Source of the DNA: an uncultured Enterobacterales bacterium | Lineage (GTDB): Bacteria; Myxococcota_A; UBA796; UBA2385 | Assembly: GCA_964464515.1 (NCBI GenBank) | Contig: CAYXGP010000002.1 | Location: forward strand, 3,130 to 67,129 | Direction: 5' to 3' | DNA: 64,000 bases | Shown: positions 1-64,000 of the stretch, one piece after another | Numbering within the stretch: position 1 is the stretch's first letter | How the letters are laid out: each line of letters starts with the position of its first letter | Program-made: the position numbers and the translations under genes | Notes under the pieces: generated by a model | Seen by the model: the letters and a program-made list of their open reading frames with translations, nothing else | Told to the model about the DNA's origin: nothing | Database searches by the model: none

Positions 1-1237
1 GCTCGCCGTCGATCTCCTCGATGATCGAGTCAGCGTCAGCGTCGATCCCGTCGTCGTGCCACAGGCTGATCGAGGAGGAGGACGCCCCGCTTGTGTTGGC
101 CACCACGATCGACCGGCGCAGGTGCGCTGTGTTGGGATCGCCCATGTAGGTGCCCATGTAGAGACCGGCGCCGATGTCGCCGGCGTTGTTGCCGACGATC
201 GTGGTGTAGACCAGCACCGGGAACGACGAGCCGTCCCCCACGACGGCCGCTCCGCGCTCCGCGCTGTTGCCGACGAAGAGTGCGTTCACCAGCACCGGGT
301 TGCAGCCGGCGTCGTTGTAGAGCGCCCCGCCCTTCGACGACGTGGTGTTGCCCTCGAAGGTGACGTCGAAGAAGGAAGGGCTGGTGGAGAAGTCGTTGTT
401 GATCGCACCGCCGCGCGCGAACGCCTCGTTGCCCGAGAACGTGACGTTCTCAAAGGTAGCGGCCTCGCCAGCATTCTCCGGTCGCGCCGGGAAGGTGGTG
501 GCCACCATGTTGTAGACCGCGCCGCCCTTGCTCGCGGTGTTCCCCTCGAAGGTTGTGTTGCGCACGGTGGGCGCGGCCTGGATGTTGATCATCCCCGCGC
601 CGGCCACCGACATGTAGCCGTCGAGCACCCGCAGCAGCTCCTCGTCCTCCATCCCCGCCTCGATCTCGAGGATGTCCTCGGCGGCGCCCACCATCTCCTC
701 TCCCGCGCCGGGCTGCGCGTAGCCGTCGGAGATCACGAAGCCGTCGATCACCGCACTGGTGGCCCCGGTGACCACGTGGTAGCTGTTGTCCTCCAGGCTG
801 CCGGCGTCGCCGATCTCACCGGACAGGATGGTGGGGTTCGCCGCCCAGTCCCGCTGATCGCTGGCAGTCTCGGTGCCCGCGAAGCCGCCGAGCAGCGTGA
901 GCCCGTCGTGCAGCGCGAACGTGTCCCAGCGATCGCTGCCGGGCGTGTAGGTGCCGGCCGCCACCCAGATCTCCCCGCCGGATGCCGCCTGCGCGAGCGC
1001 GTCGGTCAGGCTGATCATGGCGTCCTGCCAGCTCGCGCCGTCTCCCGCGCCGGTGGCGTCGGCGCGGACGTACACCACGCCGCCGGTCGGAGGGGGCGAG
1101 CCGGTGGTGGTCGTGCTGGTCGCGTAGGAGGACGTGACCGTGGTCGTGGTGCCCGCTGCTGTGCCGGTGTCTTCGCCGCCGTTGCAGGCCGGCAGCAGGC
1201 CCGCCGAGAGGAGGAGGATCGAGCGGGGGGTGGACAT
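1..1237 (-). CDS. Lipoprotein with right-handed parallel beta-helix repeats (pectin-lyase-fold / Pmp-like). The C-terminus lies beyond the window start.
   Basis: Not in the ORF track because it has no stop in the window. My minus-strand translation from ATG 1237..1235 stays open to position 2. It reads MSTPRSILLLSAGLLPAC (lipobox), a Thr-rich linker, then repeated F(E/S)GN.A...GGA(V/I/L)YN turns. Third codon positions are strongly G/C. Confidence 0.75.
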   Translation of the reverse strand, partial: MSTPRSILLLSAGLLPACNGGEDTGTAAGTTTTVTSSYATSTTTTGSPPPTGGVVYVRADATGAGDGASWQDAMISLTDALAQAASGGEIWVAAGTYTPGSDRWDTFALHDGLTLLGGFAGTETASDQRDWAANPTILSGEIGDAGSLEDNSYHVVTGATSAVIDGFVISDGYAQPGAGEEMVGAAEDILEIEAGMEDEELLRVLDGYMSVAGAGMINIQAAPTVRNTTFEGNTASKGGAVYNMVATTFPARPENAGEAATFENVTFSGNEAFARGGAINNDFSTSPSFFDVTFEGNTTSSKGGALYNDAGCNPVLVNALFVGNSAERGAAVVGDGSSFPVLVYTTIVGNNAGDIGAGLYMGTYMGDPNTAHLRRSIVVANTSGASSSSISLWHDDGIDADADSIIEEIDGE

Positions 1238-1308
1238 CACACTCTCCAGGCGAGCCCCGAAGGTAAGCACGTACGCGTCGCCCCTCGGCCCACGAGCCCT
1301 GTCCCGGA

Positions 1309-2844
1309 TCAGCCTGATGAGCCCTCGGCCAGCTCCCCCGCCGCCAGCCACGTCAGCGACATGGTGGGCAGCATGGTGTGCGTGGAGGAGGTCGTCGGGA
1401 AGATCGACGCGTCCATGACGTGCAGGTTGCTCACGCCGTGCACGCGCAGGCTGGGATCGACCACCGACGTGGCCGGGTCGGACCCCATCCGGCACGTGCC
1501 CTGGGGGTGCGCGGAGATCAGCGGGGAACGGGCCGCGATCACCTCGGCGCGATCCAGGGCGGCCAGCCCGGCCTCGTCGCGGATCGGACCCAGCTCGGGG
1601 AAGGGCAGGAGCGCGCTGTCGGCGCCAGCGGCCAGATAGACCCGCGCGGCGTCGCGGGCGGCCTGTATCAGCCGCGCGCGCACGTCGGCGGTCAGCGTGT
1701 AGTCGATGACCGGGCGATCATCGCCGTCGATCGAGACGCTCCCGGCGGGGCGATCAGGCACCAGACACAGGCAGGCCGTCAGGTGCCGATAGCGCGTCAT
1801 CACCGCGTGGATCTGCTCGCCCATGCCCATCACGCTGGCGGCCGCCATGCCGGGCATCGCCGAGACCGACTCGATGCGGTACCCGCCGAGCCCCCCCGCG
1901 GCGGTGCGGGTCTCCTCGCTGTCGAGGAAGGTGGCCTGCGGGATCTGCCGGTGGAAGACGACCTCGTCGGGGAAGGTGGCGGCCACCGGGATCTGCGGCT
2001 GGAGTGACAGGTTGCGGCCCACGACCGGTCCGCCCAGCCCCGACCGCTGCAGGATCAGCGGGCTGTGGATGGCGCCGGCGCTGAGCACGAAGCGCTCCGC
2101 CTCCACCCGGAACGGGGCCCGCGCGATCCCGGTGGTGATGTCGATCAGCTCTCCGACCGCCGCGACCACGCGCCCGCGGTCGCTCTCCAGCGCGCGTACG
2201 CGGGCCTCGGTCTGCACGACCACCCGCCCGGTGGCCAGGGCGCGAGGGATCCAGGTCAGGGCCACCGAGCGCTTGGCGTCGTAGGCGCAGCCGATCAGGC
2301 AGTAGCCGGCCCCCACGCAGCCCACGCGGTTGGTGACGAACACCCCGCCAGACAGCCCGATCTTCGCGCCGCCCTCCAGCAGGATGCGGTTGTTGCGGTT
2401 GATGAGCCCGGCCGGCACCGGCTGCGCGCCGATGGCCTGCATGCACGCGCGATCCGCCGTCCGCACGTCGGCCAGCGTGTACCGCGAGACGCCGAAGTGC
2501 TCTCGCCAGTGGTCCAGCACCGGCGCGGGGATCTCCACCACGTCGGCGGCGTTGATGACAGTGCTGCCGCCGAGCGCGCGCCCCTGCAGCACCGAGACGC
2601 CGCCGTCGGTGGTCATCTGGTTGCCGCCGTCGCGGTAGAGCAGCGGGTACATCTGCTCCTCCCGCTGCGTCATCTGCGCGCCGGGCACGTGCGGGCCCTC
2701 TTCGAGCAGGACCACCTCTCGCCCCGCCTCCGCGAGGATCGCCGCGGCCACGCCGCCGCCCGAGCCGGAGCCGATCACGCAGACCTGCGTGCGCAGGGTG
2801 AACCCGTCGGGAGCGTCGTCGCCAGTGCGAACGGTCAGACCCAT
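1309..2844 (-). CDS. GMC-family FAD-dependent oxidoreductase
   Basis: FAD Rossmann motif [11 protein letters not shown] near the N-terminus. C-terminal GMC motifs [10 protein letters not shown] and DASIFP. Start moved to ATG 2844 (MGLTV), a 10-nt overlap with the upstream gene's stop. Confidence 0.9.
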
Positions 2845-3311
2845 GGTCCCTCGTACCCGATGGCCGCCCACGACGCGGGGTTGGTGTAGTGCGAGAACAC
2901 CACCACCTTGCGAACCGCGGCGAAGATCTGGCGGCGCCAGCCCAGCGGGGAGTCACGCCAACGCTCCAGCACGGCGCGGCGATCCTGGACGGAGCGACGG
3001 GAGAACCGCGACAGCGGCCCCGACAGGTGCTCCAGCGCGCAGAGCGCCAGCCAGAGCTGGTTCCCGGTGATCGGATCGCTGCCCGCGAGGAAGCCGTCCA
3101 CCCCCTCGGCCAGCCCACGCGGATCGCCGCCGGGGGGCAGGATCGCCTCCGCCGCAGACTCCAGCGTGATCAGCGCCGCGCCCAGCCACGCGCTGGGGCG
3201 CTCCGGCAGCGGCCGGTGCCCGAACAACACCACCGACGCGGTCGCGCCGATCGCGAGTGCGGTGCTCCCCGCGAGGAGCTGGCGGCGGGAGGGCCGGGGC
3301 ATGTCGATCAT
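2835..3311 (-). CDS. Tat-signal small subunit, gluconate 2-dehydrogenase subunit 3-like, partner of the GMC oxidoreductase
   Basis: Twin-arginine motif SRRQLLAG followed by a hydrophobic region. Its size and overlapping position directly upstream of a GMC enzyme fit the known two-subunit arrangement. Confidence 0.7.
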
Positions 3312-3340
3312 GGTACCGGGCTCAGGTCGCCGAGGAACCC

Positions 3341-4657
3341 ATGAAGATCACCCGCATCGATCTGTGGCACGTCACGGTGCCCCTGCCGGCCCCCTTCCAC
3401 CCCTCGTGGATCCCGGGCTTCCGCCAGACCGAGAACCGCTTCGACCTGATCCGCCTGGCGACGGCCGACGGCATCGAGGGCTACAGCGCCGCCCCGTGCA
3501 TGGGCAGCGAGCGGGACGGGCTCGGCGCCCTGCTGGGGCCCTACCTGCTGGGCGAGCGCGCCGACGACATCCCGTCGATCCGGCAGCGTATCCGCGAGAT
3601 GGGCTACCTCGGGCTGCGCATCGGATGGATCGAGGCCGCCTGCTGGGACATCATCGGCAAGGCCGCCGGCAAGCCCGTCTACCAGCTCCTGGGCGGCGCG
3701 CCGGGGCGCGTGGGGCTGTACGCCTCGACCGGCGAGGTCCGCACCGGCGCAGAGCGCGCGACCGAGGTCGCCGCGCGCGCCGAGGAGGGCTTCAAGGCGA
3801 TCAAGCTGCGGGTGCATGCACAGACACTGGAAGAAGACGTCGCGCAGATTCAGCAGACCCGCGACGCGGTGGGCGACGGGCCGATCCTTGGGGTCGACGC
3901 CAACCAGGGGTGGCGCGTGGCGGTGATCGCCGACGCCCCGCGCTGGGACTACGACCGCGCGCTGGCGTTCTGTCGCGCCGCCGAGGCGGCGAAGCTGAAG
4001 TGGGTCGAGGAGCCGCTGGCCATGGACGCCTACGACGATCTGGCGCGCCTCCGGGCCGCCACGACCGTCGACATCACCGGAGGCGAGCTCAACAACCAGG
4101 GCCAGCCCGAGTTCGGCGTGATGCTGAAGCGGGGCTGCTACGACGCCTACCAGCCGGACGCGGTCTTCACCGGGGGCGTCGCCGAGACGTGGGAGATCAT
4201 CTCGCAGATCACCGCAGCCGGCGCGCGCTACAGCCCACACACCTGGACCAACGGCATCGGCTTCGCGATCAACCTGGCGCTGTTCGGCGCGTCGTCGTTC
4301 CGCGACCAGACCCTGCTGGAGTACCCCTACGATCCCCCGGGCTGGGTGCCCGAAGGACGAGACGGCCTGCTGGTCAAGCCGTGGCTGCACGAGCGGGGAG
4401 AGCTGGCGCTGCCGGAGAAGCCCGGGTTGGGGTTCGAGATCGACGGTCGCGCGCTGCGTCGATACGGGCGTCGGTTCTTCACGGGGACGAAGGTTCGGGT
4501 GTCGCTGAGCGCGGTTCGGCAGCGGGGGCTGCGGGAGGCGAAGCACCTGGGCGCTGTGCGCGACGCGCGGTTGGCGGATCGGCACCGGGAGTTGGAGGAG
4601 ATGTTTGCGGGGGGGGCGGATCCGGTGGGGTTGGCGCTGGAAGGTGTGAAGGACTGA
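3341..4657 (+). CDS. Enolase-superfamily enzyme (mandelate racemase / muconate lactonizing enzyme family)
   Basis: MKITRIDLWHV N-terminal capping domain. Barrel motifs FKAIKLRV, GVDANQGW, VEEP, TGGE. Start set to ATG 3341, because the 5' part of ORF 3257 overlaps the divergent gene. Confidence 0.85.
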   Translation: MKITRIDLWHVTVPLPAPFHPSWIPGFRQTENRFDLIRLATADGIEGYSAAPCMGSERDGLGALLGPYLLGERADDIPSIRQRIREMGYLGLRIGWIEAACWDIIGKAAGKPVYQLLGGAPGRVGLYASTGEVRTGAERATEVAARAEEGFKAIKLRVHAQTLEEDVAQIQQTRDAVGDGPILGVDANQGWRVAVIADAPRWDYDRALAFCRAAEAAKLKWVEEPLAMDAYDDLARLRAATTVDITGGELNNQGQPEFGVMLKRGCYDAYQPDAVFTGGVAETWEIISQITAAGARYSPHTWTNGIGFAINLALFGASSFRDQTLLEYPYDPPGWVPEGRDGLLVKPWLHERGELALPEKPGLGFEIDGRALRRYGRRFFTGTKVRVSLSAVRQRGLREAKHLGAVRDARLADRHRELEEMFAGGADPVGLALEGVKD

Positions 4658-4722
4658 TCGCGTCACGGTCGTCGAGATCGGGGAGGGGGATGTGTCGGGT
4701 GGAGGTGCGAGGCTGACCGCGC

Positions 4723-5811
4723 CTACCCCGGAGCGCCGTCCACCCGCGGCCGCACCAACATCGGCGCATACACCCACAGAAAAATCCCCATCGCGATCGT
4801 CCACAGCGTGCCAGAAGCATGTAGCGCCCCCACGCTGCCCGGCGCAACCACCCGGACCACCCCCGCCAGCACCATGCACCCGTAGCTGACCGCCATCGGG
4901 GCCGGCGCGATCAGGGTCCGGCCCGTGTGCCCCAGCGCGACCCGAGACATCATGCCCAACGTATAGGTGCCCAACACTCCAACCGTGACGGCATGCAGCG
5001 CCGCCGACAGCGACAACACATCCGGCCGCAGCGCAGCAAGCGACCACAGCCCCAACGCGACCGCCACCCAGGCGTAGCCCGCATGCAGCACCCACAAAAT
5101 GGGAGACGAAAAAACCTGCGTGGTGTGCCAGCCGCGCATGCGCAGGGCGTTGAGCAGCGCGCCCACGCCCGCCACCGCCGCCGTCGGCCACGCCAATTCG
5201 GGGAACGCGGCCAGCGGCACCAGTATCAGCGCGCAGCCGATAGCGGCGTCGTCCAGGCGCGACCGGGGCCGCACCGTCGCCTTGAGCGCGTTGCGGGTGA
5301 ACAGCGGCGTGATGCGACCGCCGAAGATCACCACCACCGACAGCGCCGCGAACACCGCGACCCGAAGACCGACGACCGCGTGGGCCGGCGAGAGGTGTCC
5401 GGCGGCGTCGCCGATAGCCATGATCAGCACGAGCAGCGGGAACCACGCGTTGCGCACCGAGCGGGCTCGGAAGATCGGCCGGCCGATGACAGCGGCCAGG
5501 ACCAACAGAAAAATCACGTCCAGCGCCACCGCGGGCCCTACAAACATCACCCGCGCAACCCGCCCGGCCATCCAGAGCCCGGCCAACCCGGCCAGCGCCG
5601 CTCCGGTCAACGGCGGGCTCTTCGTCCACTTCGGCACCGCGGTGAGGAAGAAGCCCCCGAGCACCGCGCCGACGAAGCCGAACAGCATCTCGTGGGCATG
5701 CCACAGCATGTCGATGCCGGGCAGCGCGTGGCCAGACAGCGCCGCCAGCCACACCGGCACCAGCAGGACCGCGCAGACGCCAGCCAGCAGGAAGAAGACC
5801 CGAAAGCCCAT
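4723..5811 (-). CDS. nnrS: NnrS-family heme/copper membrane protein
   Basis: Polytopic membrane protein with GFRVFFLLAG and HAHEMLFGF motifs typical of NnrS. Start is ATG 5811 (GTG 5823 possible). The longer ORF to 6087 has poor codon usage and overlaps the caspase gene. Confidence 0.8.
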   Translation of the reverse strand: MGFRVFFLLAGVCAVLLVPVWLAALSGHALPGIDMLWHAHEMLFGFVGAVLGGFFLTAVPKWTKSPPLTGAALAGLAGLWMAGRVARVMFVGPAVALDVIFLLVLAAVIGRPIFRARSVRNAWFPLLVLIMAIGDAAGHLSPAHAVVGLRVAVFAALSVVVIFGGRITPLFTRNALKATVRPRSRLDDAAIGCALILVPLAAFPELAWPTAAVAGVGALLNALRMRGWHTTQVFSSPILWVLHAGYAWVAVALGLWSLAALRPDVLSLSAALHAVTVGVLGTYTLGMMSRVALGHTGRTLIAPAPMAVSYGCMVLAGVVRVVAPGSVGALHASGTLWTIAMGIFLWVYAPMLVRPRVDGAPG

Positions 5812-5825
5812 CGCGAAGATCACAG

Positions 5826-5937
5826 TCTCTCCAGCAACAGTATCTCCAGCAACAGCAGTGTCTCCAGCAACAGTGTCTCCAGCAACAGCAGTGTCTCCAG
5901 CAACAGGGTCTCCAGCAACAGGGTCTCCAACAGCAGC
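5826..5937. repeat. Tandem array of 7 units of 15 or 18 nt with core TCTCCAGCAACAG (minus strand CTGTTGCTGGAGA)
   Basis: Read directly from the sequence. The units are spaced 15,18,15,18,15,15 nt. The array lies between the caspase stop (5946-5948) and the nnrS start (5811). Confidence 0.95.
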
Positions 5938-5945
5938 GGGGGGCC

Positions 5946-7478
5946 TCAGAGGGCGAGCCCGACGGAGAGCGTGACGTCCAACATGGCGGTGCCGTGGAGC
6001 TGTCCACCATCGGCGTACCAGACCCACCCGCTGGCGGCACCCAGCCGCGCCGAGGGACGCGCGATGAACCTGCGCGCCGGCAGCCACTCCAGGGCGAGCG
6101 AGGGCACCGGCGTCAGGCTCATCGCAACCAGCTCCGGATCGTCGGGTGTCAGCAGCAGGAAGCCGGCCAGCCCCAGGCCGGCGCGGGCCTGGAGACTCCC
6201 CGGGTTGAGCGCGCGCTCCAGGCCGAGCCCCGCGCTTCCAGTCGGCCGCGGCCAGCGCACAGTGGCCACGCCCCAGCCGGTGATCTCCCAGGGGGGCCGC
6301 AGCGGCCGGGCGATCCTTCCAGCCACGGCGATCCCACCCAGCCGCTCATCGCCGAAGGACCACCCGCCGAGTCCGCCGGAAACCCGCACGCGATCGCGCC
6401 GCACCAGCGACTCCAGCCCCACCCGCGAGGCGTCATCCTCCAGCTTCAGGCGCCGCCGGGCGACCACCGTCCCGGTGTGGGGGGCGACCAGCTCGACCCG
6501 GTGGGTGCCCGGACCCAGCACGATCTGGCCGGGCAGCTCCCCCTTGGTCTCCCCGTCGATCCGCACGCCGTAGCCGTGGAGTCCGGCGCTGTACGAGACG
6601 ACGCTGGGCAGGGGCGCGCGGCGCGGCGTGCCGGAGAGCACGATCGGATCGCCCCCCAGCATCTCGGCGCGCAGGTACGGCCGCTGCGCGCCGTCGGTGA
6701 ACGCAAACGTGCGCCCGCGGGCGTAGCCGTGGGCCTCTGTGGCGGTGACCGCGCCGTCTCCGTCGGCGTCGCCCTTCTCCAGCGCCTCCAGGAAGAACCC
6801 GGTGTAGATGTCGTGGCCCAGCGCCTCCGACTCCCGCGCCACCTCGTCCATCGCGCAGACCCCGATCACCATCACCGCCTCGGAGACGCGCAGCAGGTCG
6901 TCCAGATCCGGACCCTTGCGACTCGCCAGCTCCTGGCGAACCGCCGGCGCCCACGCGCTCTTGCCGCGCCCCGAGTGGCAGGTGGCGAGCAGCGCCAGCC
7001 GCCGCCGGGACGGCAGCCCCTCCAGCCACGCCCACAGCTCAGCGTGAGAGAGCGCGGTGCCCGGGATGTCCGCCATGCGGGTGTCCGAGAGCACGAGGTA
7101 CTGCTCCAGATCTCCCGAGGCGTCAGGGGACAGCGTGCCGTGGGTGGAGAAGTAGACGAAGACCATGTCGTCGGGGCTGCGCGCGACCGCCGTGATCTCC
7201 TCCAGGGCGGCGCGCACCGCGGGCCGCGTGGTCTCGTGGGGCTGCGTCAGGACGATCACCCGGTCGAAGTCCCCCACCGCGGGGTCGTCCAGCAGGCTCC
7301 CCAGCGCGCGGGCGTCGTCGTCGGTGTACCGCAGCGGCGCGAAGTCGGCCGAGAAGCCAGCCGGCCCCACCAGCAGCGCGATCCGGCGGCCGACGAACGG
7401 CGCACCCTGCACCCCCGCGGCCGGCAACCGGAGGGGACCCGCGAGCGCCGTCAGCACCAGCCAGAGCGCGATGATCAC
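5946..7478 (-). CDS. Secreted caspase-family (peptidase C14) protein with an EF-hand-like DxDxDG loop, a PEGA domain and a beta-rich C-terminal region
   Basis: Signal peptide MIIALWLVLTALAG. Catalytic dyad context YFSTHG and LLATCHSG. DADGDGAVTATEA loop. PEGA-like GYGVRIDGETKGELPGQIVLGPGTHRVELV. GTGA overlap with the upstream anti-sigma gene. Confidence 0.85.
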   Translation of the reverse strand: MIIALWLVLTALAGPLRLPAAGVQGAPFVGRRIALLVGPAGFSADFAPLRYTDDDARALGSLLDDPAVGDFDRVIVLTQPHETTRPAVRAALEEITAVARSPDDMVFVYFSTHGTLSPDASGDLEQYLVLSDTRMADIPGTALSHAELWAWLEGLPSRRRLALLATCHSGRGKSAWAPAVRQELASRKGPDLDDLLRVSEAVMVIGVCAMDEVARESEALGHDIYTGFFLEALEKGDADGDGAVTATEAHGYARGRTFAFTDGAQRPYLRAEMLGGDPIVLSGTPRRAPLPSVVSYSAGLHGYGVRIDGETKGELPGQIVLGPGTHRVELVAPHTGTVVARRRLKLEDDASRVGLESLVRRDRVRVSGGLGGWSFGDERLGGIAVAGRIARPLRPPWEITGWGVATVRWPRPTGSAGLGLERALNPGSLQARAGLGLAGFLLLTPDDPELVAMSLTPVPSLALEWLPARRFIARPSARLGAASGWVWYADGGQLHGTAMLDVTLSVGLAL

Positions 7479-8269
7479 GGGTCCACCACGATCTCCAGGG
7501 CCGCGTGACCCACCCCCTCCAGCGGAGATCCGCGCTGCCAGGCCGCGATGACCGCCGCTGGATCGTGGGCGTCCGTCGCTGCGACGGCGACCAGCGTCAC
7601 GGCGCCGGCCTGATCATCGAGCCCCAGCGCCACCCAGTCGGAGCCCACGGCCACGCGACGCGCCCCGCCCGGCTCGACGACCGCCGCGCCTCCGGGGGGC
7701 GGCGAGAGCTGGGTGACCTGCCCCGCGGCGTCGATCGCGAACAACATCCGGGCCGCCGGCTCAGCGACGTCCAGCGAGAAGATAAGCACCTGCTCCCGAG
7801 AGAGACGCATGCCAGCGTTCACCGGCGTCTCGAACCGACCGCCGACGCCCGCCAGGACGCGCAGCGCCACCGCCGGCGCCGCCGCGACGCCCTTCTCACC
7901 GGTCCAGCCCTCCTCTCCCGGCTCAGGAGACGTCGGCTCCGTGGGAGAGAGGATCGGCATCGCGAACACCAGCACCAGCGCCGCGGCGATCAGCGCCCCG
8001 AACCAGCGACGGCTCTGCAAGACCTTCGTGGGCGGCGGGGCCTGGATCGCCCGCCACATCTCCTGCTGCTCGTCTGCCGACGGCGCCACCGGGCTCGCCG
8101 CCTCGGCCTCGATGAGCCGCAGCAGGATGTCCACTGTGAGCCCCTGGTCCAGCACCCGCTCGCAGTCGGGGCAGCCACCGGAGAGGTGCTCCGCCAGCGC
8201 CCGCAGCTCCGACGGCGGCAACTCGCCCGCGAGCAGGGACTCCAGACGGTCGGCGGTCAGGTGGTCCAC
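7475..8269 (-). CDS. Anti-sigma factor (zf-HC2) with one TM helix and a DUF4384-like periplasmic domain
   Basis: HLSGGCPDCERVL zinc-finger motif. TM helix WFGALIAAALVLVFAMPIL. The C-terminal segment MRLSREQVLIFSLDV..MLFAIDAAGQVTQLSPP resembles DUF4384 by eye. It overlaps the sigma gene by 13 nt. Confidence 0.8.
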   Translation of the reverse strand: MDHLTADRLESLLAGELPPSELRALAEHLSGGCPDCERVLDQGLTVDILLRLIEAEAASPVAPSADEQQEMWRAIQAPPPTKVLQSRRWFGALIAAALVLVFAMPILSPTEPTSPEPGEEGWTGEKGVAAAPAVALRVLAGVGGRFETPVNAGMRLSREQVLIFSLDVAEPAARMLFAIDAAGQVTQLSPPPGGAAVVEPGGARRVAVGSDWVALGLDDQAGAVTLVAVAATDAHDPAAVIAAWQRGSPLEGVGHAALEIVVDP

Positions 8270-8895
8270 GGCGAGCCCTCCAGGGCGTCGATGAGCTGTC
8301 CCAGCTTCCGGCGCTTGAGCCAGCTACGGAATCTGTGCAGGCGGGTGGTGACGGCGGTGCGGCTCAGCCCGAGCTGATCGGCGATCTGCTGCGTGGTGTG
8401 GCCGGGGGTGGAGTAGAACAGGGCGGCGGCCTGGCGCTGACCCGGGTCGGGGCACGCCGCGATGACCTCTGCCACCGCGGTGATCAGATGGGCCTCATCG
8501 CCATCTCTGGTGGTGGGCTCTCGCGCCATGAGGGTCAGCACCTTGCGCTCACGCTGCTGCCCCTCGACCCAGCGCAGGCACGCGCGGCGGGTGATGGTCA
8601 TCAGCCACCCCGAGAAGCGCTCCGGATCGCGCAGATCGTCCAGCGCAGACAGCGCGCGGGCGAAGCTCTCCTGCGTGAGATCCTGCGCTCGGGCGCGGTC
8701 GCCGCGGGCGAAGGCCAGGCAATAGCCGAAGACCGCGTCGACGTGGGTGGTGTACAGAGACTCCTGCGCGGCCGGATCGCCAGCGCGGGCCCTGTGCACC
8801 AGGCGGGGAATGCCGGGATCGATGGCCGGAACCTCTGCGCCGAATCTGCGATGACGGGTAGCGTACCCGCCGCGCAGCCCACGGGATAACCCCAC
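8257..8895 (-). CDS. ECF-type RNA polymerase sigma-70 factor
   Basis: Region 2 (DLTQESFARALSAL, FSGWLMTITRRA) and region 4 HTH (TTQQIADQLGLSRTAVTTRLHRFR). The exact start is uncertain, either GTG 8895 or an internal GTG. Confidence 0.85.
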   Translation of the reverse strand: MGLSRGLRGGYATRHRRFGAEVPAIDPGIPRLVHRARAGDPAAQESLYTTHVDAVFGYCLAFARGDRARAQDLTQESFARALSALDDLRDPERFSGWLMTITRRACLRWVEGQQRERKVLTLMAREPTTRDGDEAHLITAVAEVIAACPDPGQRQAAALFYSTPGHTTQQIADQLGLSRTAVTTRLHRFRSWLKRRKLGQLIDALEGSPWTT

Positions 8896-8916
8896 CCCGG
8901 CTGAGCTGGATCGCGT

Positions 8917-9387
8917 TCACAGCCGCACCGAGCCGCCGAGGCCCAGCTCCGTCCAGCCTGGCTCTCCATTCCAGCGCAGCACGCGATCCGCGCGGGCGGT
9001 GATCGACAGCCCCCACAGCGCCAGCCAGCTCACGCGACCGCCAGCGCGAAGCTGAAGCTCCAGCGGATCGGCTGTCGCCGTCCACGGCTCAACCTGCACG
9101 GGCAGCATCAGCTCGGGATGGGCGACCGCGGAGATCCGCCACCAGCGGGAGTCCAGCAGCTCGAACACCGGACCGGCGCTGGCGCCGAGGGCGAGGCCGG
9201 CGGGCAGGGTGCCGCCTTCGATGCCCAGACTCAGGTGAGGCTTCAGACCGTAGTCCAACGCCACGCGGACAGCCGGATCTCCCTGGGGAGTGAGCGCCGC
9301 GCTTCCTCCGGCGACGAAGCGACCAGGAGCCGCCTGGGCGACTTGAGGGAGCGAGAGGATCGAGAGCAGAAGGAAGAGGGGGGTCAT
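8917..9387 (-). CDS. Small secreted beta-rich protein (possible small outer-membrane barrel)
   Basis: Start ATG 9387 (MTPLFLLLSILSLPQVAQA signal peptide). Alternating hydrophobic pattern throughout. ATGA overlap with the upstream mini-ORF. Confidence 0.55.
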   Translation of the reverse strand: MTPLFLLLSILSLPQVAQAAPGRFVAGGSAALTPQGDPAVRVALDYGLKPHLSLGIEGGTLPAGLALGASAGPVFELLDSRWWRISAVAHPELMLPVQVEPWTATADPLELQLRAGGRVSWLALWGLSITARADRVLRWNGEPGWTELGLGGSVRL

Positions 9388-9599
9388 GGGGTGTCCTCGT
9401 AGGCGGCGATCCCGTGGAGAGAGAGGCCGCAGATGCCGTGGCCGTCGAGGCCGGGGCGATGGTGGCGGCAGCCGCCGTGGGCGCAGCGACTGCGGGGCGC
9501 CCGGGTGGGCGTGAGGGGGCGGGCCTGAGCGGTGCCGGCCAGGATCAGGGCTGCGCAGCCGCCCAGGAAGCTGCGTCGGTTGGGGCGCGCGGAGTTCAT
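9384..9599 (-). CDS. 71-aa Tat-exported Cys/His-rich mini-protein, function unknown
   Basis: MNSARPNRRSFLGGCAALILAGTAQA is a textbook twin-arginine signal with an AxA cleavage site. The mature 45 aa is RCAHGGCRHHRPGLDGHGICGLSLHG... Third codon positions are almost all G/C. ATGA overlaps at both ends. Confidence 0.7.
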   Translation of the reverse strand: MNSARPNRRSFLGGCAALILAGTAQARPLTPTRAPRSRCAHGGCRHHRPGLDGHGICGLSLHGIAAYEDTP

Positions 9600-10711
9600 G
9601 GCGCCTCCGAGCGGAACAGGGCGCGCGCGAGGGGGACACGGGCCCCCACCTGCTCGACGAACGCCAGGGTGTCGATCGCTTCGCCATAGAGCTCGCCGGT
9701 GGCGTGGGCCGGGCCGGCGAACATGGGCGCGGGGAACACCCACAGCTCCTGATCGTCCTGGTCGGCGGTCACCGTCAGCGAGATCTCGGGGGCTTCGAGC
9801 GTCCAGGCCACCGGCCAGCGGGCGCCGCTGCGGCGGCTGCGCCAGGTGCGGATCGGCGTGACCTGCAGATCCTCCAGCGGGATCACCTCACCCCGCGCGT
9901 CCGAGATCCAGGCCATCGAGCCCGGCAGGCCGCGCATGCCACCCGCCTGGAGCCAGGCCACCGACAGCGAGCGATCCCCGGGGAGATCCATGGAGATCCA
10001 CTCGAAGCCGTCCAGGCTGTCGTCGTACAGGCGACCCCACTGGTGCTTGGCAAAGCCAGTGCCGGAGACCCAGCGGGTCCGGCGGCCGTCCTGCAGGCGA
10101 CCCTGCACGGCCATCGCCTCCTGCTGCACCCACAGGTGGCGCGAACCGGGCACCAGCTCCACCAGCCCGTCGCGGCCGGGGGTGACCGGATCACGGGTGG
10201 GAACGAGGCGAAGGTCCAGGCGCTGCGAGCCGGCGCCGACCTCCAGCACCAGCGCGCCGGCCTCCCACGCGATCCGCCAGTCTCCGTGGCGCAGATCCAG
10301 GCCGTCTCCCTTGAAGCGGGCGGCCGGCAGATCGGGGAAGTTGGATCGATCGGCCACCCAGCTGTCATCGCCGACCTGGATCCGCACCAGGGCCAGATGA
10401 AACGGGTTCACGCCCCAGGCGACCGGCACGGGGCCCACGAAGTCCAGATCGGTGCGCTGCGCGACGAAGCCCGCGAACACATGGATCGGCTCGCCCTCCG
10501 GGTCGGTGAGATCGGCATGCACATGCCACAGCTCGGTCTGGGCGCCCGGGTGGGGGGCCGCGTCGGCGGGCATCGAGACCGCAGCGTCTACAGGCAGACC
10601 CCGCAGCGGGTGGTGGGCGCAGGCGACAGTGGTCATCAGAACGGGCGTCACCAGAACAGGCGCCAACAGAAAGCCCGGAAGCAACAAACCCGAGAACAGC
10701 GAACGGGTCAC
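9596..10711 (-). CDS. AttH/CrtC-like (hydroxyneurosporene synthase family) lipocalin-fold protein with a hydrophobic N-terminal leader
   Basis: 371 aa. N-terminal LLLPGFLLAPVLVTPVLMTTVAC. The body has the WVS..G.A.HQWG and W.SM.L motif style of the AttH/CrtC family (by eye). GTGA overlap with the upstream FAD enzyme. Confidence 0.6.
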   Translation of the reverse strand: MTRSLFSGLLLPGFLLAPVLVTPVLMTTVACAHHPLRGLPVDAAVSMPADAAPHPGAQTELWHVHADLTDPEGEPIHVFAGFVAQRTDLDFVGPVPVAWGVNPFHLALVRIQVGDDSWVADRSNFPDLPAARFKGDGLDLRHGDWRIAWEAGALVLEVGAGSQRLDLRLVPTRDPVTPGRDGLVELVPGSRHLWVQQEAMAVQGRLQDGRRTRWVSGTGFAKHQWGRLYDDSLDGFEWISMDLPGDRSLSVAWLQAGGMRGLPGSMAWISDARGEVIPLEDLQVTPIRTWRSRRSGARWPVAWTLEAPEISLTVTADQDDQELWVFPAPMFAGPAHATGELYGEAIDTLAFVEQVGARVPLARALFRSEAP

Positions 10712-12171
10712 GCCGCACCTCGCAGCAGGCGGTCCATCACCAGGTCAGCGGCGTGACGACCCGAGCGGATCGCGTTCTCCATGCAGGGAAAGTCCAGCGG
10801 CGTGCGCACCCAGTCGCCGGCCAGGTACATGCCCTCCAGCGGAGTCTGCGAGCGCGGCTTGTGGCGCAGAGAGCCCGGCTCGGCGTTCCAGTAGCGCTTG
10901 TGGGGGGCGCGGTTGCGCACCACCTCGAAGTCGATCACACCGTCCAGCGTGAAGTCCTCGTAGCCCCGCACGCGGCAGACGCTCTCCAGGGCGCGGATCA
11001 GCAAGGTGAGGTCGTCGTCGTCCTCGAAGCCGGTCTCCTGCCCCACGAAGTGCAGGGCCGCGCCCAGCGCGGGATCGTCTCGGTACTCGGGGTAGTTCGG
11101 CTTGTTGTCGATCACGAAGCCCAGCGGCGGCTCCAGACCGCCCAGGATCGTGCGATGCCGGGCGCGCACGGCGGCGCGGTGCCACACGTGCAGCCCCAGC
11201 GGCGCCACCGACGTCAGGTGCGGGATCCCCGACAGTCCTGGCAGCGCGCAGAGCGCCGGGTCCTTCGCCAGCACCGCCGCCAGCGCCGGGGCGGGCAGGG
11301 TGAGGATGGCGGCGTCGAAGTCGCTCCAGGTCTGCTCGCTGCCGGGCACCGTGGGCACGGGGCCGTCGACGTACCGCTCGCCAGGGCGGTGCGGCTGCGG
11401 CGTGGCGAAGGTCAGCCCGGTCAGCCGACGTCCGTCGTGCTCCAACCCGACCAGCTTGTGGTAGCGGACGACGGCGCCGCCCAGGGCGGTGATGCGATCG
11501 GCGACGGGCTGCCACCAGATCCTGCTCATGCCGCCCGCGGGGATGCGCGCCTCCGCGGTGGTGGCGTCGCGCCCGGCGATGCGGATGGTCTTGAGCATCG
11601 AGTAGGCGGAGATCTCACCCGGCCAGTTGAGCTGCGCCTCGCGGGACATACGGAAGGCGTTGGTGCGCAGGATCGACAGGGGCAGATCGCGCTCCAGGCA
11701 CCACGCGGTCAGGCAGATGTCGTCCCAGGACTCCGGCGGGCCGGCCGCCACCCGGGGCAGCGCCCGCGCGAACAGCTGCACGAAGCCTGCTTTCTCGCGC
11801 AGCGACCAGCCGCTGTAGAACAGCCCCTTCGCCAGCGTAGCCAGCGTCGAGTGCGACAGGTGCAGATGGTGCGTTCCGCCATCGCGATCTTCGTAGATGA
11901 TGAAGCGACCGCGACCGGAGACCGAGGTGGCGTCGGGGTCCACGCCGGAGCGGTGCAGCAAGGCGCGCATCTCGTCGTAGAAGCCCAGCATGACGTGCTG
12001 GCCGTGCTCGACGGTCAGACCGTCGGGCCTCTGCCACGAACACGCCTTGCCGCCGAGGTGGTGGCCGAGCGTGGCCAGGGTGACGCGGGCGTAGGGGGCG
12101 ATCGCTTCGGCCGCGGCGAGGCCGGCCGGACCGGCGCCGACGACGACGATGTGAGGGGTGCTGCGGTCCAT
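10708..12171 (-). CDS. FAD-dependent oxidoreductase of the phytoene-desaturase / amine-oxidase family
   Basis: HIVVVGAGPAGLAAA dinucleotide fold. GGK..S..EHGQH..LGFY motif. C-terminal LYLAGDWV...MENAIRSG. RBS GGAGGAG upstream of ATG 12171. Confidence 0.85.
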   Translation of the reverse strand: MDRSTPHIVVVGAGPAGLAAAEAIAPYARVTLATLGHHLGGKACSWQRPDGLTVEHGQHVMLGFYDEMRALLHRSGVDPDATSVSGRGRFIIYEDRDGGTHHLHLSHSTLATLAKGLFYSGWSLREKAGFVQLFARALPRVAAGPPESWDDICLTAWCLERDLPLSILRTNAFRMSREAQLNWPGEISAYSMLKTIRIAGRDATTAEARIPAGGMSRIWWQPVADRITALGGAVVRYHKLVGLEHDGRRLTGLTFATPQPHRPGERYVDGPVPTVPGSEQTWSDFDAAILTLPAPALAAVLAKDPALCALPGLSGIPHLTSVAPLGLHVWHRAAVRARHRTILGGLEPPLGFVIDNKPNYPEYRDDPALGAALHFVGQETGFEDDDDLTLLIRALESVCRVRGYEDFTLDGVIDFEVVRNRAPHKRYWNAEPGSLRHKPRSQTPLEGMYLAGDWVRTPLDFPCMENAIRSGRHAADLVMDRLLRGAA

Positions 12172-12282
12172 CTGGCTCCTCCGTGGGGTTTCACGGGGAA
12201 GGAGCGACGGGCCGCGGAGATGTCACCAGAAAATAGGGAGAAGATCCCACGACTCACTCGCCGGAGATGGAACCACTCCTGA

Positions 12283-14088
12283 TCAGCCGTCGTAGATGTT
12301 CCAGCGGTACCGGGCCGGCGGCGGGTGGAGCAGGGCGATGTGCCGGAGCCAGGCGGCCTCCACCTCTGCCCCCTCCAGTCCAGCCACGTGGCGCTCGATC
12401 CTGAGGATGGCCAGCTCTTCGACCCGCTCTCTGAGCGCCTGGTCGAGCTGGAAGCTGAGCACTCTCCCCATCTCCTCTCGGCTCCGCCACTCGTTGACGC
12501 GGTCTTCGCCGGCCATCCCCTCAGCCATCCGGCGCAGCCGCGGTGTTGGATCGGGGGCGGCCCGCTGGGTGACGAGCTCCTCGCCCTCGGGGGAGACCAG
12601 GGCCACCACCCGCTCGTAGGTGCCGCTCCAGATCTGGAGCTGATCGGCGACGAAGACCTCGCGGGTCGTCATGACGGACCGGGTGGCCTCGGGGTTGGAG
12701 AAACGCAGGGCGCGGCGTCGCTCGTCGGCCTCTCGCTGGCGATCGGAGCAGTAGGTGATCTGGGGCGGAGTCTCCGCGGCTGGCGTCGCCTCCCAGGTGG
12801 TCGTCGTGATCTCCTCGACCACCCGACGACAGCCCTGCCCCGGGGGGCAGTCCAGGCGCTGCTCGGTGCGGGTCCGCGTCGCCACGGGGTCCCAACCACC
12901 GGGATCGTAATGGCCGGCCGTGACCTGCTGACGCCCTCCCGGGCAGTCCTGCACCACCGCCTGCCAGTAGTCCGACTCGGCCTGCCGGGTGGCGAGCTTC
13001 CAGTCGTTGACAGCGTCCTGCTGGGAGACCGTGTGGGTGCCGTAGCAGGTGATCGTTCGGCCCTCGCCCTGCTGCTGCACGTCCTCCACGAGCCGGTCCC
13101 GGGTGCTGCGGATCTCGATCTCCAGATCGCCCGAGGCCGGGTCCCGGGACGTGGCCAGGCGCTCAGGGACCAGGCGGAAGCGATCCTTGAACTCCTGGTA
13201 CGGCGGACGGTCCCAGTTCATGACCAGGGTGTTGGCCAACACCCTGGAGCCCCAGGCGGTGGCCGTCCGACCCTGGGCGTCGAGGACGTCCGCGTCGGCC
13301 CGCAGGGCGACCGCGAAGTCGGCCCGGTTGCCCCCGTTCCATCCCTCTACAGACTGATCTGCCTCGAGCACGCGATGGGCCAGGGCCTGACGCTCGACGG
13401 GGTCGGTGGTCGCCAGGCCGTCCACCAGGACTTGCCCGTAGATGGGCAGGGCGGCCTCGTAGATCTGCGAGGACAGCTCCCCGTGAAGCTCCCCCTCCGC
13501 GCCCAGGCCGCCGGCCTCGAGGATGAGCATCGCCTGCCAGATCAGGCCCTCCGACAACGCCGCCTGCATGAGCCTCTCGGTGGTGCGGATGGGCACCAGC
13601 GCCGGGAATACCTCGACCAGCTCCCGGCCATCCAGGACGCGGAGCAGAAACACCCCGCCCTGCTCCCGAGCGGACGAGCGCCTGCCGCGATCCCAGGCCT
13701 TGCCGCCCGCGAGCTTGAGGTAGACGTCCTCATGCCGGGTGGTGTACCAGACGCCCTGCTTCCCCCACCAGGGGCTCGACTCGGGGTGATAGCCGCCGGC
13801 GATGGCCTCGCCGATGCCCCAGCGGGCCGGGTCAGCCTTGCCCACGACGGGCCAGAAGATGACGTGGCTCGGGCCGGCGTCCCCGACCGCGCGGCTGACC
13901 TCGATCTCACTGAAGGCGCCCTTGTACAGACGCGCGCTGTTCTGCGAGCCCCTGCGGGGAGCCCGGTAGTCGTTGCCCTCCAGCTCAGCCCAGGGGACGC
14001 CGTCGACGCCATCGGCGAGCACCACGCTGGCGGACTGGGGCGTCATGTCGGCGGCGTGAGCGAGGCCTGCGGCGAGGATGATCATCAT
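12283..14088 (-). CDS. Secreted protein of unknown function (601 aa)
   Basis: Signal peptide MMIILAAGLAHA. Natural-looking composition and strong G/C third-position bias. I recognise no motif. Confidence 0.7.
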   Translation of the reverse strand: MMIILAAGLAHAADMTPQSASVVLADGVDGVPWAELEGNDYRAPRRGSQNSARLYKGAFSEIEVSRAVGDAGPSHVIFWPVVGKADPARWGIGEAIAGGYHPESSPWWGKQGVWYTTRHEDVYLKLAGGKAWDRGRRSSAREQGGVFLLRVLDGRELVEVFPALVPIRTTERLMQAALSEGLIWQAMLILEAGGLGAEGELHGELSSQIYEAALPIYGQVLVDGLATTDPVERQALAHRVLEADQSVEGWNGGNRADFAVALRADADVLDAQGRTATAWGSRVLANTLVMNWDRPPYQEFKDRFRLVPERLATSRDPASGDLEIEIRSTRDRLVEDVQQQGEGRTITCYGTHTVSQQDAVNDWKLATRQAESDYWQAVVQDCPGGRQQVTAGHYDPGGWDPVATRTRTEQRLDCPPGQGCRRVVEEITTTTWEATPAAETPPQITYCSDRQREADERRRALRFSNPEATRSVMTTREVFVADQLQIWSGTYERVVALVSPEGEELVTQRAAPDPTPRLRRMAEGMAGEDRVNEWRSREEMGRVLSFQLDQALRERVEELAILRIERHVAGLEGAEVEAAWLRHIALLHPPPARYRWNIYDG

Positions 14089-14217
14089 GGAGACCCGACC
14101 GGAGCTTGACGGTCAAGCCGATAACGAGCCAGCGCCCGCGCAGCCCGCCACCGTGCGGCGCCGCGCGCTCGGTGCCCGTGTCCGCGCCTCGGCGCACCGC
14201 AGCGACCTGCTCCGAAC

Positions 14218-14838
14218 TCAGCGATCGGTGCGAACCGCGGCTCCCCCCTCGTACCGCCACGCGTATCGAAAGACCGACCGATGGTTGTGCCGCTTCTCCA
14301 ACGCGATGATGCGTCCCTGGTCGTCGTACATCGCGACGTAGTGGGTCTGGCCGGCCCCCGCGCGCTGGTGGGCTTCGCCGGCCGTGATCTCGCCGGTAGG
14401 CCGCGCCGGGTTCACCTTCAGGTTGGCGCCGGAGAACAGCTTCGTGGGTTGCGTCGAGAGGCCCTCGACCACCGCATACACCGGGTAGATGGGCTCCCCG
14501 GTGCGCGCGTCCGGAGTGGGGTCTCCCCCGTGGTAGCTCAGGTAGAGCTGCATCTGTCGGTAGTCGGCGAGCGGAGAGACCCCGTTCATCCACCCCCACA
14601 GCCCGCGAACGAAAAAACGGGAGCCGTCTTCGGTCTCCCACCACCCCTCGACGGATCGCCCGCTCATCCCGGCCGGCTGGAGCGAAAACGAGCCGTCTGA
14701 AGACAGGCGCATCACGCTCGATCCATCGGTGTACGCGAACGCCCCGTGCTCCGCGATGTTCGATTGAACAGACGGACTCACGGGGGACTCCGCGTGGAGC
14801 GCGTTCGAGAAGAGGAGCGCGGAGAGGAGCGCGAGCAC
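14218..14838 (-). CDS. Secreted protein of unknown function (206 aa)
   Basis: Signal peptide LALLSALLFSNALHA. GTG start 1 nt after the ETF-QO stop. Coding-like codon usage. Confidence 0.65.
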   Translation of the reverse strand: MLALLSALLFSNALHAESPVSPSVQSNIAEHGAFAYTDGSSVMRLSSDGSFSLQPAGMSGRSVEGWWETEDGSRFFVRGLWGWMNGVSPLADYRQMQLYLSYHGGDPTPDARTGEPIYPVYAVVEGLSTQPTKLFSGANLKVNPARPTGEITAGEAHQRAGAGQTHYVAMYDDQGRIIALEKRHNHRSVFRYAWRYEGGAAVRTDR

Positions 14839-14839
14839 C

Positions 14840-16519
14840 CTACAGGAACCCGTACTCCGGACCGTCGCCGCCCTCCGGCGGAACCCAGCGGATGATCTGG
14901 TACGGATCGCGGATGTCGCACGTCTTGCAATGTACGCAGTTGGAGAAGTCGACCTGCATCTCCTTCCGGCCCGTCTCTTCGTTCATCACCATGTTGTAGA
15001 CCTGGGCCGGACAGAACCGCTCGCAGGGGTTGCCGTACTCCTCGGCGCAGCGCGTGGCGCAGACGTTGGTGTCTTCGATCTTGAGATGACACGGCTGGTG
15101 CTCGTCGTGCTTGGTGCCCGACAGGTAGACGTCGGTGAGCTTGTCGACCAGATACTCGCCGTCGTAGGTGAGATCGTCGCGCGACGAGAGGGCGCCGTTC
15201 GCCTTGGCCATGTGCGCGTAGTCGGCCTTGAACGGCTTGATGTTCTTGCCCGGGCCGAACACCATCTGCATGCCGGTCTTGATGAGGCCGCTCCAGCGCC
15301 CGCCCTCGAACGCCTGGTGGAAGTTCTTCTGCGGCTCCATCTCCTCGCGCACCCAGGAGGCGTCGAGCTTCTCCTTGTAGAGCTTCATCACCTCCTCGGT
15401 GGCCTCGCCGCGCTTCATCGCCTCGAAGGCGGCGTCGGCGGCGAGTATGCCCGACTTCATCGACAGGTGGATGCCCTTGATGCGCTGCGGATTCAGGAAG
15501 CTGGCGGAGTCGCCGACGATCATGGCGCCCGGCGCATAGAGCTTGGGCATGCTCGCCCAGCCGCCGACCGTGACGGTCTTGGCGCCGTACTTGATGACCT
15601 TGCCGCCCTTCAGCCGCTCGCGGATCTTGGGGTGGTTCTTGAGCTGCTGCAGCATGTAGTGGGCGTCCATCGACGGATCGGGGGCGTCCAGGCCCACCAT
15701 CATGCCGACGCAGACACGATCACCGCCCATCGTGTAGATGAACGCGCCGCCGAAGGTGTCGGCGTTGAGCGGGTAGCCCATCGTGAGCGTGACCCCGCCC
15801 TGCTTGACGGTGCCCTCCGGCAGCTCGAGCACCTCCTTGACGCCGATCTCGTAGACCTGCGGCTGGGAGTCTGCGTCGAGCCCCAGCTTGGAGATGAGCT
15901 GCCGGGCCAGGTGGCCGCGCGGACCCTCGCCGATGATGGTGACCGGACTCTCCAGGTCCATGCCCGGCTCGAAGGTGTCCTTGGGCTCGCCGTCGGGGCC
16001 CACGCCCTTGTCGCCGCAGCGCACGCCGATGACGGTCTTGCCGTCTTCGTCCCACAGCAGCTTGTCGCCAGCGAAGCCGGGGAAGATCATCACCCCCTTC
16101 TCCTCGGCGATCTCGGCCAGCCACTTCTGGAACCTGCCGATGGAGATGATCGGCATCCCCATGTCGTGCAGGGGAGGCGGCATCATCGGGGCCTTCATGG
16201 CGCCCTTCTCGGTGAGGTAGATCATCTCCTCGTGCTCGACCCAGCGCTCCACCGGGAAGTCACGATCGCGCCAGTCGGGCAGCAATTCCTCGAGCGCGCG
16301 CGGGTCCAGCACCGCGCCGGAGATGGCATGCGAGCCGATCTCCGAGCCCTTCTCGATGAGGCAGATCATCGGCTCCTCCATCTGGGAGTCCTCATCTGCC
16401 GTCTCGTTGTGCGCCTCGATCAGGTCCATCAGATGGATGGCGCCCGCCAGGCAGGCCGGGCCGCCGCCGACGAACAGCGCATCGACAGGCATCTCCTCTC
16501 TTTCGAAATCTTCAGACAT
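14840..16519 (-). CDS. Electron-transfer flavoprotein:ubiquinone oxidoreductase (ETF-QO)
   Basis: Start ATG 16519 with a GGAGGA RBS. FAD motif DALFVGGGPACLAGA. C-terminal ferredoxin-like CPAQVY...CVHCKTCDI. The 5' extension of the 823-aa ORF is antisense to lspA and is rejected. Confidence 0.92.
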   Translation of the reverse strand: MSEDFEREEMPVDALFVGGGPACLAGAIHLMDLIEAHNETADEDSQMEEPMICLIEKGSEIGSHAISGAVLDPRALEELLPDWRDRDFPVERWVEHEEMIYLTEKGAMKAPMMPPPLHDMGMPIISIGRFQKWLAEIAEEKGVMIFPGFAGDKLLWDEDGKTVIGVRCGDKGVGPDGEPKDTFEPGMDLESPVTIIGEGPRGHLARQLISKLGLDADSQPQVYEIGVKEVLELPEGTVKQGGVTLTMGYPLNADTFGGAFIYTMGGDRVCVGMMVGLDAPDPSMDAHYMLQQLKNHPKIRERLKGGKVIKYGAKTVTVGGWASMPKLYAPGAMIVGDSASFLNPQRIKGIHLSMKSGILAADAAFEAMKRGEATEEVMKLYKEKLDASWVREEMEPQKNFHQAFEGGRWSGLIKTGMQMVFGPGKNIKPFKADYAHMAKANGALSSRDDLTYDGEYLVDKLTDVYLSGTKHDEHQPCHLKIEDTNVCATRCAEEYGNPCERFCPAQVYNMVMNEETGRKEMQVDFSNCVHCKTCDIRDPYQIIRWVPPEGGDGPEYGFL

Positions 16520-16672
16520 CTGCTGTCCTCCAACAACCATCTCGATCTGGAGGGAAGCCCCCTCCACGTGCGGGGTTGCTAACGCCTCCGACCCTGCGAT
16601 GCCGTTCGGCATCCGCCCACGGTTTTGCCCCGCCCGGGCTCGTGGATTACCCGGGTCGCTTTGGAGGCTGGG

Positions 16673-17293
16673 GTGATCCAGACCCGCTTCAAGTGGTTCG
16701 GCGTCGTCGGCGTGATCTCGGTGGTCCTCGATCAGTGGACCAAGATGCTGGTGCAGGAGCACATCCCCCTGGGCCGCGGCGAGATCACGCTCATCGACGG
16801 GTTCCTCTCGCTGGTCCACGCCGAGAATTCCGGCGCGGCCTTCGGCATGGGCAACGACTGGGAGTACCGCATGGTGGTCTTCGCGGTGTTCACCGTGGTG
16901 GCCCTCGGCGTGCTGGTCAAGATGCTGCTGGAGCTGCCGACCTCCGATCGCTTCCAGAGCACCGCGCTGGGGCTCATCACCAGCGGCGCCGTCGGCAACG
17001 CCATCGATCGGGCGGACAAACAGAGCGTCACCGACTTCATCCGGGTCTACACCGAGCACGAGACCCTCCGTCCCACGCTGATCGAGTGGTTCGGCACCGC
17101 CGAGTGGCCCAGCTTCAACGTGGCCGACGCCGCCATCGTCATCGGCCTGTTGATGTTCGTCGTCCACTGGATCTTCCTCGAGAAGGACGAAGAAGACCTG
17201 CAGTCCGAGCCGCCTGCCCGCTCCCTCCCCGATGATCCCGGGCTCCCCGATGATCCCGGGCTCCCCGATGATCCCGGACAGGCCACCGGGTAG
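16673..17293 (+). CDS. lspA: Lipoprotein signal peptidase II
   Basis: VHAENSGAAFG and WPSFNVADAAI catalytic-Asp motifs. Four TM helices. GTG 16673 is preceded by GGAGG. The C-terminal tail holds LPDDPG x3. Confidence 0.9.
   Translation: MIQTRFKWFGVVGVISVVLDQWTKMLVQEHIPLGRGEITLIDGFLSLVHAENSGAAFGMGNDWEYRMVVFAVFTVVALGVLVKMLLELPTSDRFQSTALGLITSGAVGNAIDRADKQSVTDFIRVYTEHETLRPTLIEWFGTAEWPSFNVADAAIVIGLLMFVVHWIFLEKDEEDLQSEPPARSLPDDPGLPDDPGLPDDPGQATG
17225..17278. repeat. 18-nt x3 tandem repeat (CTCCCCGATGATCCCGGG) encoding LPDDPG x3 at the lspA C-terminus
   Basis: Read directly. The units are 17225-17242, 17243-17260 and 17261-17278. Confidence 0.95.
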
Positions 17294-17294
17294 C

Positions 17295-17963
17295 TCACTC
17301 TCCCCGCTCACCCTCCGGCGGCGTCGGCGCCCCTCGAACCCCGCTGAAGGTGTAGACCCACCAGCTCGGCGGGCGGCGGAACCAGCGCCCCTGCTCCCGC
17401 GCCAGGCGCCGCTCCCGCGTCGCCAGCGGCACCCAGTCGGCCTCCGGCTCCACGCCGGTGATCTCGCTCGACCAGCCCTTCAGACGCGCCTCGTGCACCC
17501 GGTGGTAGTCCATCGGCAGCGCGACGCAGGCGGGCTGATCCCACCGCTGCAGCAGCTTACAGGCCAGCTTCACGTGCGAGGCGTCGCTGGCGATGCCGAA
17601 GCGCGTCCAGCCCAGGCGCCGACCCAGCGCCATCGAGTAGGCGATGTTCTCGTCGGTGTGCAGCGCCTGCTCCTCGACGTGGATGACCTCTCCCGGCACC
17701 CCCTGCGCGATCATCGCGGCCCGGATCATGCGCGCCTCGGGCCACGGGGTGTGCACCGCCGCGCCCGACGTGATGAACCGCGGGGCCACCCCGTCGCGGT
17801 AGAGCATCGCCGCCCACGTGGCCCTGCGCCACTGGCAGAACGACAGCCGGCCGTCCGCCTCGCTGGGACAGCCCGGCACGATGGCGGCGTCGATCTCGGG
17901 CGCGCCGATGGCCGGACGGGCCGACAACAGGGAGAGCAGCCAGACCAGAAGACGGGCGATCAC
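17295..17963 (-). CDS. YdcF/ElyC (DUF218) family protein
   Basis: N-terminal TM helix (IARLLVWLLSLL). DUF218-style core (ITSGAAVHTPWPEA..M, TDENIAYS). GTG 17963 forms a GTGA overlap with the upstream stop. Confidence 0.7.
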   Translation of the reverse strand: MIARLLVWLLSLLSARPAIGAPEIDAAIVPGCPSEADGRLSFCQWRRATWAAMLYRDGVAPRFITSGAAVHTPWPEARMIRAAMIAQGVPGEVIHVEEQALHTDENIAYSMALGRRLGWTRFGIASDASHVKLACKLLQRWDQPACVALPMDYHRVHEARLKGWSSEITGVEPEADWVPLATRERRLAREQGRWFRRPPSWWVYTFSGVRGAPTPPEGERGE

Positions 17964-18652
17964 GGCGCTGCGCCCAGGCGCATACGGGCGCGCATCCCGG
18001 TGCGGCTCTCGGACTCCCGCGTCAGCCACGCATCAAAGAAGGCCCGCTGTCGATCTGCGGACAGATCGGCGCCCACCAGCGCCCGCCGACGGTGGGTGAG
18101 CCGCCCCAGGACGATCGCCGCCGCCGCGGAGACGTTGAGCGAGGTCGTCAGCCCCACGGTGGGGATGCACACCCGCCCGTCGGCCAGCGCGCGGGCGGCG
18201 TCGCTCACCCCGGCCAGCTCCGCACCGAACAGGATGGCCAGGGGGGTGTCGATCGGCGCCTCGTCGGGTGTCACCGCGTCGGGCCCGAAGTCGGCCACCA
18301 GAAAACGAAAGCCGCGCTCCCGCAGCCCCGCCACGCAGGGCTCCAGGGCGCCGTACCGGGTGATCTCCAGCCAGCGCTCCGCGCCGCGGGCCGCCCCCTT
18401 GCTGGGCCGGAATGTGCCGGTGACCATATGGATCTCGTGCACGCCGAACGCCTCGGCGCTCCGCAGGATGGCGCTCACGTTGTGACGGCGGTGCACCGCC
18501 TCGACCACCACGACCACGCTGCCCAATCGCTGAGCCAGCGCCTGCCGCACGCGCGTCTGCCGAGCCTGCGTGATGGTCACGGCCGCCCCTCCCGTCCAGG
18601 CCTCCGCGTGTGGGGGTATCGCGGCGGCCTCCCGAACGCTGATCCGGAGCAT
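17960..18652 (-). CDS. SpoU/TrmH-family RNA 2'-O-methyltransferase
   Basis: Motifs HNVSAILRSAEAFG, AILFGAELAGVS and IPTVGLTTSLNVSAAAAIVL. Confidence 0.88.
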   Translation of the reverse strand: MLRISVREAAAIPPHAEAWTGGAAVTITQARQTRVRQALAQRLGSVVVVVEAVHRRHNVSAILRSAEAFGVHEIHMVTGTFRPSKGAARGAERWLEITRYGALEPCVAGLRERGFRFLVADFGPDAVTPDEAPIDTPLAILFGAELAGVSDAARALADGRVCIPTVGLTTSLNVSAAAAIVLGRLTHRRRALVGADLSADRQRAFFDAWLTRESESRTGMRARMRLGAAP

Positions 18653-18720
18653 CCGCGCGGCGAGTCCCCGCGGCGCCCGGCCCCGGGGGAGCTACGCTGG
18701 CCTCACTGGGAGGATCCCTG

Positions 18721-19230
18721 GTGTCTCTCGTCTCCTTCATACCCCTCCTCGTGCTCAGCGCTTGCGCGTCATCCACGCCGCCAGCGACCGCCGACTCCGG
18801 CACCGCGACGACGCACCCGCTCCCGGAGCACAGCGACTGCAGGCCTGAAGGGGAGGCGATGGACGACGAGACCTGCCTGGCGTTCCTCGAAGCCGACGGT
18901 CGGCTGCCCACCGAGAGCAGCGATCGCTCCGGGGTGCCGCCGCAAGACGACGACACGCGCGCGCACGATCCGGAGCTGGCCTGGCTGGCCGGGCAGATCT
19001 CCCGCTGCACCTGCTCGTGCTGTCACCGCAGCTCATTGGGCGGGTGCGGCGCGCATCGGTACGATATCGAGTGGTCTCCGGTCTGGATCGACAGCGCCAG
19101 CAGCTGGTCGCTCCGGGTTCTCAGCGGCGACGTCGAGAGCGAGAACCAGTTCCTTCCGATCGAGGATCTCGACCGCGTGCGCGAGATCGTGGACACCGAG
19201 CGACAGCGCCGGGCCGACCTCGCGCCCTGA
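18721..19230 (+). CDS. Lipoprotein with a dense Cys cluster (CTCSCCH..GGC)
   Basis: Lipobox LVLSAC after a GTG start. The cluster reads ISRCTCSCCHRSSLGGCGAH. Coding-like codon usage. Confidence 0.65.
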   Translation: MSLVSFIPLLVLSACASSTPPATADSGTATTHPLPEHSDCRPEGEAMDDETCLAFLEADGRLPTESSDRSGVPPQDDDTRAHDPELAWLAGQISRCTCSCCHRSSLGGCGAHRYDIEWSPVWIDSASSWSLRVLSGDVESENQFLPIEDLDRVREIVDTERQRRADLAP

Positions 19231-19269
19231 TGGCCGGGTTCCCCGACCACAAACGGGGTACCGGGGTCC

Positions 19270-19755
19270 ATGCGCCGCATGCTCAAGGACTGGGGCCTCG
19301 CCCTGCTGGCCGCCGCGATCGTCTACACGCTGGCGAGCTGGCTGAAGGTGCGGGTGGACGTGCCCGAGGACGCCCCGGCCTTCTCGCTCACCTCGCTGGA
19401 GGGCGACGCGCTCCAGCTCGCCGACTTCGAGGGGCAGACGGTCGTGCTCAATTTCTGGGCCTCGTGGTGCGGGCCCTGCCGCGCCGAGGTGCCCGCGTTC
19501 AACCGCTTCGCCGCCGAGCACCCCGAGGTGGCCGTGCTGGGGTTGGCGGTGCAGTCGGGCGGCAAGGCCGAGGTGGAGCGCGCCGCGGCGCAGTTCGGCA
19601 TCGACTACCCGGTCGCCATCGCCGACAGCATCTCCGACAGCTACGGCGTGAGCGCACTGCCCACCACCGTGGTGGTCGACGGAGACGGCCGGGTGGTGGC
19701 CGCCCACGCCGGGGCGCTCTCGCTGTCAGCGCTGGAGCGGGCGGCGCTGCGCTGA
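19270..19755 (+). CDS. TlpA-like membrane-anchored thiol:disulfide oxidoreductase (thioredoxin fold)
   Basis: N-terminal anchor helix. VVLNFWASWCGPCRAEVP active site. C-terminal SALPTTVVVD. Confidence 0.88.
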   Translation: MRRMLKDWGLALLAAAIVYTLASWLKVRVDVPEDAPAFSLTSLEGDALQLADFEGQTVVLNFWASWCGPCRAEVPAFNRFAAEHPEVAVLGLAVQSGGKAEVERAAAQFGIDYPVAIADSISDSYGVSALPTTVVVDGDGRVVAAHAGALSLSALERAALR

Positions 19756-19763
19756 GTCCCTGG

Positions 19764-20471
19764 TCATTCTCCCAGCGGGTCCAAGTCGTCCGAGAACCGC
19801 CAGGGAGCCGCGCGGGGGCGCTGCACCTTCATCCGACGGAGCCCCTCCAGGTAGCGCGCTCGGGGGATGTGCTCGGCGCCGAAGCGCTCCAGGTGATCCG
19901 TGTGCACCTGGCAGTCGATCAGCTCAAAGCCCCAGCGGGCGAGCTGCCGCACCAGCCACACGAAGGCCACCTTCGAGGCGTCGGGTTCCCGGGCGAACAT
20001 CGACTCGCCGGAGAACAGCGTGCCCAGCGACACGCCGTACAGCCCGCCGACCAGCACCCCGTCCTGCCACGCCTCCACGCTGTGCGCGAAGCCCTGCTGG
20101 TGGAGGGCGATGTACGCGGCCTCCATGTCGCGGGTGATCCAGGTGCCGCGCTGCCGCGGGCGACGCGTGACCTTGCAGCGCCGGATCACCTCGGCGAAGG
20201 CGGTGTCCATCGTGATCTCGTAGCGGCCCTGCTTCACCCGCTTGCGCAGGCTGCGGGCCACGCGCAGCCGCTCCGGGTACAGCACGAACCGTGGATCAGG
20301 CGAGAACCACAGGATGGGCTGGCGCTCGCTGTACCAGGGGAAGATCGCGCTGGCGTACCCCAGCATCAGCCGATGGGGGTGTAGATCTCCCCCGATGGCC
20401 AGCAGGCCGTCGGGCTCCGCCAGGCTGGGGTGGGGGAACACGTGCTCATCGGGCAGGCGGTAAATCGGCAC
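19764..20471 (-). CDS. aat: Leucyl/phenylalanyl-tRNA--protein transferase
   Basis: IGGDLHPHRLMLGYASAIFPWY and GGLYGVSLGTLFSGESMF motifs. Start GTG 20471, 19 nt after the upstream stop. Confidence 0.9.
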   Translation of the reverse strand: MPIYRLPDEHVFPHPSLAEPDGLLAIGGDLHPHRLMLGYASAIFPWYSERQPILWFSPDPRFVLYPERLRVARSLRKRVKQGRYEITMDTAFAEVIRRCKVTRRPRQRGTWITRDMEAAYIALHQQGFAHSVEAWQDGVLVGGLYGVSLGTLFSGESMFAREPDASKVAFVWLVRQLARWGFELIDCQVHTDHLERFGAEHIPRARYLEGLRRMKVQRPRAAPWRFSDDLDPLGE

Positions 20472-20490
20472 GGCAGATCGACCTGACGAC

Positions 20491-21759
20491 TCAGAGCGCC
20501 GGCCGCCAGCCCGCCAGCGCGTGGCCGACCAGCTCCAGGCGGTCCTGTCCCCACACCAGCATCGACGCCAGCTCAGGGCGTTCAAGCTCAGGGCGTTCAG
20601 GATCACGGTGCTCCAGATGGAACGAGGGCACACCGCAGGCCCCCAGCGCGATGGCCGCCGCCGTGTTCTCGCGCAGGGCGCGGCGGGCCTCTCCCGCGCG
20701 ATCGATCAGGGTGGGATCGAGCCCCGCGGCGAGCACCTCCGCCACCACCTCCGGCTGCCCGATGTCGCGGTCTTCCACCCACAGCGCTCGGTACAGCGGC
20801 CCCACGGCGCGGGGCTCGAGGATCGACACACGCAGCGGGAGCACGGTGCGCACCGGGAAGGTGCTCGGCCAGCTGAAGTCGACGCCCCACCACGCCGCCC
20901 AGTCGTCGAGATCGCGGCGGACGTAGCGCTGACGGGCGGGGTTCATCGCCAGCATCGGCACGTTCGGGGTGCCGATCTCCTTGAACAGCGCCCCCAGCAG
21001 GATGGGGTGCCAGACCAGCCGCGCGCCGTGGCGCTCCGCCAGCGCCGCCACCTGCGTAGACGCCAGGTAGCTGAACGGACTGGCGAAGTCGTGGATGAAC
21101 CGGAGCGTGGTGGCCGCTCCGGCTGGACCGGGCGCAGCCGACGCGGGTCGCTCACCGCCCAGGGCCTGCTCCACCAGATGCAGGCGATCGCCGCCCCACC
21201 AGATCCGCCGCCCCCGCGCGACGGACGACTGCCCGTCAGAGGTTGACAGCTCGAAGGTGGGCACGCCGAACGCCCCGGCCTCCACCGCCCGCGCCGTGGT
21301 GTCGAACAGCCCCTGACGCGCCGCGGGGGTGTGTCGCGCCGCGGGATCGACCCCGACCTGCCGCGCGATGGCGTCGAGCACCGCGGGATCGGTGATGTCG
21401 CGCTCCTCCACCCAGTAGGCCGCGTACAGCGCCGCCGTCAGCGCGGGGCGCTCGTCGGGGGGAGCGGCGACCAGCATGCGCATCGCCTCGACCGTTCGCT
21501 GGGGGTGCGCCGCCGGAAACCGCAGCGGAACACCGAGCCGCTCTGCCTGCCGGTGCAGGTCAACCAGATCCAGCACGGCCTTCTGCGGCGCCCAGGTGGC
21601 CGCCGGCACCTGCGGAGCCCCGATCGAGCGGTAGATCCCGCCGAGCAGCACCGGGCTCCAGACCAGCCGCGCGCCGCGGCGCTCCGCCAGCGCCGCCACC
21701 TGCGTGGACGCCAGATACGCATACGGACAGACGATGTCGTAGTGGAAGATCAGATCCAT
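20491..21759 (-). CDS. Tandem fusion of two DsbA-like 2-hydroxychromene-2-carboxylate isomerase family domains
   Basis: The N-terminal motif occurs twice (DLIFHYDIVCPYAYLASTQVAALAERRGARLVW and LRFIHDFASPFSYLASTQVAALAERHGARLVW), each followed by GAFGVPTF / GACGVPSF. Start ATG 21759. Confidence 0.8.
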   Translation of the reverse strand: MDLIFHYDIVCPYAYLASTQVAALAERRGARLVWSPVLLGGIYRSIGAPQVPAATWAPQKAVLDLVDLHRQAERLGVPLRFPAAHPQRTVEAMRMLVAAPPDERPALTAALYAAYWVEERDITDPAVLDAIARQVGVDPAARHTPAARQGLFDTTARAVEAGAFGVPTFELSTSDGQSSVARGRRIWWGGDRLHLVEQALGGERPASAAPGPAGAATTLRFIHDFASPFSYLASTQVAALAERHGARLVWHPILLGALFKEIGTPNVPMLAMNPARQRYVRRDLDDWAAWWGVDFSWPSTFPVRTVLPLRVSILEPRAVGPLYRALWVEDRDIGQPEVVAEVLAAGLDPTLIDRAGEARRALRENTAAAIALGACGVPSFHLEHRDPERPELERPELASMLVWGQDRLELVGHALAGWRPAL

Positions 21760-21835
21760 GGCTCCCACCTGATCGGTTTCAAGCGACAGCAGTTTCAAGT
21801 CGATGAGAGCATCGATCGGCTCAGACCCGGTCAGT

Positions 21836-22918
21836 TCAGTCTGTGAGGGTACGCGCCAGTCTAAAGCCCAGGTCGGACGCCTTCCAGTTCGGATCCAGCC
21901 AGTACCGGTAGGAGACGCGCGCCCAGCGGGCCACCATCCCGAAGCAGCCCCCCCGGCTGAGGTGCAGACCGTTGTCTGGAGCCACCACGGGGTCGACCAC
22001 GTTGCCGCCCGGGTAGTCGCGGTAGCCGTCCCAGATCCACTCCCAGACGTTCCCGCTCATGTCGAACAGCCCCCAGCCGTTGGGGTGCTTGCACCCGACG
22101 GCGTGGGTCTGGTTGCCGCTGTTGCCCTGGAACCAGGCCACCGCGTCGATCTGATCGGAGCCGGCGTAGCGGTTGCGCCCCCCGGCACGGGCCGCGTACT
22201 CCCACTCAGCCTCGGTGGGCAGGCGATACCCCCCCGCCCGGGTGTTCCACTCCACCTCCCCGCTCCCGCGCGAGCGCTGGATGTGGTAGGCGGGCTCGAG
22301 CCCCTCCAGCTCGGAGAGCTGGTTGCAGAACCCCACCGCCTCGAGCCACTGGACCTGCTCGACGGGGCGCTGCTCGCTGTCGGGACCGCTCTTGAAGTAG
22401 CTCGGGCGCTCACCCGTGAGGACATGGTAGAACGCCTGGGTCACGGGCGTCGCCCCCAGCAGGAAGGGGCGGGTGATCGTCACGCGGCGTTGGGGACGCT
22501 CGTTGCGAAGGGCCACTTCGTCGTCGTCGTTGGCGCCCATGAGGAACGAGCCAGGCGGCACCTCCACCATGTCGAACCGGACACCGCCCAGGCGCGGGCG
22601 CGGAGCCGGCGCAGCGCCACCCACCGCGGCGACGACCGCGTCATTGGAGGGTCCGCGCCGCGCCGGGCTCCGGAGCCGGACCAGATTGGGCGGCGTCAGC
22701 GGCACCTCTGGCGGCCGGTTGGTCGGATCGTCGGTCGGATCGTCCTCCGGATCCTCAGGGAACGATGGCATCGCGACGTGCGTGGAGGCGACATCGAATT
22801 CCGCGAGCAGCCGCGCCTTGATTCGCTCGAACTCGGGCCGGGTGAGCGCGCCCTTCTCGACCAGGGACCAGAGATCCTCGATCGCAGACAGAAACGACCG
22901 CAGAGAGCTGTGGGGCAT
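21836..22918 (-). CDS. FGE-sulfatase (SUMF1/EgtB/PvdO-like) domain protein with a SHOCT-like N-terminal helix
   Basis: C-terminal motifs RLPTEAEWEYAARAG, GNVWEW, RGG.F, GFRLAR. N-terminal ALTRPEFERIKARLL. No signal peptide. ATG 22918 is preferred over 22993 on codon usage. Confidence 0.8.
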   Translation of the reverse strand: MPHSSLRSFLSAIEDLWSLVEKGALTRPEFERIKARLLAEFDVASTHVAMPSFPEDPEDDPTDDPTNRPPEVPLTPPNLVRLRSPARRGPSNDAVVAAVGGAAPAPRPRLGGVRFDMVEVPPGSFLMGANDDDEVALRNERPQRRVTITRPFLLGATPVTQAFYHVLTGERPSYFKSGPDSEQRPVEQVQWLEAVGFCNQLSELEGLEPAYHIQRSRGSGEVEWNTRAGGYRLPTEAEWEYAARAGGRNRYAGSDQIDAVAWFQGNSGNQTHAVGCKHPNGWGLFDMSGNVWEWIWDGYRDYPGGNVVDPVVAPDNGLHLSRGGCFGMVARWARVSYRYWLDPNWKASDLGFRLARTLTD

Positions 22919-23040
22919 GGAGATCTCTGTGGTCAAGGCTATGAGACCAGGGGTGGCCGATGAGCGATCTGCGTCGATTTTGTCAAAAATCATCTTAACC
23001 GCTCACCTCGATGACAACCTCTCGCAGAGGAAGTGACGCG

Positions 23041-23451
23041 ATGGGACACAGAGACATCCGGACTGAATCGTCGACTGAAGACAACGACACCGTCCGCCTG
23101 GATCGCTGGCTCTGGGCCGCTCGTGCCTTCAAGACCCGCACCCTGGCGGCGCGCGCCTGCGCGGCCGGACAGGTCTCGGTGGAGGGGCGCACCGCGAAGG
23201 CCAGCCGGAGCGTGCGCCCTGGAGATGTGGTGTCGTTCCGGACACCAGCCGGCGCTCGGGTCTGGCGGATCCGCGCCCTGGCCGTCCGCCGTGGCCCGGC
23301 CGCGCAGGCCGTCACCCTGTACGAAGACGAGACACCCGCCGCGCCCCCTCGCCCCGCTGCGCCGATCTGGGACCGTCCCGATCCGGCCGCCGGGCAGCGC
23401 CCCAGCAAGCGCGACCGCCGCGCCCGACGGCGGTTCAAGGGCTCGCGTTGA
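23041..23451 (+). CDS. hslR: Hsp15-like S4-domain RNA-binding heat-shock protein
   Basis: VRLDRWLWAARAFKTRTLAARACAAGQVSVEG S4 motif and a basic C-terminal tail. GAGGAAG RBS before ATG 23041. Confidence 0.8.
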   Translation: MGHRDIRTESSTEDNDTVRLDRWLWAARAFKTRTLAARACAAGQVSVEGRTAKASRSVRPGDVVSFRTPAGARVWRIRALAVRRGPAAQAVTLYEDETPAAPPRPAAPIWDRPDPAAGQRPSKRDRRARRRFKGSR

Positions 23452-24335
23452 CCTTGAGGTTGACTCTCAGCTGGGGGATCATCGGCGTCGGGCGTGCCGG
23501 ACGAGCGCGCGCGGCGGCGATCGAAGCGGATCCCCGCGCCTGCCTGGTGGCGACCTTCCGGGGCGCCCGGCTGCCGGATGTGCAGCGCGTAGAAAGCACC
23601 GCGGCGCTGATCGACGCGGTCGACGCGGTGGCCATCTGCTCGCCCGACGACACCCACGCCCCCCTGGTCGCGCAGGCGCTGGCGGCGGGCAGACACGTCC
23701 TCTGCGAGTTCCCATTGGCGCTGTCGGCGACCCGCGCCCGAGCGCTCGTGGCGCTCGCCGAGCAGCAGAACCGAACGCTCCACGTCGCACACATCGCCCT
23801 GCTCAGCTCCACCGCCGCCTGGCTGCGGGCACGCTGCAGCCATCAGCCGGTGCGCTCTGGCGTCCTCCGCTTCACGTCCGCGCCCCAGCCCGGGCAGGGC
23901 TCGATCGCCCACGCGAACATCTCGCGACTACATCGGCTCTGTGACCTGATGGGGCTGCCCAGCGGGGTGTCGTCGCTCACCCACATCCCGGCGTCCGAGA
24001 CGCTCCCCGATCGCTCTCTGTCAGCGCGGCTCAAGTTCGCCAGCGGCGTGATCGACCTCGACCTGCGGCAGTCGCCCGGGGCCTCCCGCCGACTGGAGAT
24101 GGTGCTGACGCTCGATTCAGGCACCGTGATGATCCTCGGCCGATCGCTGTTGTGGAACGGCATCCCCCAGGCTCTCCCCCCCGCAAAAGGGCTCTTCCTG
24201 CGAGACCAGCAAGTCGCCACCGCCACCATCCTGGACGGCACCCCCGGAATCGTTGGTCACGAGCGACTGGTCGGTGTTCTGGAGCTGGCCGACCGGCTGA
24301 TGTCGGGTGAGGTCGGCCCGCCGATTCGATCCTGA
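23448..24335 (+). CDS. Gfo/Idh/MocA-family NAD(P)-dependent oxidoreductase
   Basis: WGIIGVGRAGRARAAAI Rossmann start. AICSPDDTHAPLVAQALAAGRHVLCEFP core. TTG start overlaps the upstream stop. Confidence 0.7.
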   Translation: MTLRLTLSWGIIGVGRAGRARAAAIEADPRACLVATFRGARLPDVQRVESTAALIDAVDAVAICSPDDTHAPLVAQALAAGRHVLCEFPLALSATRARALVALAEQQNRTLHVAHIALLSSTAAWLRARCSHQPVRSGVLRFTSAPQPGQGSIAHANISRLHRLCDLMGLPSGVSSLTHIPASETLPDRSLSARLKFASGVIDLDLRQSPGASRRLEMVLTLDSGTVMILGRSLLWNGIPQALPPAKGLFLRDQQVATATILDGTPGIVGHERLVGVLELADRLMSGEVGPPIRS

Positions 24336-24522
24336 TCACGGGCGGGCACAACCGGCGACACGCACAGATCCATCGGTTCGGTTGCGCCCACGGGCATTGA
24401 TTCAGAACAGGGCAGGTGCTTGAATCGCAGGGACCTCTTGAACCTCCCCTGCCCAGAGAAATTGAGACGCCCCCCGATGTCTCGATGAAGATCGGCGAAT
24501 TCGCGCAGAAACAAGGACCCCC

Positions 24523-25209
24523 ATGTCGGATGTACAGCAGATCAATTCGCTGCTCGACCAGCTCTCCGAAGAGAGACGCCGCGGCAAGACCACGCGCATC
24601 GGCTTGACCAGCGCGATCGTGCTCATCATAGGAGGCTTCGTCGGCAACCTCTATTACAAGGTGACCCACTTCGACTCCGACGCCCTGCTCCGACACATGG
24701 AGACGCAGGCCTCCCAGACGGTGTGGCCGGTCTACAACCGTGAGCTGCAGGCGCTGGCCAGCGACGCCGTGCCGGCGATCACCGAGGCGCTGGAGAACGA
24801 AGCCGAGGCGCTGCTGCCGAAGGTCTCCGAGCGCCTGGGCAAGGAGGCGGTGCTGTTCCAGGAGAACATGTCGAAGACCTTCAAGGCGTCGCTCACCCGC
24901 AACTTCAACAACTCCATCCGCGGTCACGAGGCGGAGTTCAAGAAGCGCTTCCCCGACTTCGAGGACCGCGAGGAGGTCTACGAGGAGCTGGCCCGGCGGA
25001 TGGAGAAGGGCGCCCGCGACTGGGCCCAGCGCAAGCTGGACACCACGTTCGCCGAGCACCTCCTGATCCTGCAGTCGATCAACGAGACGGTGATGGCGCT
25101 GATGGAAGAGGCGGCATCCGACCTCAAGGACGGCAAGAAGGCCAACGTGGACGATGTCCTGTCGATCATGGCCGAGATCCTGAACACCCGCGTGGCCGGG
25201 GAGGGCTGA
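24523..25209 (+). CDS. Single-pass membrane protein, helical ectodomain, unknown function
   Basis: Charged N-terminus, TM helix IGLTSAIVLIIGGFVGNLYY, then about 180 aa rich in E/K/R. Preceded by a 187-nt intergenic region. Confidence 0.65.
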   Translation: MSDVQQINSLLDQLSEERRRGKTTRIGLTSAIVLIIGGFVGNLYYKVTHFDSDALLRHMETQASQTVWPVYNRELQALASDAVPAITEALENEAEALLPKVSERLGKEAVLFQENMSKTFKASLTRNFNNSIRGHEAEFKKRFPDFEDREEVYEELARRMEKGARDWAQRKLDTTFAEHLLILQSINETVMALMEEAASDLKDGKKANVDDVLSIMAEILNTRVAGEG

Positions 25210-25212
25210 GTC

Positions 25213-26142
25213 ATGGCTGGCAACGATCTGAACAGCGTGGTCTCTCGTCTCAAGAGCGATCTGGGCAGCGAACAGCAAGCCAACAAGCAGCTCGTCATCG
25301 GCGGCGGGATCGTGGTCGTGGTGCTGCTCGGCTACCTCGCCTGGGTCACCTCGATGGTGCAGCAGTTCCTGGAGCCGGAGTCTCTGGCGTACGCCAGCGC
25401 GGGCGCCGCGGTCGACGTCGCCCCCACCGTCTCGGGCCATCTGCGGGTGGTGGTGGTCGACGGCGCACCAGACATGGCCCGCATGGCCTCCGACGCGGTC
25501 GTCAACCTCATCCCCAACTACCGTGAGATCCTCGAGATGGAGCTGCGGCCGGTGGTCGACGAGGTGTGCGTCATCCTGGCGCAGACCGCCGCCAGCCAGA
25601 TGCTCAAGTCGAACTTCGACGGCGCCATCGGTCAGCGAGAGGGCTTGCAGGGGGCGGCCAACGCGGTCGTCAACCGGCTCGATGCCACGCTCGAGGGCGC
25701 GATGGACGAGCCCATGGAGATGGACGGCCCCACCCCGCGGCAGATGATCGACAGCACCCTGTCGCAGCTCCGCACCGTCGATCGCGGCCTCAAGCAGCTC
25801 GCCTCGAACCGGGGCACCCCGGAGGAGAAGGAGCTCATCCTCGCCTGGCTCAACGTGCTGACGCAGTTCCAGGCCGACCGCGACACCGCGGACCAGGAGG
25901 CCTACAAGGAGCAGAACAGCGGAAACGCGAGCACCGCCACCCCCACGCCGCCCGCAGACAAGGCAGAGGGCGAGGCGGCCCCCAAGAAGGCGGCCAAGGC
26001 CGTCAAGGCGAAGGGCTCGAAGGGGGGCGCCAAGAGCAAGTCCGGCGGGAAGTCCTCCGGCGCTGCGAAGAGCGCGACCCCTGCGGCTGCTCCGGCGAAG
26101 GCCGGAAAGGCTGGCAAGGCCGGGAAGGCGAAGGGCAGGTAG
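25213..26142 (+). CDS. Single-pass membrane protein with a Lys/Ala-rich histone-H1-like C-terminal tail
   Basis: TM helix LVIGGGIVVVVLLGYLAWV. The tail reads KKAAKAVKAKGSKGGAKSKSGGKSSGAAKSATPAAAPAKAGKAGKAGKAKGR. It starts 3 nt after the previous stop. Confidence 0.65.
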   Translation: MAGNDLNSVVSRLKSDLGSEQQANKQLVIGGGIVVVVLLGYLAWVTSMVQQFLEPESLAYASAGAAVDVAPTVSGHLRVVVVDGAPDMARMASDAVVNLIPNYREILEMELRPVVDEVCVILAQTAASQMLKSNFDGAIGQREGLQGAANAVVNRLDATLEGAMDEPMEMDGPTPRQMIDSTLSQLRTVDRGLKQLASNRGTPEEKELILAWLNVLTQFQADRDTADQEAYKEQNSGNASTATPTPPADKAEGEAAPKKAAKAVKAKGSKGGAKSKSGGKSSGAAKSATPAAAPAKAGKAGKAGKAKGR

Positions 26143-26164
26143 ACCCCTCCCTCCCCGATGAACC

Positions 26165-26194
26165 ACGGGCCCCGGACGGGGCCCGTTCTTTTTT
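26165..26194 (+). terminator. Rho-independent terminator
   Basis: ACGGGCCCC-GGAC-GGGGCCCGT gives a 9-bp GC-rich stem with a 4-nt loop, followed by TCTTTTTT. It lies 23 nt after the stop at 26142. Confidence 0.85.
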
Positions 26195-26282
26195 CCCGGT
26201 CTACCGTGGGTGGGTGGGATCGCCCACCGGGTGGGATAGCAGAGAGCGCCCGCCGAACGGCCCGCACCTGAACGGAGAGCCC

Positions 26283-27695
26283 GTGCGTTTCCTGCTGATC
26301 AACCCCGCGATGAACCTGGAGAAGCTGGGTCGCTTCGCGGGCCTGCTGGAGCCCATGCCCTGCATCGGGCTCGCCTACGTCGCCGCGGCGGCCGAGGCGC
26401 AGGGCAGCCTGGTCCGCGCCATCGACATGTTCGCCGAGGGACTCGACGCCCGCGAGGTGGTGGAGCGCGCTCGTCGCTTCCGCCCCGATCTGGTGGGCAT
26501 GACGGTGCTCACGCCGTCGGCGCCGGTCTGCTCACGCCTGGCTCAGATGCTCCGGCGCGCCATCCCCGGGGTGAAGATCATCTGGGGCGGGGTGCATGCC
26601 GACGTGTTCGGGGCGGAGATCGTCCGCTCGGGAGACGCCGATCTGTGCGCCCACGGCGACGGCGAGATCACCATCCACGAGGTGCTCGACGCGCTCGATC
26701 GCGGCGACGACGATCTCTCGGCCATCGACGGCCTGACGTGGCGCGCCGTGGACGGGGAGGTGATCACCAACCGCGCGCGCCCCCTCAACCGCGATCTCGA
26801 CGCGCTGCCCTACCCCGCCTGGCATCTGCTGCCGGTCCACAGGTACGGGCTGCTGCCGTTCGCTGACTTCGCCAAGCCCGTGCTGACGATGGCCGGCTCG
26901 CGGGGGTGTCCCTACCGCTGCGACTACTGCAGCCTGATCAACACCGGCGGCAAGGTGTACCGCCGCCGCGATCCCATCAAGCTCGTCGACGAGTACGAGT
27001 ACCTGGTCGATCGCTTCGGCGTGAAGCAGATCGGCTTCATCGATCCGATCTTCCCGCTGGTCAAGAAGGACCTGCGGCCGCTGTGTGAGGAGCTCGTCCG
27101 CCGGGGGCTCGATCAGCGCTGTCAGTGGCTCAGCGAGACGCGCGCCGATCGGCTCGACCGCGAGACCAGCGACCTGATGTACCAGGGAGGCTGCCGACGG
27201 GTGCTGCTGGGCATCGAGTCAGGCAGCGATCTGCTGCTGGGCAACGTCAACAAGACCGCCACCTGCTCAAAGGTGCGCGAGGGGGTGGCCAACGCGCGCG
27301 CGGCCGGCCTCCAGACGGTCGGCCTGTTCATGATCGGCCTGCCCGGCGAGACCCCCGAGATGACGCGCGAGACCGTGGAGTTCGCGGTCGAGCTGGACGT
27401 GGACTTCGCCAAGTTCGCCATCACCGTGCCGTTCCCCGGCTCCAAGCTGTTCGCCGAGCGCTGGCAGACCGACCTGTTCCGCGACGACTGGGAGAACTAC
27501 ACGACGTTCAACCCCGATCCGGACCGGCTGATCTACCACCCCGAGGGCTACGATCCCCGCGAGCTGATCAAGATGCAGAGCTGGGCGCTGCGGCGGTTCT
27601 ACATGCGCCCGCGGCAGATCAAGCGGCAGATGCTCCAGCTCCGCACGATCAGCCCGAAGATGCTGCTCTACGGGCTGTACGGGATGGCGGTCTGA
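26283..27695 (+). CDS. B12-binding-domain radical SAM enzyme (class B)
   Basis: GTG 26283. N-terminal Rossmann-like B12-binding region (PDLVGMTVLT, GGVHA). Radical SAM cluster GSRGCPYRCDYCS. The upstream 239 codons of ORF 25566 are rejected as overlap with the previous genes. Confidence 0.85.
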   Translation: MRFLLINPAMNLEKLGRFAGLLEPMPCIGLAYVAAAAEAQGSLVRAIDMFAEGLDAREVVERARRFRPDLVGMTVLTPSAPVCSRLAQMLRRAIPGVKIIWGGVHADVFGAEIVRSGDADLCAHGDGEITIHEVLDALDRGDDDLSAIDGLTWRAVDGEVITNRARPLNRDLDALPYPAWHLLPVHRYGLLPFADFAKPVLTMAGSRGCPYRCDYCSLINTGGKVYRRRDPIKLVDEYEYLVDRFGVKQIGFIDPIFPLVKKDLRPLCEELVRRGLDQRCQWLSETRADRLDRETSDLMYQGGCRRVLLGIESGSDLLLGNVNKTATCSKVREGVANARAAGLQTVGLFMIGLPGETPEMTRETVEFAVELDVDFAKFAITVPFPGSKLFAERWQTDLFRDDWENYTTFNPDPDRLIYHPEGYDPRELIKMQSWALRRFYMRPRQIKRQMLQLRTISPKMLLYGLYGMAV

Positions 27696-27713
27696 CCCCT
27701 CCGGGTGAGGCGC

Positions 27714-28964
27714 TCAGCGCGGCGCCTCCAGGATCGTCACCCCACACAGCGCCTCATCGAACCCGACCACCCCGCCAGCGTTCTGCTGGAGACCGATGCG
27801 AGCCGGCCGCGTGACCTGCCGCGCCCCGGCCGCGCCCCGGAGCTGCGTCGTCAGCTCCTCGATCATCGCCAGCCCGGTCGCTCCCAGCGGATGACCGCGG
27901 GCGATCAGCCCCCCCGAGGTGTTGACGGGCCGAGAGCCCGCGCGCGTCGTCTCGGCCGAGGCCGCGTAGCCCCCCCCCGCTCCCGTCGCGCACAGATCGA
28001 GATCCTCCAGCGCCGCCACCTCGCAGAACGCGGTGGAGGCATGCACCTCGGCGATGTCGACGTCGTCGGGATGGATCTGTGCCCGCTCGTAGGCCCGCCG
28101 ACCCGCCCGGGCCACCACGCTGGTCTCGCCGAGGTCGCGCCATCGCGCGCCCGCCAGTGTGCAGGCCCGAACCCGCACCGCCCGCTCCCGGTGCTCCGGC
28201 GGCAGGCGCTGCAGTCCGCGCGCCGACGCCAGGAGGACCGCCGCCGCGCCGTCGCTCACCGGGCAGCACATCGAGCGGGTGAATGGATCGACCACCGGGC
28301 GATCCGCCAGGACGGCGTCGGCGCTCATGGGCCGCTGCCGCTGCGCCGCGGGGTTGAGCGCGCCGTTATCCCGACACCGAGCCGCCACCTGCGCGAGCTG
28401 CCGCGCCGTCGTGCCATGGGCGCGCATGTGGTGGCGCGCCTGCATCGCGTGGACGTCGAGGAAGATCACGCGCTGACGATGGGGGGAGAACCCCACCCCG
28501 TGCCGCTCGCCGGCCTCAGCGTAGAACCGGCGCCAGGTGTCGGGGTCCTGATTGTCGATGCCGGCGGCGAAGACCTGAAAGGTCCGGACCGGATCGCCTT
28601 CGAAGATCGTCTTCTCGACGCCCACCGCCAGGGAGAGGTCGGCCTCGCCGGAGCGGATGTCCTTGAACGCGCCGTGCAGCGCCGCCGTGCCGCTGGCGCA
28701 ACCCCCCTCGACGTTGATCACGGGGGTCCCGCGCGGCAGCGCCCCTGCGCGCATCAGCGGATCCAGACAGACCTGTCCGCGGATGTTGCCCTGGCCCCAG
28801 GCGTCCATGGCGCAATTGGAGAACCAGATCTGCTCGATCTCCCCCGCTTCGCCGGCGTCGGACAGCGCCGCGCGGACCGCCTCACCCGCCAGATCGTGGA
28901 ACGTCCGGTCGGTCCAGCGACCGAAGCGCGTGGCGCCCACGCCGACGACGAATACATCGCTCAT
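27714..28964 (-). CDS. Thiolase-family protein (SCP-x / non-specific lipid-transfer type)
   Basis: MSDVFVVGVGATRFG. Active-site NVEGGCASGTAAL. C-terminal SGGLIARGHPLGATG. ATG 28964 forms an ATGA overlap with the upstream stop. Confidence 0.85.
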   Translation of the reverse strand: MSDVFVVGVGATRFGRWTDRTFHDLAGEAVRAALSDAGEAGEIEQIWFSNCAMDAWGQGNIRGQVCLDPLMRAGALPRGTPVINVEGGCASGTAALHGAFKDIRSGEADLSLAVGVEKTIFEGDPVRTFQVFAAGIDNQDPDTWRRFYAEAGERHGVGFSPHRQRVIFLDVHAMQARHHMRAHGTTARQLAQVAARCRDNGALNPAAQRQRPMSADAVLADRPVVDPFTRSMCCPVSDGAAAVLLASARGLQRLPPEHRERAVRVRACTLAGARWRDLGETSVVARAGRRAYERAQIHPDDVDIAEVHASTAFCEVAALEDLDLCATGAGGGYAASAETTRAGSRPVNTSGGLIARGHPLGATGLAMIEELTTQLRGAAGARQVTRPARIGLQQNAGGVVGFDEALCGVTILEAPR

Positions 28965-30340
28965 GGTTCTCCCCGGGCTGCCGGATGCATCGGCCCCCCC
29001 TGATATCCCAGCGCGCGGAGCTGCTCTGCCATCGGATCGGGCGTCCCCATGAGCGGCGCCGACCTGGCCGCCGCTCCGACCGCCGCGTGGTGCTCCTTCA
29101 GGCGCGTCCGCGCGTCGATCGAGGCGTCCAGCGGCCAAAGCTCACCCGGATCCTCGCTCCGCGAGAAGCGCGAGAATCCATCCGTCGTGGTGTCCCACAG
29201 GGTGGTCTCTCCGCCCTGGCGCAGCGCGCGGAGGAGCCGCCCCCCCGCCTGCGTCTCCGAGAAGACCGGCGCGGGCTCGGGGGGCTCACCCCGCCAGCCC
29301 AACAGGTCACCGCCAGCGGTCGGCTCCTGTCCGGCGAACGTGAGGAACGTGGCGGCCAGATCGGCCGTGGAGACCGCCGCAGCGATCCGTCGCGGAGGGC
29401 TCCCCCCCGGCGGCCGGATGACCAGCGGCACCCCCACCTGCTCGACGTGCAGATCGCGGCCGTGGCCGAAGTCGCCGTGCTCCCAGAACGCCTCGCCGTG
29501 ATCACCGACGACCGCCAGCAGCGCGCCGGATCCCAGGCCGGCCCGCTCCAAGACGCCCTGCAGTCGGCGGAGCTGGGTGTCGACCGCGGTCAACTCCGCG
29601 TCGTACTGCGCCAGGTAGTAGTCGAGATCGAGTGCTGGCGCGCCGTCGCGCTGGAGCTTGAAGCAGTCGCCCATCCCATCGTACTGCGCCCGGGTGATCT
29701 GCCGCCCGGTGGGCACCGCGGGAGGCCAGTACCGCTCGTGGAGGCCCCGTGGGGGACGGTAGCGGCAGTGGGGCTCGAAGTAGTGAATCACCAGCAGGAG
29801 GGGCGCCGTGCTGCGCCGCTCCGTGAGGAACACCTCGACCTCACTCGTCAGGCGCCCACCTGACAGGCCGGGCCACGCCTGCCACGTCGCGAAGCCCCGC
29901 CGCAGGCCCCGGTCGGTCATGAAGTAGGGATTCACACCGAAAAAGGCGGTGTCGTAGCCGGCGTCTTGCAGACGACCGGCCAGGGTCTCTCCCGTCAGCC
30001 GGCGCTCGGCGTCCACCACCCCGTGCGCCGACGGCGGCATCCCGGTCAGCAGGGAGCCCACCGCGGGCAGGGTCCACGACGCGGGGGAGATGGCCCGCTC
30101 GAACCACAGCCCCTCCTGCGCGACGGCGTGGAGCGTGGGCATCACCTGTCGGCTGGCGCGATCGGCGCGCAGGGTCTCGATGATCACCAGGACCAGATCA
30201 GGCCCCCCCGTCGGCGGGGACGCGGCCTGACAGGCTGGCAGCGACACAGCGAGCAGCGCCCCGAGGGTGGCAGGGGCTCGTGAGGTGGGGGTTCGAGAGA
30301 TGGGTCGGCCGGAAACTACTGCGGCAATTGGTGCTCCCAA
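28961..30340 (-). CDS. Sulfatase-fold (alkaline phosphatase superfamily) lipoprotein with a Thr nucleophile
   Basis: Lipobox AVSLPAC. LVLVIIETLRADR metal site. TLPAVGSLLTG sits where sulfatases have CxPxR. VVGDHGE. The TTG 30340 start is uncertain. Confidence 0.75.
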   Translation of the reverse strand: MGAPIAAVVSGRPISRTPTSRAPATLGALLAVSLPACQAASPPTGGPDLVLVIIETLRADRASRQVMPTLHAVAQEGLWFERAISPASWTLPAVGSLLTGMPPSAHGVVDAERRLTGETLAGRLQDAGYDTAFFGVNPYFMTDRGLRRGFATWQAWPGLSGGRLTSEVEVFLTERRSTAPLLLVIHYFEPHCRYRPPRGLHERYWPPAVPTGRQITRAQYDGMGDCFKLQRDGAPALDLDYYLAQYDAELTAVDTQLRRLQGVLERAGLGSGALLAVVGDHGEAFWEHGDFGHGRDLHVEQVGVPLVIRPPGGSPPRRIAAAVSTADLAATFLTFAGQEPTAGGDLLGWRGEPPEPAPVFSETQAGGRLLRALRQGGETTLWDTTTDGFSRFSRSEDPGELWPLDASIDARTRLKEHHAAVGAAARSAPLMGTPDPMAEQLRALGYQGGPMHPAARGEP

Positions 30341-30408
30341 ACCGTTATCGTATGGTTGCGGTGCTGCTCCCCCGAACAGCCCGCGTTCTCTTTCGGTCGA
30401 GCGAATTC

Positions 30409-32163
30409 GTGTTCTCAGTTCAGGCGGTCAACGGCGAACACGAGGGGTTGGTCTTCCCCGTCAACGAGCGCCTCCTCCTGGGGCGCTCCAGCCGCTGCGA
30501 CATCACGCTGGTCGACAAGCGCGTGAGCCGGCGCCATGCCTGCTTCCACAACCTGGGCCGGCAGCTCCACATCGAGGATCTCAAGAGCCAGAACGGCACC
30601 CACGTCAACTCCGTCCGCATCTCCGACGCCATCCTCTACGCTGGCGACGTGGTGCGCGTCGGGCGCACGAAGTTCCGGGTCTGCGCGCCCACGGCGTCGT
30701 CGTCGCACACCATCGAGCTGGTGGAGAGCCCCGAGCAGGCCAAGCCGCAGATCGTCAAGCGGGTCAACCCCACGGTGCGGCCCAGCCTGCGGCGGATGAA
30801 GGCGGTCGATTACTTCACCGCCATCGGCGTCACCGAAGAATTCCAGCCCCAGCCGCCGTCCGATCAGCAGCTCCGCCGCAAGACCCGCGACTTCGCGGTG
30901 CTGTTCGAGATCTCACAGATCATCCAGCACAAGACCACCCTCGACGACATGCTGGAGTCGATCTCCGACGTGCTGATCGAGGTGCTGCGCTCCGACATGT
31001 GCCTGGTGGCGCTGCTCGACAACGATCAGCAGCTCGACCCGCGGGTCGTCCGCCGACGCACCCCCGAGGGCAAGCTCAAGACCAGCACGGAGCGCCTGCC
31101 GCTCAGCCGCACCGTCGCGCGCCTCGTGCTGGAAGACCGTTGCGGCGTCATCAGCGCCGACCCCCGCACCGATCATCGCTTCAAGGCCACCGACTCCAGC
31201 GACGGCGAGGCCGCCAACCGCTCCGTGCTGGCGGTGCCCATCCTGGAGGGCTCCCAGGTGACCGGCCTGATCGAGCTGGGCGGTCGCGTAGACACCGCGC
31301 GATTCGACGAGAGCGATCTCGATCTGCTGGGCGTGGTCTCATCGATGATGGGCGTCGCCATCAAGAACGTGGCGCTCGCCAAGCAGAAGGCCGAGACCAT
31401 CGACGCCCTGCGGCGGGCCCAGGAGCAGATCAAGGCCACACAGGAGCGGCTGATCCGCACCGAGCACATGGCCGAGGTGGGCCGCGTCACGTACGGCATC
31501 ACCCACGAGCTCAACAACTACCTCAACCCCCTCAACCTGGCGGAGATGCTTCAGGAGCGGTACCCGGCCGACGGCGAGCTGAACGAGATCGTCAGCACGA
31601 TGATCGCGGGCCGGGAGCGCATCTTCGAGTTGGTCGAGGACATGCGCGCCTCGGCGGCCGGCAACCGTGAGGCGCCGCGGATCATGCCCCACGGCCTGGC
31701 CGATCTGGCTGGCGAGACCCTGCGCTTCCTCCACGGCGACGCAGACATCCGACGCTGTGACGTCCAGGTGGATCCCACCTCACCCAACCCCATCGTGCGG
31801 GTGGTCGCCAAGCGCATCCAGCAGGTGATCCTCAACCTGGTGCGCAACGCCGCGCAGGCGATGGCACCGGGCGGCGGGCGCATCGTCATCAGCGTGCAGC
31901 TCGGCACCGGCTTCGCGGCCATCCTCGTCGCCGACGACGGTCCCGGCATCCCCGAGAATATCGGCGCGAAGATCTTCGAGCCGAACTTCACCACCAAGGG
32001 ACAGGGCGGCATGGGCATCGGCCTGCACCTGTCGCGCCGCATCGTCGAGGAGCACCAGGGTGAGCTGCAGTTCCGCTCCACGCTGGGCGAGGGCACGACC
32101 TTCATCCTCTCGCTGCCCATCGAGTCGCCCACCTGCACCGATCATGCGCCGACCAACGTTTGA
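30409..32163 (+). CDS. FHA-GAF sensor histidine kinase
   Basis: FHA motifs (LLLGRSSRCDITLVDKRVSRRHACF, SQNGTHVN). A GAF region. H-box ITHELNNYL, N-box LNLVRNAAQA, G1 DDGPGI, G2 GMGIGL. GTG 30409 is preferred, ATG 30352 possible. Confidence 0.85.
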   Translation: MFSVQAVNGEHEGLVFPVNERLLLGRSSRCDITLVDKRVSRRHACFHNLGRQLHIEDLKSQNGTHVNSVRISDAILYAGDVVRVGRTKFRVCAPTASSSHTIELVESPEQAKPQIVKRVNPTVRPSLRRMKAVDYFTAIGVTEEFQPQPPSDQQLRRKTRDFAVLFEISQIIQHKTTLDDMLESISDVLIEVLRSDMCLVALLDNDQQLDPRVVRRRTPEGKLKTSTERLPLSRTVARLVLEDRCGVISADPRTDHRFKATDSSDGEAANRSVLAVPILEGSQVTGLIELGGRVDTARFDESDLDLLGVVSSMMGVAIKNVALAKQKAETIDALRRAQEQIKATQERLIRTEHMAEVGRVTYGITHELNNYLNPLNLAEMLQERYPADGELNEIVSTMIAGRERIFELVEDMRASAAGNREAPRIMPHGLADLAGETLRFLHGDADIRRCDVQVDPTSPNPIVRVVAKRIQQVILNLVRNAAQAMAPGGGRIVISVQLGTGFAAILVADDGPGIPENIGAKIFEPNFTTKGQGGMGIGLHLSRRIVEEHQGELQFRSTLGEGTTFILSLPIESPTCTDHAPTNV

Positions 32164-33194
32164 CCACTCAACGCCGTGATCCAGCGACAGCGGGGCTGGT
32201 GACAGCAGAACAGGTGACTGCGGGACAGGTGTCTGCGGCCGACATCCAGGCCGCCGCCGAGCGGCTGCGCGGGCGGGTCCATCGCACCCCCATCCTGACC
32301 AGCCGCGCCATCGACCGTCTGACGGGCTGCTCGGTGTTCTTCAAGGGAGAGCACCTCCAGCGGGGCGGCGCCTTCAAGTATCGGGGAGCGCTCAACGCGG
32401 TGCTCCAACTCACCGACGAAGAGGCGCGCCGCGGCGTGATCACCCACAGCAGCGGAAACCACGCCCAGGCCGTGGCCATCGCAGCCGCGGAGCGCGGGAT
32501 CCCGGCGCACTTGATCATGCCTGAGGACAGCCTGCCGGTGAAGATCCGCGCGGTGCGCGGCTATGGCGGCGTGGTGCACCTCTGCCCGCCGACCCTCGCC
32601 GATCGGGCGACGACCGCCGCGCGCGTGCAGGCCGAGACCGGCGCGACGTTCGTCCACCCCTACGATCACCCCCGGATCATCGCCGGTCAGGCCGGCGTGG
32701 GTCTGGAGCTCGCCGAGCAGGTGTCCGACCTCGACGCGGTCATCGCCCCGGTCGGCGGCGGCGGGCTGCTCAGCGGCGTAGCGCTGGCGCTGCACCACGC
32801 GGCGCCGCACGTGACGGTATTCGGCGCAGAGCCCTCCGGGGCCGACGACGCCGCGCGCTCCCTCGCGGCGGGGCAGCGCCTCCCGCAGACCGATCCCCGC
32901 ACCATCGCCGACGGCCTCCGCACCGGCCTCGGCGCGTGCAACTGGCCCATCATCAAGCAGCACGTGGCGGGGATCATCACGATCGATGACGACGCCATCA
33001 TCGCGGCGATGCGCCTCATCTGGGAGCGCCTCAAGGCGGTGATCGAGCCCTCGGCGGCCGTGGGACTGGCAGCGCTCCTGGCGCAGCCCCACCGATTCGA
33101 CAGACAGCAATTCGGCGGGCGGGTGGGGATCGTCCTCAGCGGCGGGAACGCCGATCTCGATCGGCTCCCCTTCGGGGAGCGTGTGATCCGCTGA
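32160..33194 (+). CDS. PLP-dependent serine/threonine dehydratase family enzyme (serine-racemase-like)
   Basis: PLP-Lys motif GGAFKYRGA. HSSGNHAQA. GGGGLLSG. The start is ambiguous: TTG 32160, or one of three in-frame GTGs at 32199, 32214 and 32229. Confidence 0.85.
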   Translation: MTTQRRDPATAGLVTAEQVTAGQVSAADIQAAAERLRGRVHRTPILTSRAIDRLTGCSVFFKGEHLQRGGAFKYRGALNAVLQLTDEEARRGVITHSSGNHAQAVAIAAAERGIPAHLIMPEDSLPVKIRAVRGYGGVVHLCPPTLADRATTAARVQAETGATFVHPYDHPRIIAGQAGVGLELAEQVSDLDAVIAPVGGGGLLSGVALALHHAAPHVTVFGAEPSGADDAARSLAAGQRLPQTDPRTIADGLRTGLGACNWPIIKQHVAGIITIDDDAIIAAMRLIWERLKAVIEPSAAVGLAALLAQPHRFDRQQFGGRVGIVLSGGNADLDRLPFGERVIR

Positions 33195-33199
33195 TCTCC

Positions 33200-35356
33200 G
33201 TGCGCAAGCGCCTCGGCCTGGGGCTGCTGCTCTGCCTGCTGCTGGCAGTGGCCGTGGAGCGTCACCTGGCCACGCCGGTGCCCACCGCAGAGCCCCACAG
33301 CGCGCCCGGTCGGCGGCTGTTCCTGCTGATCATCGACTCCCTGTCGCTGAGCGATGTGGAGGGCGTCCCCGCGCTTGAGACGCTGGCCGCGGAGGGCTAC
33401 GCCGCGGAGATCGAGCCCTGCCTGGAGCGCATCACCGTCACGTGTGTCGGCGAGATGCTCACCGGCCGGCGCACGTTCTCGCTGCTGGGACTGTTCCGGA
33501 ACCAGGGCGGCCGGGGCGACGATCCGGGGCCGAATCTGCTGCGGCAGGCCCGCGCGGACGACCGCCGCGTGGGGATGATCTCCGCGGGTGACCTGGGCCG
33601 CTACATCGCCGACATCGACACCGATCGCCGCTTCAAGGAGCCCGATCCGGACGCGGAGATGGCGACCGTTCGAGAGCTGGTGACCGAGCACGATCTGGTG
33701 CTGTACCACTACATCTGGCACGACATCGTGGCGCACCGGAGCGCGGCGGACTCCAAGCGCTACGCCGACTCGCTGGAGGCGCTGCAGACGCTGGTCACGC
33801 AGATCCAGACCGACCTCCCCCCCGACATGGACCTGATGGTCTCCGGCGATCACGGCCACACCATCGACGGCCGCCACGTGCAGGGGCAGGACGTGCCCAC
33901 GTGGGTCGCTGTCCGCTCCCCGGCGGTGGCGTCTGGCCGCGCGGACGAGCGGCTGCCGATCACGGTGGTCCGCGATCTGGCGGGGCAGGTCACCGGCCTG
34001 ACCCCGGCGCAGACGGGGGAGGCCGGACCGCAGAGGGCGCCGTGGGCGGCGCTGGCGATCTGCGTCGCCCTGGCCGTGGCGGCCGGCCCCCTCGCGCTGG
34101 CCGCGCTGGCGGGCGGCGCCCTCATGGGGTTGACGCTCGATCTCTGGCTGGCGTGGATGCACACGCCGGTGCACCTCCCTCGGGTCTACGACGTCCTCGG
34201 CGTGGTGCCGGCCGCGGCCGCCGCGGCGGCGTGGGTCCGGCGGCGGACCCTCAGCTCGGCCCTCGCCGGGCTCGCGCTGGCCTGCGCGGTCATCGTCGTG
34301 GCGCTGTACCCGGTCCCCCACCACTACGGGGTGCTGAAGAACGCCTCGAACATCATGCTGACGGTGGTCGTCGGCGCAGCGGCGATGGCGCTGGTGCGGC
34401 CGGCACCTCGTCGGTGGCTGCCCGCGCTGGTCGGCGCCGTGGGCGTGTGGGCCTGGCTGAAGCTGGCCAGCTTCAAGGTGTGGAACCTGGCCATCGCCCG
34501 ATACCGCGCCGCGGCCCTGCTGGACGGCCCGGTGCCTGCGCCGCTGATCATCGGCGCGCTGATGGCAGCGCTCCACGCGCTCCTGACCCCCCGACTGCCC
34601 CCCCGGATCCGCGCCGCCACGGCGCTGCTCGCCGGGGTCCTGGCCAGCGGCGTGCTGCCCCTGCCGCCGCTGGCGTATCTGCCGCCGATGCTGCTGCTGT
34701 GCGGCGTGTTGATGCGCCGGGTCGCCCATCGCGCGGCCTGGGTCTCGCTGCTCACCGCGGCCTGCATGCCCCACCTGTTCGACGCCGACCGCACGTTCGG
34801 GATCATCGCGCTGCTGCTGGCCTCCGGGCTGGTGCTGTGGTCGCTGCGCCCCGCGGTCTCCGAGGACAGCGCCACCGAAGACAGCGCCACCGAGGACAGC
34901 CACCGCACGCGGAACGTACTGCGCGCGGTGGTCGCGCTGCTGACCGGGTACGTCGGCCTGGCCTGGAGCTTCGGGCTCACCTTGTCGGGGATCGACTTCG
35001 CCTTCGCCATGGCCTGGCTGCCCGAGGGGCGCTGGCACGAGCGCCTGTGGCTGCCGATCACCCTGCTCACCACGATGAAGGTGATGACCCCTGTGATCCT
35101 CACCGCCGAGCTGCTGCGCCGCGAAGGAGCCGACATCGCCCGGCAGGTGGGCGCGATCGCCACGACCCTGGGCAGCCTCCGGGTGTGCCTGGTGATGACG
35201 CTGGCGATCACGTGGGTCGCCGCCCGGGGCGCCGACGCCGCCGGACTGCGGCTGGCGCTGATGCTCCAGGATGGGTTCTTCTGGGCGCTGATCGCGCTGG
35301 GGTTGGGGCTGCTGCTGCCCCGTGGCGGGCCTCCTCCAAAGCCCGAGGCGGCTTGA
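33200..35356 (+). CDS. Alkaline-phosphatase-superfamily transferase with an N-terminal catalytic domain and a C-terminal polytopic membrane domain (PIG-N/PIG-O-like architecture)
   Basis: LFLLIIDSLS metal site. ITVTCVGEMLTG (Thr nucleophile position). VSGDHGH. This is followed by about 450 aa of hydrophobic helices. EDSAT x2.6 loop repeat. Confidence 0.7.
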   Translation: MRKRLGLGLLLCLLLAVAVERHLATPVPTAEPHSAPGRRLFLLIIDSLSLSDVEGVPALETLAAEGYAAEIEPCLERITVTCVGEMLTGRRTFSLLGLFRNQGGRGDDPGPNLLRQARADDRRVGMISAGDLGRYIADIDTDRRFKEPDPDAEMATVRELVTEHDLVLYHYIWHDIVAHRSAADSKRYADSLEALQTLVTQIQTDLPPDMDLMVSGDHGHTIDGRHVQGQDVPTWVAVRSPAVASGRADERLPITVVRDLAGQVTGLTPAQTGEAGPQRAPWAALAICVALAVAAGPLALAALAGGALMGLTLDLWLAWMHTPVHLPRVYDVLGVVPAAAAAAAWVRRRTLSSALAGLALACAVIVVALYPVPHHYGVLKNASNIMLTVVVGAAAMALVRPAPRRWLPALVGAVGVWAWLKLASFKVWNLAIARYRAAALLDGPVPAPLIIGALMAALHALLTPRLPPRIRAATALLAGVLASGVLPLPPLAYLPPMLLLCGVLMRRVAHRAAWVSLLTAACMPHLFDADRTFGIIALLLASGLVLWSLRPAVSEDSATEDSATEDSHRTRNVLRAVVALLTGYVGLAWSFGLTLSGIDFAFAMAWLPEGRWHERLWLPITLLTTMKVMTPVILTAELLRREGADIARQVGAIATTLGSLRVCLVMTLAITWVAARGADAAGLRLALMLQDGFFWALIALGLGLLLPRGGPPPKPEAA

Positions 35357-36004
35357 TCAGCCCGAGAACGCGCTCGAGACGGCCTTCACATCCGAGCCGA
35401 GGTTGGTGATCAGCTTCTTGGACTTGTCGGGCAGCTTGCCCGCGACCTCGAGGTTGGTCTTGAACTGCTTGACCTGATCGAGCCGCTCCCTCCACTCGGA
35501 CAGCTTGAAGCCGCCCAGCTCGTCCTTGAGATCGGACATCTTGAGCTTCTTGGCCTTCTTGGAGACAGACTTGACCTGCGGCGGGATGTCTTCCAGGGAC
35601 TTCAGCAGCCCGACGTACAGGTTGGCGGCGCTGTTGACCGCGTCGATGGCCTCCTGCACGTTGGTGGGCACCGCGTCGGTGGCCTTCAGCGTGGGGGTGG
35701 AGCCGTTCATGGCCACCGTGATCTTGCCCTCGGCGCGCGCCGACAGCTCGGCGAGGGCGTCGGTGAAGGCGGTGCTCTTGTCGATCTCCAGCACGTTGTT
35801 GATCTTCTTCCGGGCACGGTGGCGCTTCTTTCGCGCATCGGTGAGGATGTCATCCACCACCTTGACCTCGTTGAAGACCTCGTCGAAGGAGTCGATCCCG
35901 ATGGCCTCGATCGACGCTGAACTCTTGGCCCAGGCGTCGGCGGGTGTGGCAGAGAGTCCGCCGAGGGCGAAGGCCAGGGTCACGATTCGCAGGGTGTGCC
36001 GCAT
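35357..36004 (-). CDS. Secreted Lys-rich helical protein, unknown function
   Basis: Signal peptide LRIVTLAFALGGLSATPADA. K/E/D-rich, predicted helical. Coding-like but less GC-rich than its neighbours. Confidence 0.65.
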   Translation of the reverse strand: MRHTLRIVTLAFALGGLSATPADAWAKSSASIEAIGIDSFDEVFNEVKVVDDILTDARKKRHRARKKINNVLEIDKSTAFTDALAELSARAEGKITVAMNGSTPTLKATDAVPTNVQEAIDAVNSAANLYVGLLKSLEDIPPQVKSVSKKAKKLKMSDLKDELGGFKLSEWRERLDQVKQFKTNLEVAGKLPDKSKKLITNLGSDVKAVSSAFSG

Positions 36005-36031
36005 TCCAACTCCCGAACGTCAGGGGGGCGC

Positions 36032-37960
36032 GTGAGTCTAACAGACCCTCACCGACCGGGGGCCCTCCTCCGGCTGGGCCTGCTGCTGGGGGTATTCGAG
36101 GCCATCGCCATCGTCCGGTACGACCACGTGATGGACGACCCGCGTCTGACCCGGCTGCTCCCGGCGCTGGGCTGGGCGCTGGCGATCGTCGCGCTGAACA
36201 CAGGGGCGGTGGCGACGCTGGGCCGGCTGCTGCGCGGGCGGTTGGTGGTCACCGGGGCCCTGCTGGCCGTGCTGATCGCCGCCGTACGCGCGGCGCAGCA
36301 GGATCGCTTCGAGTGGATCAGCCTGGCGCTGCTCCCCGCGGCGGCGCTGCTGCTCCACGGCGCCGGCAAGCGACGGTGGCTGCTCGGGCCCGCCGCCGTC
36401 GCGATCGCGGGCCTGGGCCTGTGGGGGCGCGTCCCCATCTACAGCACCCCTGCGCTGGAGCAGTTCGTCTTCCACGCGCCGGCGGCGATCCTGGTGACGG
36501 TGATGGCGGCGCTGCCGCGCGGGCGCGCGCTGGCCGCGCTGGGGCTCGCGACGGTGGCCTGGGCGATCGCGGTGCAGCCCACCGCGCCCGTCGACGCCGG
36601 CGACCGGCCGCACGTGCAGATCGTGCTGGTGGACACCCTGCGCGTCGATCACACCTGGCCGCACCGCGACACCCCCGCCCTCCGACGGCTGGCAGAAGAG
36701 GGCACGACCTTCTCCCAGGCCATCACCGTCATCCCCAAGACCACCCAGTCCGTCGCGGCGATGCAGACCGGCCACGGCCCGGTGGGCAACGGCGTCCGCG
36801 TGCTGCTCGATCGCCTCCCTGCCGACGCCACCACGCTGGCCGAGGTGCTGAGCGACGCCGGCTACCGCACGGGGGCGATGGTCCACAACGGCTGGGTGAT
36901 GCGCGGCCGGGGCTTCGATCAGGGCTACGAGCAGTTCTGGTCGTACCACGAGATCGAGCGCGTCTGGGGGCCGCTGCGGCTGACCGGTGTGGTGACGGCG
37001 CTGGACGCGATCACGCTGCGACGCGCCCGACCGTTCGACGGAAACACCGACGCAGCGACGGTGACCGACCGCGCGCTGGATTGGCTGGATGAAGACGACG
37101 GGCGACCGTTCTACCTGTACGTCCACACGTTCGACCCCCACTGGCCGTACCGTCCGCCAGGACACGACGGCGAGTGCAAGGTCAACAACATCCGCTCGCT
37201 GCCCACCTCCCGCGGACAGATGATCTTCGACAACCCGCTGCCGGACGAAGAGAACGATCGCGCGGTGGAGTTGTACGGCGCAGAGGTCGATCACAACCTG
37301 GAGCAGCTCGACCGACTGCTGTCGGCGGTAAGCGAAGACACGATCGTGGTGTTCACGGCCGACCACGGCCACCACCTCGGCGATCATGACTACTGGTACC
37401 ACCACGGCGAGATGCTGTACGAGCCCGGCGTGCGTATCCCGATGATTCTGCGCTATCCGCCCGGCGTGCCCGCGGGCGCGGTGGAGGAGCGTCAGTTCCG
37501 GAGCATCGATCTGATGCCCACCGTGCTGGAGCTGGCCAACATACCGGCCCCTGCCACAGAGGGCGTGCCGTGGTCACAGATTCAACGGGAAGGCGCCCCC
37601 CCGGCGTTCCTGGAGACCGACATCTCGTACTTCCGCTGGAACAAGCAGCGAGAGGTGGCCGGCGTGGTCGGGAAGGTCCGCGGCGTTCGCGATGGACGTT
37701 GGAAGCTGCACTTCACGCCGACCCCGAAGGGGGGCCGATACGAGCTGTACGATCTGCAGAGCGATCCCGCCGAGGCGAAGAACCTGTGGACGCGGGCCGA
37801 CGCCGAGGTGAAGAGTCGACTCATGGCGACGCTAGAGGCCGGCATCCCCGAGGCGGAGCGGGCCGCGCTGGCCGACGCGGGGAGCGGCGTCGCCGGCTCC
37901 GGTGAGCTGGGAGCGAACGATCGCGCGATGTTGGAGGCGCTGGGCTACATCGAGGATTGA
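36032..37960 (+). CDS. Membrane-anchored sulfatase-fold enzyme (LTA-synthase-like topology) with a Thr nucleophile
   Basis: About 5 N-terminal TM helices. VQIVLVDTLRVDH. PKTTQSVAAMQTG in place of CxPxR. FTADHGHHLGDH. C-terminal LEALGY motif shared with 28961..30340. Confidence 0.75.
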   Translation: MSLTDPHRPGALLRLGLLLGVFEAIAIVRYDHVMDDPRLTRLLPALGWALAIVALNTGAVATLGRLLRGRLVVTGALLAVLIAAVRAAQQDRFEWISLALLPAAALLLHGAGKRRWLLGPAAVAIAGLGLWGRVPIYSTPALEQFVFHAPAAILVTVMAALPRGRALAALGLATVAWAIAVQPTAPVDAGDRPHVQIVLVDTLRVDHTWPHRDTPALRRLAEEGTTFSQAITVIPKTTQSVAAMQTGHGPVGNGVRVLLDRLPADATTLAEVLSDAGYRTGAMVHNGWVMRGRGFDQGYEQFWSYHEIERVWGPLRLTGVVTALDAITLRRARPFDGNTDAATVTDRALDWLDEDDGRPFYLYVHTFDPHWPYRPPGHDGECKVNNIRSLPTSRGQMIFDNPLPDEENDRAVELYGAEVDHNLEQLDRLLSAVSEDTIVVFTADHGHHLGDHDYWYHHGEMLYEPGVRIPMILRYPPGVPAGAVEERQFRSIDLMPTVLELANIPAPATEGVPWSQIQREGAPPAFLETDISYFRWNKQREVAGVVGKVRGVRDGRWKLHFTPTPKGGRYELYDLQSDPAEAKNLWTRADAEVKSRLMATLEAGIPEAERAALADAGSGVAGSGELGANDRAMLEALGYIED

Positions 37961-37986
37961 TAGCGGTGAGTGGCTGCTCAGCGCTG

Positions 37987-38766
37987 TCAGCTCCCCGGGC
38001 TCCGGTACCCTCTCGACGCGCGCATCCACAGCGCGTACCCACCCAACATACAGCAGAGCCCCACCAGGGGCTGAATCAGAGCCCACCAGGGCGGGTGCCC
38101 CCGACCAAAGAACCAGGTGGCCGGGTAGTACCCCACGAAACCAAATGGAATGCCGAACGTGAGCAGCAGCCGCAGCGGCCGATGGAACACATCCAGTGGA
38201 TACCGCGAGAACACCGCCCCCTGGTACACCAGACCGACCGCCGTGCCGCGATGGTGAACCCGGAACCCGGCGGAGCTCACCGCGGTGAGCACCCCGCCGA
38301 GCACGCCCACGCTGCCCAGCACCAGGAGCGGAATCAGCAGCACGTCGAGCAGCCCGAGGGGCGGAAGTCCCCGCAGGGCGATCGCCATCATCCCCACGCC
38401 CAGCCCCGCGGTGGGCAGGTGCTCCAGGTTTATGTGATCGAGCAATACCTGAAGATACGGATCCAGCGGACGCAGCAGCACCCGATCCAGCTCGCCGCCC
38501 AGCAGGTAGCGCTGATTCAACGCCCACAGCCCCTGGAAGCCCACGAACAACAGCCCGGTGGCCGTCTCGGCGAGGCCCCAGATCATCAGCACCTCGTGGA
38601 ACGTCCACCCCCGGATGTCCGGGACGTGGTCGAAGACAGCCAATAAAAAAACAACGCCGACGGCCGCGACCAGCAGCTCCCCCGCCACGCCGATCAAGAA
38701 ATCACCGCGGTACGCCAGGCGCACCTTGGCGCGCATCAGCAGATAGCGCAGATACACGCCGCTCAT
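37987..38766 (-). CDS. ABC-2 family transporter permease (DUF990-type)
   Basis: 6 TM helices. N-terminal YLRYLLMRAKVRLAYRGDFLIG is typical of this permease family. ATGA overlap with the upstream gene. Confidence 0.75.
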   Translation of the reverse strand: MSGVYLRYLLMRAKVRLAYRGDFLIGVAGELLVAAVGVVFLLAVFDHVPDIRGWTFHEVLMIWGLAETATGLLFVGFQGLWALNQRYLLGGELDRVLLRPLDPYLQVLLDHINLEHLPTAGLGVGMMAIALRGLPPLGLLDVLLIPLLVLGSVGVLGGVLTAVSSAGFRVHHRGTAVGLVYQGAVFSRYPLDVFHRPLRLLLTFGIPFGFVGYYPATWFFGRGHPPWWALIQPLVGLCCMLGGYALWMRASRGYRSPGS

Positions 38767-39098
38767 CGCGCCCTGCTCGAGCGAGGAGCCCCCGAGACCA
38801 GGGCCAGCACCACCCGATCGCTCTCGCTGAGCACCGTCAGCGTGGTGCCGCCGCTCGGCGCCACCGCCGCGCTCGGCGCAGCCAGACCGGGGTGATCGGT
38901 AGGGAGCCTCGTGCGGGCCGGACGGAGCATCACCAGCGCCAGGGCCGCGAGGGCCAGGGCCGGGATCGTCACGGCGACGCGACGACGGCGCGCGCGGGCG
39001 GCGTCCAGCTTCACGCGCAGGGCCTCAAGCCCCCCCGGTGGTGGATCGACGGGGCGAAACAGGGACTGGTGCAGCTCGTCGTTCATCGCGTCGTTCAT
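38763..39098 (-). CDS. Small single-pass membrane protein, probable anti-sigma factor
   Basis: 111 aa. MNDAMNDE N-terminus, Arg stretch, TM helix VAVTIPALALAALALVML. ATGA overlaps with the sigma gene upstream and the permease downstream. No zf-HC2 motif. Confidence 0.5.
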   Translation of the reverse strand: MNDAMNDELHQSLFRPVDPPPGGLEALRVKLDAARARRRRVAVTIPALALAALALVMLRPARTRLPTDHPGLAAPSAAVAPSGGTTLTVLSESDRVVLALVSGAPRSSRAR

Positions 39099-39574
39099 CG
39101 CAGCGCCTCCTGTAGCCGCGCCAGGGCCCGGTGACGGCGGGAGCCCACGGTGCCTGCCGGGATGTCCAGGATCGCGCCCACCTCCGCGTAGCTCAGGCCA
39201 GCGACCTCGCAGAGCATCACCACGCTGCGCAGGCTCTCCGGCAGCGCATCGACCGCCCGGCGCACAGCCGGGGCGTCGTGGAAGTCCGCTCGTCCAGCGG
39301 GCTCGAAGTCCAGCCCCACCCACGACAGCACCCGGCGGCGCCGACGACGCCTGGACGCCTCGTTGAGCGCGATGCGCCACACCACCGACACGACCGACGC
39401 CATCTCCACCCGGGCGCGCATCCCCCACAGCCGCAGGAACGCTTCCTGGACCACCTCCTGAGCATCCTGGGTGTTCCACAGCCAGCGGTACACCACGCCG
39501 ATCATCGGCCCCTCGAGCCGCTGGTAGAGGGCCTCGAGCGCGGCTCTGTCCAGTCGGGGTTCATGGAGCGCCAC
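39095..39574 (-). CDS. ECF-type sigma-70 factor
   Basis: Region 2 AQEVVQEAFLRLW and WRIALNEA. Region 4 SYAEVGAILDIPAGTVGSRRHRALARL. GTG 39574 chosen, and the start is uncertain. Confidence 0.8.
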   Translation of the reverse strand: MALHEPRLDRAALEALYQRLEGPMIGVVYRWLWNTQDAQEVVQEAFLRLWGMRARVEMASVVSVVWRIALNEASRRRRRRRVLSWVGLDFEPAGRADFHDAPAVRRAVDALPESLRSVVMLCEVAGLSYAEVGAILDIPAGTVGSRRHRALARLQEALR

Positions 39575-40259
39575 TTGCGCCTTCCACCGTGGGGCGGACG
39601 ACGTAGTAGAGCATCGCGGGCCGCTCGGGTTCACCAGCCGGAGCACCGCCCCAGACGGTCGGATCGACGCCCGTCTCGCCGAGGACGAGGGTCTGCCCCG
39701 CCCGGAGCTGGACGCGGGTCTGGACCTTCGCGCCGCCGGCCGGCTGAATGTTGAGGTCCGCCACCACGGCGTCTCCACGCACCGACGCCGTCTGCCACAG
39801 CTCGACCCGCAGGCCCTCGGCCTCCACGTACTCCCCGCTCTCCGCGCGCACGCTCACCCGCTCGACGAGGCTGAAGCGCATCGGCGTCTGCGCCGCCGCG
39901 ACCTCCTCCAGGACCGGGCGCAGCGACTCGACAGCCGCGGAGAGCTGCGTCTCATCGGCGGGCTCTCCCATCACCAGCCAGTACTGCATCCGCACCCGCG
40001 GAGAGGGCGGCGCGCCGTCCGCGAATTGAACGAGCAGCTCCTCGATGCCCTCGTGAATTGAGACCTCTGCGATCACGACGATCCGACCGTCGGGGCCAAG
40101 GCGCACCCGCTCGGTGTCCAGGACCGCGTTCAGCAGAGAGACCGCCTCGTGGGCGATGCCCCCATCCACGGCGTAGGTGCGCAGCTCGACCTTTGGATCA
40201 GGGGGCGGGGACGCGCTGTTGACGCAACCGGCGAGCAGCAGGGAGAGGAGTGGGAACAT
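39561..40259 (-). CDS. Lipoprotein of unknown function (N-terminal region vaguely secretin-N/NolW-like)
   Basis: Lipobox LLLAGC. GGAGG RBS. The segment VELRTYAVDGGIAHEAVSLLNAVL..RIVVIAEVSIHEGIEELL is reminiscent of NolW-like domains by eye only. Confidence 0.55.
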   Translation of the reverse strand: MFPLLSLLLAGCVNSASPPPDPKVELRTYAVDGGIAHEAVSLLNAVLDTERVRLGPDGRIVVIAEVSIHEGIEELLVQFADGAPPSPRVRMQYWLVMGEPADETQLSAAVESLRPVLEEVAAAQTPMRFSLVERVSVRAESGEYVEAEGLRVELWQTASVRGDAVVADLNIQPAGGAKVQTRVQLRAGQTLVLGETGVDPTVWGGAPAGEPERPAMLYYVVRPTVEGASGAP

Positions 40260-40341
40260 GGTGCCTCCAGGGTGTTCATCCGCTCCTACAAACGACCCGG
40301 CGGATCCTTCACGACCCGCTCAGAAAAATCTGAGATCGCGA

Positions 40342-41127
40342 TCATCCCCCCTGCACCACGAGGGTCCGACACACCCGCCGAAACGCCCACGCGCCGATGA
40401 GCGGCAGCGCCAGGGCCCAGCCTACCTGCAGCGCCAGCGGCTGCCAGGGCCGCGCTGCGGGGAGCCCTTCGATGAACAGCTGCGCTGGCACATGAGACAG
40501 GCCGGCCAGGGGAAGCGCCAGGACCACCCCCCGCAGGGGCTCCGGGTAGAGGTCGAGCGGGATGAGCGCGCCGGAGAAGATCGCGATCAGGGTGGCCTTG
40601 AGGCGGGCCAGGCCCACGGCGTTCCGCAGCCGCAGCGCCACCAACCCCACCAGCCAGCTCAGCGAGTAGCTGATCGCCTGAGCGAAGAAGAGGCTCACCG
40701 CGAACAGCGCCCAGGTGCTGGCGCGCTGCGGAAGGCGGAGCGGCAGCAGCAGGGTGGTCCACAGCGCGAGGGGCAGCGTGGTGAAGGCGAGGAGCGCCGC
40801 GCTGCGGCCCAGCTCCCGCAGGTACAGGTGCGCCTGCAGACTCCAGGGCCGCAGCAGGTCGATGGCGATGTCGCCGCTGCGGATGCGCGCCCCGATGAAC
40901 TCGTCGATGCGCGTGCTGTAGAAGGTGGTGATCACCCAGGCCACCACCACGTAGGTGGTCATCTCGACAGGCGAGCGGCCGGCCACCTCGCCGCGCCCCT
41001 CGCAGATGGCAGTCCAGATCGACCAGTTGAGGAAGATGACGATCGACGCGCTGCAGATCTGGACCGCCACCTCCAGCCGATAGGCCAGGACCAGCCCCAC
41101 GCCGAGCCGCAGGCTGTGGGCGATCAT
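40342..41127 (-). CDS. ABC-2 family transporter permease (DUF990-type)
   Basis: Start ATG 41127 (ATGA overlap with the ATPase stop). 6 TM helices. Confidence 0.75.
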   Translation of the reverse strand: MIAHSLRLGVGLVLAYRLEVAVQICSASIVIFLNWSIWTAICEGRGEVAGRSPVEMTTYVVVAWVITTFYSTRIDEFIGARIRSGDIAIDLLRPWSLQAHLYLRELGRSAALLAFTTLPLALWTTLLLPLRLPQRASTWALFAVSLFFAQAISYSLSWLVGLVALRLRNAVGLARLKATLIAIFSGALIPLDLYPEPLRGVVLALPLAGLSHVPAQLFIEGLPAARPWQPLALQVGWALALPLIGAWAFRRVCRTLVVQGG

Positions 41128-42158
41128 CTTGATGGTTCCTCGCTTACCGAGGGCTCCTCGCTTACCGATGGTCCCTCGGTGAGCGAGGTTCCGCCCCGAT
41201 AGAAACGCGCCACGAGGGTGTCGATGTCCGGCTCGGAGATCGAGAGGTCGGCGATCGTGAGCCCCGCGGCGGCGGCGCGGTCGAGCACTGTCGCGATCAG
41301 GGGCGCCCCGGAGCGGCCCGGGGTGAGCGGCACCACGCACCGGCGACCTTCGGGGCCCCACTCCGCGACGAGTCCCTGGGTGAGCCGGTGCTGCTCCGAC
41401 GGGGGCAGCCCGCTGGCGAGATCCACCGTGAGCCGCCGCCGTCCGCCCAGGCGCGCCTTCAGATCTGCGGTGGGGCCATCGAACAGCACCCGTCCCCGAT
41501 CGAGCAGGACGACCCGCTCGCAGACCGCCTCCACGTCAGCCAGGTCGTGCGTGGTCAGCAGCACGGTGGTGCCCATCTGCCCGCCGAGCCCCACCAGGAA
41601 CTCGCGGATCCGCAGCTTGACGTCCACATCCAGGCCGATGGTCGGCTCGTCGAGCAGCAGCAGCGGGGGAGCGTGCAGCAAGGCCGCCGCCAGCTCACAG
41701 CGCATCCGCTGGCCCAGCGACAGCTCCCGCACCGGCTGACGAAGCAGCGGCCCGATGTCGAGCAGATCGTCCAGCATCTCCAGCCGCTGACGACCGACGG
41801 CCGGATCGACCTCGAAGATCGCCAGGAGCAGCTCGAACGCCTCGGTCACCGCGAGGTCCCACCACAGCTGGCTGCGCTGACCGAAGACCACCCCCAGGTG
41901 CCGAACGTGCTGCCGCCGCTCCCGCCAGGGCACGCGCCCCGCGACGTGGAGCGTGCCCGCGGTCGGTCGCAGGATGCCGCACAGCAGCTTGATGGTGGTG
42001 CTCTTGCCCGCGCCGTTGGGCCCGATGAGCCCGACCCGCTCCCCCGGGTGGATGACGAGGTCGAGGTGATCGAGCGCGACCCGCTCCTCACCGCCCACGC
42101 GCAGCAGGTCGCGCAGAGCCCCCAGCACGCCGGGACGGCGGTCCCAGGTCTGGAACAC
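41124..42158 (-). CDS. ABC transporter ATP-binding protein
   Basis: Walker A GPNGAGKST, Q-loop VFGQRSQLWWDL, signature LSLGQRMR, Walker B LLLLDEPT, H-loop TTHD. Confidence 0.9.
   Translation of the reverse strand: MFQTWDRRPGVLGALRDLLRVGGEERVALDHLDLVIHPGERVGLIGPNGAGKSTTIKLLCGILRPTAGTLHVAGRVPWRERRQHVRHLGVVFGQRSQLWWDLAVTEAFELLLAIFEVDPAVGRQRLEMLDDLLDIGPLLRQPVRELSLGQRMRCELAAALLHAPPLLLLDEPTIGLDVDVKLRIREFLVGLGGQMGTTVLLTTHDLADVEAVCERVVLLDRGRVLFDGPTADLKARLGGRRRLTVDLASGLPPSEQHRLTQGLVAEWGPEGRRCVVPLTPGRSGAPLIATVLDRAAAAGLTIADLSISEPDIDTLVARFYRGGTSLTEGPSVSEEPSVSEEPSR
41134..41187. repeat. 18-nt x3 tandem repeat at the ABC ATPase C-terminus (encodes SLTEGP/SVSEEP x3 on the minus strand)
   Basis: Read directly. 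The units are 41134-41151, 41152-41169 and 41170-41187. Confidence 0.9.
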
Positions 42159-42205
42159 CCGCCGGAGCGCGTGTGCCGTGATCAGCGCACCCGACCCGGC
42201 CGCTG

Positions 42206-45200
42206 TCAGGAGGTGCCCTCGGGCCCATCCTCCGTAGACACGGTCTCCGTCGGCGCAGTCTCCGTCGGCGCAGTCTCCGTCGGCGCAGTCTCTGCCGGAG
42301 CAGTCTCTGCCGGAGCAGTCTCTGCCGGAGCAGCCTCCGCCCCGGAATCAGACTCCACAGCCCCAGCATTGGACTCCACAGACTCATTCTCCGCGGGCTG
42401 CGCTGGCGCAGCAGGTGCGGCGGCCCCAGCCTCCGCGGCCTCCGTCGGCGCGCCGGTCGGCGGGGAAGGACGCGGGCTCTTCGCGCGGCGTCGGCCCCGC
42501 CCGCCCCGCTTGCGCACGCGACGGGTCTCCTCCGACCGCTGGGGGGCCTCCTCGACGGTGGGCACACGAGCCGCCGCGTTCGCCATCATGATGGCCGCCT
42601 GTCCGCTCTCGATCAGCGCGCCGATCTCCTGCATCCGACGCTCGTACACCTGCCGCTCCGCGGCGTTCTTCCCGGTGCGCTCCCGGGCGGTCTTGAGCGC
42701 CTCAAAAGCGGGGAACACCTGCCCCTTCATCATGAGCAGCTCGGCCAACACCGCGTAGCCCTCGGTGGGCGAACCCTCCGAAGCGAGCACCTTGTTCAGC
42801 AGCACCTCGGCCTCGTCGAGGCTGCCGCGCCGCATCAGGATGCGCGCCTGCGTGACCATCGCGCCCGCGCGGTCGTGGCGTCGTCGGGCCTGACGCACCA
42901 GCCAGTCGGCCTGCTCCAGGTCGCCGTCCGCCTTGTCCAGCAGGACATCCGCCAGCAGGAGCAGCACCCGGGGGTTCTTCCCCTCGCGGGTCTGTGCGTC
43001 GCGCAGGAGCGCCTCCGCCTGCTCGAGCAGCTCCGCCCGGCCCTCCGTGTCGAGCATCGCGCGCTTGCGCAGGAGCGACGCCTGGCGTGCCAGGTGGTGG
43101 GGGCTCTGCGGGGCGAGACGCGCCGCCTCCTCCAGCGAGGCCTGGGCGTCCTCCCAACGATCGACGCCGAGCTGGGTGTAGATCTCGCCGAGCAGGCTGT
43201 AGGTGTCGGGCATCATCGGCTCGAGATCGCGCGCCGCCTCCAGCAGCGTGGTGGCCTCGGCGAATCGGCGCTGCTGCATGTACAGACCCGCCAGGCGACG
43301 CCGCATGCGAGCGTTCTCCGGGAACAGGGCGATGCCCGCCGTGAGCGCCTCGACCGCCCTCCCCCGCGCGCTGCGGCTGCCGTGGAAGCTCGCCAGGGCG
43401 TGGAAGATCTCCGGCGTCGGAGCGGCCTCGATCCCGCGAGCATAGGCCGCGATGATGACGTCCGCCTTTACGCGCTCGGCCTCCTTGAGCTGCGCGTCGA
43501 GGAGCAGCAGGGCCGGGCTCTCGGCGCCCTTTCGGAGCGCCTCGTTCAAGCGGAGTCGGGCGATGTCCAGGCGCGGCTTCTTCCGCCGCAGGATCCCCCG
43601 GATGTTCTCGACGATGGCGTCGAAGTCCGGGTAGTCCATGCCGGTCCGCGAGCGTCCCCGCCGCGCCAGCGTCAGCAGGCGGTTGCCCTCCTGCGCGCTG
43701 CGGAGGGCCATGAGGGGCTGATCCCGCCGCTGGCGTCGGCACACCTCCAGGTAGTGATTGCCCAGCGCCTCCATCCGCTCGAAGTCCTCGATCTCGCGCA
43801 TCGTGAGCTGCTCGGCGACGAGGGGGTGGATGTAGTACCGCCGCTCGTCCTGCGAGGGGGTCTGCTCCAGCAGGCCGGCGGCCAGCAGCTGCAGCCGAGC
43901 GGTGCGGTTGATGCCGATGGCCTGGAGCGCGTCGGGGAGAGCCGGCTCACGCAGCAGCGCAGCGGCGGCGAGGCGTCCCCGCTGCGCCTCGTCGAGATCT
44001 CCGATTCGCCGCCCCAGGTGCCGCCGGAGCGCCTCGAGGTCGCCCGCTTCGGACGACTTCAGGAACCGGGGCTGCTTGAGGAGGCCGTCGATGTCCTTCT
44101 CCTCTCGAACCACCAGGGCCAGATACCGGTTGGCCATGGGGTGGCCGAAGGTGCGCTCGTTGATCGGGCCGAAGCGATCACGCGGGAATTCCGGAGCGTG
44201 GTGGTTCTGGTACAGATCGAACAGCTCGCGACCCTTCAGGCCGCCCAGCTCCAGCACCCGCAGGTTGGCGCTCTGCCCCTCGCGATAGAAGCTCGGGACG
44301 TGCTCGGAGATGAAGACGAGGCGCAGCGCCGGCTGCGACAGCAGGAGGCGCCGCAGGAGCAGCTCCAGGCTGCCCTCTCGGTAGAAGCTGCGATCGCGAC
44401 GATCGAGCAGGCTGGAGATCCCGTGGATGACCAGCGCGCGACCCGCCATCGCTTCGCTCTGGAGGATCTCGGCGGTGAGCTCGGCGATCTCGGTGGGCGT
44501 CGGGCGCCCCCGCGGCTGGCGGATGGCGCGATGCAGACGCGCGTCGCCCGCGGCGTTGGTGAAAGCCGCCACGAGAGCCAGGAAGCTGTCGGCCTGACTT
44601 CCGTGACCGATCGTGAGATCCGGCAGGCGCTCCAGATCGCTGGAGGCCAGCGCTTGCTCCACCAGCCACCGGCGCCCCACGCCGGGCGGACCGGTGACGA
44701 CGATGGGGCCGCCGTCGGACTCCAGGAGAGCACCCAGCGCCTGCAGCTCCTCTTCACGGCCCACGAGGATCGGTCGAGGGGCCTGGTGGCGGGGCTTCTC
44801 CACCCGCTTCGGCGCCGCTGCCACGGCCACGACGGGCGCACCCACCGGCAGGGACGCCAGGAAGTCCTTCGCCCGAGACTTGATCTGCTCCATCTTGAGC
44901 AGACGCAGCGACATCGGCATCGCGAAGGGGTTGAACGCCCGCGCCGCCACATAGAGCCGCGGTCGATGCGCGCCGGCCTTTATCAGCTCGGCGATCTGTC
45001 CCAGGGCGCGGCCGTCGGTCGCGGCCTCGGGCTCCACCAGCACGAGGACACCGCCCTGCTGGGCGAGGACCGGCGAGAGGGCAGCAGCAGAGAGAGCCGA
45101 TGTGGGGTTGGCAGCCTCGGCTCCCAGCGCCACGGCGGGGACCTGCCGCCTGCGCAGCTCGGCCAGGACCTGGGGATTACCCAGCGCCCGGCCGCCCACG

Positions 45201-45247
45201 GCCAGGACGCAACGACCGTCGTTGATGGCCGCTTCTACGCGCTTCAT
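42206..45247 (-). CDS. STAND-like NTPase-fold protein with C-terminal TPR repeats. Walker A lacks the Lys.
   Basis: GREEELQAL..PIVVTGPPGVGRRWL P-loop context. A long helical-repeat region with TPR-like A/L/Y spacing. Basic stretch RRVRKRGGRGRRRAK, then an acidic ETAPA tail. Confidence 0.65.
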   Translation of the reverse strand: MKRVEAAINDGRCVLAVGGRALGNPQVLAELRRRQVPAVALGAEAANPTSALSAAALSPVLAQQGGVLVLVEPEAATDGRALGQIAELIKAGAHRPRLYVAARAFNPFAMPMSLRLLKMEQIKSRAKDFLASLPVGAPVVAVAAAPKRVEKPRHQAPRPILVGREEELQALGALLESDGGPIVVTGPPGVGRRWLVEQALASSDLERLPDLTIGHGSQADSFLALVAAFTNAAGDARLHRAIRQPRGRPTPTEIAELTAEILQSEAMAGRALVIHGISSLLDRRDRSFYREGSLELLLRRLLLSQPALRLVFISEHVPSFYREGQSANLRVLELGGLKGRELFDLYQNHHAPEFPRDRFGPINERTFGHPMANRYLALVVREEKDIDGLLKQPRFLKSSEAGDLEALRRHLGRRIGDLDEAQRGRLAAAALLREPALPDALQAIGINRTARLQLLAAGLLEQTPSQDERRYYIHPLVAEQLTMREIEDFERMEALGNHYLEVCRRQRRDQPLMALRSAQEGNRLLTLARRGRSRTGMDYPDFDAIVENIRGILRRKKPRLDIARLRLNEALRKGAESPALLLLDAQLKEAERVKADVIIAAYARGIEAAPTPEIFHALASFHGSRSARGRAVEALTAGIALFPENARMRRRLAGLYMQQRRFAEATTLLEAARDLEPMMPDTYSLLGEIYTQLGVDRWEDAQASLEEAARLAPQSPHHLARQASLLRKRAMLDTEGRAELLEQAEALLRDAQTREGKNPRVLLLLADVLLDKADGDLEQADWLVRQARRRHDRAGAMVTQARILMRRGSLDEAEVLLNKVLASEGSPTEGYAVLAELLMMKGQVFPAFEALKTARERTGKNAAERQVYERRMQEIGALIESGQAAIMMANAAARVPTVEEAPQRSEETRRVRKRGGRGRRRAKSPRPSPPTGAPTEAAEAGAAAPAAPAQPAENESVESNAGAVESDSGAEAAPAETAPAETAPAETAPTETAPTETAPTETVSTEDGPEGTS
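42243..42332. repeat. 15-nt x6 tandem repeat (GTCTCCGTCGGCGCA x3, then GTCTCTGCCGGAGCA x3) encoding ETAPA/TETAP x6
   Basis: Read directly. It forms the C-terminal tail of the 1013-aa protein. Confidence 0.95.
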
Positions 45248-45417
45248 ACCGTTGCCTCGTCTGCGATGCCGTTGGAGCTTGTTCGGCTACCATCCGGCCT
45301 GTCTTTCGGGAACCGACGGCCTAACGGACGCTACCGAGCGATTCAACACCGCGCGCCTGCGCCGGATTGGATCGCCTGCGTACCGATGGCGCCGCCTGAG
45401 GAGATACACTCCCCTCG

Positions 45418-48400
45418 ATGACCGGCCGCTCCCACCTCGGATGGACACTCACCGAGCAGCTCCCCGCCGCCTCCGCCACCGTGGAGGTCTGGCGTGCCCG
45501 CCGCGAAGCCCGCTCTGAAGAGAGTGGCGGGACGGGGGTTGCCGAGGCCGAGATCTACCTCGGCCCCGCGGTGCTGGCCGAGCGCGCAGCGACGCTGCCG
45601 ACGTGGGGACCGTTCGCGCCCATCGAGAGCGGCCGCTCCGGAGAGCACTGGGTGGTGGTGGTCCCCGATCGCCTGCACAAGACCATCGCCGAGGCGTGTG
45701 AAGCGCTCTCGCACCCGGCGCGGCTGGGTGTCGCCTGGCACATCGCGGCGGTGGTGGCAGAGCTCCACGACCACGGCGGCTCCCACGGCGCGCTCCACGC
45801 CGGCTTCACCGGGCTCGACTCTCAGGGTCGCCTGTCGATCCGCCCGGCCCTGGCTACGCCGATGGTCACCGAGCCCGATCCCTCCGCGAGCCCCACGGCC
45901 GTCGACTGTCGGCAGCTCGGACGCATCCTCGACGCTCTCCGGCTCGATCGCTTCGACGACCCCGGCATCCCCTTGCTCCTCGGGGGGCTGCGGCGTGAGC
46001 GCGCGCGACTTCGGCTTCAGCCAGGGCGCGCCATCCGTCAGGCCATCTCCGCCATCCTCGTACGCTGGCCTGACTGGTCCGACACGCTCAGCGGAACGCT
46101 GGGTGAGGGGTGGGGCACTGACGGCATCGCGGGTACACTCCGCCAAGTCGCCGACCCTCACTGCGAGCTGGCCCCGGCGCCGCCGCGCGGCACCGAGATG
46201 TCGTTCCGACCCACCAGCGGCTTCCGGACCAGCAGCGCGGGACGAACCAGGGCGGCCATGCGTCCTCCCCCGCGTGCGGTCCCCGCGTTCACGGCGCGAG
46301 TCCGGATGGGACCGAGCGGTCCCCTCGCCCGCTCGATGGAGCCGATCGCAGCCCCCCAACCCGCCGCGCTCAGGATGCCCCTGCGCGGGACCGATCCCCC
46401 CGCCGCACTCCGGATGCCCCTACGTGGAGCCGATCCCCCCGCCGCTCCCCCCATCGTCCGCCTCCCGCTCCCCGCAGCCCTGGGAGGGGCCCCCTCCCGA
46501 GAGGCGCCGCGACCGGTGCGGGTCGCCTCGGCCCACGAAGCCCCCGAGCCGGTGAGCGCCGCGCTGCGTGTCCGCCCACCACAGCTCTCCAAAGCCGGGG
46601 CCGTCAAGGCCAGGACCATCGACGCCGAGCCTGACGAGGCCGTCGAAGACGAGCCGACCGCCAGCGGCGTCCCCATCTCGCGTGCTGCTGCGGTGGTGCT
46701 CCCGACAGCAGCGATCGCGCAACACCTCCGCAGCGACCCACACCTCCGCAGCGACCCGCACCTCCGCGCCGAAGCGCCGACGGCGGTCGTTGTGTCGCCG
46801 CGCGTCCGCGTCGAACCACTGACTCAGGCGAGGCCAGCGGCTGAAGCGCCGAGGATGAAGGCGCCAGCGACCGTGTCAGCAGTGACACCCGCGGTGGCGC
46901 CCGCAGGAGTGACACCCGTAGCCGAGGCTCCGGAAGCGAAGACTCCAACAGCAGAGACACCCGCGGCGGTGGCTCCAGAAGCAGAGACACCCACGACTGA
47001 AGAACCTACAGCGGAGACGCCCTCACCCGAGTCTCTGGAGACAGGGACCCTCGAGACGGGGACCCTCAAGACAGGGACCCTGGAGGTGGGAAGACCCGTC
47101 GTGGAGACGCCCTCGATAGAGGCACTCCCAGCGTCGGAACCGCCCACACCAGAGCCGCCAGCGCCAGAGCCTGTGGCCCCGCCGGTCCCCGCGCTGCCGA
47201 CGAACCTCGACGCCGGCGCGATAGCCGACCCGCCAGGGCCAGACGACCCACCAGAGCCAGCCAAAGCAGTGCCAGCCAAAGCAGTGCCAGCCGAAGCGGG
47301 GCCAGGCGATGCAGAACCGGACGAAGCAGAGCTGGACGCCGAACCAGCAGACTCCCAACCAGCGGACTTTGAGCCCGACGCCCCCCGGCCAGAGGCACCC
47401 ACCGCGACGGCGTCGGAGGTCGCTGCGCCGGAAGTCGCCGCGCTGCCAGTCGCTGTGCTGCCAGTCACTGCGCCGGAGGCCGTCCTGGCGTCACCGGTGG
47501 AGTCTCCGCCGGTCGCCTCGCAGCCCCAACCCGCCGCGCCGAAAGCCACGCCAGAGCTGCAGGCCCCAGAGCCGCAGATACCCGGCCTACCGGAGCTGCC
47601 GCCGCTGGAGCCCCCCCTCGAACCGCCGACTCCAGCGGGCGACGGCGCGCAGCCCCAGGCCTCGGACACCCCGGCCGAGACGCTCGCTCCTCCCGCCGAT
47701 CGGCCTCCACCCGATCCGGGCCCGCTGTCACCCGCGGAGCTGACCGAGGTGGACGAGCCCCCCTGGCTCGACGCGCCCGTTCTGGCAGACCTGGAGCCGA
47801 TGGAGGACTCCTTCTCGTTCACCAGCACCTCGGACACCCCGGACGATCTGCTCGATGGAGTGATCCAGGGCGGCTGGGAGCGGGTGGAGATCGACTCCGA
47901 GCCGTTCGCAGACGACGAGCCGTTCATGTTCGACGACTCACAGTCTGCAGAGCCGCCATCTGCAGAGCCACCATCTGCAGAGCCACCATCTGCAGAGCCA
48001 CCATCTGCAGAGGACGACGAGCTGTTCATGGATGAGCGGTTCGCCGAAGACGACCCCGAAGAGCTGCCGATCGAGCGCCCGGTGAGGGTCGCGTCAGAGG
48101 AGCTGAGCGACGCGCCCACCGTCGAGACCCGATCGGCCTCACCCCCCCCGGCCATCTTCGCCGTACCCACCCCGCTGCCAGACGAAGACGCCCCCACGGT
48201 GTTCGACGAGTCACCGATGCGCTCCCCCCCGGTGCTCGACCCCGGGCCCGAAGACGAGACCGTCGCGACCTTCGAGCCCCCCGCCGGTGTGGCCGACGCC
48301 GCGCCGCGCTGGGCCGGCATCCGGGGCGTCACGGGAGACGAGGCGCGCGAGGCCGAGCTGGGCTCCGGGAAGTGGTCCGAGACGGGCAGCCGGTCGATCG

Positions 48401-48813
48401 AAGAGCTGCGCATGCGCATGCCGGAGGGCGCGCCGCGCGAGCTGGAGCTGGAGGAAGACAGCGGAAACCTCACGGCCATCGCCGCTCTGGCGGTGCTCGC
48501 GATGGTCCTGGCCGCCGCGTTCTACTTCGGCTCCCGCCTGGAGCCCGCGCCCGCCTCGGCTGGTGGAGAGACGACCACCACCACGGAGGCCGACACCGCG
48601 CGCGTCACCGTCACGACGGTCCCGGAGGGCGCGCAGATCACCTTCGGTGGACGGGCCATCGGCCTGGCGCCAGCGGAGGTGGCGGTGCCAGCCGACGACG
48701 TCCGCACCGAGCTGTGTGGGCAGATCGGCGAGCGGCGCCACTGTCGCTCGGTCACCGGCGCCGAGCTGAGCGCGCGAGACCCGTTCGTCTTCGAGCTCGA
48801 GCTCTCGAACTGA
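45418..48813 (+). CDS. Giant low-complexity protein: N-terminal degenerate kinase-like domain, about 750-aa Pro/Ala/Glu-rich disordered region, one TM helix, C-terminal PEGA domain
   Basis: AWHIAAVVAELHDHGGSHGALHAGFTGLD (kinase catalytic-loop position without the Asp). Multiple internal tandem repeats. TM helix LTAIAALAVLAMVLAAAFYF. PEGA-like ARVTVTTVPEGAQITFGGRAIGLAP. Confidence 0.7.
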   Translation: MTGRSHLGWTLTEQLPAASATVEVWRARREARSEESGGTGVAEAEIYLGPAVLAERAATLPTWGPFAPIESGRSGEHWVVVVPDRLHKTIAEACEALSHPARLGVAWHIAAVVAELHDHGGSHGALHAGFTGLDSQGRLSIRPALATPMVTEPDPSASPTAVDCRQLGRILDALRLDRFDDPGIPLLLGGLRRERARLRLQPGRAIRQAISAILVRWPDWSDTLSGTLGEGWGTDGIAGTLRQVADPHCELAPAPPRGTEMSFRPTSGFRTSSAGRTRAAMRPPPRAVPAFTARVRMGPSGPLARSMEPIAAPQPAALRMPLRGTDPPAALRMPLRGADPPAAPPIVRLPLPAALGGAPSREAPRPVRVASAHEAPEPVSAALRVRPPQLSKAGAVKARTIDAEPDEAVEDEPTASGVPISRAAAVVLPTAAIAQHLRSDPHLRSDPHLRAEAPTAVVVSPRVRVEPLTQARPAAEAPRMKAPATVSAVTPAVAPAGVTPVAEAPEAKTPTAETPAAVAPEAETPTTEEPTAETPSPESLETGTLETGTLKTGTLEVGRPVVETPSIEALPASEPPTPEPPAPEPVAPPVPALPTNLDAGAIADPPGPDDPPEPAKAVPAKAVPAEAGPGDAEPDEAELDAEPADSQPADFEPDAPRPEAPTATASEVAAPEVAALPVAVLPVTAPEAVLASPVESPPVASQPQPAAPKATPELQAPEPQIPGLPELPPLEPPLEPPTPAGDGAQPQASDTPAETLAPPADRPPPDPGPLSPAELTEVDEPPWLDAPVLADLEPMEDSFSFTSTSDTPDDLLDGVIQGGWERVEIDSEPFADDEPFMFDDSQSAEPPSAEPPSAEPPSAEPPSAEDDELFMDERFAEDDPEELPIERPVRVASEELSDAPTVETRSASPPPAIFAVPTPLPDEDAPTVFDESPMRSPPVLDPGPEDETVATFEPPAGVADAAPRWAGIRGVTGDEAREAELGSGKWSETGSRSIEELRMRMPEGAPRELELEEDSGNLTAIAALAVLAMVLAAAFYFGSRLEPAPASAGGETTTTTEADTARVTVTTVPEGAQITFGGRAIGLAPAEVAVPADDVRTELCGQIGERRHCRSVTGAELSARDPFVFELELSN
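47944..48012. repeat. 15-nt x4.6 tandem repeat (TCTGCAGAGCCACCA) encoding SAEPP x4
   Basis: Read directly. It lies inside the giant protein. Confidence 0.95.
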
Positions 48814-48815
48814 CG

Positions 48816-50765
48816 GTGTCCACCGACACCGACTGGCGGAGCGGCGTCGGGGATCTGCCGACGAGCCCGGGTGTGTACCTGTTCAAGGACCGCCGGGGCC
48901 GGGTGATCTATGTGGGGAAGGCCAAGAACCTGCGGGTCCGCGTGCGGCAGTACGCGACCGGGCAGGATGAGCGTCTGATGCTGCCGTTCCTCCTGCAGCG
49001 CATCCGAGCGGTGACCACCATGGTGGTGCGCACCGAGAAGGAGGCGCTGATCCTGGAGAGCACCCTCATCAAGGAACACCGGCCTCGCTACAATACGCGG
49101 CTGGTGGACGACGCCGGCTTTCTTCACCTGCGGGTCGATACCGCCGCACGGTGGCCTCGCTTCGAGGTGGTCCGGGAGATCGATCAGCCTGGCGCGCGTC
49201 ACTTCGGGCCGTTCGCGTCGGCCTCCCGCGCGCGATCCACCGCGGAGTTCCTGCACCGGCGCTTTCCGCTGCGCACATGCAGCGACCACGAGCTGCGCAC
49301 GACCACCCGGCCCTGCCTGATGCACCAGATGGGTCGCTGCATCGCCCCGTGTGCCGATCTCTGCACCCCCGAGAGCTACGCGGCGGTGCTCCGGCAAGCG
49401 CTCCTGTTCCTGGAGGGGCGAGACCGCGAGCTGGCGACGGAGCTGCGCGAAGAGATGGTGCGCGCCGCCGAGGACGAACGCTACGAGGAAGCCGCCCGGC
49501 TGCGCGACCTCATCTCGGCGGTGACCATCAGCACCGAGCGGCAGGACGTCGCCGAGGAGAGCTGGGTGAGCCGCGACATCTGGGGCCTGTCCCGAGAACC
49601 AAGAAGCGGAGACTCGCCCGAGACGGAGGAGGATCTGTCTCGTAGATCGGGCCGTGGGGGAGGCGTTCTGGCGCTGGTCCCGGTTCGCCGCGGACGGCTG
49701 CGAGAGGCGGTGACCTTCCCGGTGGCCGCGGGGATGGCCGACGACGGGGAGCTGCTCAGCAGCGCGCTGAACACCTGGTACGGACCCGGTCGGGAGATCC
49801 CCCCGGAGATCCTGCTGCCGCTGCTCCCCACCGACGCCGACGCGCTGGTGGAGGTGCTCTCGGAGCGGCGGCGGGCGGCGGTACACCTGCGACAGCCCCA
49901 GCGCGGTCACAAGGCGCGCCAGCTCGCGCTGGCGATGGAGAACGCCCGGGTGCATCACCAGCGCCAGGGCGCCGAGGAGGCCGGGCGGCGCGCCGCGCTG
50001 GAGACCCTCCAGCGGATCTGCCATCTGCCGCGGCTGCCGCAGCGCATCGAGTGCTTCGACAACTCCAACATCCAGGGAGCGGACCCGGTGGCCGCGCAGG
50101 TGGTGTTCATCGGAGGGGTCCACGACCGGGCCCACACCCGCCGCTACCGGGTCAAGACCGTCACCGGCTCCGATGACTACGCCACCATGCGGGAGATCCT
50201 CGGGCGCCGACTGCGGCGCGGGCTGGCCGAGCGGGAGCTGCCCGATCTGCTGGTGGTGGACGGCGGTCGCGGCCAGCTCAGCGCAGCATTGGAGGTGTAC
50301 GCGTCGCTGGGGATCGCGCACCAGCGCCAGGGACACATCCCCGATGGCGTGCCGGTTCGCGGGCCGGTGGTTCCGGTGATCGGTCTGGCCAAGCCCCGCA
50401 CCGAGCGCAGCCGCGGTGACCGCGAGGCGATGGACAAGATCGTCCTGCCCGGGGTGCAGAATCTGGTGCGCCTCCCCGAGCGCAGCCTCGCGCTTCGCAT
50501 GCTCCAGCGCATCCGCGACGCGGCCCACGAGACGGCCGTGGGATACCACCGCCGCGTGCGTCGGCAGCGCACCCTCTCCAGCGCGCTGGACGAGATCCCT
50601 GGCCTGGGATCGAAGCGGCGGAAGGCGCTGCTGAAGCACTTCGGCTCGGTGCGCGACATGAAGGGGAAGACCGCCGCGGAGCTCACCGCCGTCTCCGGGG
50701 TCGGACCGAAGCTGGCCGAGCGCATCCATCGCGCTCTGAACGCCACCGACGTCACCAGCACATAG
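48816..50765 (+). CDS. uvrC: Excinuclease ABC subunit C
   Basis: GIY-YIG domain (PGVYLFKDRRGRVIYVGKAKNLRVRVRQY, EALILESTLIKEHRPRYN). UVR motif EEAARLRD. Endonuclease domain IECFDNSNIQG. C-terminal HhH IPGLGSKRRKALLKHFGS. GTG 48816. Confidence 0.95.
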   Translation: MSTDTDWRSGVGDLPTSPGVYLFKDRRGRVIYVGKAKNLRVRVRQYATGQDERLMLPFLLQRIRAVTTMVVRTEKEALILESTLIKEHRPRYNTRLVDDAGFLHLRVDTAARWPRFEVVREIDQPGARHFGPFASASRARSTAEFLHRRFPLRTCSDHELRTTTRPCLMHQMGRCIAPCADLCTPESYAAVLRQALLFLEGRDRELATELREEMVRAAEDERYEEAARLRDLISAVTISTERQDVAEESWVSRDIWGLSREPRSGDSPETEEDLSRRSGRGGGVLALVPVRRGRLREAVTFPVAAGMADDGELLSSALNTWYGPGREIPPEILLPLLPTDADALVEVLSERRRAAVHLRQPQRGHKARQLALAMENARVHHQRQGAEEAGRRAALETLQRICHLPRLPQRIECFDNSNIQGADPVAAQVVFIGGVHDRAHTRRYRVKTVTGSDDYATMREILGRRLRRGLAERELPDLLVVDGGRGQLSAALEVYASLGIAHQRQGHIPDGVPVRGPVVPVIGLAKPRTERSRGDREAMDKIVLPGVQNLVRLPERSLALRMLQRIRDAAHETAVGYHRRVRRQRTLSSALDEIPGLGSKRRKALLKHFGSVRDMKGKTAAELTAVSGVGPKLAERIHRALNATDVTST

Positions 50766-50774
50766 AATGCAGGC

Positions 50775-52697
<1,923 letters not shown>

Positions 52698-52726
52698 CCA
52701 TCCCGCGACCCCGGCATCTCGGCAGC

Positions 52727-52767
52727 CCTGACATTCCGGGAGAGAAGCCTGACATTCCGGCAGAGAA
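52727..52767 (+). promoter_or_regulatory. Two 20-nt direct repeats (CCTGACATTCCGG[G/C]AGAGAA, 19/20 identical) with a 21-bp period, 52-92 nt upstream of ATG 52819
   Basis: Read directly (52727-52746 and 52748-52767). Each copy contains a TGACA -35-like core. A regulatory role is inferred only from position and helical phasing. Confidence 0.4.
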
Positions 52768-52818
52768 AGGAGCCGCGAGGTAGAGTCTCCCCCACCGCGT
52801 CCAGCCTGGGAGACACCG

Positions 52819-54363
52819 ATGCTTTGCCACACCCTCACCATGATGTCCGTCAACTTCGCGATGGACGGCTGGCGCCCCAACTCCCTGGGCTTCATCGACA
52901 GCACCACCCACCCCATCCGCTGCCACTGGAAGTACGCCGACAACGAGAAGGACTGCGCCAACATCCTGGCGTCCGCCGAGGAGGCCTGGGACGCGCAGGT
53001 GACCGACATGGGCTTCGAGGCGCCCACGCCTGACACCGACGGGATCCTCGACTTCTACATCGCGGACGACTGGACCAAGGGCGGCGCGTGGACAGCCTGC
53101 AACGACATGCGCGACTCGGACTCCGGGGACGGTCGTCGGAGCTGCCCCGCCTACGTGGTGATGGATCCGCACTACTCCGGCAAGAAGCTCCGAGCGACAG
53201 TGGTCCACGAGTTCAACCACGTCGTGCAGTTCTCCCATGACTTCATGGAGCCGTCGTACCTCATCTGGGAGGGGATGGCGTCCGCCGCCGAGCCCTGGAC
53301 CTCCAATCGCTACCAGACGTACATCAGCTACGTCCAGGCCTTCCAGGACGACCCCTGGCTCGGCCTCCTCGGAGACTCCTACTACCTGTGGGACGCCCAT
53401 CGCATCTGGTCATACTACGAGTACGGCGGCGCTGTCTGGGCGCTGCACATGGACGACGTGTGGGGCGGCGCGGTGGACGGCGAGGCCGGCGCGGATCTGT
53501 GGTGGGCGGCCAGCGAAGAGAGCGCGGGCACCGAGAACGAGCCCGACATCATGGACGCCTACGACACGGTGACCGGCGATTGGCAGGTGGCCCTGCTGGA
53601 TCTGGCGCAGGCGCGCGCGCGAATCGGAACCGAGCACGCGCCCGCCTGGGCGACCTTCACGCAGGACGTCCCGGACTCATACGCCGACGGCACCATCGCA
53701 TACGAGGCCCACGTGGAGTGGGCGGATCTCCCCGTGACGATCACGCCGGAGTTCATGCCCTTCGAGACCGGCATGGTCTACGTCCAGATCGGCAGCGTCC
53801 CTGAAGACGCCGCAGTGAAGGTGCGGCTCAAGGGAGACGAGGGGGTCACCTGGGGAGCGTTCTCGGTCGATGGGGCGGATGGAGACTGGGCCATCGCCAA
53901 TACCCTCACGCAGAACGGCAGCGGCGGCGACGTGATGATGGGAGCGGTCAACCTGGGTCCCCCGGAATTCGACGCCGATCCCGGGGGCTTCGGCACGTTC
54001 CCGGGCAACAACCTGCAGGCGTGGGACGTGCTCCTCGAGTTCGAGCAGGCTGAGCGGGTCGAGGACACCACGACGGGGACCACCGGCGGATCGACCACCG
54101 GCGGATCGACCACCGGTGGATCGACCTCCGGCGGATCGACCACCGGCGGAACCACGGGCGCCACCGGCGGCGCGACCTCCGGCGGCACGAGCGGCGGATC
54201 CGGCGGCGACGACACCGGTCGCCCGCCCCTGAAAGACGACACCGAAGAGCCGACGGGCTGTGGCTGCGCGAGCGGCCCGACCGGCGGGCTGTCCTGGATC
54301 GCGGTGACAGCGCTGGCTGCTGCCCTCCGGAGGCGAAGAGACACAGCGTCACACCAGGCTTGA
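52819..54363 (+). CDS. Metzincin-like zinc metalloprotease candidate with a MYXO-CTERM sorting tail
   Basis: HEFNHVVQFSH matches HExxHxxxxxH. Gly/Thr/Ser linker. C-terminal TGCGCASGPTGGLSWIAVTALAAALRRRR. GGGAG RBS before the ATG. No N-terminal signal peptide is visible. Confidence 0.7.
   Translation: MLCHTLTMMSVNFAMDGWRPNSLGFIDSTTHPIRCHWKYADNEKDCANILASAEEAWDAQVTDMGFEAPTPDTDGILDFYIADDWTKGGAWTACNDMRDSDSGDGRRSCPAYVVMDPHYSGKKLRATVVHEFNHVVQFSHDFMEPSYLIWEGMASAAEPWTSNRYQTYISYVQAFQDDPWLGLLGDSYYLWDAHRIWSYYEYGGAVWALHMDDVWGGAVDGEAGADLWWAASEESAGTENEPDIMDAYDTVTGDWQVALLDLAQARARIGTEHAPAWATFTQDVPDSYADGTIAYEAHVEWADLPVTITPEFMPFETGMVYVQIGSVPEDAAVKVRLKGDEGVTWGAFSVDGADGDWAIANTLTQNGSGGDVMMGAVNLGPPEFDADPGGFGTFPGNNLQAWDVLLEFEQAERVEDTTTGTTGGSTTGGSTTGGSTSGGSTTGGTTGATGGATSGGTSGGSGGDDTGRPPLKDDTEEPTGCGCASGPTGGLSWIAVTALAAALRRRRDTASHQA
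54085..54159. repeat. 15-nt x5 tandem repeat (GGCGGATCGACCACC) encoding GGSTT x5 in the linker before MYXO-CTERM
   Basis: Read directly. Confidence 0.95.
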
Positions 54364-54427
54364 AGTCCCCCGCGGGTGGCGCTACCTTGGGCGGCCACGA
54401 CGGACTCCACCAACAGAGGTCCCGCCC

Positions 54428-56035
54428 ATGACACCCACCGCCCTGCTCGTCGGGCTCGTCCTCAAGGGCGGTCCAACCGCCTACGCCCAGGACCCCGCAG
54501 CGCCCCCCGCGAGCGATGCACCAGCAGCCCCCGCCGCTTCGACTGAGGCGGAAGAGGGCACAGGAGAGTCCGCCGCAGGAGAGTCCACCGCAGGGGAAGC
54601 AACTGCAGGGGAAGCAGCTGCAGCTGACCCGGCTGAAGGGGCCGCGGAAGAGGCCGCCCCCGCCGCGGCGCTCCAGCCCCACGTGATCGGCATCTACTCC
54701 AACGGCGTGCTGTACCTCGACGGTGAGCCCTCCGGCCGGGGAGCGGTGCGCAAGGAAATCCGCGACCGCTTCGAGGCGGCCCCGGAGACCCCCTGGTTGA
54801 TCCAGGTGCATCCGTCGGCGACCACCGCGGGACCAGAGCTGGGCTGGCTGCTGGGTACGCTCGGCCGGACCGGGATCATCGACTACCAGATCGCCCGTGA
54901 GGCCTGGGAGCCGCCCAGCGCTGAAGCCGTCGCGACCGCTGCCGCTCCAAGCACACCAGGCGCCGCATGCGCTGCAGCGGCGCCGTCGTGGGTCCGGCCC
55001 ATCAGCGATGCCCGGGTCGGTCTGCAGGCGGGTAACACCAACGCTCTGTGGGACGACAACGAGGAGATCCCGCCCTTCGATCTCCAGTTCCAGGTGCTGC
55101 GCGCCGCGGTGGGGGCTCACGCGGAGCTGGGTGATCACGTCGACACGCGGATCCTCCTGAACGTCATCGAGAACCACGACACGTGGACTGCCGACTTCAC
55201 CACCGCCTCCGGAGAGACCGGCAGCGTCGAGGTACCGGCCACTGCAGAGGGTTGGACGCCGCGGGTCCGCGACCTGTGGGCCGATCTCGCCTTCAGCGAG
55301 CGCACCCACATGCGGGTGGGTATGCAGTCCGGCATCCTGGGACCCCAGGACTCCTGGAGCAACTCACCCACCGGCTACGACACCGGCGGGGTGGCCTCCG
55401 ATTCTCTGGTGCAGATCGCCGGCATCGAGCAGGATCGCATGCTCGGCGCGAAGGCCTCCTCGACCTGGAGCGACGGCGCTTACACGCTGGAGGTGATGGC
55501 CGCCAACACCGAGGGCTCCATCGGCGCCGAGGAAGACAACCCCAAGGCGCTGTCCGCGCGGGCCACCATCGGCCTGGGAGAGAAGGTGCGCGCGATGGTC
55601 TCGGGAAAGACCCGGCTCGGCGGCGACGACACCCAGACGGCGATGGACGTCACGCTCGAGGTGCGCGGTGAGCGCGCGCGAGTGCTGGCGGAGTACCTCG
55701 GCGGCTCGCAGGGCGAGGACGGCGCCGAAGCCAGGTCCTTCGTCGGTTTCCAGGTGGGCGCTGCGGCCGATCTGGACGTCGACGCAGATCCCATCGACAA
55801 ATTCTCGCTCGTCGCCCGCCACGCCTTCTTCGATCCGCGCGCGCAGGAGCAGATCACTGTCAACACGCGGGAGTACACCGCCTGGTCGGTCACCGGCGTG
55901 GGGCTGCAGGAGTGGTGGGTGGTGCGCGATGAGGCGAGCTTCGCCACCATGCTCGGATACGAGTTCGTCGTGCCGATGGATGAGGAAGCCCAGATCGAGC
56001 ACCGCGGCACCCTGCAGTGGCTGTGGGGCTTCTGA
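54428..56035 (+). CDS. Outer-membrane porin-like beta-barrel protein with an N-terminal periplasmic module
   Basis: Signal peptide ..LVGLVLKGGPTAYA. Acidic A/E/G repeat. An approximately 80-aa segment resembling the ExbD/TolR fold (by eye). Long alternating beta pattern ending LQWLWGF (aromatic C-terminus). Confidence 0.65.
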   Translation: MTPTALLVGLVLKGGPTAYAQDPAAPPASDAPAAPAASTEAEEGTGESAAGESTAGEATAGEAAAADPAEGAAEEAAPAAALQPHVIGIYSNGVLYLDGEPSGRGAVRKEIRDRFEAAPETPWLIQVHPSATTAGPELGWLLGTLGRTGIIDYQIAREAWEPPSAEAVATAAAPSTPGAACAAAAPSWVRPISDARVGLQAGNTNALWDDNEEIPPFDLQFQVLRAAVGAHAELGDHVDTRILLNVIENHDTWTADFTTASGETGSVEVPATAEGWTPRVRDLWADLAFSERTHMRVGMQSGILGPQDSWSNSPTGYDTGGVASDSLVQIAGIEQDRMLGAKASSTWSDGAYTLEVMAANTEGSIGAEEDNPKALSARATIGLGEKVRAMVSGKTRLGGDDTQTAMDVTLEVRGERARVLAEYLGGSQGEDGAEARSFVGFQVGAAADLDVDADPIDKFSLVARHAFFDPRAQEQITVNTREYTAWSVTGVGLQEWWVVRDEASFATMLGYEFVVPMDEEAQIEHRGTLQWLWGF

Positions 56036-56046
56036 CGAAAAACTCC

Positions 56047-56988
56047 GTGACCACCCCCCTCTGCACGTCCTGCCAGTCCCCGCACCCCACCATGGGGATC
56101 TGTCTGGAGTGCGGCGCCATCGCCCTGAACCCGAGCACCTGGCCGCAGCGTCTCCCGGTGGGGGTCGGCGAGCACAGGTACCGGGTGTTCGGGCGCATCG
56201 CCCGCGGCGAGAGCAGCGACGTCTTCATGGCCTGTCGCGACGCCCACCCCACCGAGCGGGTGGTGCTGAAGGTGCTGCGCGCCAGCGGTGACGAGGTGCT
56301 GATGGTCCGCGAGTGGCGCGCGCTGGAGGCGCTGTGGGCTTCTGAAGTCCAGGGGGCGGATTTCTTCCGCCAGCAGCTTCCCCAGCCGGTAGCCCAGGGG
56401 CCGCTGACCCGCGCCAGCGGACGGGACGGGCATGCCTCGGTCTTCCGATGGCGCAGCGGCTTCTGCCTGACGCTGGCCGACGCCGCGCGGGCCTTCCCGG
56501 GGGGACTCGATCCCCGCGCGGCGGTCTGGATGTGGCGGCGCCTGCTGGAGCTGCTCGGGTGGGTGCATCGCAGCGGGTGGGTCCACGGAGCGGTGCTCCC
56601 GCAGCACATCCTGCTGCACGAGCGCGATCACGGCGCGACCCTGGTGGGCTGGTCAGCGGCGTGCGCGATCGGTGCCGCCGCGCCGGTCATCCTCTGCCGA
56701 AGCGCGGGCCCGTACTACTCTGAGCGACGATGGAGCGGCGCGCGCCCCACGCCGACCTCCGATCTCGCGATGAGCGCGCGGTGCATGGCCCGAGTGCTCG
56801 GGGGAGATGCACGGTCGATGGAGCTGCCCGCAGCGGTTCCGCGTCCGCTCGTAGAGCTGCTGACCCGCGCAGCCGAAGAGCGAACAGACGACGCCTGGGC
56901 GCTCAACGACGCAGTCGAGGCCGCGGCCCGGCGAATCTACGGCCCGCCGCGGTACATACGATTTCGCATTCCGCGTGAGCCCGCGTGA
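56047..56988 (+). CDS. Zn-ribbon protein-kinase-like protein, predicted pseudokinase
   Basis: CTSC..x11..CLEC ribbon. GRIARGESSDVF Gly-loop-like segment. VVLKVL Lys. VHGAVLPQH in place of HRDxxxxN. No DFG Asp. The start may be GTG 56047, 56023 or 56017. Confidence 0.7.
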   Translation: MTTPLCTSCQSPHPTMGICLECGAIALNPSTWPQRLPVGVGEHRYRVFGRIARGESSDVFMACRDAHPTERVVLKVLRASGDEVLMVREWRALEALWASEVQGADFFRQQLPQPVAQGPLTRASGRDGHASVFRWRSGFCLTLADAARAFPGGLDPRAAVWMWRRLLELLGWVHRSGWVHGAVLPQHILLHERDHGATLVGWSAACAIGAAAPVILCRSAGPYYSERRWSGARPTPTSDLAMSARCMARVLGGDARSMELPAAVPRPLVELLTRAAEERTDDAWALNDAVEAAARRIYGPPRYIRFRIPREPA

Positions 56989-57021
56989 GCCCGCGATAGC
57001 CAACGCAGACGGAGGCCCCCC

Positions 57022-57996
57022 ATGGGATACGGAAGCTACAGCCACGAAGCCCACCGCGCGATCACCCGCACCCGCGCGAAGCTCCCCCGCCAGGAGGTCT
57101 TCAAGCAGCGGACCTGCCATCCGCTGATGGACCCGCAGGGCGTGGGGCTGCGAGAGAGCCGCGACAGCGACGCGCACCCCCGGTCGGTGGGGGTGGTGTT
57201 CGCGCTGGACGTCACCGGCTCGATGGGCGCCATCCCCGACACCCTCGCCCGCAAGGAGCTGCCCGGCTTCATGCGCACCCTGATGGACTGCGGCGTCGAA
57301 GACCCGCAGCTCCTGTTCATGGCCGTGGGCGACGCCTACTCCGACGCCGCTCCGCTGCAGGTGGGGCAGTTCGAGTCGGCCGCCGAGAAGATGGACCAGT
57401 GGCTCACCTGGAGCTACCTCGAGGGCAAGGGGGGCGCGTTCGGCGCCGAATCCTATGAGCTGGCGCTGTACTTCGCGGCGCGCCACATCGAGATGGACTG
57501 CTGGCTGCAGCGGCAGCGCCGCGGCTACCTGTTCATGACCGGCGACGAGCTGCCCTATCCGCAGGTCTCCCGCAGCCAGGTGCGGCGGCTGATCGGCGAC
57601 GAGCTGGAGGAGGATCTCCCGCTGGCGCCGATCGTCTCCGAGGTCGAGGAGCGGTTTGAGCCCTTCTTCCTGATCCCCGATCAGCGCCGTCGGGCCCACT
57701 GCGAGCGGGCCTGGCGCGATCTGCTGGGCGACCACGTGATCTGCATGGACACACCCGAGGACACCTGCCGGGTAGCCTCCGGGCTGGTGGCGCTGTGCGA
57801 GGGCGCTGTCCGCGATCTGGATGAGCTGGCCGAGCGGATGAAGGCGATGGGCGTGCCCCGCAAGCGCCTCGGAGCGGTCATCCGAGCGCTCACGCCCTTC
57901 GCCGCCAGCCGCGCCCTCGACAGCGCCCCCGAGCCCCGACTGGAGGAGGCGCCGCTGCCCGACGGCGACGAGAAGAGCGGACACCGACGCGCGTGA
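57022..57996 (+). CDS. von Willebrand factor type A (vWA) domain protein with a MIDAS motif
   Basis: VVFALDVTGSMG (DxTGS), LFMAVGD, LFMTGDE. GGAGG RBS 7 nt upstream of the ATG. Confidence 0.8.
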   Translation: MGYGSYSHEAHRAITRTRAKLPRQEVFKQRTCHPLMDPQGVGLRESRDSDAHPRSVGVVFALDVTGSMGAIPDTLARKELPGFMRTLMDCGVEDPQLLFMAVGDAYSDAAPLQVGQFESAAEKMDQWLTWSYLEGKGGAFGAESYELALYFAARHIEMDCWLQRQRRGYLFMTGDELPYPQVSRSQVRRLIGDELEEDLPLAPIVSEVEERFEPFFLIPDQRRRAHCERAWRDLLGDHVICMDTPEDTCRVASGLVALCEGAVRDLDELAERMKAMGVPRKRLGAVIRALTPFAASRALDSAPEPRLEEAPLPDGDEKSGHRRA

Positions 57997-59342
57997 GTGA
58001 AGCCTGGCTCGTCGCCGATCTGGGCTTCGGCGACGCCGGCAAGGGCACGATCACCGACTTCCTGGTCCGCGACCGCGGCGCGCGCGCGGTGATCCGCTGG
58101 AACGGCGGCGCGCAGGCCGGCCACAACGTGGTCACCCCCGACGGACGGCACCACACCTTCGCGCAATTCGGCGCGGGCACGTTCGTCGCGGGGGCGCGCA
58201 CCCACCTGGCATGCGACGTGGTGATCCACCCGCTGGCCCTCTGGATCGAGGCGGCGGTGCTGCGGCGCTCCGGCGTCTCGGACGCCCTCGATCGCCTCAC
58301 CATCTCGGAGCAGGCCCGCTGCATCACTCCCTTCCACCAGGCCGCCGGGCGGCTGCGGGAGCTGGCCCGGGGAGCAGAAGCCCACGGCACCTGCGGGGTG
58401 GGTGTCGGCGAGACGGTGGCCGACGCGCTGGCCGGGAGGGTGCTCCGCGCCGGAGCGCTGGCCCGCGGCTCCCGGAGGGATCTCCTGCGCCATCTGCGCC
58501 GACAGCAGCGCCTCAAGCGAGAGACCCTGGACGACATCCTGCGCGCCCTCGGCGATCACCCGCTGGCGCAGCCGGAGCGTGAGATCCTCGAAGATCCGGC
58601 TGTGCCCGCGCGCTGGCTGGAGGCCCTGGCGCCGCTGCGGGCCCGCTGGCGGGTGGTGTCCCCCGGAGCCATCGCGGATCTGCTCGCCGCGCCGGTCGTC
58701 TTCGAGGGCGCCCAGGGGGTGCTGCTCGACGAGTGGGTCGGCTTTCATCCCCACACCACCTGGAGCACCTGCACCGTCCAGCCGGCCCTGGATCTGCTGC
58801 GCGCCCACGGCTTCGCTGGGAAGGTTCACCGCCTGGGGGTGCTGCGGACGTTCACCCCCCGACACGGCGCGGGGCCGCTGCCATCGCAGGCCGCCGCGCT
58901 GGCCGACCTCCCCGAGCCCCACAACGACGCGGAGGGCTGGCAGGGCGACTTCCGACGAGGCTGGCTGGACCTCGTGCTGCTGCGCTACGCGCTGGCAGTC
59001 TGCCCGGTGGACGCCCTCGCGGTGACACACCTCGATCGACTGCGACCCGGCTGGCGATACTGCGGATCCTGGCGCGCGCGGCACCCGCTGCCCCCCGCGC
59101 TGCTGCGCGCCGATCCCCACGATCCCCGGCGCGCGCTGGGGATCCGCCCTGGCCCCCGGCGCGATCTGGCGCGGCAGGCCCGCCTCACGGCCGCCATCCA
59201 GGACGTCTGGGCCGAGACCGCTCCCCTGCCCGATCGCTTCATCCCCTGGCTCGAAGACGCGCTGGAGCGACCGGTGCGCCTCCTGTCGTCCGGGTCCACC
59301 GCCGCTCGTAAGCGCTGGAGGGGGGCACCACCCGACGGATGA
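57993..59342 (+). CDS. Divergent adenylosuccinate-synthetase (PurA) family GTP-dependent ligase, substrate unknown
   Basis: Collinear by eye with E. coli PurA: GFGDAGKGTITD, NGGAQAGHNV, GTCGVGVGE, FEGAQGVLLD, PRHGAGPLP, FRRGWLD, THLD, SSGS. GTG 57993 overlaps the vWA stop (GTGA). Confidence 0.75.
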   Translation: MSEAWLVADLGFGDAGKGTITDFLVRDRGARAVIRWNGGAQAGHNVVTPDGRHHTFAQFGAGTFVAGARTHLACDVVIHPLALWIEAAVLRRSGVSDALDRLTISEQARCITPFHQAAGRLRELARGAEAHGTCGVGVGETVADALAGRVLRAGALARGSRRDLLRHLRRQQRLKRETLDDILRALGDHPLAQPEREILEDPAVPARWLEALAPLRARWRVVSPGAIADLLAAPVVFEGAQGVLLDEWVGFHPHTTWSTCTVQPALDLLRAHGFAGKVHRLGVLRTFTPRHGAGPLPSQAAALADLPEPHNDAEGWQGDFRRGWLDLVLLRYALAVCPVDALAVTHLDRLRPGWRYCGSWRARHPLPPALLRADPHDPRRALGIRPGPRRDLARQARLTAAIQDVWAETAPLPDRFIPWLEDALERPVRLLSSGSTAARKRWRGAPPDG

Positions 59343-59384
59343 GATAGCCCCGATCGATGAGATAGAAGCCCCACGGGAGGACCC

Positions 59385-59984
59385 ATGGAGCAGGGAAAGT
59401 GCCGGGGATGTGGCGTGTGGCTCCAGCCGGAGTGGGTGGTCTGCCGCTACTGCGGGGCGCCCACCGGCCGTGAAGGTGCCGGCCCGGAGAGCTCGACGCA
59501 GCAGGCCCCCGAGAGGCCGGCGCCCCGAAGTCAGGCGCATCGCCCGATCGACGCAGCGCTCGATCTGGCCGAAGCGAAGACCCTGGTCGCCAACATCGAC
59601 GCGCGCTTCCCCGACATCGACGACCTGTACACCGGTGACAACATCCCGGACTCCAAGCTGTGCAACGCCCGAAAGACCTGCGAGGTCCCGGACGACGAGA
59701 CGATCCTGGTGCTGCTCGACGCCACGGTCTTCGGCTCGGCCAAGAACGCCATGCTGATCGGCACGCGCGCGATCTACCTGCACAACGACTGGGCCAGCGA
59801 CACCTCCGGGCGCTGGCGCGTGGGCTGGGAGGAGCTGGTGGACGCCACCCCCGAGGAGAGGGAGACCCACGAGGCCAGGGTCGGCCGCAAGGCCTGCCTG
59901 AACACCTCCGGCAGCAGCGCCGACCCCGACGAGGCGGCGGCGATCGCTGCGCTGGCACGTCAGATCCTGCTGGCACGCCGATGA
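59385..59984 (+). CDS. Zn-ribbon protein with an uncharacterised ~120-aa C-terminal domain
   Basis: CRGC..x9..CRYC ribbon. C-terminal ILVLLDATVFGSAKNAMLIGTRAIYLHN. GGGAGGA RBS. Its stop overlaps the cysM start (ATGA). Confidence 0.7.
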   Translation: MEQGKCRGCGVWLQPEWVVCRYCGAPTGREGAGPESSTQQAPERPAPRSQAHRPIDAALDLAEAKTLVANIDARFPDIDDLYTGDNIPDSKLCNARKTCEVPDDETILVLLDATVFGSAKNAMLIGTRAIYLHNDWASDTSGRWRVGWEELVDATPEERETHEARVGRKACLNTSGSSADPDEAAAIAALARQILLARR

Positions 59985-60895
59985 CCGGAGACATCGCGTC
60001 CCGCGTGGGAAACACCCCCCTGGTGCGGCTGTCGCGCGTGGTTCAGGGTCAGGTGCCCGAAGAAGTGGAGATCTGGGCCAAGCTGGAGTCGGCCAACCCC
60101 GGCGGCTCGGTCAAGGACCGCGCGGCCCTGTCGATGATCCGCGACGCTGAGCGCCGTGGTCACCTGCGGCCGGGGATGACCATCCTCGATGCGTCATCGG
60201 GCAACACCGGCATCGCCTACGGGATGCTCGCCGCGGCGCGCGGCTACCGGGTGGCGCTCTGTCTTCCATCCAACGCCAACGCCGAACGAAAAGCAGCCCT
60301 GCGCGCCTACGGAGTAGAGCTCATCGAGACCTCCCCGCTGGAGGGCAGCGACGGCGCGATCCGGCGCGCTCGCGCGCTGTTCGAGGCAGCGCCGCAGCGC
60401 TATCTGTACCTGGACCAATACAATAACGACGCCAACTGGCGCGCGCACTACGCCGGCACCGGCCCGGAGATCTGGTCGCAGACAGGCGGGCGCATCACCC
60501 ACTGGGTCACCTGCCTGGGCACCAGCGGCACCTTCGTGGGGGTGACACGCTTTCTGCGGGCTCGAGCCTCGCAGGTGTGGTGCGTCTCCGTCCAGCCCGA
60601 CGCGCCGTTCCACGGACTGGAGGGCCTCAAGCACATGGAGACGTCGATCGTGCCCGGCATCTACGATCCCGGCCTGGCCGACGAGAACCTCGGCGCGCCC
60701 ACCGAGGAGAGCTTCGCCCTGGTGCGACGCCTCGCGCGCGAGGAGGGTCTGCTGGTCGGCCCCAGCTCGGGTGCTGCGCTGTGGGGAGCCCTGCGGATCG
60801 GCCGCGATCTGCGCGAAGGCGTCGTGGTCACGCTGTTCCCCGACAGCGGCGAGCGCTACCTCTCCGAGCCCCACATCTGGAGCGAACCCGCGTGA
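59981..60895 (+). CDS. cysM: Cysteine synthase B-type PLP enzyme (CysM, CysO-thiocarboxylate-dependent type likely)
   Basis: VGNTPLVRL, PLP-Lys NPGGSVKDRAA, SSGNTG, GTSGT, GPSSGAA. Confidence 0.9.
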   Translation: MTGDIASRVGNTPLVRLSRVVQGQVPEEVEIWAKLESANPGGSVKDRAALSMIRDAERRGHLRPGMTILDASSGNTGIAYGMLAAARGYRVALCLPSNANAERKAALRAYGVELIETSPLEGSDGAIRRARALFEAAPQRYLYLDQYNNDANWRAHYAGTGPEIWSQTGGRITHWVTCLGTSGTFVGVTRFLRARASQVWCVSVQPDAPFHGLEGLKHMETSIVPGIYDPGLADENLGAPTEESFALVRRLAREEGLLVGPSSGAALWGALRIGRDLREGVVVTLFPDSGERYLSEPHIWSEPA

Positions 60896-61371
60896 CACCC
60901 CTGAAGATCACAGCCGCGGAGCTGGCCCGACTGCATGCCCACGTTGTCGAAGGCTACCCCTACGAGGTCGTGGGGATCCTGGCCGGCGACCGCGCATGCA
61001 TGCGCGTCGTGAGGGTACACCCGCTCGTCAATGAGCGCGCGGACAGCCCCCGAAACCGCTACCGCGTGAGCGGCCTGCTGCTGATGCGCGCCGAGCAGAC
61101 GCTGGGCGAGGAAGGGCTGGAGGTGGTGGGCTACTACCACTCCCACCCCGACCACCCCGCGATGTACTCCGACCATGATCGAGAGCACGCGCTGCCCAAC
61201 ATGAGCTATGTGATCGCCAGCGTGCGCGATGGGAGCGTCGTTGACACGCGCTGCTGGCGACTGCGGGAGGACCGCTCAGTCATGGACGCACAGCCATTTC
61301 AGCCATTTCAGCCCGCTCAACCCAATCAGCCAACTCAAACAGTCCAACCCATCCAAGAGGGCGCACCATGA
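60892..61371 (+). CDS. mec: JAMM/MPN+ metalloprotease (Mec-like)
   Basis: EVVG Glu and the HSHPDHPAMYSDHD JAMM motif. GTGA overlap with cysM. Q-x-x repeat tail. Confidence 0.88.
   Translation: MTPLKITAAELARLHAHVVEGYPYEVVGILAGDRACMRVVRVHPLVNERADSPRNRYRVSGLLLMRAEQTLGEEGLEVVGYYHSHPDHPAMYSDHDREHALPNMSYVIASVRDGSVVDTRCWRLREDRSVMDAQPFQPFQPAQPNQPTQTVQPIQEGAP
61291..61353. repeat. 9-nt x7 degenerate tandem repeat (CAGCCATTT-like) encoding QPF QPF QPA QPN QPT QTV QPI
   Basis: Read directly. It forms the C-terminal tail of the JAMM protein and is locally AT-richer. Confidence 0.85.
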
Positions 61372-61652
61372 GCACCCCGATCACCATACCCACCGCGCTC
61401 CGCGCCTACACCGGGGGCGAGGCTACCGTGCATGTAGACGGCGACACCGTGACCGACGCGCTGGACTCGCTCACCACCCGCTACGACGGCCTCGCCCGCC
61501 ACCTGCGCGACGATGCCGGTCGGCTGCGCAGCTTCGTCAACGTCTACCTGGGCGACGAGGACATCCGCTTCCTGAGCGACGGCGCGCAGACACGCCTGAA
61601 GCCCGGCGACGCCCTCGTCATCGTGCCCAGCATCGCCGGGGGTGTCGCGTGA
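61368..61652 (+). CDS. cysO: ThiS/MoaD-fold sulfur-carrier protein (CysO-like) ending AGG-VA
   Basis: 94 aa with a beta-grasp pattern. C-terminus VIVPSIAGGVA. ATGA overlap upstream and GTGA overlap downstream. Confidence 0.85.
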   Translation: MSTPITIPTALRAYTGGEATVHVDGDTVTDALDSLTTRYDGLARHLRDDAGRLRSFVNVYLGDEDIRFLSDGAQTRLKPGDALVIVPSIAGGVA

Positions 61653-62791
61653 CCGGCCTGCCTGAGCTCGATCACTGGGACATCGCCCGCTACTCACGCC
61701 ACCTCATCCTCGACGAGGTGGGGATGGAGGGGCAGCGACGCCTCAAGGGCGGCGCAGTGCTCTGTGTGGGCACCGGCGGACTGGGCAGCCCGCTGCTGCT
61801 GTATCTGGCCGCCGCCGGAGTGGGCCGAATCGGCGTCGTCGACTTCGACGTGGTGGATGAGTCCAATCTACAGAGGCAGGTGCTGCACGGCACCTCCTCC
61901 GTGGGGAGGCCAAAGGTAGAGAGCGCACGCGCACGCATCCTGGACATCAACCCCCGGTGCCAGGTCGATGTCTACGAGACCGCGATTCGTTCAGATAATG
62001 CTCTGGAGATCGTTGCGCCGTATGACGTCGTCGTAGATGGGACGGACAACTTCCCGACCCGCTACCTCGTCAACGATGCATGCGTCATCATGGGCAAGCC
62101 CAACGTCTACGGGTCCATCTTCAAATTCGAGGGGCAGGCGAGCGTCTTCAACTACCGCGGAGGACCCAACTACCGCGATCTGTACCCCGAGCCCCCACCC
62201 CCGGGTCTGGTGCCCTCCTGCGCGGAGGGCGGCGTGCTGGGGATCCTCCCCGGGGTCATCGGCTGCATCCAGGCCACCGAGACGATCAAGATTCTGCTGA
62301 ATCAGGGCGACACCCTGTCGGGCCGCCTGCTGCTGTACGACGCCATGCAGATGACGTTCCGCACGCTCAAGCTGCGGTGCGATCCAAACCGCGCGCCCAT
62401 CACCGAGCTGATCGACTACCAGCAATTCTGCGGGTTCCCCGCTGCAGACACCGAGCCCACAGCCGAGCCGTTCGAGCGCTTGGACGTCGCCACGATCGCC
62501 GCCGCGCGGGCGGACGGCTGGCGGCCGTTCGTGCTGGACGTTCGTCGAACGCACGAGGCGGAGATCGTCTCGCTGGGGTGGGCCGACGCCCTGATCCCCC
62601 ACGGAGACGTCGCCGCGAACCTCGATCGCATCCCCAGGGGCCGCGACATCCTGGTGCACTGCAAGATGGGCGGGCGATCCGCCAAGGCTGCCCGGGTGCT
62701 GGCCGACGCCGGCTACCAGCGGGTGGTCAACATGGAAGGCGGGATCACCGCCTGGGCGACCGAGATCGACCCGCGTCTGCCCACCTACTGA
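61649..62791 (+). CDS. moeZ: MoeZ/MoeB-type E1-like adenylyltransferase with a C-terminal rhodanese domain
   Basis: RYSRHLIL, GTGGLGSP nucleotide loop, DESNLQRQ, SCAEGGVLG. Rhodanese active-site loop HCKMGGRS. Confidence 0.9.
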   Translation: MTGLPELDHWDIARYSRHLILDEVGMEGQRRLKGGAVLCVGTGGLGSPLLLYLAAAGVGRIGVVDFDVVDESNLQRQVLHGTSSVGRPKVESARARILDINPRCQVDVYETAIRSDNALEIVAPYDVVVDGTDNFPTRYLVNDACVIMGKPNVYGSIFKFEGQASVFNYRGGPNYRDLYPEPPPPGLVPSCAEGGVLGILPGVIGCIQATETIKILLNQGDTLSGRLLLYDAMQMTFRTLKLRCDPNRAPITELIDYQQFCGFPAADTEPTAEPFERLDVATIAAARADGWRPFVLDVRRTHEAEIVSLGWADALIPHGDVAANLDRIPRGRDILVHCKMGGRSAKAARVLADAGYQRVVNMEGGITAWATEIDPRLPTY

Positions 62792-64000
62792 GTCGGCAGC
62801 CACACCTCGAACAGCGCGCCGCCGCCCGGCGCATCGCGCGCATCCACGGTGCCGCGGTGCTCCTCCACCAGACGTCGAACGATCGCCAGCCCGAGACCGG
62901 TGCCGGTGTCGGTGCCGGACACGCCCACGTCGAACAGCGTCTCGCGCAGCTCCGGGGGGAGCCCGGGGCCCTCGTCGCGAACGCTCCACCCCACGCGATC
63001 GGTCTCCACCCGCACCTCCACGAGGACATGACCGCCCCGCGGACTGTGCTGCAGCGCGTTCACCAGGAGGTTCTGGAGCACCCTGCCCAGATCGCGATCG
63101 TCGCCGAGCGTCCGGGCCTCCCGGGGGGCGTCCACCAGCAGCGCGACCCCCCGCGAGCGGGCCTGGACGTAGAGCGGCGCGCAGACCCGACGCGTCAGCT
63201 CACCCAGCTCCACCGTGAGCCGCTCACCGCGTGCCTTCAGCGCTTTTCCGGTCAGCTCCAGGGCGCTCCTGGCGGCCTCCTCGATCATCTTCACCATGTC
63301 TCGGAACTCGAACGGATCGGCGCACTCGCCGAGGTACTGGGCCGCCAGCATGATGGATGACAGCGGGCTGCGCAGATCGTGGGCCAGACCCGAGGCGTGC
63401 TCGGCGCGCAGCCGAGCGCTGTTGAGCGCCTCCACCGCGAAACCGGCCAGCCCCTGGAGGAGCAGGGAGGTCTGCCCCAGCTCCCAGTCGGTGGTGCTGC
63501 GGCTGTCGACGTAGATCACGCCCAGCGTCTCGTGCTGGGAGATGAGCGGCACGCACAGCGCCGCGCGGATCCCCAGCGCCAGGACGCTGGGCGCCGCGCG
63601 CAGATCACCGCGCTCGTCGAGATCGGTCGCCATCACCTCGCAGCGGTTCTCAAACGCCCGCTCGACGATGGACATCGACGGCGCGCCCTCGGGGACGCCC
63701 TGCGGAGCAGACGCCACCACCGTGTACTCCTTCCCTCGGCGCTGGAGCACGTAGGCGCGGTCGGCACCCAGCAACGAGACCGCCGCGTCGGCGATGGCCA
63801 CCAGGAGCGAATCGACCCGCCGAAACCGCGAGAGCTGCATCGCCAGGTGCATGAGCTGAGCGATCTGGCTGGGCTTGAGCTCGGGGCCGGCCTCGCGGCT
63901 GATGCGACTGAGCAGGACATCCGCCCGCTTTCGCAGCGGGACCAGGTGGACCTCGTCGGCGTAGGCGGCCACCCGGCGGGCGTCGCGCTCCGCCTCGGCG
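62785..64000 (-). CDS. GAF-domain sensor histidine kinase (N-terminus possibly beyond the window)
   Basis: GAF region. H-box AHDLRSPLSSI, N-box LQNLLVNALQHS, G1 RDEGPGL, G2 GTGLGLAIV. The reading frame stays open from GTG 63972 to the window edge. Its stop overlaps the moeZ stop by 7 nt. Confidence 0.85.
   Translation of the reverse strand, partial: AEAERDARRVAAYADEVHLVPLRKRADVLLSRISREAGPELKPSQIAQLMHLAMQLSRFRRVDSLLVAIADAAVSLLGADRAYVLQRRGKEYTVVASAPQGVPEGAPSMSIVERAFENRCEVMATDLDERGDLRAAPSVLALGIRAALCVPLISQHETLGVIYVDSRSTTDWELGQTSLLLQGLAGFAVEALNSARLRAEHASGLAHDLRSPLSSIMLAAQYLGECADPFEFRDMVKMIEEAARSALELTGKALKARGERLTVELGELTRRVCAPLYVQARSRGVALLVDAPREARTLGDDRDLGRVLQNLLVNALQHSPRGGHVLVEVRVETDRVGWSVRDEGPGLPPELRETLFDVGVSGTDTGTGLGLAIVRRLVEEHRGTVDARDAPGGGALFEVWLPTQ

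Follow-up and report, generated by a model that had tools for sequence, protein, structure and literature searches.

The spacer between a caspase-family gene and nnrS was found to be filled almost entirely by a tandem array of 15- and 18-nt units, and this array is probably an ordinary lineage-specific minisatellite that lies between the two cistrons, encodes no protein, and carries the Shine-Dalgarno (SD) sequence of nnrS in its last unit. In the 64-kb stretch of DNA that was analysed (the window), the array lies outside both conserved proteins; it is absent from the orthologous loci and has no RNA-structure, terminator or known-family signal. From these observations we infer that the units arose by slippage, that the last of them serves nnrS as an SD sequence, and that the array is not translated. 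An earlier note on the same DNA had offered four explanations, namely a Leu-rich caspase tail (either cut off by a nonsense mutation or still made through readthrough), an independent upstream open reading frame (ORF) coupled to nnrS, a non-coding repeat, and an error at the caspase stop codon; the third is the best supported of the four.

The caspase gene and nnrS are co-oriented on the minus strand, and the array has the same orientation. The intercistronic spacer (5824..5945, minus strand) measures 122 nt from the caspase stop to the GTG of nnrS, is nearly all array, and has a GC content of 0.55, compared with 0.70-0.78 in its flanks. The minus strand from 5948 to 5812 reads TGA GGCCCCCCG, then the seven units, then CTGTGATCTTCGCG, then ATG, and the 134 nt counted previously between the TGA (5948-5946) and the ATG at 5811 were confirmed. 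The tandem array itself is real. TRF, a regular-expression unit map and motif counts against shuffles gave seven head-to-tail units at 5826..5936 on the minus strand (15, 15, 15, 18, 15, 18, and 15 nt), with the core CTGTTGCTGGAGA and the consensus CTG(CTG)TTGCTGGAGACA. All on the minus strand, unit 1 occupies 5936-5922 (CTGCTGTTGGAGACC, degenerate), unit 2 5921-5907, unit 3 5906-5892, unit 4 5891-5874 (18 nt), unit 5 5873-5859, unit 6 5858-5841 (18 nt), and unit 7 5840-5826. The seven units claimed at first are thus present, but the exact core CTGTTGCTGGAGA occurs in only six of them, unit 1 being a permuted variant. At period 15, TRF reported 6.8 copies (score 134), and at the higher-order period of 33 nt (15+18) it reported 3.0 copies with 95% identity (score 177); a repeat-family search returned unit spacings of 15, 18, 15, 18, and 15. 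When up to two mismatches were allowed, the 14-nt core had seven matches in the array and one elsewhere in the 64-kb window (54403-54416, isolated, two mismatches), while 0.43 matches were expected from dinucleotide shuffles of the whole window and none of 100 shuffles reached eight. Inverted repeats on either side of the array, which a MITE-like element would have, were searched for, and only weak pairs at chance level turned up.

The caspase-family gene (5946..7478, minus strand) encodes 510 aa and stops at TGA 5948-5946. Its protein matched Pfam PF00656 (E 3.1e-10) and is laid out as a signal peptide, a Peptidase_C14 domain, a small beta-sandwich, and a C-terminal eight-stranded OmpA-like barrel. 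There are about 46 full-length orthologues (497-533 aa). Among the 34 that were aligned (about 50% identity), 31 had the stop in the same alignment column, the remaining three had short unrelated extensions, and none had a Leu-rich C-terminal tail. In the AlphaFold2 model (mean pLDDT 83), eight long strands covered residues 365-509, the last of them residues 493-509 of 510, and Foldseek with this model recovered MALT1 and caspases as well as the OmpA transmembrane domain (E 9e-5 to 3.6e-4). By the alignment and the model, the C-terminus of the protein is the natural one and lies in the last strand of the OmpA-like barrel; the gene product is predicted to be an outer-membrane protein. The array does follow the TGA directly and in the caspase frame, and lspA, an ABC ATPase gene and a STAND-like gene in the window carry translated repeat tails. 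Nevertheless, it is very improbable that the array is a former C-terminal extension of the caspase protein, or one reached by readthrough of the TGA. Apart from the common stop of the orthologues, the terminal residues form the closing strand of the barrel, the four orthologous loci that were scanned have no repeat after the stop, and the other tail arrays of the window are polar and acidic, not Leu-rich. Moreover, considering the C-terminal signals of outer-membrane proteins, a 41-residue hydrophobic appendage after the last strand would be expected to disturb barrel assembly. The earlier note had itself named orthologues with the same stop and no repeat downstream as grounds for refutation, and by that standard the idea of a tail is largely refuted.

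On the other side of the array, nnrS (4723..5823, minus strand; Pfam PF05940, E 5.5e-101) encodes 366 aa from GTG 5823 or 362 aa from the alternative start, ATG 5811. An exact look-up found the 366-aa version of NnrS on record and did not find the 362-aa version. The closest orthologues among the 120 matches listed were 366-381 aa long and began at the same alignment position (MPTIFLMGFR vs. (E)TVIFAMGFR), and the match to the Pfam NnrS profile starts at residue 2 with profile position 6. Judged by these alignments, the true start of nnrS is GTG 5823. The 41-45 residues that the array would add were covered by no NnrS homologue among the 120 matches listed; the query coverage of an array-extended NnrS was 89-90% in the closest orthologues and 82-96% over all 120. 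An N-terminal extension of NnrS, with the array translated in the nnrS frame as (VAGDT)n, is accordingly most improbable, even if such an extension would be similar in composition to the polar repeat tails encoded elsewhere in the window and the nnrS frame stays open across the array as far as 6087. It had been remarked that codons of the nnrS frame end mostly in A or T, which we confirmed (GC3 0.16); low GC3 is also found in genuinely translated arrays of the window. However, no ATG, GTG or TTG occurs in this frame from 6087, which lies 140 nt inside the caspase gene, to GTG 5823, the Val codons of the units are all GTT, the closest homologues begin where GTG 5823 places the start, and the Pfam profile begins at residue 2.

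By direct reading, the last unit contains the SD-like GGAG (5829..5832, minus strand) 5 nt upstream of this GTG, and GGAG recurs in each unit of the array. Such motifs are the norm in this genome: of the 12 called starts, about 9 are preceded by GGAG or GAGG at a distance of a few to about 8 nt, and at the caspase start the motif lies farther upstream. The 15 nt 3' of the array (5825-5811) match a rotated unit at 12 of 15 positions. Considering that the last unit probably supplies the SD sequence and that the next 15 nt still resemble a rotated unit, the other six units can be regarded as upstream copies of an SD-containing segment.

The claim that the array has coding-like codon usage deserves a closer look, for the counts behind it were all correct. 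Read in the caspase frame past the TGA, the sequence gives 41 sense codons (GPP LLLET LLLET LLLET LLLLET LLLET LLLLEI LLLERL), of which 24 are Leu codons (17 CTG and 7 TTG) and 36 end in G or C, and a second TGA follows at 5822-5820, 8 nt before the ATG. This LLLET frame also had the best codon log-odds of the six (+0.35 to +0.71, the others -0.48 or lower). But such usage is not distinctive: the best-frame codon score of the array was reached by 12.4% of shuffled units and by 52% of random 15-mers from the window once they were tandemised, and a GC3 of at least 0.8 in some frame was seen for 55% of shuffled units. An open frame is uninformative here, as none of the six is interrupted within the array. 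Furthermore, 12 of the 41 codons are rare ones (TTG, 4.4% of Leu; ACA, 2.6% of Thr; ATA, 1.2% of Ile; AGA, 0.3% of Arg), and among 764 real 41-codon windows, not one had so many. Rare codons are also found in translated tail arrays elsewhere in the window, which leaves this particular argument against translation weak. Substitutions among the units comprised three synonymous and two nonsynonymous changes in the LLLET frame and one and four, respectively, in the nnrS frame, and both differences of unit 1 from the consensus were synonymous in the LLLET frame; the changes are too few to be meaningful. The 41-aa LLLET peptide was compared with 5.8e9 proteins, and of 24 candidates sharing words with it none reached E<=1. 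The LLLET frame is most likely a by-product of a unit made of the two commonest codons of the genome (CTG and GAG), not a translated tail.

The most serious competitor, still an unlikely one, is a TTG-started upstream ORF of about 30-38 residues, (LLLET)n, that would stop at the TGA within GTGA and pass ribosomes to nnrS by termination-reinitiation, with no function needed for the peptide. Ribosomes may enter at the in-frame TTGs, each with GGAG at 6 nt, or by re-initiation after the end of the caspase gene, 16 nt before the first TTG. Several features fit this scheme. No stop interrupts the frame between 5945 and the TGA at 5822-5820, and its codon score, as noted, is the best of the six; the GTG of nnrS (5823-5821), a start that agrees with the orthologues, overlaps that TGA in a GTGA (5820..5823, minus strand); four unit junctions contain GGAG-N6-TTG, and the genome does use SD motifs of this kind; the unit lengths are multiples of 3; no terminator separates the caspase gene from nnrS; and MIRU ORFs, coupled to the downstream gene at a spacing of -4 nt, offer a precedent (PMC12548453). 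On the other hand, no gene caller reports the ORF, the spacer being free of gene calls in the independent ENA assembly. The codon score equalled by 12% of shuffled units, the rare codons and the lack of any similar peptide among the 5.8e9 proteins all tell against it, as does its start, TTG being a minority start codon. The overlap is fairly likely by accident, since GTG plus A always contains a TGA, which one of the remaining two frames is bound to meet. Coupling would also be needless, because nnrS already has an SD sequence from the last unit, and with a Glu at every fifth or sixth residue the peptide would not form an amphipathic helix, nor a clean membrane-spanning one. The geometry is thus compatible with a coupled ORF, but nothing positive supports the ORF itself. 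Somewhat less likely still is a multi-start relay, in which the SD motif and in-frame TTG of every unit would be used and ribosomes handed on to nnrS through the GTGA. If this were true, gain or loss of 15- and 18-nt units would tune nnrS translation without breaking the frame, and an uncultured Myxococcota-like lineage would possess a MIRU-like coupling device with far shorter units. An upstream ORF in general, if real, would be a compact natural case of repeat-number-tunable translational coupling outside mycobacteria.

A role in DNA or RNA regulation was also considered, whereby the array would provide sigma-54-like -24/-12 elements or tandem transcription-factor sites, or would act as a GGA/SD leader that titrates ribosomes or a CsrA-type protein, with repeat number tuning nnrS. 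The NorR-type motif is GT-N7-AC; this candidate was rejected, as the unit gives GT-N8-AC. Any upstream activator site of a sigma-54 promoter here would fall inside the caspase coding sequence. Four sigma-54-like sites, TGGAGA-N5-TTGCT, arise on the minus strand where a 15-nt unit follows a unit (5833-5848, 5866-5881, 5899-5914, and 5914-5929). They have the exact GG-N10-GC spacing with flanking T, TT, and T, and the pattern TGG-N8-TTGCW had five matches in the window against 1.6 expected, four of the five being in the array. Seven GGA motifs lie 15-18 nt apart, and a promoter of its own for nnrS, if there is one, would have hardly any non-coding DNA to lie in other than the array. In Vibrio cholerae, the sigma-54-dependent NorR regulon includes nnrS (PMC1274295), and elsewhere the gene belongs to other NO-responsive regulons (PMC3345576). 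The sites are nevertheless a weak lead, and we regard a regulatory element as improbable. They represent one unit counted four times and hence a single post hoc observation; at all four, the TTGCT box and the spacing are present but the -24 box has three mismatches to TGGCAC (AGA for CAC), and the 18-nt units break the spacing. By direct reading, the strand has no CAA, and the FNR/NnrR-type box TTG-N8-CAA is absent. Terminator-like or sigma-70-like sites were not found in the spacer between the two genes. Covariance models of Rfam 15 gave no match at E<=1 on either strand of 4500-8000, CsrB/Rsm-type sRNAs included, and the folding energy of the spacer was no better than that of shuffles (z-score 0.31). 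Nor is the array conserved at other nnrS loci.

The comparison with other loci and assemblies agrees with lineage specificity. At five loci around four caspase orthologues, the genes for the ECF sigma factor, the anti-sigma factor and the caspase are kept, whereas the downstream gene is different and is not nnrS; at the four loci where the sequence after the caspase stop was scanned, it has no array. For nnrS, the closest orthologues have different gene neighbourhoods, and upstream of them no array is annotated or visible. Within a species-representative genome set that lacks the source species, the caspase protein found only one match, a distant actinobacterial one (L002, 34% identity). A metagenome scan with two adjacent units yielded eight loci, all unrelated to this one; four of them are one soil locus with an 18-nt repeat that encodes KPSVSS on the opposite strand, as part of a small membrane protein's tail. 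Neither scan recovered another strain. A literature search on myxobacterial minisatellites returned nothing relevant. As for the source DNA, an ENA scaffold (L003) has the same TGA and an identical array, and a Logan contig has the same TGA and the array start and ends inside the array. The last of the four proposals, an artefact of sequencing or assembly that affects the TGA or the array, is very unlikely. It is true that repeats are hard to assemble, that Logan contigs break inside the array, and that all copies apparently come from one sample series, the two full, identical copies probably from one sample. But the breaks fall where a 31-mer recurs and would be expected there without any polymorphism, and the stop agrees with the end of the orthologues.

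The non-coding minisatellite thus remains the reading that we favour, and a plausible course of events can be outlined for it. A 15-nt unit was most likely duplicated by slipped-strand mispairing or unequal recombination; later slippage of a CTG would have produced the 18-nt variants, and duplication of the 33-nt (15+18) higher-order unit may have been a more recent step. At its 3' end the array borders directly on the translation-initiation region of nnrS, to which the last unit would contribute its GGAG. Some features do not sit easily with this reading, for a non-coding repeat has no need of unit lengths that are both multiples of 3 (15 and 18), the LLLET frame is the best of six by codon log-odds, and it closes on the nnrS start as GTGA, with GGAG 6 nt before in-frame TTGs, in the geometry of a coupled ORF.

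The window as a whole is rich in 15/18-nt arrays at tolerant places, namely C-terminal tails, linkers and another gene junction. The arrays reported earlier in C-terminal tails were verified for lspA, the ABC ATPase gene and the STAND-like gene. So many arrays of this period indicate an active repeat-generating background.

The main value of these results is a correction. In a 70% GC genome, a CTG/GAG repeat looks gene-like in one frame by composition while six frames stay open, so that codon-style arguments on a five-codon unit are nearly weightless; it is orthologue comparison and structure prediction that settle where the genes end. The more interesting lead may be the segment itself, in which 15/18-nt arrays are unusually frequent at the ends and junctions of genes.

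Compared with known systems, the array differs from leader-peptide attenuators such as the Leu-rich leuL leader in that it has no alternative terminator/antiterminator hairpins, that nnrS is unrelated to leucine metabolism, and that its 24 Leu codons stand in a repeat, unlike a short regulatory run; a short Leu-rich frame directly upstream of a gene is common to both. Its 15/18-nt units, with a higher-order period of 33 nt, are much smaller than MIRU units, which are roughly 40-100 bp. Apart from the isolated match at 54403-54416, full units are confined to the array within the 64-kb window, and the metagenome matches are unrelated, so dispersal like that of MIRU was not seen; moreover, no start codon overlaps the upstream stop here, and the host is not a mycobacterium. 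The likeness to MIRU, as described in PMC12548453, lies in tandem repeats between co-oriented genes, in the same orientation as the genes. According to that paper, which summarises Supply et al. (1997), the stop of the ORF inside a MIRU overlaps the start codon of the next gene at -4 nt, and here CTG TGA lies over GTG ATC in the same manner (5823-5820).

The tails of lspA (LPDDPG x3), the ABC ATPase (SVSEEP) and the STAND-like protein (APAET/APTET) resemble the array in their 15/18-nt periods, their position at gene ends and their look of recent duplication. However, those tails stand upstream of the stop and form polar or acidic linkers, whereas the array follows a conserved stop and would be Leu-rich and hydrophobic if read. 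Relative to the intergenic minisatellites (VNTR loci) of bacteria, the array is distinguished by units that are multiples of three and by filling virtually the whole spacer up to the start codon, and the copy-number variability that defines such loci is not observable from two identical full copies. It resembles them in the head-to-tail copies of a 10-100-nt unit, the degenerate edge units, the higher-order period, the non-coding position between genes, the lineage specificity, and the absence from orthologous loci.

Seven tandem units run head-to-tail on the minus strand between the caspase-family gene (5946-7478) and nnrS. Re-reading of that strand bore out the earlier note, both for a tandem array after the caspase TGA and for its counts (a 134-nt gap and 41 sense codons, with 24 Leu and 36 codons ending in G/C, closed by a second TGA at 5822-5820). 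From the caspase stop TGA (5948-5946), the 9-base stretch GGCCCCCCG leads to u1 (5936-5922; CTGCTGTTGGAGACC, a permuted variant), followed by u2 (5921-5907), u3 (5906-5892), u4 (5891-5874; 18 nt, with an additional CTG), u5 (5873-5859), u6 (5858-5841; 18 nt), and the last unit u7 (5840-5826), downstream of which CTGTGATCTTCGCG precedes an ATG at 5811. The spacer proper is 122 nt (5824-5945), 111 nt of it array. Tandem Repeats Finder reported 6.8 copies at period 15 and, at a higher-order period of 33, 3.0 copies with 95% identity. The unit core occurs seven times in the array and once elsewhere in the window, where 0.43 occurrences were expected. We consider it probable that the array is a lineage-specific, noncoding intercistronic minisatellite and that the SD of nnrS is supplied by its last unit.

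The gene upstream encodes a 510-aa Peptidase_C14 protein and is the last of a conserved ECF sigma factor/anti-sigma factor/caspase module with overlapping genes. A search of 5.8 billion proteins recovered about 46 full-length orthologues (∼50% identity, 497-533 aa), mostly from uncultured bacteria, some with source names that suggest Myxococcota, Oligoflexia, or Proteobacteria. Among the 34 orthologues in the C-terminal alignment, 31 share their end column with the window protein (motif ...LVxGxxF), while the remaining three carry short, unrelated extensions. In the AlphaFold2 model (mean pLDDT 83), the caspase domain is accompanied by a small beta-sandwich and, at residues 365-509 of 510, by eight long antiparallel strands; in Foldseek, the N-terminal part of the model matched paracaspases and caspases and the C-terminal part the OmpA transmembrane barrel (E 9e-5 to 3.6e-4). 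Therefore, the protein ends naturally at the TGA, directly behind the strand that closes an outer-membrane-type barrel. This TGA is also present in the Logan contig of SRR8062322, which stops within the array, and, together with an identical array, in the ENA scaffold of sample SAMN10231911. Thus, two readings raised earlier are ruled out for practical purposes: that the array is a caspase tail cut off by the TGA, which is very unlikely given the shared end column and the barrel closing there, and that the TGA or the array is a sequencing or assembly artefact, which is scarcely credible. The caspase on that scaffold (P0001, 5785-7317 of L003) is 99% identical to that of the window. Four N-terminal residues differ, all V-to-G or F-to-C, that is, T-to-G at second codon positions, a pattern that resembles systematic error in sequencing or assembly more than it does variation between strains.

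The gene downstream is nnrS (PF05940, E 5.5e-101), with a product on record of 366 aa starting at GTG 5823. Its closest orthologues (54-65% identity, 366-381 aa) start at the same alignment position (MPTIFLMGFR vs. (E)TVIFAMGFR), and none covers the array-encoded residues of the nnrS frame. That frame has no ATG, GTG, or TTG from 6087, deep within the caspase gene, to 5823; the Val codons of its units are all GTT. Because of these orthologue starts and the lack of a start codon in frame, an N-terminal extension of NnrS through the array was excluded and is extremely improbable.

The LLLET frame, that is, the caspase frame read past its TGA, had been described as coding-like in codon usage. All six frames are open over the array, and the LLLET frame indeed ranks first among them in codon log-odds, because it repeats the genome's two commonest codons, CTG and GAG, 17 and 7 times. 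However, the effective sample is one 5-codon unit, and the score was equalled by 12.4% of shuffled units and by 52% of random window 15-mers once tandemized; 55% of shuffled units reached a GC3 of at least 0.8 in some frame. The frame is thus not coding-like in any discriminating way. Rare codons (TTG, ACA, ATA, AGA) make up 12 of its 41, a number reached by none of 764 real 41-codon windows, but this carries little weight either way because truly translated repeat tails in the window are likewise rich in them. A translated upstream ORF coupled to nnrS would find its signals here, since an in-frame TTG follows GGAG by 6 nt at four junctions and the frame ends on a TGA overlapping the nnrS GTG (GTGA). 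We regard both as coincidences and the coupled ORF as rather unlikely, given the nondiscriminating score, the absence of any ORF placed in the spacer by a gene caller, and the absence of any protein resembling (LLLET)n among the 5.8 billion searched. Most likely, the composition of the minisatellite produced the LLLET frame as a by-product.

GC falls to 0.55 in the array region from 0.70-0.78 in the flanks, as expected of noncoding DNA in a genome of 70.5% GC. No terminator-like or sigma-70-like site was found at the spacer, no Rfam family matched the locus, no inverted repeats of note flank the array, and its RNA is not unusually stable (z = 0.31). The junction into the next 15-nt unit reads TGGAGA-N5-TTGCT, with the GG-N10-GC spacing of sigma-54 promoters, and nnrS of Vibrio cholerae belongs to the sigma-54-dependent NorR regulon (PMC1274295). 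A regulatory role at the DNA or RNA level is nevertheless improbable, as the candidate -24 box has three mismatches and the four sites are a single unit counted four times. Each unit also contains GGAG. Of the 12 starts called in this genome, about 9 have GGAG/GAGG a few to ∼8 nt on their 5' side, and the last copy (5832-5829) lies 5 nt ahead of the nnrS GTG, which suggests that nnrS has its ribosome-binding site in the 3' end of the array. Past the last unit, the next 15 nt (5825-5811) still agree with the rotated unit at 12 of its 15 positions. Tandem duplication of the segment adjoining and including this SD would be the simplest history of the array.

Around four caspase orthologues, all five loci retrieved keep the module, but the downstream gene differs from that of the window in each, and no array directly follows the caspase stop in the four orthologue loci scanned for repeats. 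The two closest nnrS orthologues examined have unrelated neighborhoods and ordinary short upstream regions, and metagenome contigs yielded only unrelated sequences for two adjacent units. By this comparison, the caspase-nnrS junction and its array appear specific to this lineage. The module itself (window 5946-8895; loci L003-L009) often has AttH-like and amine-oxidase genes ahead of it; its anti-sigma factor has a weak, sub-threshold DUF4384 match, and its protease is exported, with a C-terminal OmpA-like 8-stranded barrel. One caspase locus (L006, 5622-5681) carries, 83 nt past the stop, CGCCAAGA three times and, 12 nt on, the reverse complement TCTTGGCG three times, forming a long hairpin of tandem octamers.

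Gene ends and junctions in the window carry an unusual abundance of period-15/18 arrays, so a slippage-prone background is the economical explanation of the caspase-nnrS array. Translated 15/18-nt arrays lie in or near C-terminal tails of real genes at 17225-17277, 41131-41178, 42243-42339, 54078-54218, and 34860-34900; they include LPDDPG x3 in lspA, SVSEEP in an ABC ATPase, APAET/APTET x6.5 in a STAND-like AAA_16+TPR protein, and GSTTG x5 in an unannotated 536-codon ORF, while the TEDSA repeat of a phosphodiesterase-like ORF is internal. In several translated arrays, low GC3 and many rare codons give the look of a recent expansion. A plus-strand ORF (45400-48813), open for 1137 codons and with a weak PEGA match as its sole Pfam signal, holds at least eight distinct arrays (periods 15, 18, and 39) within 1.7 kb (46360-48012); among them, the copies of a putative SAEPP x4.6 array (47944-48012) are 98% identical. 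A second gene-junction array (32164-32240; period 15, 3.5 copies) lies between an FHA-GAF histidine kinase, whose stop (32163) it directly follows, and a PALP-family enzyme. Read in the PALP frame (…LVTAEQVTAGQVSAADIQ…), each unit contains a GTG, and the PALP start codon probably lies within the repeat, so that its N-terminus could vary with copy number. A period-10 array (56971-57001; CCGCGTGAGC, 2.5-3 copies), not a multiple of 3, sits exactly at the boundary of the co-oriented ORFs 55984-56988 and 56989-57996.

The caspase-nnrS array belongs with the bacterial intergenic tandem repeats, a known kind. ORFs within mycobacterial MIRU repeats have been described with a -4 geometry of translational coupling (PMC12548453), which the GTGA closure of the LLLET frame reproduces. 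Although unit size and dispersal place the array outside the MIRUs, its geometry is reminiscent of them.

Follow-up and report, generated by a model that had tools for sequence, protein, structure and literature searches.

The window, a 64-kb stretch of DNA, contains three ORFs that are all read on the + strand in the ORF listing; their coordinates and principal features are collected in Table 1. The start of gene 1 was placed at a GTG codon located 11 nt past an upstream stop codon, and the resulting N-terminus agrees with those of aligned homologues. (The public gene call for this ORF begins at ATG 56092, with which the first CxxC would be lost.) A gap of 33 nt separates genes 1 and 2, GGAGG precedes the ATG of gene 2, and genes 2 and 3 are joined by a GTGA start/stop overlap. 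This layout is exactly that given in the original prediction. The three genes constitute a real cassette; a chance pattern of ORFs is excluded because dozens of unrelated genomes encode these three proteins in identical order.

Table 1. Features of the three-gene locus. Positions are those of the window; residues of gene 1 are numbered on a 323-aa ORF.
Feature	Positions	Strand	Remarks
Gene 1, Zn-ribbon and kinase-fold protein (predicted pseudokinase)	56047..56988	+	313 aa from GTG 56047
Gene 1, Zn-ribbon CTSC...CLEC (C16, C19, C29, C32)	56062..56112	+	Family alignment
Gene 1, beta3 Lys K85 in VVLKV	56269..56271	+	Invariant in family alignment
Gene 1, degenerate catalytic loop, VHGAVLPQH via RDHG to VGWS (residues 189-213)	56581..56655	+	Alignment
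Gene 2, vWA/MIDAS protein	57022..57996	+	324 aa
Gene 2, N-terminal Met-Gly	57022..57027	+	Invariant; homologue alignment
Gene 2, MIDAS D63-V-T-G-S67	57208..57222	+	D63, G66, and S67 at least 95% conserved (91 homologues)
Gene 2, second MIDAS element G174-D175-E176, end of beta4	57541..57549	+	At least 95% conserved (91 homologues)
GTGA start/stop overlap of genes 2 and 3	57993..57996	+	Exact, read from the sequence; translational coupling
Gene 3, PurA-family protein (predicted GTP-dependent ligase)	57993..59342	+	449 aa
Gene 3, P-loop GDAGKG (D14 = PurA D13, K17 = PurA K16)	58029..58046	+	69/69 bacterial, 73/75 viral members
Gene 3, Q41-A-G-H44 (PurA N38 to Q; catalytic H41 retained)	58113..58124	+	Q and H invariant, 144/144
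Gene 3, T-C-G-V-G (PurA T128-T129-G-R131-G)	58389..58403	+	IMP 5'-phosphate and Asp-loop residues altered
Gene 3, W316-Q-G-D-F-R-R, for PurA Asp loop T300-T-G-R-R-R-R	58938..58958	+	Family alignment

For gene 1, the alignment agrees with the earlier description of a paired CxxC ribbon, a retained beta3 Lys, and a degenerate catalytic region. Among 28 aligned sequences, conservation is complete at C29 and C32 and at least 90% at C16 and C19; the pattern across 27 homologues is CPxC...CxxC. Three catalytic residues are missing from the protein, namely the Asp of HRD, the catalytic Asn, and the Asp of DFG. Every chromosomal Zn-ribbon homologue aligned has VHGAVLPQH where HRDxKxxN is expected and VGWS for DFG, and eight residues of this region (H190, G191, P195, H197, H205, G206, G211, and W212) are invariant. 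Variants of gene 1 that carry a J-domain retain the Asn of the HRDxKxxN/DFG region. The AlphaFold2 model (pLDDT 88.9) was matched best by the PknB kinase domain in Foldseek (E 7e-11, TM 0.73), the pseudokinase VRK3 was also among the best matches, and the PHROG “kinase” profile was matched at 1.6e-18. By canonical criteria, the gene 1 product is predicted to be a pseudokinase, as had been proposed; the dead motifs and the PknB/VRK3 matches both point this way.

Searches of Pfam, NCBIfam, PADLOC, and the PDB with the gene 2 sequence returned zero matches. Its AlphaFold2 model (pTM 0.75) resembles vWF A-domains and integrin I-domains at a Foldseek probability of 1.0, PHROG 2971 was matched at 1e-53, and homologues (n = 4430) go by the NCBI name “VWA domain-containing protein”. 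The structural match and the conservation of the MIDAS residues bear out the original assignment of a vWA fold with an intact MIDAS, which is spelled DVTGS, DETGS, or DLTGS in viral homologues. The N-terminal Met-Gly was found in 90 of 91 homologues, in all 77 IMG/VR homologues having the MIDAS motif, and in 149/150 vWA/PurA-like pairs; the N-terminal tail is poorly ordered in the model. Between phyla, the vWA protein is 55–69% identical. One homologue (P0462) has an intein directly ahead of the GDE motif.

The gene 3 product was matched by Pfam PF00709 (Adenylsucc_synt; 8e-53) and by PurA structures in the PDB (best, 6e-28), with both sets of matches extending over residues 8–350. It is ca. 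29% identical to E. coli PurA, and it matched PHROG 1211, whose label is PurZ-type, at 8e-64. Mapping of residues onto E. coli PurA (PDB 1ade) reproduced every PurA motif that had been listed: the fold, GDxGKG, the D13 base, the H41 acid, Q224, and T239 are common to the two proteins, as are the guanine-site residues D333 and S414. PurA carries out a GTP-dependent 6-O-phosphorylation, a step that would be expected in gene 3 also.

The family alignment for gene 3 comprised 69 bacterial and 75 viral members (144 in all; E. coli PurA numbering is used hereafter). D13, K16, H41, E221, Q224, T239, and D333 show no or almost no variation (at least 73/75 among the viral members), and S414 (54/69) and G416 (67/69) are mostly conserved in the bacterial ones. 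The L-aspartate site, in contrast to that of E. coli PurA, is lost: R131, T300, T301, R303, and R305 are absent from 144/144 relatives, R303 by deletion in every case. Gene 3 itself has V at R131, W and Q at T300/T301, and F at R305. Family-wide, the changes are N38Q, V273H, T301Q, R305F, T300 to W/Y/F, R131 to a hydrophobic residue, and the R303 deletion, with aromatic-Q-G-x-F-R as the signature; one Asp-loop Arg remains invariant. The position of T129 is occupied by C in 66/69 bacterial members and by C or V in viral ones, R143 is not conserved, and K331 has become H or C. The alignment thereby upholds the proposal of a changed second-substrate site beside intact GTP and catalytic residues: the GTP site and the catalytic Asp, His, and Gln appear to be retained, and the L-aspartate site appears to have been rebuilt. 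Because N38Q, T129C, and the unconserved R143 alter the IMP 5'-phosphate site, the first substrate may also differ from free IMP.

It is very improbable that gene 3 is an ordinary adenylosuccinate synthetase of divergent appearance, whether as a second isozyme or as the only purA of the organism. All public records of the protein give that name, the PurA fold is full-length with its catalytic residues, and no second purA was found within the 64-kb window. However, the protein scores far under every NCBIfam PurA equivalog cutoff (138 bits against 402 for purA), and the substitutions just described are universal in the family. Members of the clade also reside on accessory plasmids and in phages, whose hosts would generally have their own purA, and the gene is consistently linked to a vWA gene. 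With the NCBIfam PurZ model, the score was only 41 bits (cutoff, 300), and no DatZ/MazZ-type partners were co-conserved in the neighbourhoods examined. PurA paralogues have been recruited for non-standard purine chemistry elsewhere, namely PurZ in the phage 2-aminoadenine pathway and ToyG in the toyocamycin pathway. In PurZ, the nucleotide substrate has changed (to dGMP) and L-Asp has been kept; in gene 3, by comparison, it is the amine site that is altered.

The original prediction had made co-conservation its own test, and genes 1, 2, and 3 were found co-linear and on one strand in ca. 70 of 79 species genomes, which span at least six phyla (as listed: Myxococcota, Chloroflexota, Burkholderiales, Verrucomicrobiota, Acidobacteriota, and Planctomycetota). 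The flanks of the Stigmatella and Polyangiaceae loci differ, and no recurrent neighbours beyond the three genes were seen in the loci compared. The module is also present on plasmids of Rhodococcus, Tsukamurella, and Agrobacterium, with copies on accessory megaplasmids; on plasmids, genes for a J-domain pseudokinase, a vWA protein, and a PurA-like protein are accompanied by an NrtR-like NUDIX gene. The module is abundant in large lytic phages, including ca. 200 mycobacteriophages of the genus Bixzunavirus (cluster C1, e.g. Catera/Bxz1). Within gp249–gp252 there, three genes are true homologues in matching order: in Catera, the pseudokinase is gp249 (gene 1 HMM, E 4e-42), the vWA protein gp250 (37% identity to gene 2), and the PurA-like protein gp252 (43% identity to gene 3, with W-Q-G-x-F-R in common). 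The phage pseudokinase differs in having an N-terminal J-domain (HPD motif) instead of the Zn-ribbon and in retaining both the Asn and the Asp of the catalytic region, and an additional gene of 88 aa is interposed between those for the vWA and PurA-like proteins. Annotation of these proteins goes no further than “kinase”, hypothetical, and “PurA-like adenylosuccinate synthetase”, and the literature found (PMC2771037, PMC9476963) contains no more than a mention of the gene. A functional description of a three-gene system of this composition was not encountered in the literature searched, in keeping with the original statement.

In the 80 IMG/VR loci inspected, the vWA gene adjoins the PurA-like gene in 75, and a gene like gene 1 is present in 36; Rhizobium and Vibrio phages have both members of the pair but no pseudokinase. 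What stays invariant is the vWA/PurA-like pair; the third partner is interchangeable, the pseudokinase being one of at least four alternatives. For this reason, the proposal that a vWA/pseudokinase sensor controls the ligase captures half of the matter at best. Two bacterial loci have genes 1 and 2 without gene 3, and the vWA/pseudokinase pair can therefore exist alone. Gene fusions were not found. Diversity of the family is highest in large lytic phages; the Zn-ribbon version of the window belongs to a narrow, highly conserved bacterial clade.

The cassette had been likened to the TerY-P triad (the vWA protein TerY, a Ser/Thr kinase, and a PP2C phosphatase), which also consists of three genes with a vWA gene beside a kinase fold. 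The likeness is an analogy only: gene 2 matches no TerY, vWA, or PADLOC profile, the kinase is dead, a nucleotide ligase takes the place of the phosphatase, and the context is not that of a defence island. A TerY-P-type anti-phage or abortive-infection role, in which the vWA/pseudokinase sensor would trigger synthesis of a toxic or signalling nucleotide, is doubtful. The sporadic phyletic distribution and the plasmid copies would suit it, and gene 1 matches two PADLOC kinase models, PD-T4-6 and Mokosh MkoA (2e-8), through the kinase domain only. One locus (L003) lies among STAND-kinase, patatin, Uma2, and AAA_15/21 genes, and the gene following the trio in the window has a weak PADLOC match to BnzA. 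On the other side, genes 2 and 3 match zero PADLOC models, and defence models were matched by just 2 of 103 immediate neighbours (both generic Ser/Thr kinases), with no defence-island enrichment among them; the neighbours are mostly housekeeping genes, e.g. those for ribosomal protein S2, a tRNA synthetase, and a K+ transporter. The conservation of the vWA protein between phyla is unusually high for a defence gene, and lytic phages are themselves rich in the module. ThiS/ThiF sulfur-carrier genes lie near the trio in the window and had inspired the idea of a thiocarboxylate donor; they are not co-conserved with it.

The reading preferred here, to which we assign about an even chance, is that of a mobile, phage-type, GTP-dependent purine-nucleotide ligase that uses an amine other than L-aspartate and has the vWA protein as an obligate subunit. 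The three genes would form one self-contained, horizontally mobile cassette. Gene 3 would still bind GTP and a 6-oxopurine nucleotide, phosphorylate the ring carbonyl as PurA does, and pass the activated purine to its amine; a non-aspartate amine is suggested because the aspartate-holding residues have been replaced by a pocket of aromatic, His, and Gln residues conserved throughout the family. The analysis itself establishes the folds, the patterns of residues, the co-occurrence of the genes, and their order. We infer this chemistry, and even that gene 3 is catalytically active, from its homology to PurA; complex formation and the biological role are put forward in the same conditional sense. 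Gene 2, the obligate partner, would in the simplest case be a stoichiometric subunit: it may deliver the second substrate, serve as that substrate itself, or target the enzyme. Gene 1 would be a catalytically dead, kinase-fold adaptor that is exchanged in other lineages for a J-domain pseudokinase or for small unrelated proteins. Since large lytic phages hold the greatest diversity of the family, and its members there lie among genes of nucleotide, DNA, and RNA metabolism, the cassette is probably to be regarded as a phage-type module for nucleotide modification or for the nucleotide pool.

Two other accounts were considered. According to one, which we regard as unlikely, the ligase acts on a protein: the N-terminal Gly of the vWA protein, exposed by Met removal, would attack the 6-phosphoryl-purine to yield a vWA protein bearing N6-linked AMP (about +330 Da), leaving the pseudokinase or J-protein to read or remodel the complex so modified. 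Met-Gly begins essentially every vWA partner, although the tail is poorly ordered in the model; aromatic, Gln, and His residues have taken the place of those holding the two carboxylates of aspartate; translation of gene 3 is coupled to that of gene 2; and the vWA gene is the sole partner never missing beside the ligase. The account is nonetheless pure inference; the invariant Asp-loop Arg would suit a small, carboxylate-bearing amine equally well, and a comparison of N-terminal motif classes with pocket residues gave no signal beyond phylogeny. The other account, a shade less likely than the first and on a par with the anti-phage role, is pool repair or counter-defence, in which ammonia or a small amine would convert (d)IMP to (d)AMP-type nucleotides in one step, bypassing PurB, to the benefit of phages when the host depletes or deaminates its adenine nucleotides or NAD. 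Bulky aromatics filling the Asp pocket fit a much smaller nucleophile, and no adenylosuccinate lyase was co-conserved with the module in the neighbourhoods examined. Phage copies are found near genes for ribonucleotide reductase, NMNAT/NUDIX, PRTase, IMPDH/GMP reductase, and NAD synthase, and NrtR-like (ADP-ribose-type) regulators adjoin the module on three plasmids and one viral contig. Yet these NAD/ADPR links amount to a handful of loci, no glutaminase or other ammonia-delivery partner was seen, and the obligatory vWA protein is left unexplained.

In the preferred reading of an amine-altered ligase with a vWA subunit, the Zn-ribbon of gene 1 probably docks on the vWA domain. Zn-ribbon proteins beside vWA domains are known from ArnA-ArnB of Sulfolobus and from the Zn-finger + vWA core of Sec23/24. 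The ArnA-ArnB complex has been described (PMC6509490, PMC12852372). ArnA has an FHA domain where gene 1 has the pseudokinase, and ArnAB, unlike the trio, is regulated by active kinases, controls motility genes, and has no enzyme partner. Its structure (PDB 8s05) ranked 31st among the Foldseek matches of gene 2.

Gene 3, the PurA-like ligase that closes the three-gene cluster (hereafter, the trio), was compared with protein-family models and with structures in the PDB. Pfam PF00709 (Adenylsucc_synt) matched residues 10-350 with 180 bits (8e-53; cutoff, 27), and E-values against PurA chains in the PDB ranged down to 6e-28. The equivalog-level scores fell below their cutoffs: the best NCBIfam PurA equivalog gave 138 bits (cutoff, 402), TIGR00184 gave 117 bits (cutoff, 396), and the PurZ model NF038379 gave 40.8 bits (cutoff, 300) over residues 6-263 only. 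Judged by these profiles, the protein is a member of the PurA superfamily that falls outside the adenylosuccinate synthetase equivalog (EC 6.3.4.4). A canonical purA was sought within the 64-kb window, and none was found.

For active-site scoring, gene 3 was aligned to E. coli PurA, and the residues were then scored across 69 relatives from bacteria and 75 from viruses. The E. coli numbering, used here for PurA residues, agrees with PDB alignments (including that of 1ade) where they overlap. The P-loop (G12-D13-x-G-K16-G17), H41, E221, Q224, T239, D333, and S414/G416 are present in gene 3 and are invariant or nearly so in both sets of relatives. In PurA, they form the GTP site and set its specificity for guanine, serve as catalytic acid and base, and include the Gln in contact with the 6-oxopurine. 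Because the GTP site and the catalytic residues are kept, the first half-reaction, i.e. the GTP-dependent phosphorylation of the purine 6-oxo group, has plausibly been retained.

The remainder of the active site is different. L-aspartate is held in PurA by R131, T300/T301, R303, and R305, and the IMP 5'-phosphate by N38, T129, T239, and R143'. In gene 3, the aspartate-binding positions read V136, W316, Q317, a deletion, and F320, respectively, in the MAFFT alignment; the equivalence of R305 depends on the alignment, as phmmer pairs it with R321, the one loop Arg that is kept in the PurA-like family. Among all 144 relatives, R303 is deleted, N38 is replaced by Gln, and V273 by His; T301 is replaced by Gln in 143. 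T300 is Trp, Tyr, or Phe family-wide, R305 is Phe or another hydrophobic residue, R131 is Val, Leu, or Met, and K331 is His or Cys. As to the phosphate ligands other than N38, T239 is kept, T129 is changed to Cys (or Val), and R143 is unconserved across the family. By homology, the amine site appears to have become a pocket of aromatic, His, and Gln residues, with the phosphate site apparently altered in part. In gene 3, the pocket would be lined by W257, H291, W316, Q317, F320, and R321. The original prediction, in which a PurA-family enzyme with an intact P-loop and catalytic residues had acquired a changed second-substrate site, was thus upheld in both parts, and the same changes run through the 144 relatives. 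That gene 3 encodes an ordinary PurA isozyme is highly improbable in light of the lost Asp site and of the copies carried on plasmids and in phages (see below).

The layout of the trio was established from the ORF listing and by direct reading of the DNA, and it agrees with the arrangement first proposed: three genes on one strand, a gap before the second, and a start/stop overlap before the third (Table). One public gene call begins gene 1 (the Zn-ribbon pseudokinase) at an ATG at 56092. This start would remove the first CxxC, which is conserved in the homologues, and the GTG originally chosen at 56047 is therefore the better one.

Table. Features in the window and at homologous loci (L-numbers, fetched loci; IMG/VR, viral contigs)
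Locus	Feature	Position	Strand	Remark
Window	UvrC	48372-50765		
Window	MopE-motif/FG-GAP secreted protein	50775-52697		
Window	514-aa protein	52819-54363		Gly/Thr/Ser-rich tail
Window	Gene 1, predicted Zn-ribbon pseudokinase	56047-56988	+	GTG start, 11 nt past upstream stop (ORF listing and direct DNA reading)
Window	Short tandem duplication	56974-56996		CGTGAGCCCG twice, spanning the gene 1 stop codon
Window	Gene 2, predicted vWA/MIDAS protein	57022-57996	+	33-nt spacer before start, containing GGAGG (direct DNA reading)
Window	Gene 3, PurA-like ligase	57993-59342	+	GTG start overlapping the gene 2 TGA as GTGA at 57993-57996 (direct DNA reading)
Window	Gene 4, ORF following the trio	59385-59984	+	199 aa, N-terminal Zn-ribbon
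Window	Sulfur-carrier cluster	59966-62791	+	PALP enzyme (CysM-like), Prok-JAB (Mec+-like), ThiS-like carrier, ThiF + rhodanese (MoeZ-like)
Window	GAF-histidine kinase	62785-63972	-	
L009-L012, L036	Second vWA paralogue	about 8.5-9.4 kb		Myxococcus, Corallococcus, Sandaracinaceae
L084	Replacement upstream of vWA gene	3750-4544		
L085	Replacement upstream of vWA gene	4246-4965		
34 IMG/VR loci	Replacement upstream of vWA gene			
L086	'NUDIX hydrolase'-annotated gene	7373-8020		Beside plasmid triad
L087	'NUDIX hydrolase'-annotated gene	3103-3816	-	Beside plasmid triad
L088	'NUDIX hydrolase'-annotated gene	7407-8039		Beside plasmid triad

For the product of gene 2, no Pfam or NCBIfam family was found at E <= 1, and no match was found in PADLOC or among PDB sequences. 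An AlphaFold2 (AF2) model (pTM 0.75) was well defined in the core from residue 143 on (pLDDT mostly 80-95), less so at residues 56-115 (about 56-75), and the N-terminal tail was poorly ordered. Foldseek matched this model to vWF A1/A3, integrin I, collagen VI, and NorD with a probability of 1.0 (E about 1e-5). Conservation among homologues is at least 95% for the MIDAS elements D63-V-T-G-S67 and G174-D175-E176. By structure prediction and motifs only, the protein is thus assigned to the vWA fold with a MIDAS, as had been proposed. Clustering at 50% identity divides the family into 2017 clusters, nearly all of them stand-alone proteins of 290-350 aa. Gene fusions, which could point to an interaction, were looked for in the four longest members of the best 150 of these clusters, and no fusion was found (P0450 is a frameshift artefact, P0462 contains an intein, and P0438 and P0411 look like mis-called ends). 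The intein lies directly ahead of the conserved G-D-E motif of the MIDAS. A second vWA paralogue, likewise starting MGYGSYSH, follows the PurA-like gene at some loci (Table).

Sequence matches for gene 1 were weak (Pfam Kdo, 0.016; PADLOC MkoA, 2e-8; PHROG 'kinase', 1.6e-18). Its AF2 model (pLDDT 88.9) was matched by Foldseek to PknB, CK1, PLK1, and VRK with a probability of 1.0, and the pseudokinase VRK3 was among the matches. The Zn-ribbon cysteines, the beta3 Lys (K85, invariant), and the alphaC Glu (E99, at least 90%) are conserved in the 28 aligned members of the family, all of which read H-G-A-V-L-P-x-H at the HRDxKxxN position and V-G-W-S at the DFG position. As the HRD Asp, the catalytic-loop Asn, and the DFG Asp are absent, the aligned sequences classify gene 1 as a pseudokinase by the usual criteria; the kinase fold with dead catalytic motifs had been anticipated.

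Homologue searches returned 4430 matches for gene 2 and 330 for gene 1. Gene 3 homologues with 50-59% identity were found in Myxococcus, Stigmatella, Pyxidicoccus, Corallococcus, and Polyangiaceae, and in Stigmatella aurantiaca and a Polyangiaceae MAG the trio occurs together between entirely different flanks. When the gene 2 profile was run against one genome per species (about 185,000 species genomes), at least 580 carried the vWA gene. In about 70 of 79 fetched loci, the three genes are collinear and share a strand. The set includes Chloroflexota, Burkholderiales (Variovorax, Pseudoduganella, and Accumulibacter), Verrucomicrobiota, Acidobacteriota, and Planctomycetota, and the trio is therefore conserved beyond Myxococcota. 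Across phyla, identity to the window proteins was 55-69% for the vWA protein, 40-56% for the PurA-like protein, and 28-49% for the pseudokinase. At two Myxococcota-type loci (L007 and L014), the pseudokinase and vWA genes are kept and the PurA-like gene is absent downstream; at L007, a QueA-like gene on the opposite strand stands in its place.

The surroundings of the trio vary. All-against-all clustering of flanking ORFs from more than 80 bacterial loci, using gene calls that are heuristic in high-GC flanks, yielded within-genus synteny only and no conserved fourth gene. Pfam scans of 103 immediate neighbors gave no family in more than three loci, and the upstream gene and gene 4 were co-conserved with the trio in 0 of 82 loci. 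Base composition is uniform across the window, and a search around the trio for mobile-element boundaries, promoters, and terminators gave nothing above chance.

These data bear on the proposal that the trio is a TerY-P-like triad with a role against phages, neither part of which was sustained by the profiles or the neighborhoods. A TerY-type vWA protein was sought in gene 2, which had no PADLOC or Pfam match; the kinase is not of an active type; and no PP2C phosphatase was found in the conserved flanks, the third gene being PurA-like. Within the trio, PADLOC-DB 2.0 matched gene 1 only, through a generic kinase domain, leaving genes 2 and 3 without a match, and only 2 of the 103 neighbors matched defence models, both as generic kinases. 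With the high conservation of the trio and its abundance in lytic phages also against it, a TerY-P-like defence system is quite unlikely.

Copies in cultured phages were located by tblastn of genes 2 and 3, which detected about 200 Mycobacterium phages (201 and 202, respectively) and, with both genes, 10 Rhizobium and 6 Vibrio phages. In total, about 220 cultured phage genomes carry the vWA gene, about 200 of them mycobacteriophages. In Catera, a Bixzunavirus (cluster C1) mycobacteriophage, gp249, which carries the annotation 'kinase', joins a J-domain (HPD) to a pseudokinase of the gene 1 family (HMM E 4e-42). The vWA and PurA-like proteins are gp250 (37% identity) and gp252 (43% identity, with the same signature as gene 3), respectively, and the small ORF gp251 lies between them. 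The Rhizobium and Vibrio phages have the vWA and PurA-like pair without the pseudokinase, and a Met-rich protein is encoded upstream.

At least 559 IMG/VR contigs contain a relative of gene 2. Among the best 80 of these loci, many contigs are 100-420 kb long, with GC contents from 26% to 70%; 'viral' contigs of high GC may include bacterial DNA. The PurA-like gene adjoins the vWA gene in 75 of the 80, a gene 1-like gene is also present in 36, and a helical protein of roughly 123 aa is encoded directly upstream of the vWA gene (about 370 nt upstream) in 34. Two unannotated families, the Met-rich one (about 250 aa) and the helical one, stand in for the pseudokinase ahead of phage vWA genes (Table); Pfam searches matched neither. 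Other phage neighbors are mixed (homing endonucleases, ligases, helicases, HAD_SAK, R2K ATP-grasp, TROVE/Ro60, and occasional nucleotide or NAD enzymes), and homing HNH and GIY-YIG endonuclease genes are frequent beside the phage copies. As the vWA and PurA-like pair persists in phages and plasmids while the third partner varies, the pair forms the invariant core, and the third partner can be exchanged. Within a far more diverse family, which appears to be largely phage-borne in the collections sampled, the Zn-ribbon triad of the window represents a single tight clade.

Plasmids of Rhodococcus, Tsukamurella, and Agrobacterium vitis carry a J-domain pseudokinase, the vWA gene, the PurA-like gene, and a gene annotated as 'NUDIX' (Table). 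In the Agrobacterium protein, a single scan identified a NUDIX domain and an NrtR winged helix, and a pooled scan of the flanks identified the winged helix in one further member. In the Rhodococcus copy, by eye, the Nudix box is missing its catalytic Glu residues; given this degeneration, at least some of these proteins are probably nucleotide-sensing repressors rather than hydrolases. There are hints that the plasmid operon may be controlled by an ADP-ribose-like ligand. This weak NAD/ADPR theme, together with the filled-in amine pocket and the lack of a dedicated lyase, would suit an enzyme that converts IMP to AMP in one step for pool repair or counter-defence. Such an enzyme would leave the vWA partner unexplained, and we regard it as rather improbable.

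The reading that we prefer, to which we assign about an even chance, is that of a mobile cassette of phage type. Its PurA-like protein would be a GTP-dependent 6-oxopurine-nucleotide ligase that uses an amine other than aspartate, the vWA protein would be its obligate subunit, and the dead kinase would be an adaptor whose Zn-ribbon probably mediates docking, as the analogy with ArnA-ArnB and Sec23/24 suggests. The Zn-ribbon of gene 1 and its adjacency to the vWA gene are observed, ArnAB (PDB 8s05) was among the fold matches of gene 2, and ArnA-ArnB supplies the Zn-ribbon/vWA comparison (PMC6509490).

A variant of this chemistry is suggested by the vWA N-terminus. A Met-Gly start was found in 90 of 91 bacterial, plasmid, and phage homologues, in all 77 IMG/VR vWA homologues having a MIDAS, and in 149 of 150 vWA/PurA-like pairs. 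Since the ligase has lost the residues that hold the carboxylates of the amino-acid substrate and has the vWA protein as its one constant companion, the exposed N-terminal Gly amine is, speculatively, a candidate nucleophile. The ligase would then be protein-directed and couple the C6 of a 6-oxopurine nucleotide, activated with GTP, to the Gly alpha-amine, and the product would be a vWA protein carrying a base-linked (N6) adenylate. A comparison of vWA N-terminal motif classes with ligase pocket residues gave a correlation that tracks phylogeny only, and this acceptor is considered unlikely. If it is correct, it would be a protein nucleotidylation of a kind not described before, widespread in large phages and scattered in bacteria.

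The closest real relatives of the trio are uncharacterized Bixzunavirus genes; of the enzymes already characterized, PurA and (by analogy) PurZ come nearest to gene 3. Earlier papers mention a phage 'adenylosuccinate synthase homolog' in passing (PMC2771037, PMC9476963, PMC10892097). The literature searched, comparative-genomics papers included, held no description of a vWA and PurA-like module, with an earlier mention possible in Burroughs & Aravind 2016 (PMC5062991); nothing relevant to it was found in Kaur et al. 2020 (PMC7159879) or Iyer et al. 2021 (PMC7824862). The novelty lies in a ligase of the PurA family whose amine site has been rewritten and whose vWA partner is seemingly obligate; there is only a small chance that its chemistry is categorically new.

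PurA paralogues earlier yielded PurZ and the Z-genome. The present family is a second such clade, in which the pocket for the amine substrate has been cleanly rewritten throughout. The clade is large and strictly coupled to the vWA protein, beside whose gene it lies in nearly all loci examined. Elucidating it could bring to light a purine nucleotide with a new modification, a way to adenine nucleotides that bypasses PurB, or a novel modification of proteins. A function would thereby be assigned to PHROGs 3043 ('kinase'), 2971 (no function label), and 1211, whose PurZ-like label is probably a mislabel. The function of the module can be tested directly in carriers that are amenable to genetics, namely Bxz1/Catera on M. 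smegmatis, Rhodococcus jostii RHA1 (pRHL1), Variovorax, and Myxococcus.

Gene 4 showed a weak match (1e-6, residues 74-138) to PADLOC BnzA of the Bunzi system. The downstream CysM/JAB/ThiS/ThiF cluster resembles a CysO-type cysteine pathway; it adjoins the trio and is unrelated to it, a link between the two having been rejected because they are not co-conserved. The wider context (48372-54363 and 62785-63972) encodes housekeeping or secreted proteins (Table).

What the first reader, a model, noticed from the sequence alone, without database searches (positions are those of the whole stretch)
59338..62791. CysM-JAMM-CysO-MoeZ sulfur-carrier module is chained by start/stop overlaps to a Zn-ribbon protein and lies 42 nt from the PurA-like gene
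Seen: the Zn-ribbon gene (59385..59984) ends in ATGA with cysM. cysM/JAMM share GTGA (60892-60895), JAMM/CysO share ATGA (61368-61371), and CysO/MoeZ share GTGA (61649-61652). The 42-nt spacer after the PurA-like stop has no terminator-like hairpin. It does hold a 10-nt direct repeat, GATGAGATAG, at 59338-59347 and 59356-59365. Established: the CysO thiocarboxylate, CysM, Mec and MoeZ form an alternative cysteine pathway in Mycobacterium tuberculosis. The same carrier chemistry feeds sulfur into thio-metabolites such as thioquinolobactin. Inference: all eight genes from 56047 to 62791 may be one transcription unit. A speculative chemical link is that a PurA-type phosphorylated carbonyl is attacked by a protein thiocarboxylate instead of aspartate, which would give a thionucleotide. 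It is equally possible that a housekeeping cysteine module simply sits downstream.
Basis: partly seen in the sequence, partly recalled or inferred. Interest (0 to 1): 0.55.

Follow-up and report, generated by a model that had tools for sequence, protein, structure and literature searches.

The report
Ordinary cysteine sulfur-carrier operon beside unrelated cassette
The four sulfur-carrier genes are a well-known, widely conserved cysteine-making operon that in this one myxobacterial genome happens to lie just downstream of an unrelated mobile three-gene cassette, so the proposed "thionucleotide" link is not supported.

Summary

- The cassette of kinase-like, vWA and PurA-like genes recurs in 80 GTDB loci from at least six phyla, in 20 IMG/VR contigs and in Bxz1-type mycobacteriophages. 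None has a JAMM, CysO, MoeZ or Zn-ribbon homologue within 6-10 kb. PurA-like is the last conserved gene.
- In the 80 closest CysM loci, the order cysM-JAMM-cysO-moeZ is kept in 54 of the 57 that are long enough. None of the 40 with at least 3 kb upstream carries the cassette.
- This four-gene operon type was catalogued in 2006 (Iyer et al., class 4c).

The Zn-ribbon gene is real: a Zn ribbon plus a probably PH-like domain that elsewhere is fused to kinases and TIR domains. It is lineage-specific and accompanies neither module elsewhere.

One detail was missed. CysO ends in GG-VA, and all relatives carry extra residues or a MoeZ fusion after GG. The JAMM protease must therefore also unmask the carrier.

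Read-through transcription remains possible but untested. Interest is low.

The parts
56047..56988 (+). Context only: kinase-like protein (probable pseudokinase) with an N-terminal CxxC...CxxC Zn ribbon. It is the first gene of the conserved triad.
   Evidence: There is no Pfam hit. It gives weak kinase matches: PADLOC MkoA and PD-T4-6, phrog_3043 'kinase' at 68 bits, and PDB kinases only at E around 0.01. The family carries HGAVLPxH where kinases have HRDLKPxN, so the catalytic Asp is absent across 68 homologues. Gene callers start it at 56092. Homologues are 330-370 aa long, which favours the earlier start.
57022..57996 (+). Context only: vWA-fold protein with a DxTGS MIDAS-like motif. It is the second and most conserved gene of the triad.
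   Evidence: It has no Pfam or PDB sequence hit. The AF2 model has pLDDT 76, and Foldseek finds integrin beta I-like, collagen VI vWA and SpaC vWA domains at E around 6e-6. NCBI names homologues 'VWA domain-containing protein'. It matches phrog_2971 at 184 bits.
57993..59342 (+). Context only: divergent adenylosuccinate-synthetase (PurA) family enzyme. It is the last conserved gene of the triad.
   Evidence: Pfam Adenylsucc_synt scores 180 bits, but NCBIfam PurA scores 138 bits against a 402-bit cut-off and PurZ scores 41 against 300. It keeps GDxGKG, the GH and FEGAQG motifs, while the aspartate loop TTGR is replaced by WQGD. It matches phrog_1211 at 217 bits.
59338..59365 (+). Two exact copies of GATGAGATAG (59338-59347 and 59356-59365). 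The first spans the PurA-like stop codon. With a 3-nt indel the repeat extends to GATGAGATAG(AAG)CCCC.
   Evidence: locate the copies. The motif is not enriched elsewhere. Local 10-mer repeats are common in this window. No promoter-like site was found. Its function is unknown.
59375..59381 (+). Shine-Dalgarno-like GGGAGGA, 3 nt before the Zn-ribbon ATG.
   Evidence: Read directly from the sequence. It shows that the Zn-ribbon gene has its own ribosome-binding site.
59385..59984 (+). Zn-ribbon protein of 199 aa. It has a C-x2-C-x10-C-x2-C ribbon (residues 6-23), a low-complexity linker, and a C-terminal domain of about 115 aa that is probably PH-like (seven strands plus a C-terminal helix).
   Evidence: - Coding: GC3 is 0.90.
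- The only full-length match in the word-indexed 5.8-billion-protein search is the protein itself.
- An exhaustive HMMER search finds 885 proteins that share the C-terminal domain. In them it is fused to Pkinase, TIR, Sel1 or DUF1232.
- The AF2 model has pLDDT 90.5.
- The top Foldseek hits, none significant, are bacterial PH domains and RanBP2/NZF-type zinc fingers.
- PADLOC gives a hit to the BnzA N-terminus at 1e-6.
- The domain profile finds no copy in the 160 comparison loci.
59981..60895 (+). cysM: a PLP-dependent cysteine synthase B-type enzyme with the SVKDR Lys motif.
   Evidence: PALP scores 225 bits and TIGR01138 cysM scores 375 bits. The closest solved structures are E. coli/Salmonella CysM at 267 bits, against 195 bits for M. 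tuberculosis CysM.
60892..61371 (+). JAMM/Mec-type metalloprotease with an intact HSHPDHPAMYSDHD motif (HxHx7Sx2D).
   Evidence: Prok-JAB scores 69 bits. The desampylase model scores 73 bits, below its cut-off. The PDB match is 2KCQ at 6.5e-21. The motif was read from the translation.
61368..61652 (+). cysO: a ThiS/MoaD-fold sulfur-carrier protein whose C-terminus reads ...SIAGG-VA, with two residues after the Gly-Gly.
   Evidence: It aligns end to end with M. tuberculosis CysO (3DWG_C, 2e-19) up to GG at residues 91-92. ThiS scores 44 bits. In all 54 homologues in related loci whose reading frame reaches a stop, 1-43 residues or an in-frame MoeZ fusion follow the GG.
61649..62791 (+). moeZ: an E1-like adenylyltransferase (ThiF domain) fused to a C-terminal rhodanese domain with the active-site loop CKMGGR.
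   Evidence: ThiF scores 263 bits and Rhodanese 36 bits. PRK07411 scores 571 bits and PRK07878 MoeZ scores 472 bits.
62785..64000 (-). 3' part of a convergent 1461-aa Ser/Thr-kinase/GAF/HATPase gene. Its stop overlaps the moeZ stop region by 7 nt, which marks the downstream boundary of the + strand gene run.
   Evidence: ORF 62785..63972 and beyond; called gene with its Pfam list.

Best explanation
Three evolutionarily independent units lie head to tail on one strand.

1. Genes 59981-62791 form a standard cysM-JAMM-cysO-moeZ operon, the ThiS/MoaD + E1-rhodanese + JAB + cysteine synthase type. By homology with the M. tuberculosis pathway it is expected to work as follows.
- MoeZ adenylates the C-terminal glycine of CysO.
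- The rhodanese persulfide of MoeZ converts that glycine to a thiocarboxylate.
- CysM (PLP) adds the thiocarboxylate to the aminoacrylate made from an activated serine.
- After an S-to-N acyl shift, the JAMM protease hydrolyses the CysO-cysteine adduct. This releases cysteine and regenerates CysO.
- Because CysO here ends in GG-VA, the JAMM protease must first trim the carrier to expose the Gly-Gly.

2. Gene 59385-59984 is a lineage-specific Zn-ribbon protein with a probably PH-like domain. It has been placed at the head of this operon and is translationally coupled to cysM. Its role is unknown; an accessory or regulatory role is the best guess.

3. Genes 56047-59342 are a self-contained mobile cassette of pseudokinase, vWA and PurA-like genes, found in many phyla and in phages. 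It ends with the PurA-like gene and has no functional tie to sulfur carriers.

What is shown: the domain identities, the catalytic motifs, the gene-order conservation and the lack of co-occurrence. What is inferred: the chemistry (by homology) and the independence of function (from comparative genomics).
For: -
- In the 80 closest CysM loci from metagenomes, all 54 that are long enough and complete keep the order cysM-JAMM-cysO-moeZ. A further 23 are cut by contig ends and 3 lack an adjacent cysO-moeZ.
- Forty of those loci have at least 3 kb upstream, and none has a kinase-like, vWA, PurA-like or Zn-ribbon hit.
- In the nearest relatives cysM is preceded by a non-overlapping flavoprotein gene or by a divergently oriented Rce1-like gene, with a gap of more than 100 nt to the cysM match. 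cysM is therefore the first gene of the module there.
- The triad is conserved in the 80 GTDB loci: PurA-like in 79, vWA in 75 and kinase-like in 68. No gene downstream of PurA-like is conserved, although 68 loci have at least 2 kb and 59 have at least 5 kb of downstream sequence.
- No JAMM, CysO, MoeZ or Zn-ribbon hit appears at E<=1e-2 in any of these loci.
- The nearest relatives have a second vWA plus a Ser/Thr kinase, an acyl-CoA dehydrogenase, or a convergent GerE regulator after PurA-like.
- The triad also sits on 20 of 21 IMG/VR contigs and in Bixzunavirus phages such as Catera (gp249, gp250, gp252), without sulfur genes.
- This operon type is catalogued as class 4c in PMC1779556.
- The pathway is established in mycobacteria (PMC3227635 and PMC3141025, listed).
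- Masked or fused CysO C-termini are seen in all relatives.
Against: - The genes are co-directional and only 42 nt apart, and no terminator or promoter is detectable. Read-through from the triad into the cys genes is therefore plausible, and it could provide lineage-specific regulatory coupling.
- The neighbourhood tests cover only 6-10 kb around each gene. Genome-wide co-occurrence of the triad with cysO/moeZ was not measured.
- CysM is closer to enterobacterial CysM than to the M. tuberculosis O-phosphoserine enzyme, so the serine donor is unknown.
- No biochemical evidence exists for this organism.
Confidence: 0.82

Rival explanations
1. The eight genes 56047-62791 form one functional unit. 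The PurA-like enzyme phosphorylates a nucleotide carbonyl, and the CysO thiocarboxylate, rather than aspartate, attacks it to give a thionucleotide.
For: The genes are on the same strand with a 42-nt spacer and no + strand terminator. The aspartate-binding loop of the PurA-like enzyme has diverged (TTGR to WQGD), so its nucleophile may not be aspartate. Sulfur-carrier proteins do serve secondary metabolism in other systems (PMC1779556).
Against: - Adjacency is absent everywhere it was tested: 0 of 80 genome loci, 0 of 21 viral contigs, phage Catera, and 0 of 40 reverse loci.
- The diverged aspartate loop belongs to a family that functions in phages and in Saccharibacteria MAG loci with no sulfur-carrier gene nearby.
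- The presence of CysM already explains the carrier as a cysteine-synthesis component.
- An unrelated gene, the Zn-ribbon/PH-like gene, separates the two modules.
Confidence: 0.03
2. The Zn-ribbon/PH-like protein is a functional, lineage-specific fifth component of the sulfur-carrier system. It could be an adaptor, a sensor, or a conjugation target of the ubiquitin-like CysO. Its RanBP2/NZF-like zinc ribbon would contact the beta-grasp carrier or the E1-like MoeZ.
For: An ATGA overlap couples it translationally to cysM. It has native codon usage (GC3 0.90). The ribbon has the C-x2-C-x10-C-x2-C spacing, and its best local structural matches are NZF/RanBP2 fingers, some of which bind ubiquitin (target TM 0.6-0.8 over 24-26 residues). 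Other lineages also add accessory genes to this operon, for example ClpS and a helical protein in actinobacteria (PMC1779556).
Against: - The Foldseek E-values are above 1, and small zinc ribbons all look alike.
- No homologue of the protein or of its domain accompanies any of the 80 related cys operons.
- Elsewhere the domain is fused to kinases and TIR domains, not to sulfur enzymes.
- The homologue neighbourhoods that could be read show no cys genes.
Confidence: 0.07
3. The module mainly serves something other than cysteine synthesis. Candidates are SAMP-like protein conjugation, or sulfur delivery to tRNA thiolation or molybdopterin, with CysM playing a minor role.
For: The best NCBIfam names are SAMP1 (58.2 bits against a 60-bit cut-off), desampylase and SAMP-activating E1. 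Mycobacterial MoeZR is known to serve both Moco and cysteine synthesis (PMC3227635).
Against: All those scores fall below the curated cut-offs. CysO aligns best and end to end with M. tuberculosis CysO. cysM is the invariant first gene of the module in all related loci, which ties the carrier to cysteine synthase.
Confidence: 0.08

Closest known systems
M. tuberculosis CysO-dependent cysteine pathway (Mec Rv1334, CysO Rv1335, CysM Rv1336, MoeZR Rv3206c)
   Same: It has the same four protein families. CysO aligns over its full length with Rv1335 (2e-19). The JAMM motif, the PLP lysine and the rhodanese cysteine are all present.
   Different: - The gene order here is cysM-JAMM-cysO-moeZ with moeZ inside the cluster, whereas in M. 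tuberculosis it is mec-cysO-cysM with moeZ elsewhere.
- CysM is closer to E. coli CysM (267 bits) than to the O-phosphoserine-specific M. tuberculosis CysM (195 bits).
- CysO carries two residues after the GG.
- There is no ClpS or AosR-type neighbour. A Zn-ribbon/PH-like gene sits at the head instead.
Operon class 4c of Iyer, Burroughs and Aravind 2006 (ThiS/MoaD + E1-rhodanese + JAB + cysteine synthase; PMC1779556)
   Same: The gene content and the E1-rhodanese fusion are exactly the same. It is described there from proteobacteria, Acidobacteria, Actinobacteria, Bacteroidetes and Chloroflexus.
   Different: This copy is from an uncultured Myxococcota-like genome and has an extra upstream gene. 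Otherwise it does not differ.
Thioquinolobactin QbsC/QbsD/QbsE sulfur transfer (Pseudomonas fluorescens)
   Same: The carrier protein has residues after the Gly-Gly that a JAMM protease must remove before activation (from my own knowledge of Godert et al. 2007). The E1-rhodanese activator is also shared.
   Different: No siderophore or other secondary-metabolite genes are adjacent here. A cysteine synthase is present, which points to cysteine as the product.
Archaeal SAMP / UbaA / JAMM1 system
   Same: It has the same three folds, and the best-named NCBIfam hits are to it.
   Different: All scores are below the curated cut-offs. Linkage to cysM is not a feature of SAMP systems. Conjugation was not tested.

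Membership tests
CysO/CysM/Mec/MoeZ protein-thiocarboxylate cysteine pathway (operon class 4c) | ThiS/MoaD-fold carrier with a C-terminal Gly-Gly | tested here: met
   It aligns with M. tuberculosis CysO (3DWG_C) through to GG at residues 91-92. Two extra residues (VA) follow, as in all relatives.
CysO/CysM/Mec/MoeZ protein-thiocarboxylate cysteine pathway (operon class 4c) | E1-like adenylyltransferase fused to a rhodanese domain with an active-site Cys | tested here: met
   ThiF scores 263 bits and Rhodanese 36 bits. MoeZ/MoeB models score 472-571 bits. The CKMGGR loop was read from the translation.
CysO/CysM/Mec/MoeZ protein-thiocarboxylate cysteine pathway (operon class 4c) | PLP-dependent CysM-type cysteine synthase | tested here: met
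   TIGR01138 scores 375 bits, just under the 394-bit equivalog cut-off. PALP scores 225 bits. PDB CysM scores 267 bits. The SVKDR motif is present.
CysO/CysM/Mec/MoeZ protein-thiocarboxylate cysteine pathway (operon class 4c) | JAMM metalloprotease with an intact HxHx7Sx2D motif | tested here: met
   Prok-JAB scores 69 bits. The motif HSHPDHPAMYSDHD is present in the translation. The PDB match is 2KCQ at 6.5e-21.
CysO/CysM/Mec/MoeZ protein-thiocarboxylate cysteine pathway (operon class 4c) | The four genes are clustered, and the cluster is conserved across genomes | tested here: met
   Among the 80 closest loci, 54 have all four genes in the same order, 23 are cut by contig ends and 3 are exceptions.
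CysO/CysM/Mec/MoeZ protein-thiocarboxylate cysteine pathway (operon class 4c) | Formation of a CysO thiocarboxylate and release of cysteine from a CysO-Cys adduct | not testable with these tools
   This requires biochemistry.
   Adjacency is absent in 0 of 80 GTDB loci, 0 of 21 IMG/VR contigs, phage Catera and 0 of 40 reverse loci.
   No terminator or sigma-70-like promoter was found, but such scans are weak in Myxococcota. RNA data are needed.
Secondary-metabolite sulfur-transfer cluster (thioquinolobactin/PDTC type) | The carrier, E1 and JAB genes lie next to metabolite-biosynthesis genes | tested here: not met
   The neighbours are the triad, the Zn-ribbon gene and a convergent kinase/GAF/HATPase gene. 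No biosynthetic enzymes other than CysM are present.
Archaeal-type SAMP conjugation system | Scores reach the curated family thresholds for SAMP1, UbaA and desampylase | tested here: not met
   The scores are 58.2 against 60, 330 against 450, and 73 against 130 bits.

The most novel reading that the evidence does not exclude
In this one lineage, the mobile pseudokinase/vWA/PurA-like cassette has been wired by read-through transcription, and perhaps through the Zn-ribbon/PH-like protein, to the CysO/MoeZ sulfur-carrier operon. The PurA-like enzyme would then receive sulfur from a protein thiocarboxylate and make a thio-modified nucleotide.
Probability: 0.02. Interest if true: 0.75.

Novelty: new member of a known kind. 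Interest (0 to 1): 0.15.

Why it matters
There is little new biology in the finding itself. It is another copy of a sulfur-carrier cysteine operon that was catalogued in 2006 and characterised biochemically in mycobacteria.

The value of the check lies in three points.
- It removes an attractive but unsupported "thionucleotide" hypothesis.
- It documents that in this clade the carrier's Gly-Gly is always masked or fused to MoeZ. The JAMM protease therefore has a maturation role as well as a recycling role.
- It shows that the neighbouring pseudokinase/vWA/PurA-like cassette is an autonomous unit shared by phages and bacteria. That cassette deserves its own study, independent of sulfur chemistry.

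Tried and rejected
- Literature searches for a described system combining a PurA-like enzyme, a vWA protein and a kinase found nothing functional.
- A synteny test used the window's other flanking genes (uvrC, FG-GAP, the 514-aa and 535-aa proteins, the 1461-aa kinase, Usp). No shared context was found in either set of loci, so the insertion history could not be reconstructed.
- The decamer GATGAGATAG was tested as a possible regulator site. It has no other copies and is not enriched. Local 10-mer repeats are common in the window.
- The spacer was tested as a terminator or structured RNA. The fold is not different from shuffles, and Rfam finds nothing in the whole window.
- The - strand terminator-like hairpin at 59368-59391 was rejected as chance: 5 such sites were found against 1.9 +/- 1.6 expected, and there is no - strand gene to terminate.
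- The neighbourhoods of Zn-ribbon/PH-like homologues lie on short contigs and were uninformative.
- PADLOC gives no defence-system assignment for the vWA or PurA-like proteins.

Full report
**Observation**

The region was read directly. The PurA-like ORF (57993-59342) stops at TGA 59340-59342, and the Zn-ribbon ORF starts at ATG 59385, which leaves a 42-nt spacer. The four junctions are as reported: ATGA at 59981-59984, GTGA at 60892-60895, ATGA at 61368-61371 and GTGA at 61649-61652. GATGAGATAG occurs exactly twice in the window, at 59338 and 59356.

All ten + strand genes from 52819 to 62791 show the strong third-position GC (0.78-0.92) expected of real genes in this 70.5% GC genome. The Zn-ribbon gene has GC3 of 0.90. 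The same gene order is present in three independent assemblies, namely a 142,843-bp JGI contig, a 53-kb ENA scaffold and a Logan contig, so it is not a chimera. A MYXO-CTERM sorting signal in the 514-aa protein upstream and the best hits of the PurA-like protein place the organism in the Myxococcota.

**Identity of the sulfur-carrier genes**

Pfam and NCBIfam searches give the following assignments:
- A CysM-type PLP enzyme, at 375 bits to TIGR01138.
- A Prok-JAB protease.
- A ThiS-family carrier.
- A ThiF plus rhodanese protein, at 472-571 bits to MoeZ/MoeB models.

The translations contain the expected catalytic motifs:
- The PLP-lysine motif SVKDR in CysM.
- The JAMM motif HSHPDHPAMYSDHD.
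- The rhodanese loop CKMGGR.

The carrier aligns end to end with M. tuberculosis CysO (3DWG chain C, E = 2e-19) up to Gly-Gly at residues 91-92. The JAMM protein matches 2KCQ at 6.5e-21. CysM is closer to enterobacterial CysM (267 bits) than to the O-phosphoserine-specific M. tuberculosis enzyme (195 bits), so the serine donor is left open.

The pathway is established in mycobacteria (PMC3227635 and PMC3141025). The exact four-gene operon type, ThiS/MoaD + E1-rhodanese + JAB + cysteine synthase, was catalogued as class 4c by Iyer, Burroughs and Aravind in 2006 (PMC1779556).

CysO here ends in ...SIAGG-VA. In the 80 closest CysM loci, the CysO reading frame could be followed to a stop codon in 54. 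None of these ends at the Gly-Gly. Either 1-43 residues follow it, or the carrier is fused in frame to MoeZ, which is the case in 18 loci. The JAMM protease must therefore unmask the carrier as well as hydrolyse the CysO-cysteine adduct. This is analogous to QbsD/QbsE in thioquinolobactin synthesis, a comparison drawn from my own knowledge.

**Test of the proposed link: forward direction**

A scan of one genome per GTDB species with the PurA-like protein returned 80 loci with up to 10 kb on each side. They come from Myxococcota, Chloroflexota, Saccharibacteria and other CPR, Actinomycetota, Planctomycetota, Acidobacteriota, and Massilia/Variovorax.

tblastn and clustering of the neighbouring ORFs gave these results:
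- The PurA-like gene is in 79 loci, the vWA gene directly upstream of it in 75, and the kinase-like gene in 68.
- There is no conserved gene downstream of PurA-like, although 68 loci have at least 2 kb and 59 have at least 5 kb of downstream sequence.
- No locus has any JAMM, CysO, MoeZ or Zn-ribbon hit at E<=1e-2.
- Only four loci have a distant CysM-like gene (33-40% identity), and it is not adjacent.

In the nearest relatives the gene after PurA-like varies:
- A second vWA paralogue plus a Ser/Thr kinase.
- An acyl-CoA dehydrogenase.
- A convergent GerE regulator in Sandaracinus amylolyticus.

The cassette is also viral:
- It is present on 20 of 21 IMG/VR contigs.
- All three proteins have PHROG families.
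- The vWA protein matches 219 phage records, 200 of them Mycobacterium phages.
- In phage Catera the genes are gp249 (kinase), gp250 and gp252 (PurA-like).
- None of these loci has sulfur-carrier genes nearby.

**Test of the proposed link: reverse direction**

A metagenome scan with CysM gave 80 loci at 57-72% identity. Of these, 54 carry cysM-JAMM-cysO-moeZ in that order, 23 are cut by contig ends, and 3 lack an adjacent cysO-moeZ. Forty loci have at least 3 kb upstream of cysM, and none has a hit to the kinase-like, vWA, PurA-like or Zn-ribbon proteins.

In the closest loci cysM is preceded by a flavoprotein gene on the same strand, about 170-230 nt upstream of the cysM match, or by a divergent Rce1-like gene. 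cysM is therefore the first gene of the module there.

**The Zn-ribbon gene**

The word-indexed search of 5.8 billion proteins found only the protein itself. An exhaustive HMMER search found 885 proteins that share its C-terminal domain of about 115 residues, in one to five copies. In the sampled members this domain is fused to protein kinase, TIR, Sel1 or DUF1232 modules, and one member gives weak PH-family (Vps36 GLUE, PH_TFIIH) matches.

An AlphaFold model built on 41 sequences has pLDDT 90.5. It shows seven strands followed by a long C-terminal helix, which is a PH-like topology. Foldseek against the PDB gives no significant hit. The top matches are bacterial PH domains for the C-terminal part and RanBP2/NZF zinc fingers for the N-terminal ribbon.

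A profile of the domain finds no copy in any of the 160 comparison loci. The gene has its own Shine-Dalgarno sequence (GGGAGGA, 59375-59381), and its stop overlaps the cysM start. I read it as a lineage-specific insertion at the head of the cys operon. Its function is unknown.

**The spacer**

There is no sigma-70-like promoter anywhere in 52000-64000, and no + strand terminator in the spacer. The fold of 59300-59420 is no more stable than its shuffles (z = 0.25). The decamer repeat is real. It extends with a 3-nt indel to GATGAGATAG(AAG)CCCC, so it looks like a small imperfect tandem duplication spanning the PurA-like stop codon. Such local repeats are frequent in this window (59 observed against about 6.6 simulated), and the motif is not used elsewhere.

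Read-through from the triad into the Zn-ribbon and cys genes is therefore plausible. My rough estimate is that it is more likely than not. Co-transcription of neighbouring cassettes is not evidence of a shared pathway.

**The triad, briefly**

- The kinase-like protein carries HGAVLPxH where kinases have HRDLKPxN in all 68 homologues, so it is probably a pseudokinase.
- The middle protein is a vWA domain by structure (model pLDDT 76; integrin beta I-like and collagen VI vWA hits at E around 6e-6).
- The PurA-like enzyme keeps the P-loop, the catalytic His and the FEGAQG motif, but has WQGD in place of the aspartate-loop TTGR.
- Twenty-seven of the 80 loci carry an NrtR-type Nudix-winged-helix gene next to the cassette.
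- I found no functional study of this cassette.
- It is the more interesting object in this neighbourhood, but it is not part of the sulfur-carrier finding.

**Verdict**

The sulfur-carrier module is an ordinary member of a known operon class. The Zn-ribbon/PH-like gene is a lineage-specific addition of unknown role. The proposed chemical link to the PurA-like enzyme is not supported.

Noticed in passing
window 56047-59342; loci L001-L080, L164, L165, L173-L196: The triad of kinase-like, vWA and PurA-like genes is an autonomous, widely transferred cassette. It is found in at least six bacterial phyla, on 20 IMG/VR contigs of 25-416 kb, and in about 200 Bxz1-type (cluster C1) mycobacteriophages as well as Rhizobium and Vibrio phages. 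All three proteins have PHROG families. I found no functional study. This is probably the most interesting object in this part of the window.
   Followed up: partly
window 56047-56988 and homologues in L001-L080: The kinase-like protein has HGAVLPxH in place of the HRDLKPxN catalytic loop in every homologue, and VGW/(V/I)DW in place of DFG. It is therefore a conserved pseudokinase. It also has an N-terminal CxxC...CxxC zinc ribbon, which the gene callers' start at 56092 would cut in half.
   Followed up: partly
L019 1974-2681, and 26 other loci (for example L023, L024, L054, L065): An NrtR-type gene (Nudix domain plus NrtR winged-helix domain) lies next to the triad in 27 of 80 loci, usually just upstream on the same strand. 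This hints at regulation by an ADP-ribose-like or other nucleotide ligand. The window itself lacks it.
   Followed up: partly
L084-L163 (cysO homologues); window 61643-61652: In the related cys operons, none of the 54 CysO homologues with a readable C-terminus ends at the Gly-Gly. Either 1-43 residues follow it, or the carrier is fused in frame to MoeZ (18 loci). The JAMM protease must therefore mature the carrier in this clade.
   Followed up: yes
window 62785-62791: The moeZ stop and the stop of the convergent 1461-aa Ser/Thr-kinase/GAF/HATPase gene overlap by 7 nt. This leaves no room for a terminator between the convergent genes.
   Followed up: no
window 52819-54363: This 514-aa protein has an MXAN_6640-like HExxH metalloprotease domain, a Thr/Gly/Ser-rich repeat linker and a MYXO-CTERM sorting signal (21.8 bits against a 20-bit cut-off). 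This supports a Myxococcota origin for the contig.
   Followed up: partly
L173 (Ga0316204_10010904) and L089 (Ga0316204_10004589): The closest triad homologue (vWA 72% identical) and one of the closest cys operons (CysM 67% identical) come from the same metagenome but lie on different contigs with different neighbours. This suggests the two modules are unlinked in a near relative, but it was not shown that both contigs belong to one genome.
   Followed up: no
window 5828-5908 and 46373-47971: These are dense clusters of short (10-nt seed) local direct repeats, probably repetitive coding sequence. They were not examined.
   Followed up: no
L164 11932-13766: In a Myxococcaceae-like relative the triad lies close to an AAA_21 ATPase plus DUF4276 gene pair. 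In L165 it lies near phage baseplate and tail genes. The context could be a defence island or a prophage, but this is anecdotal.
   Followed up: no
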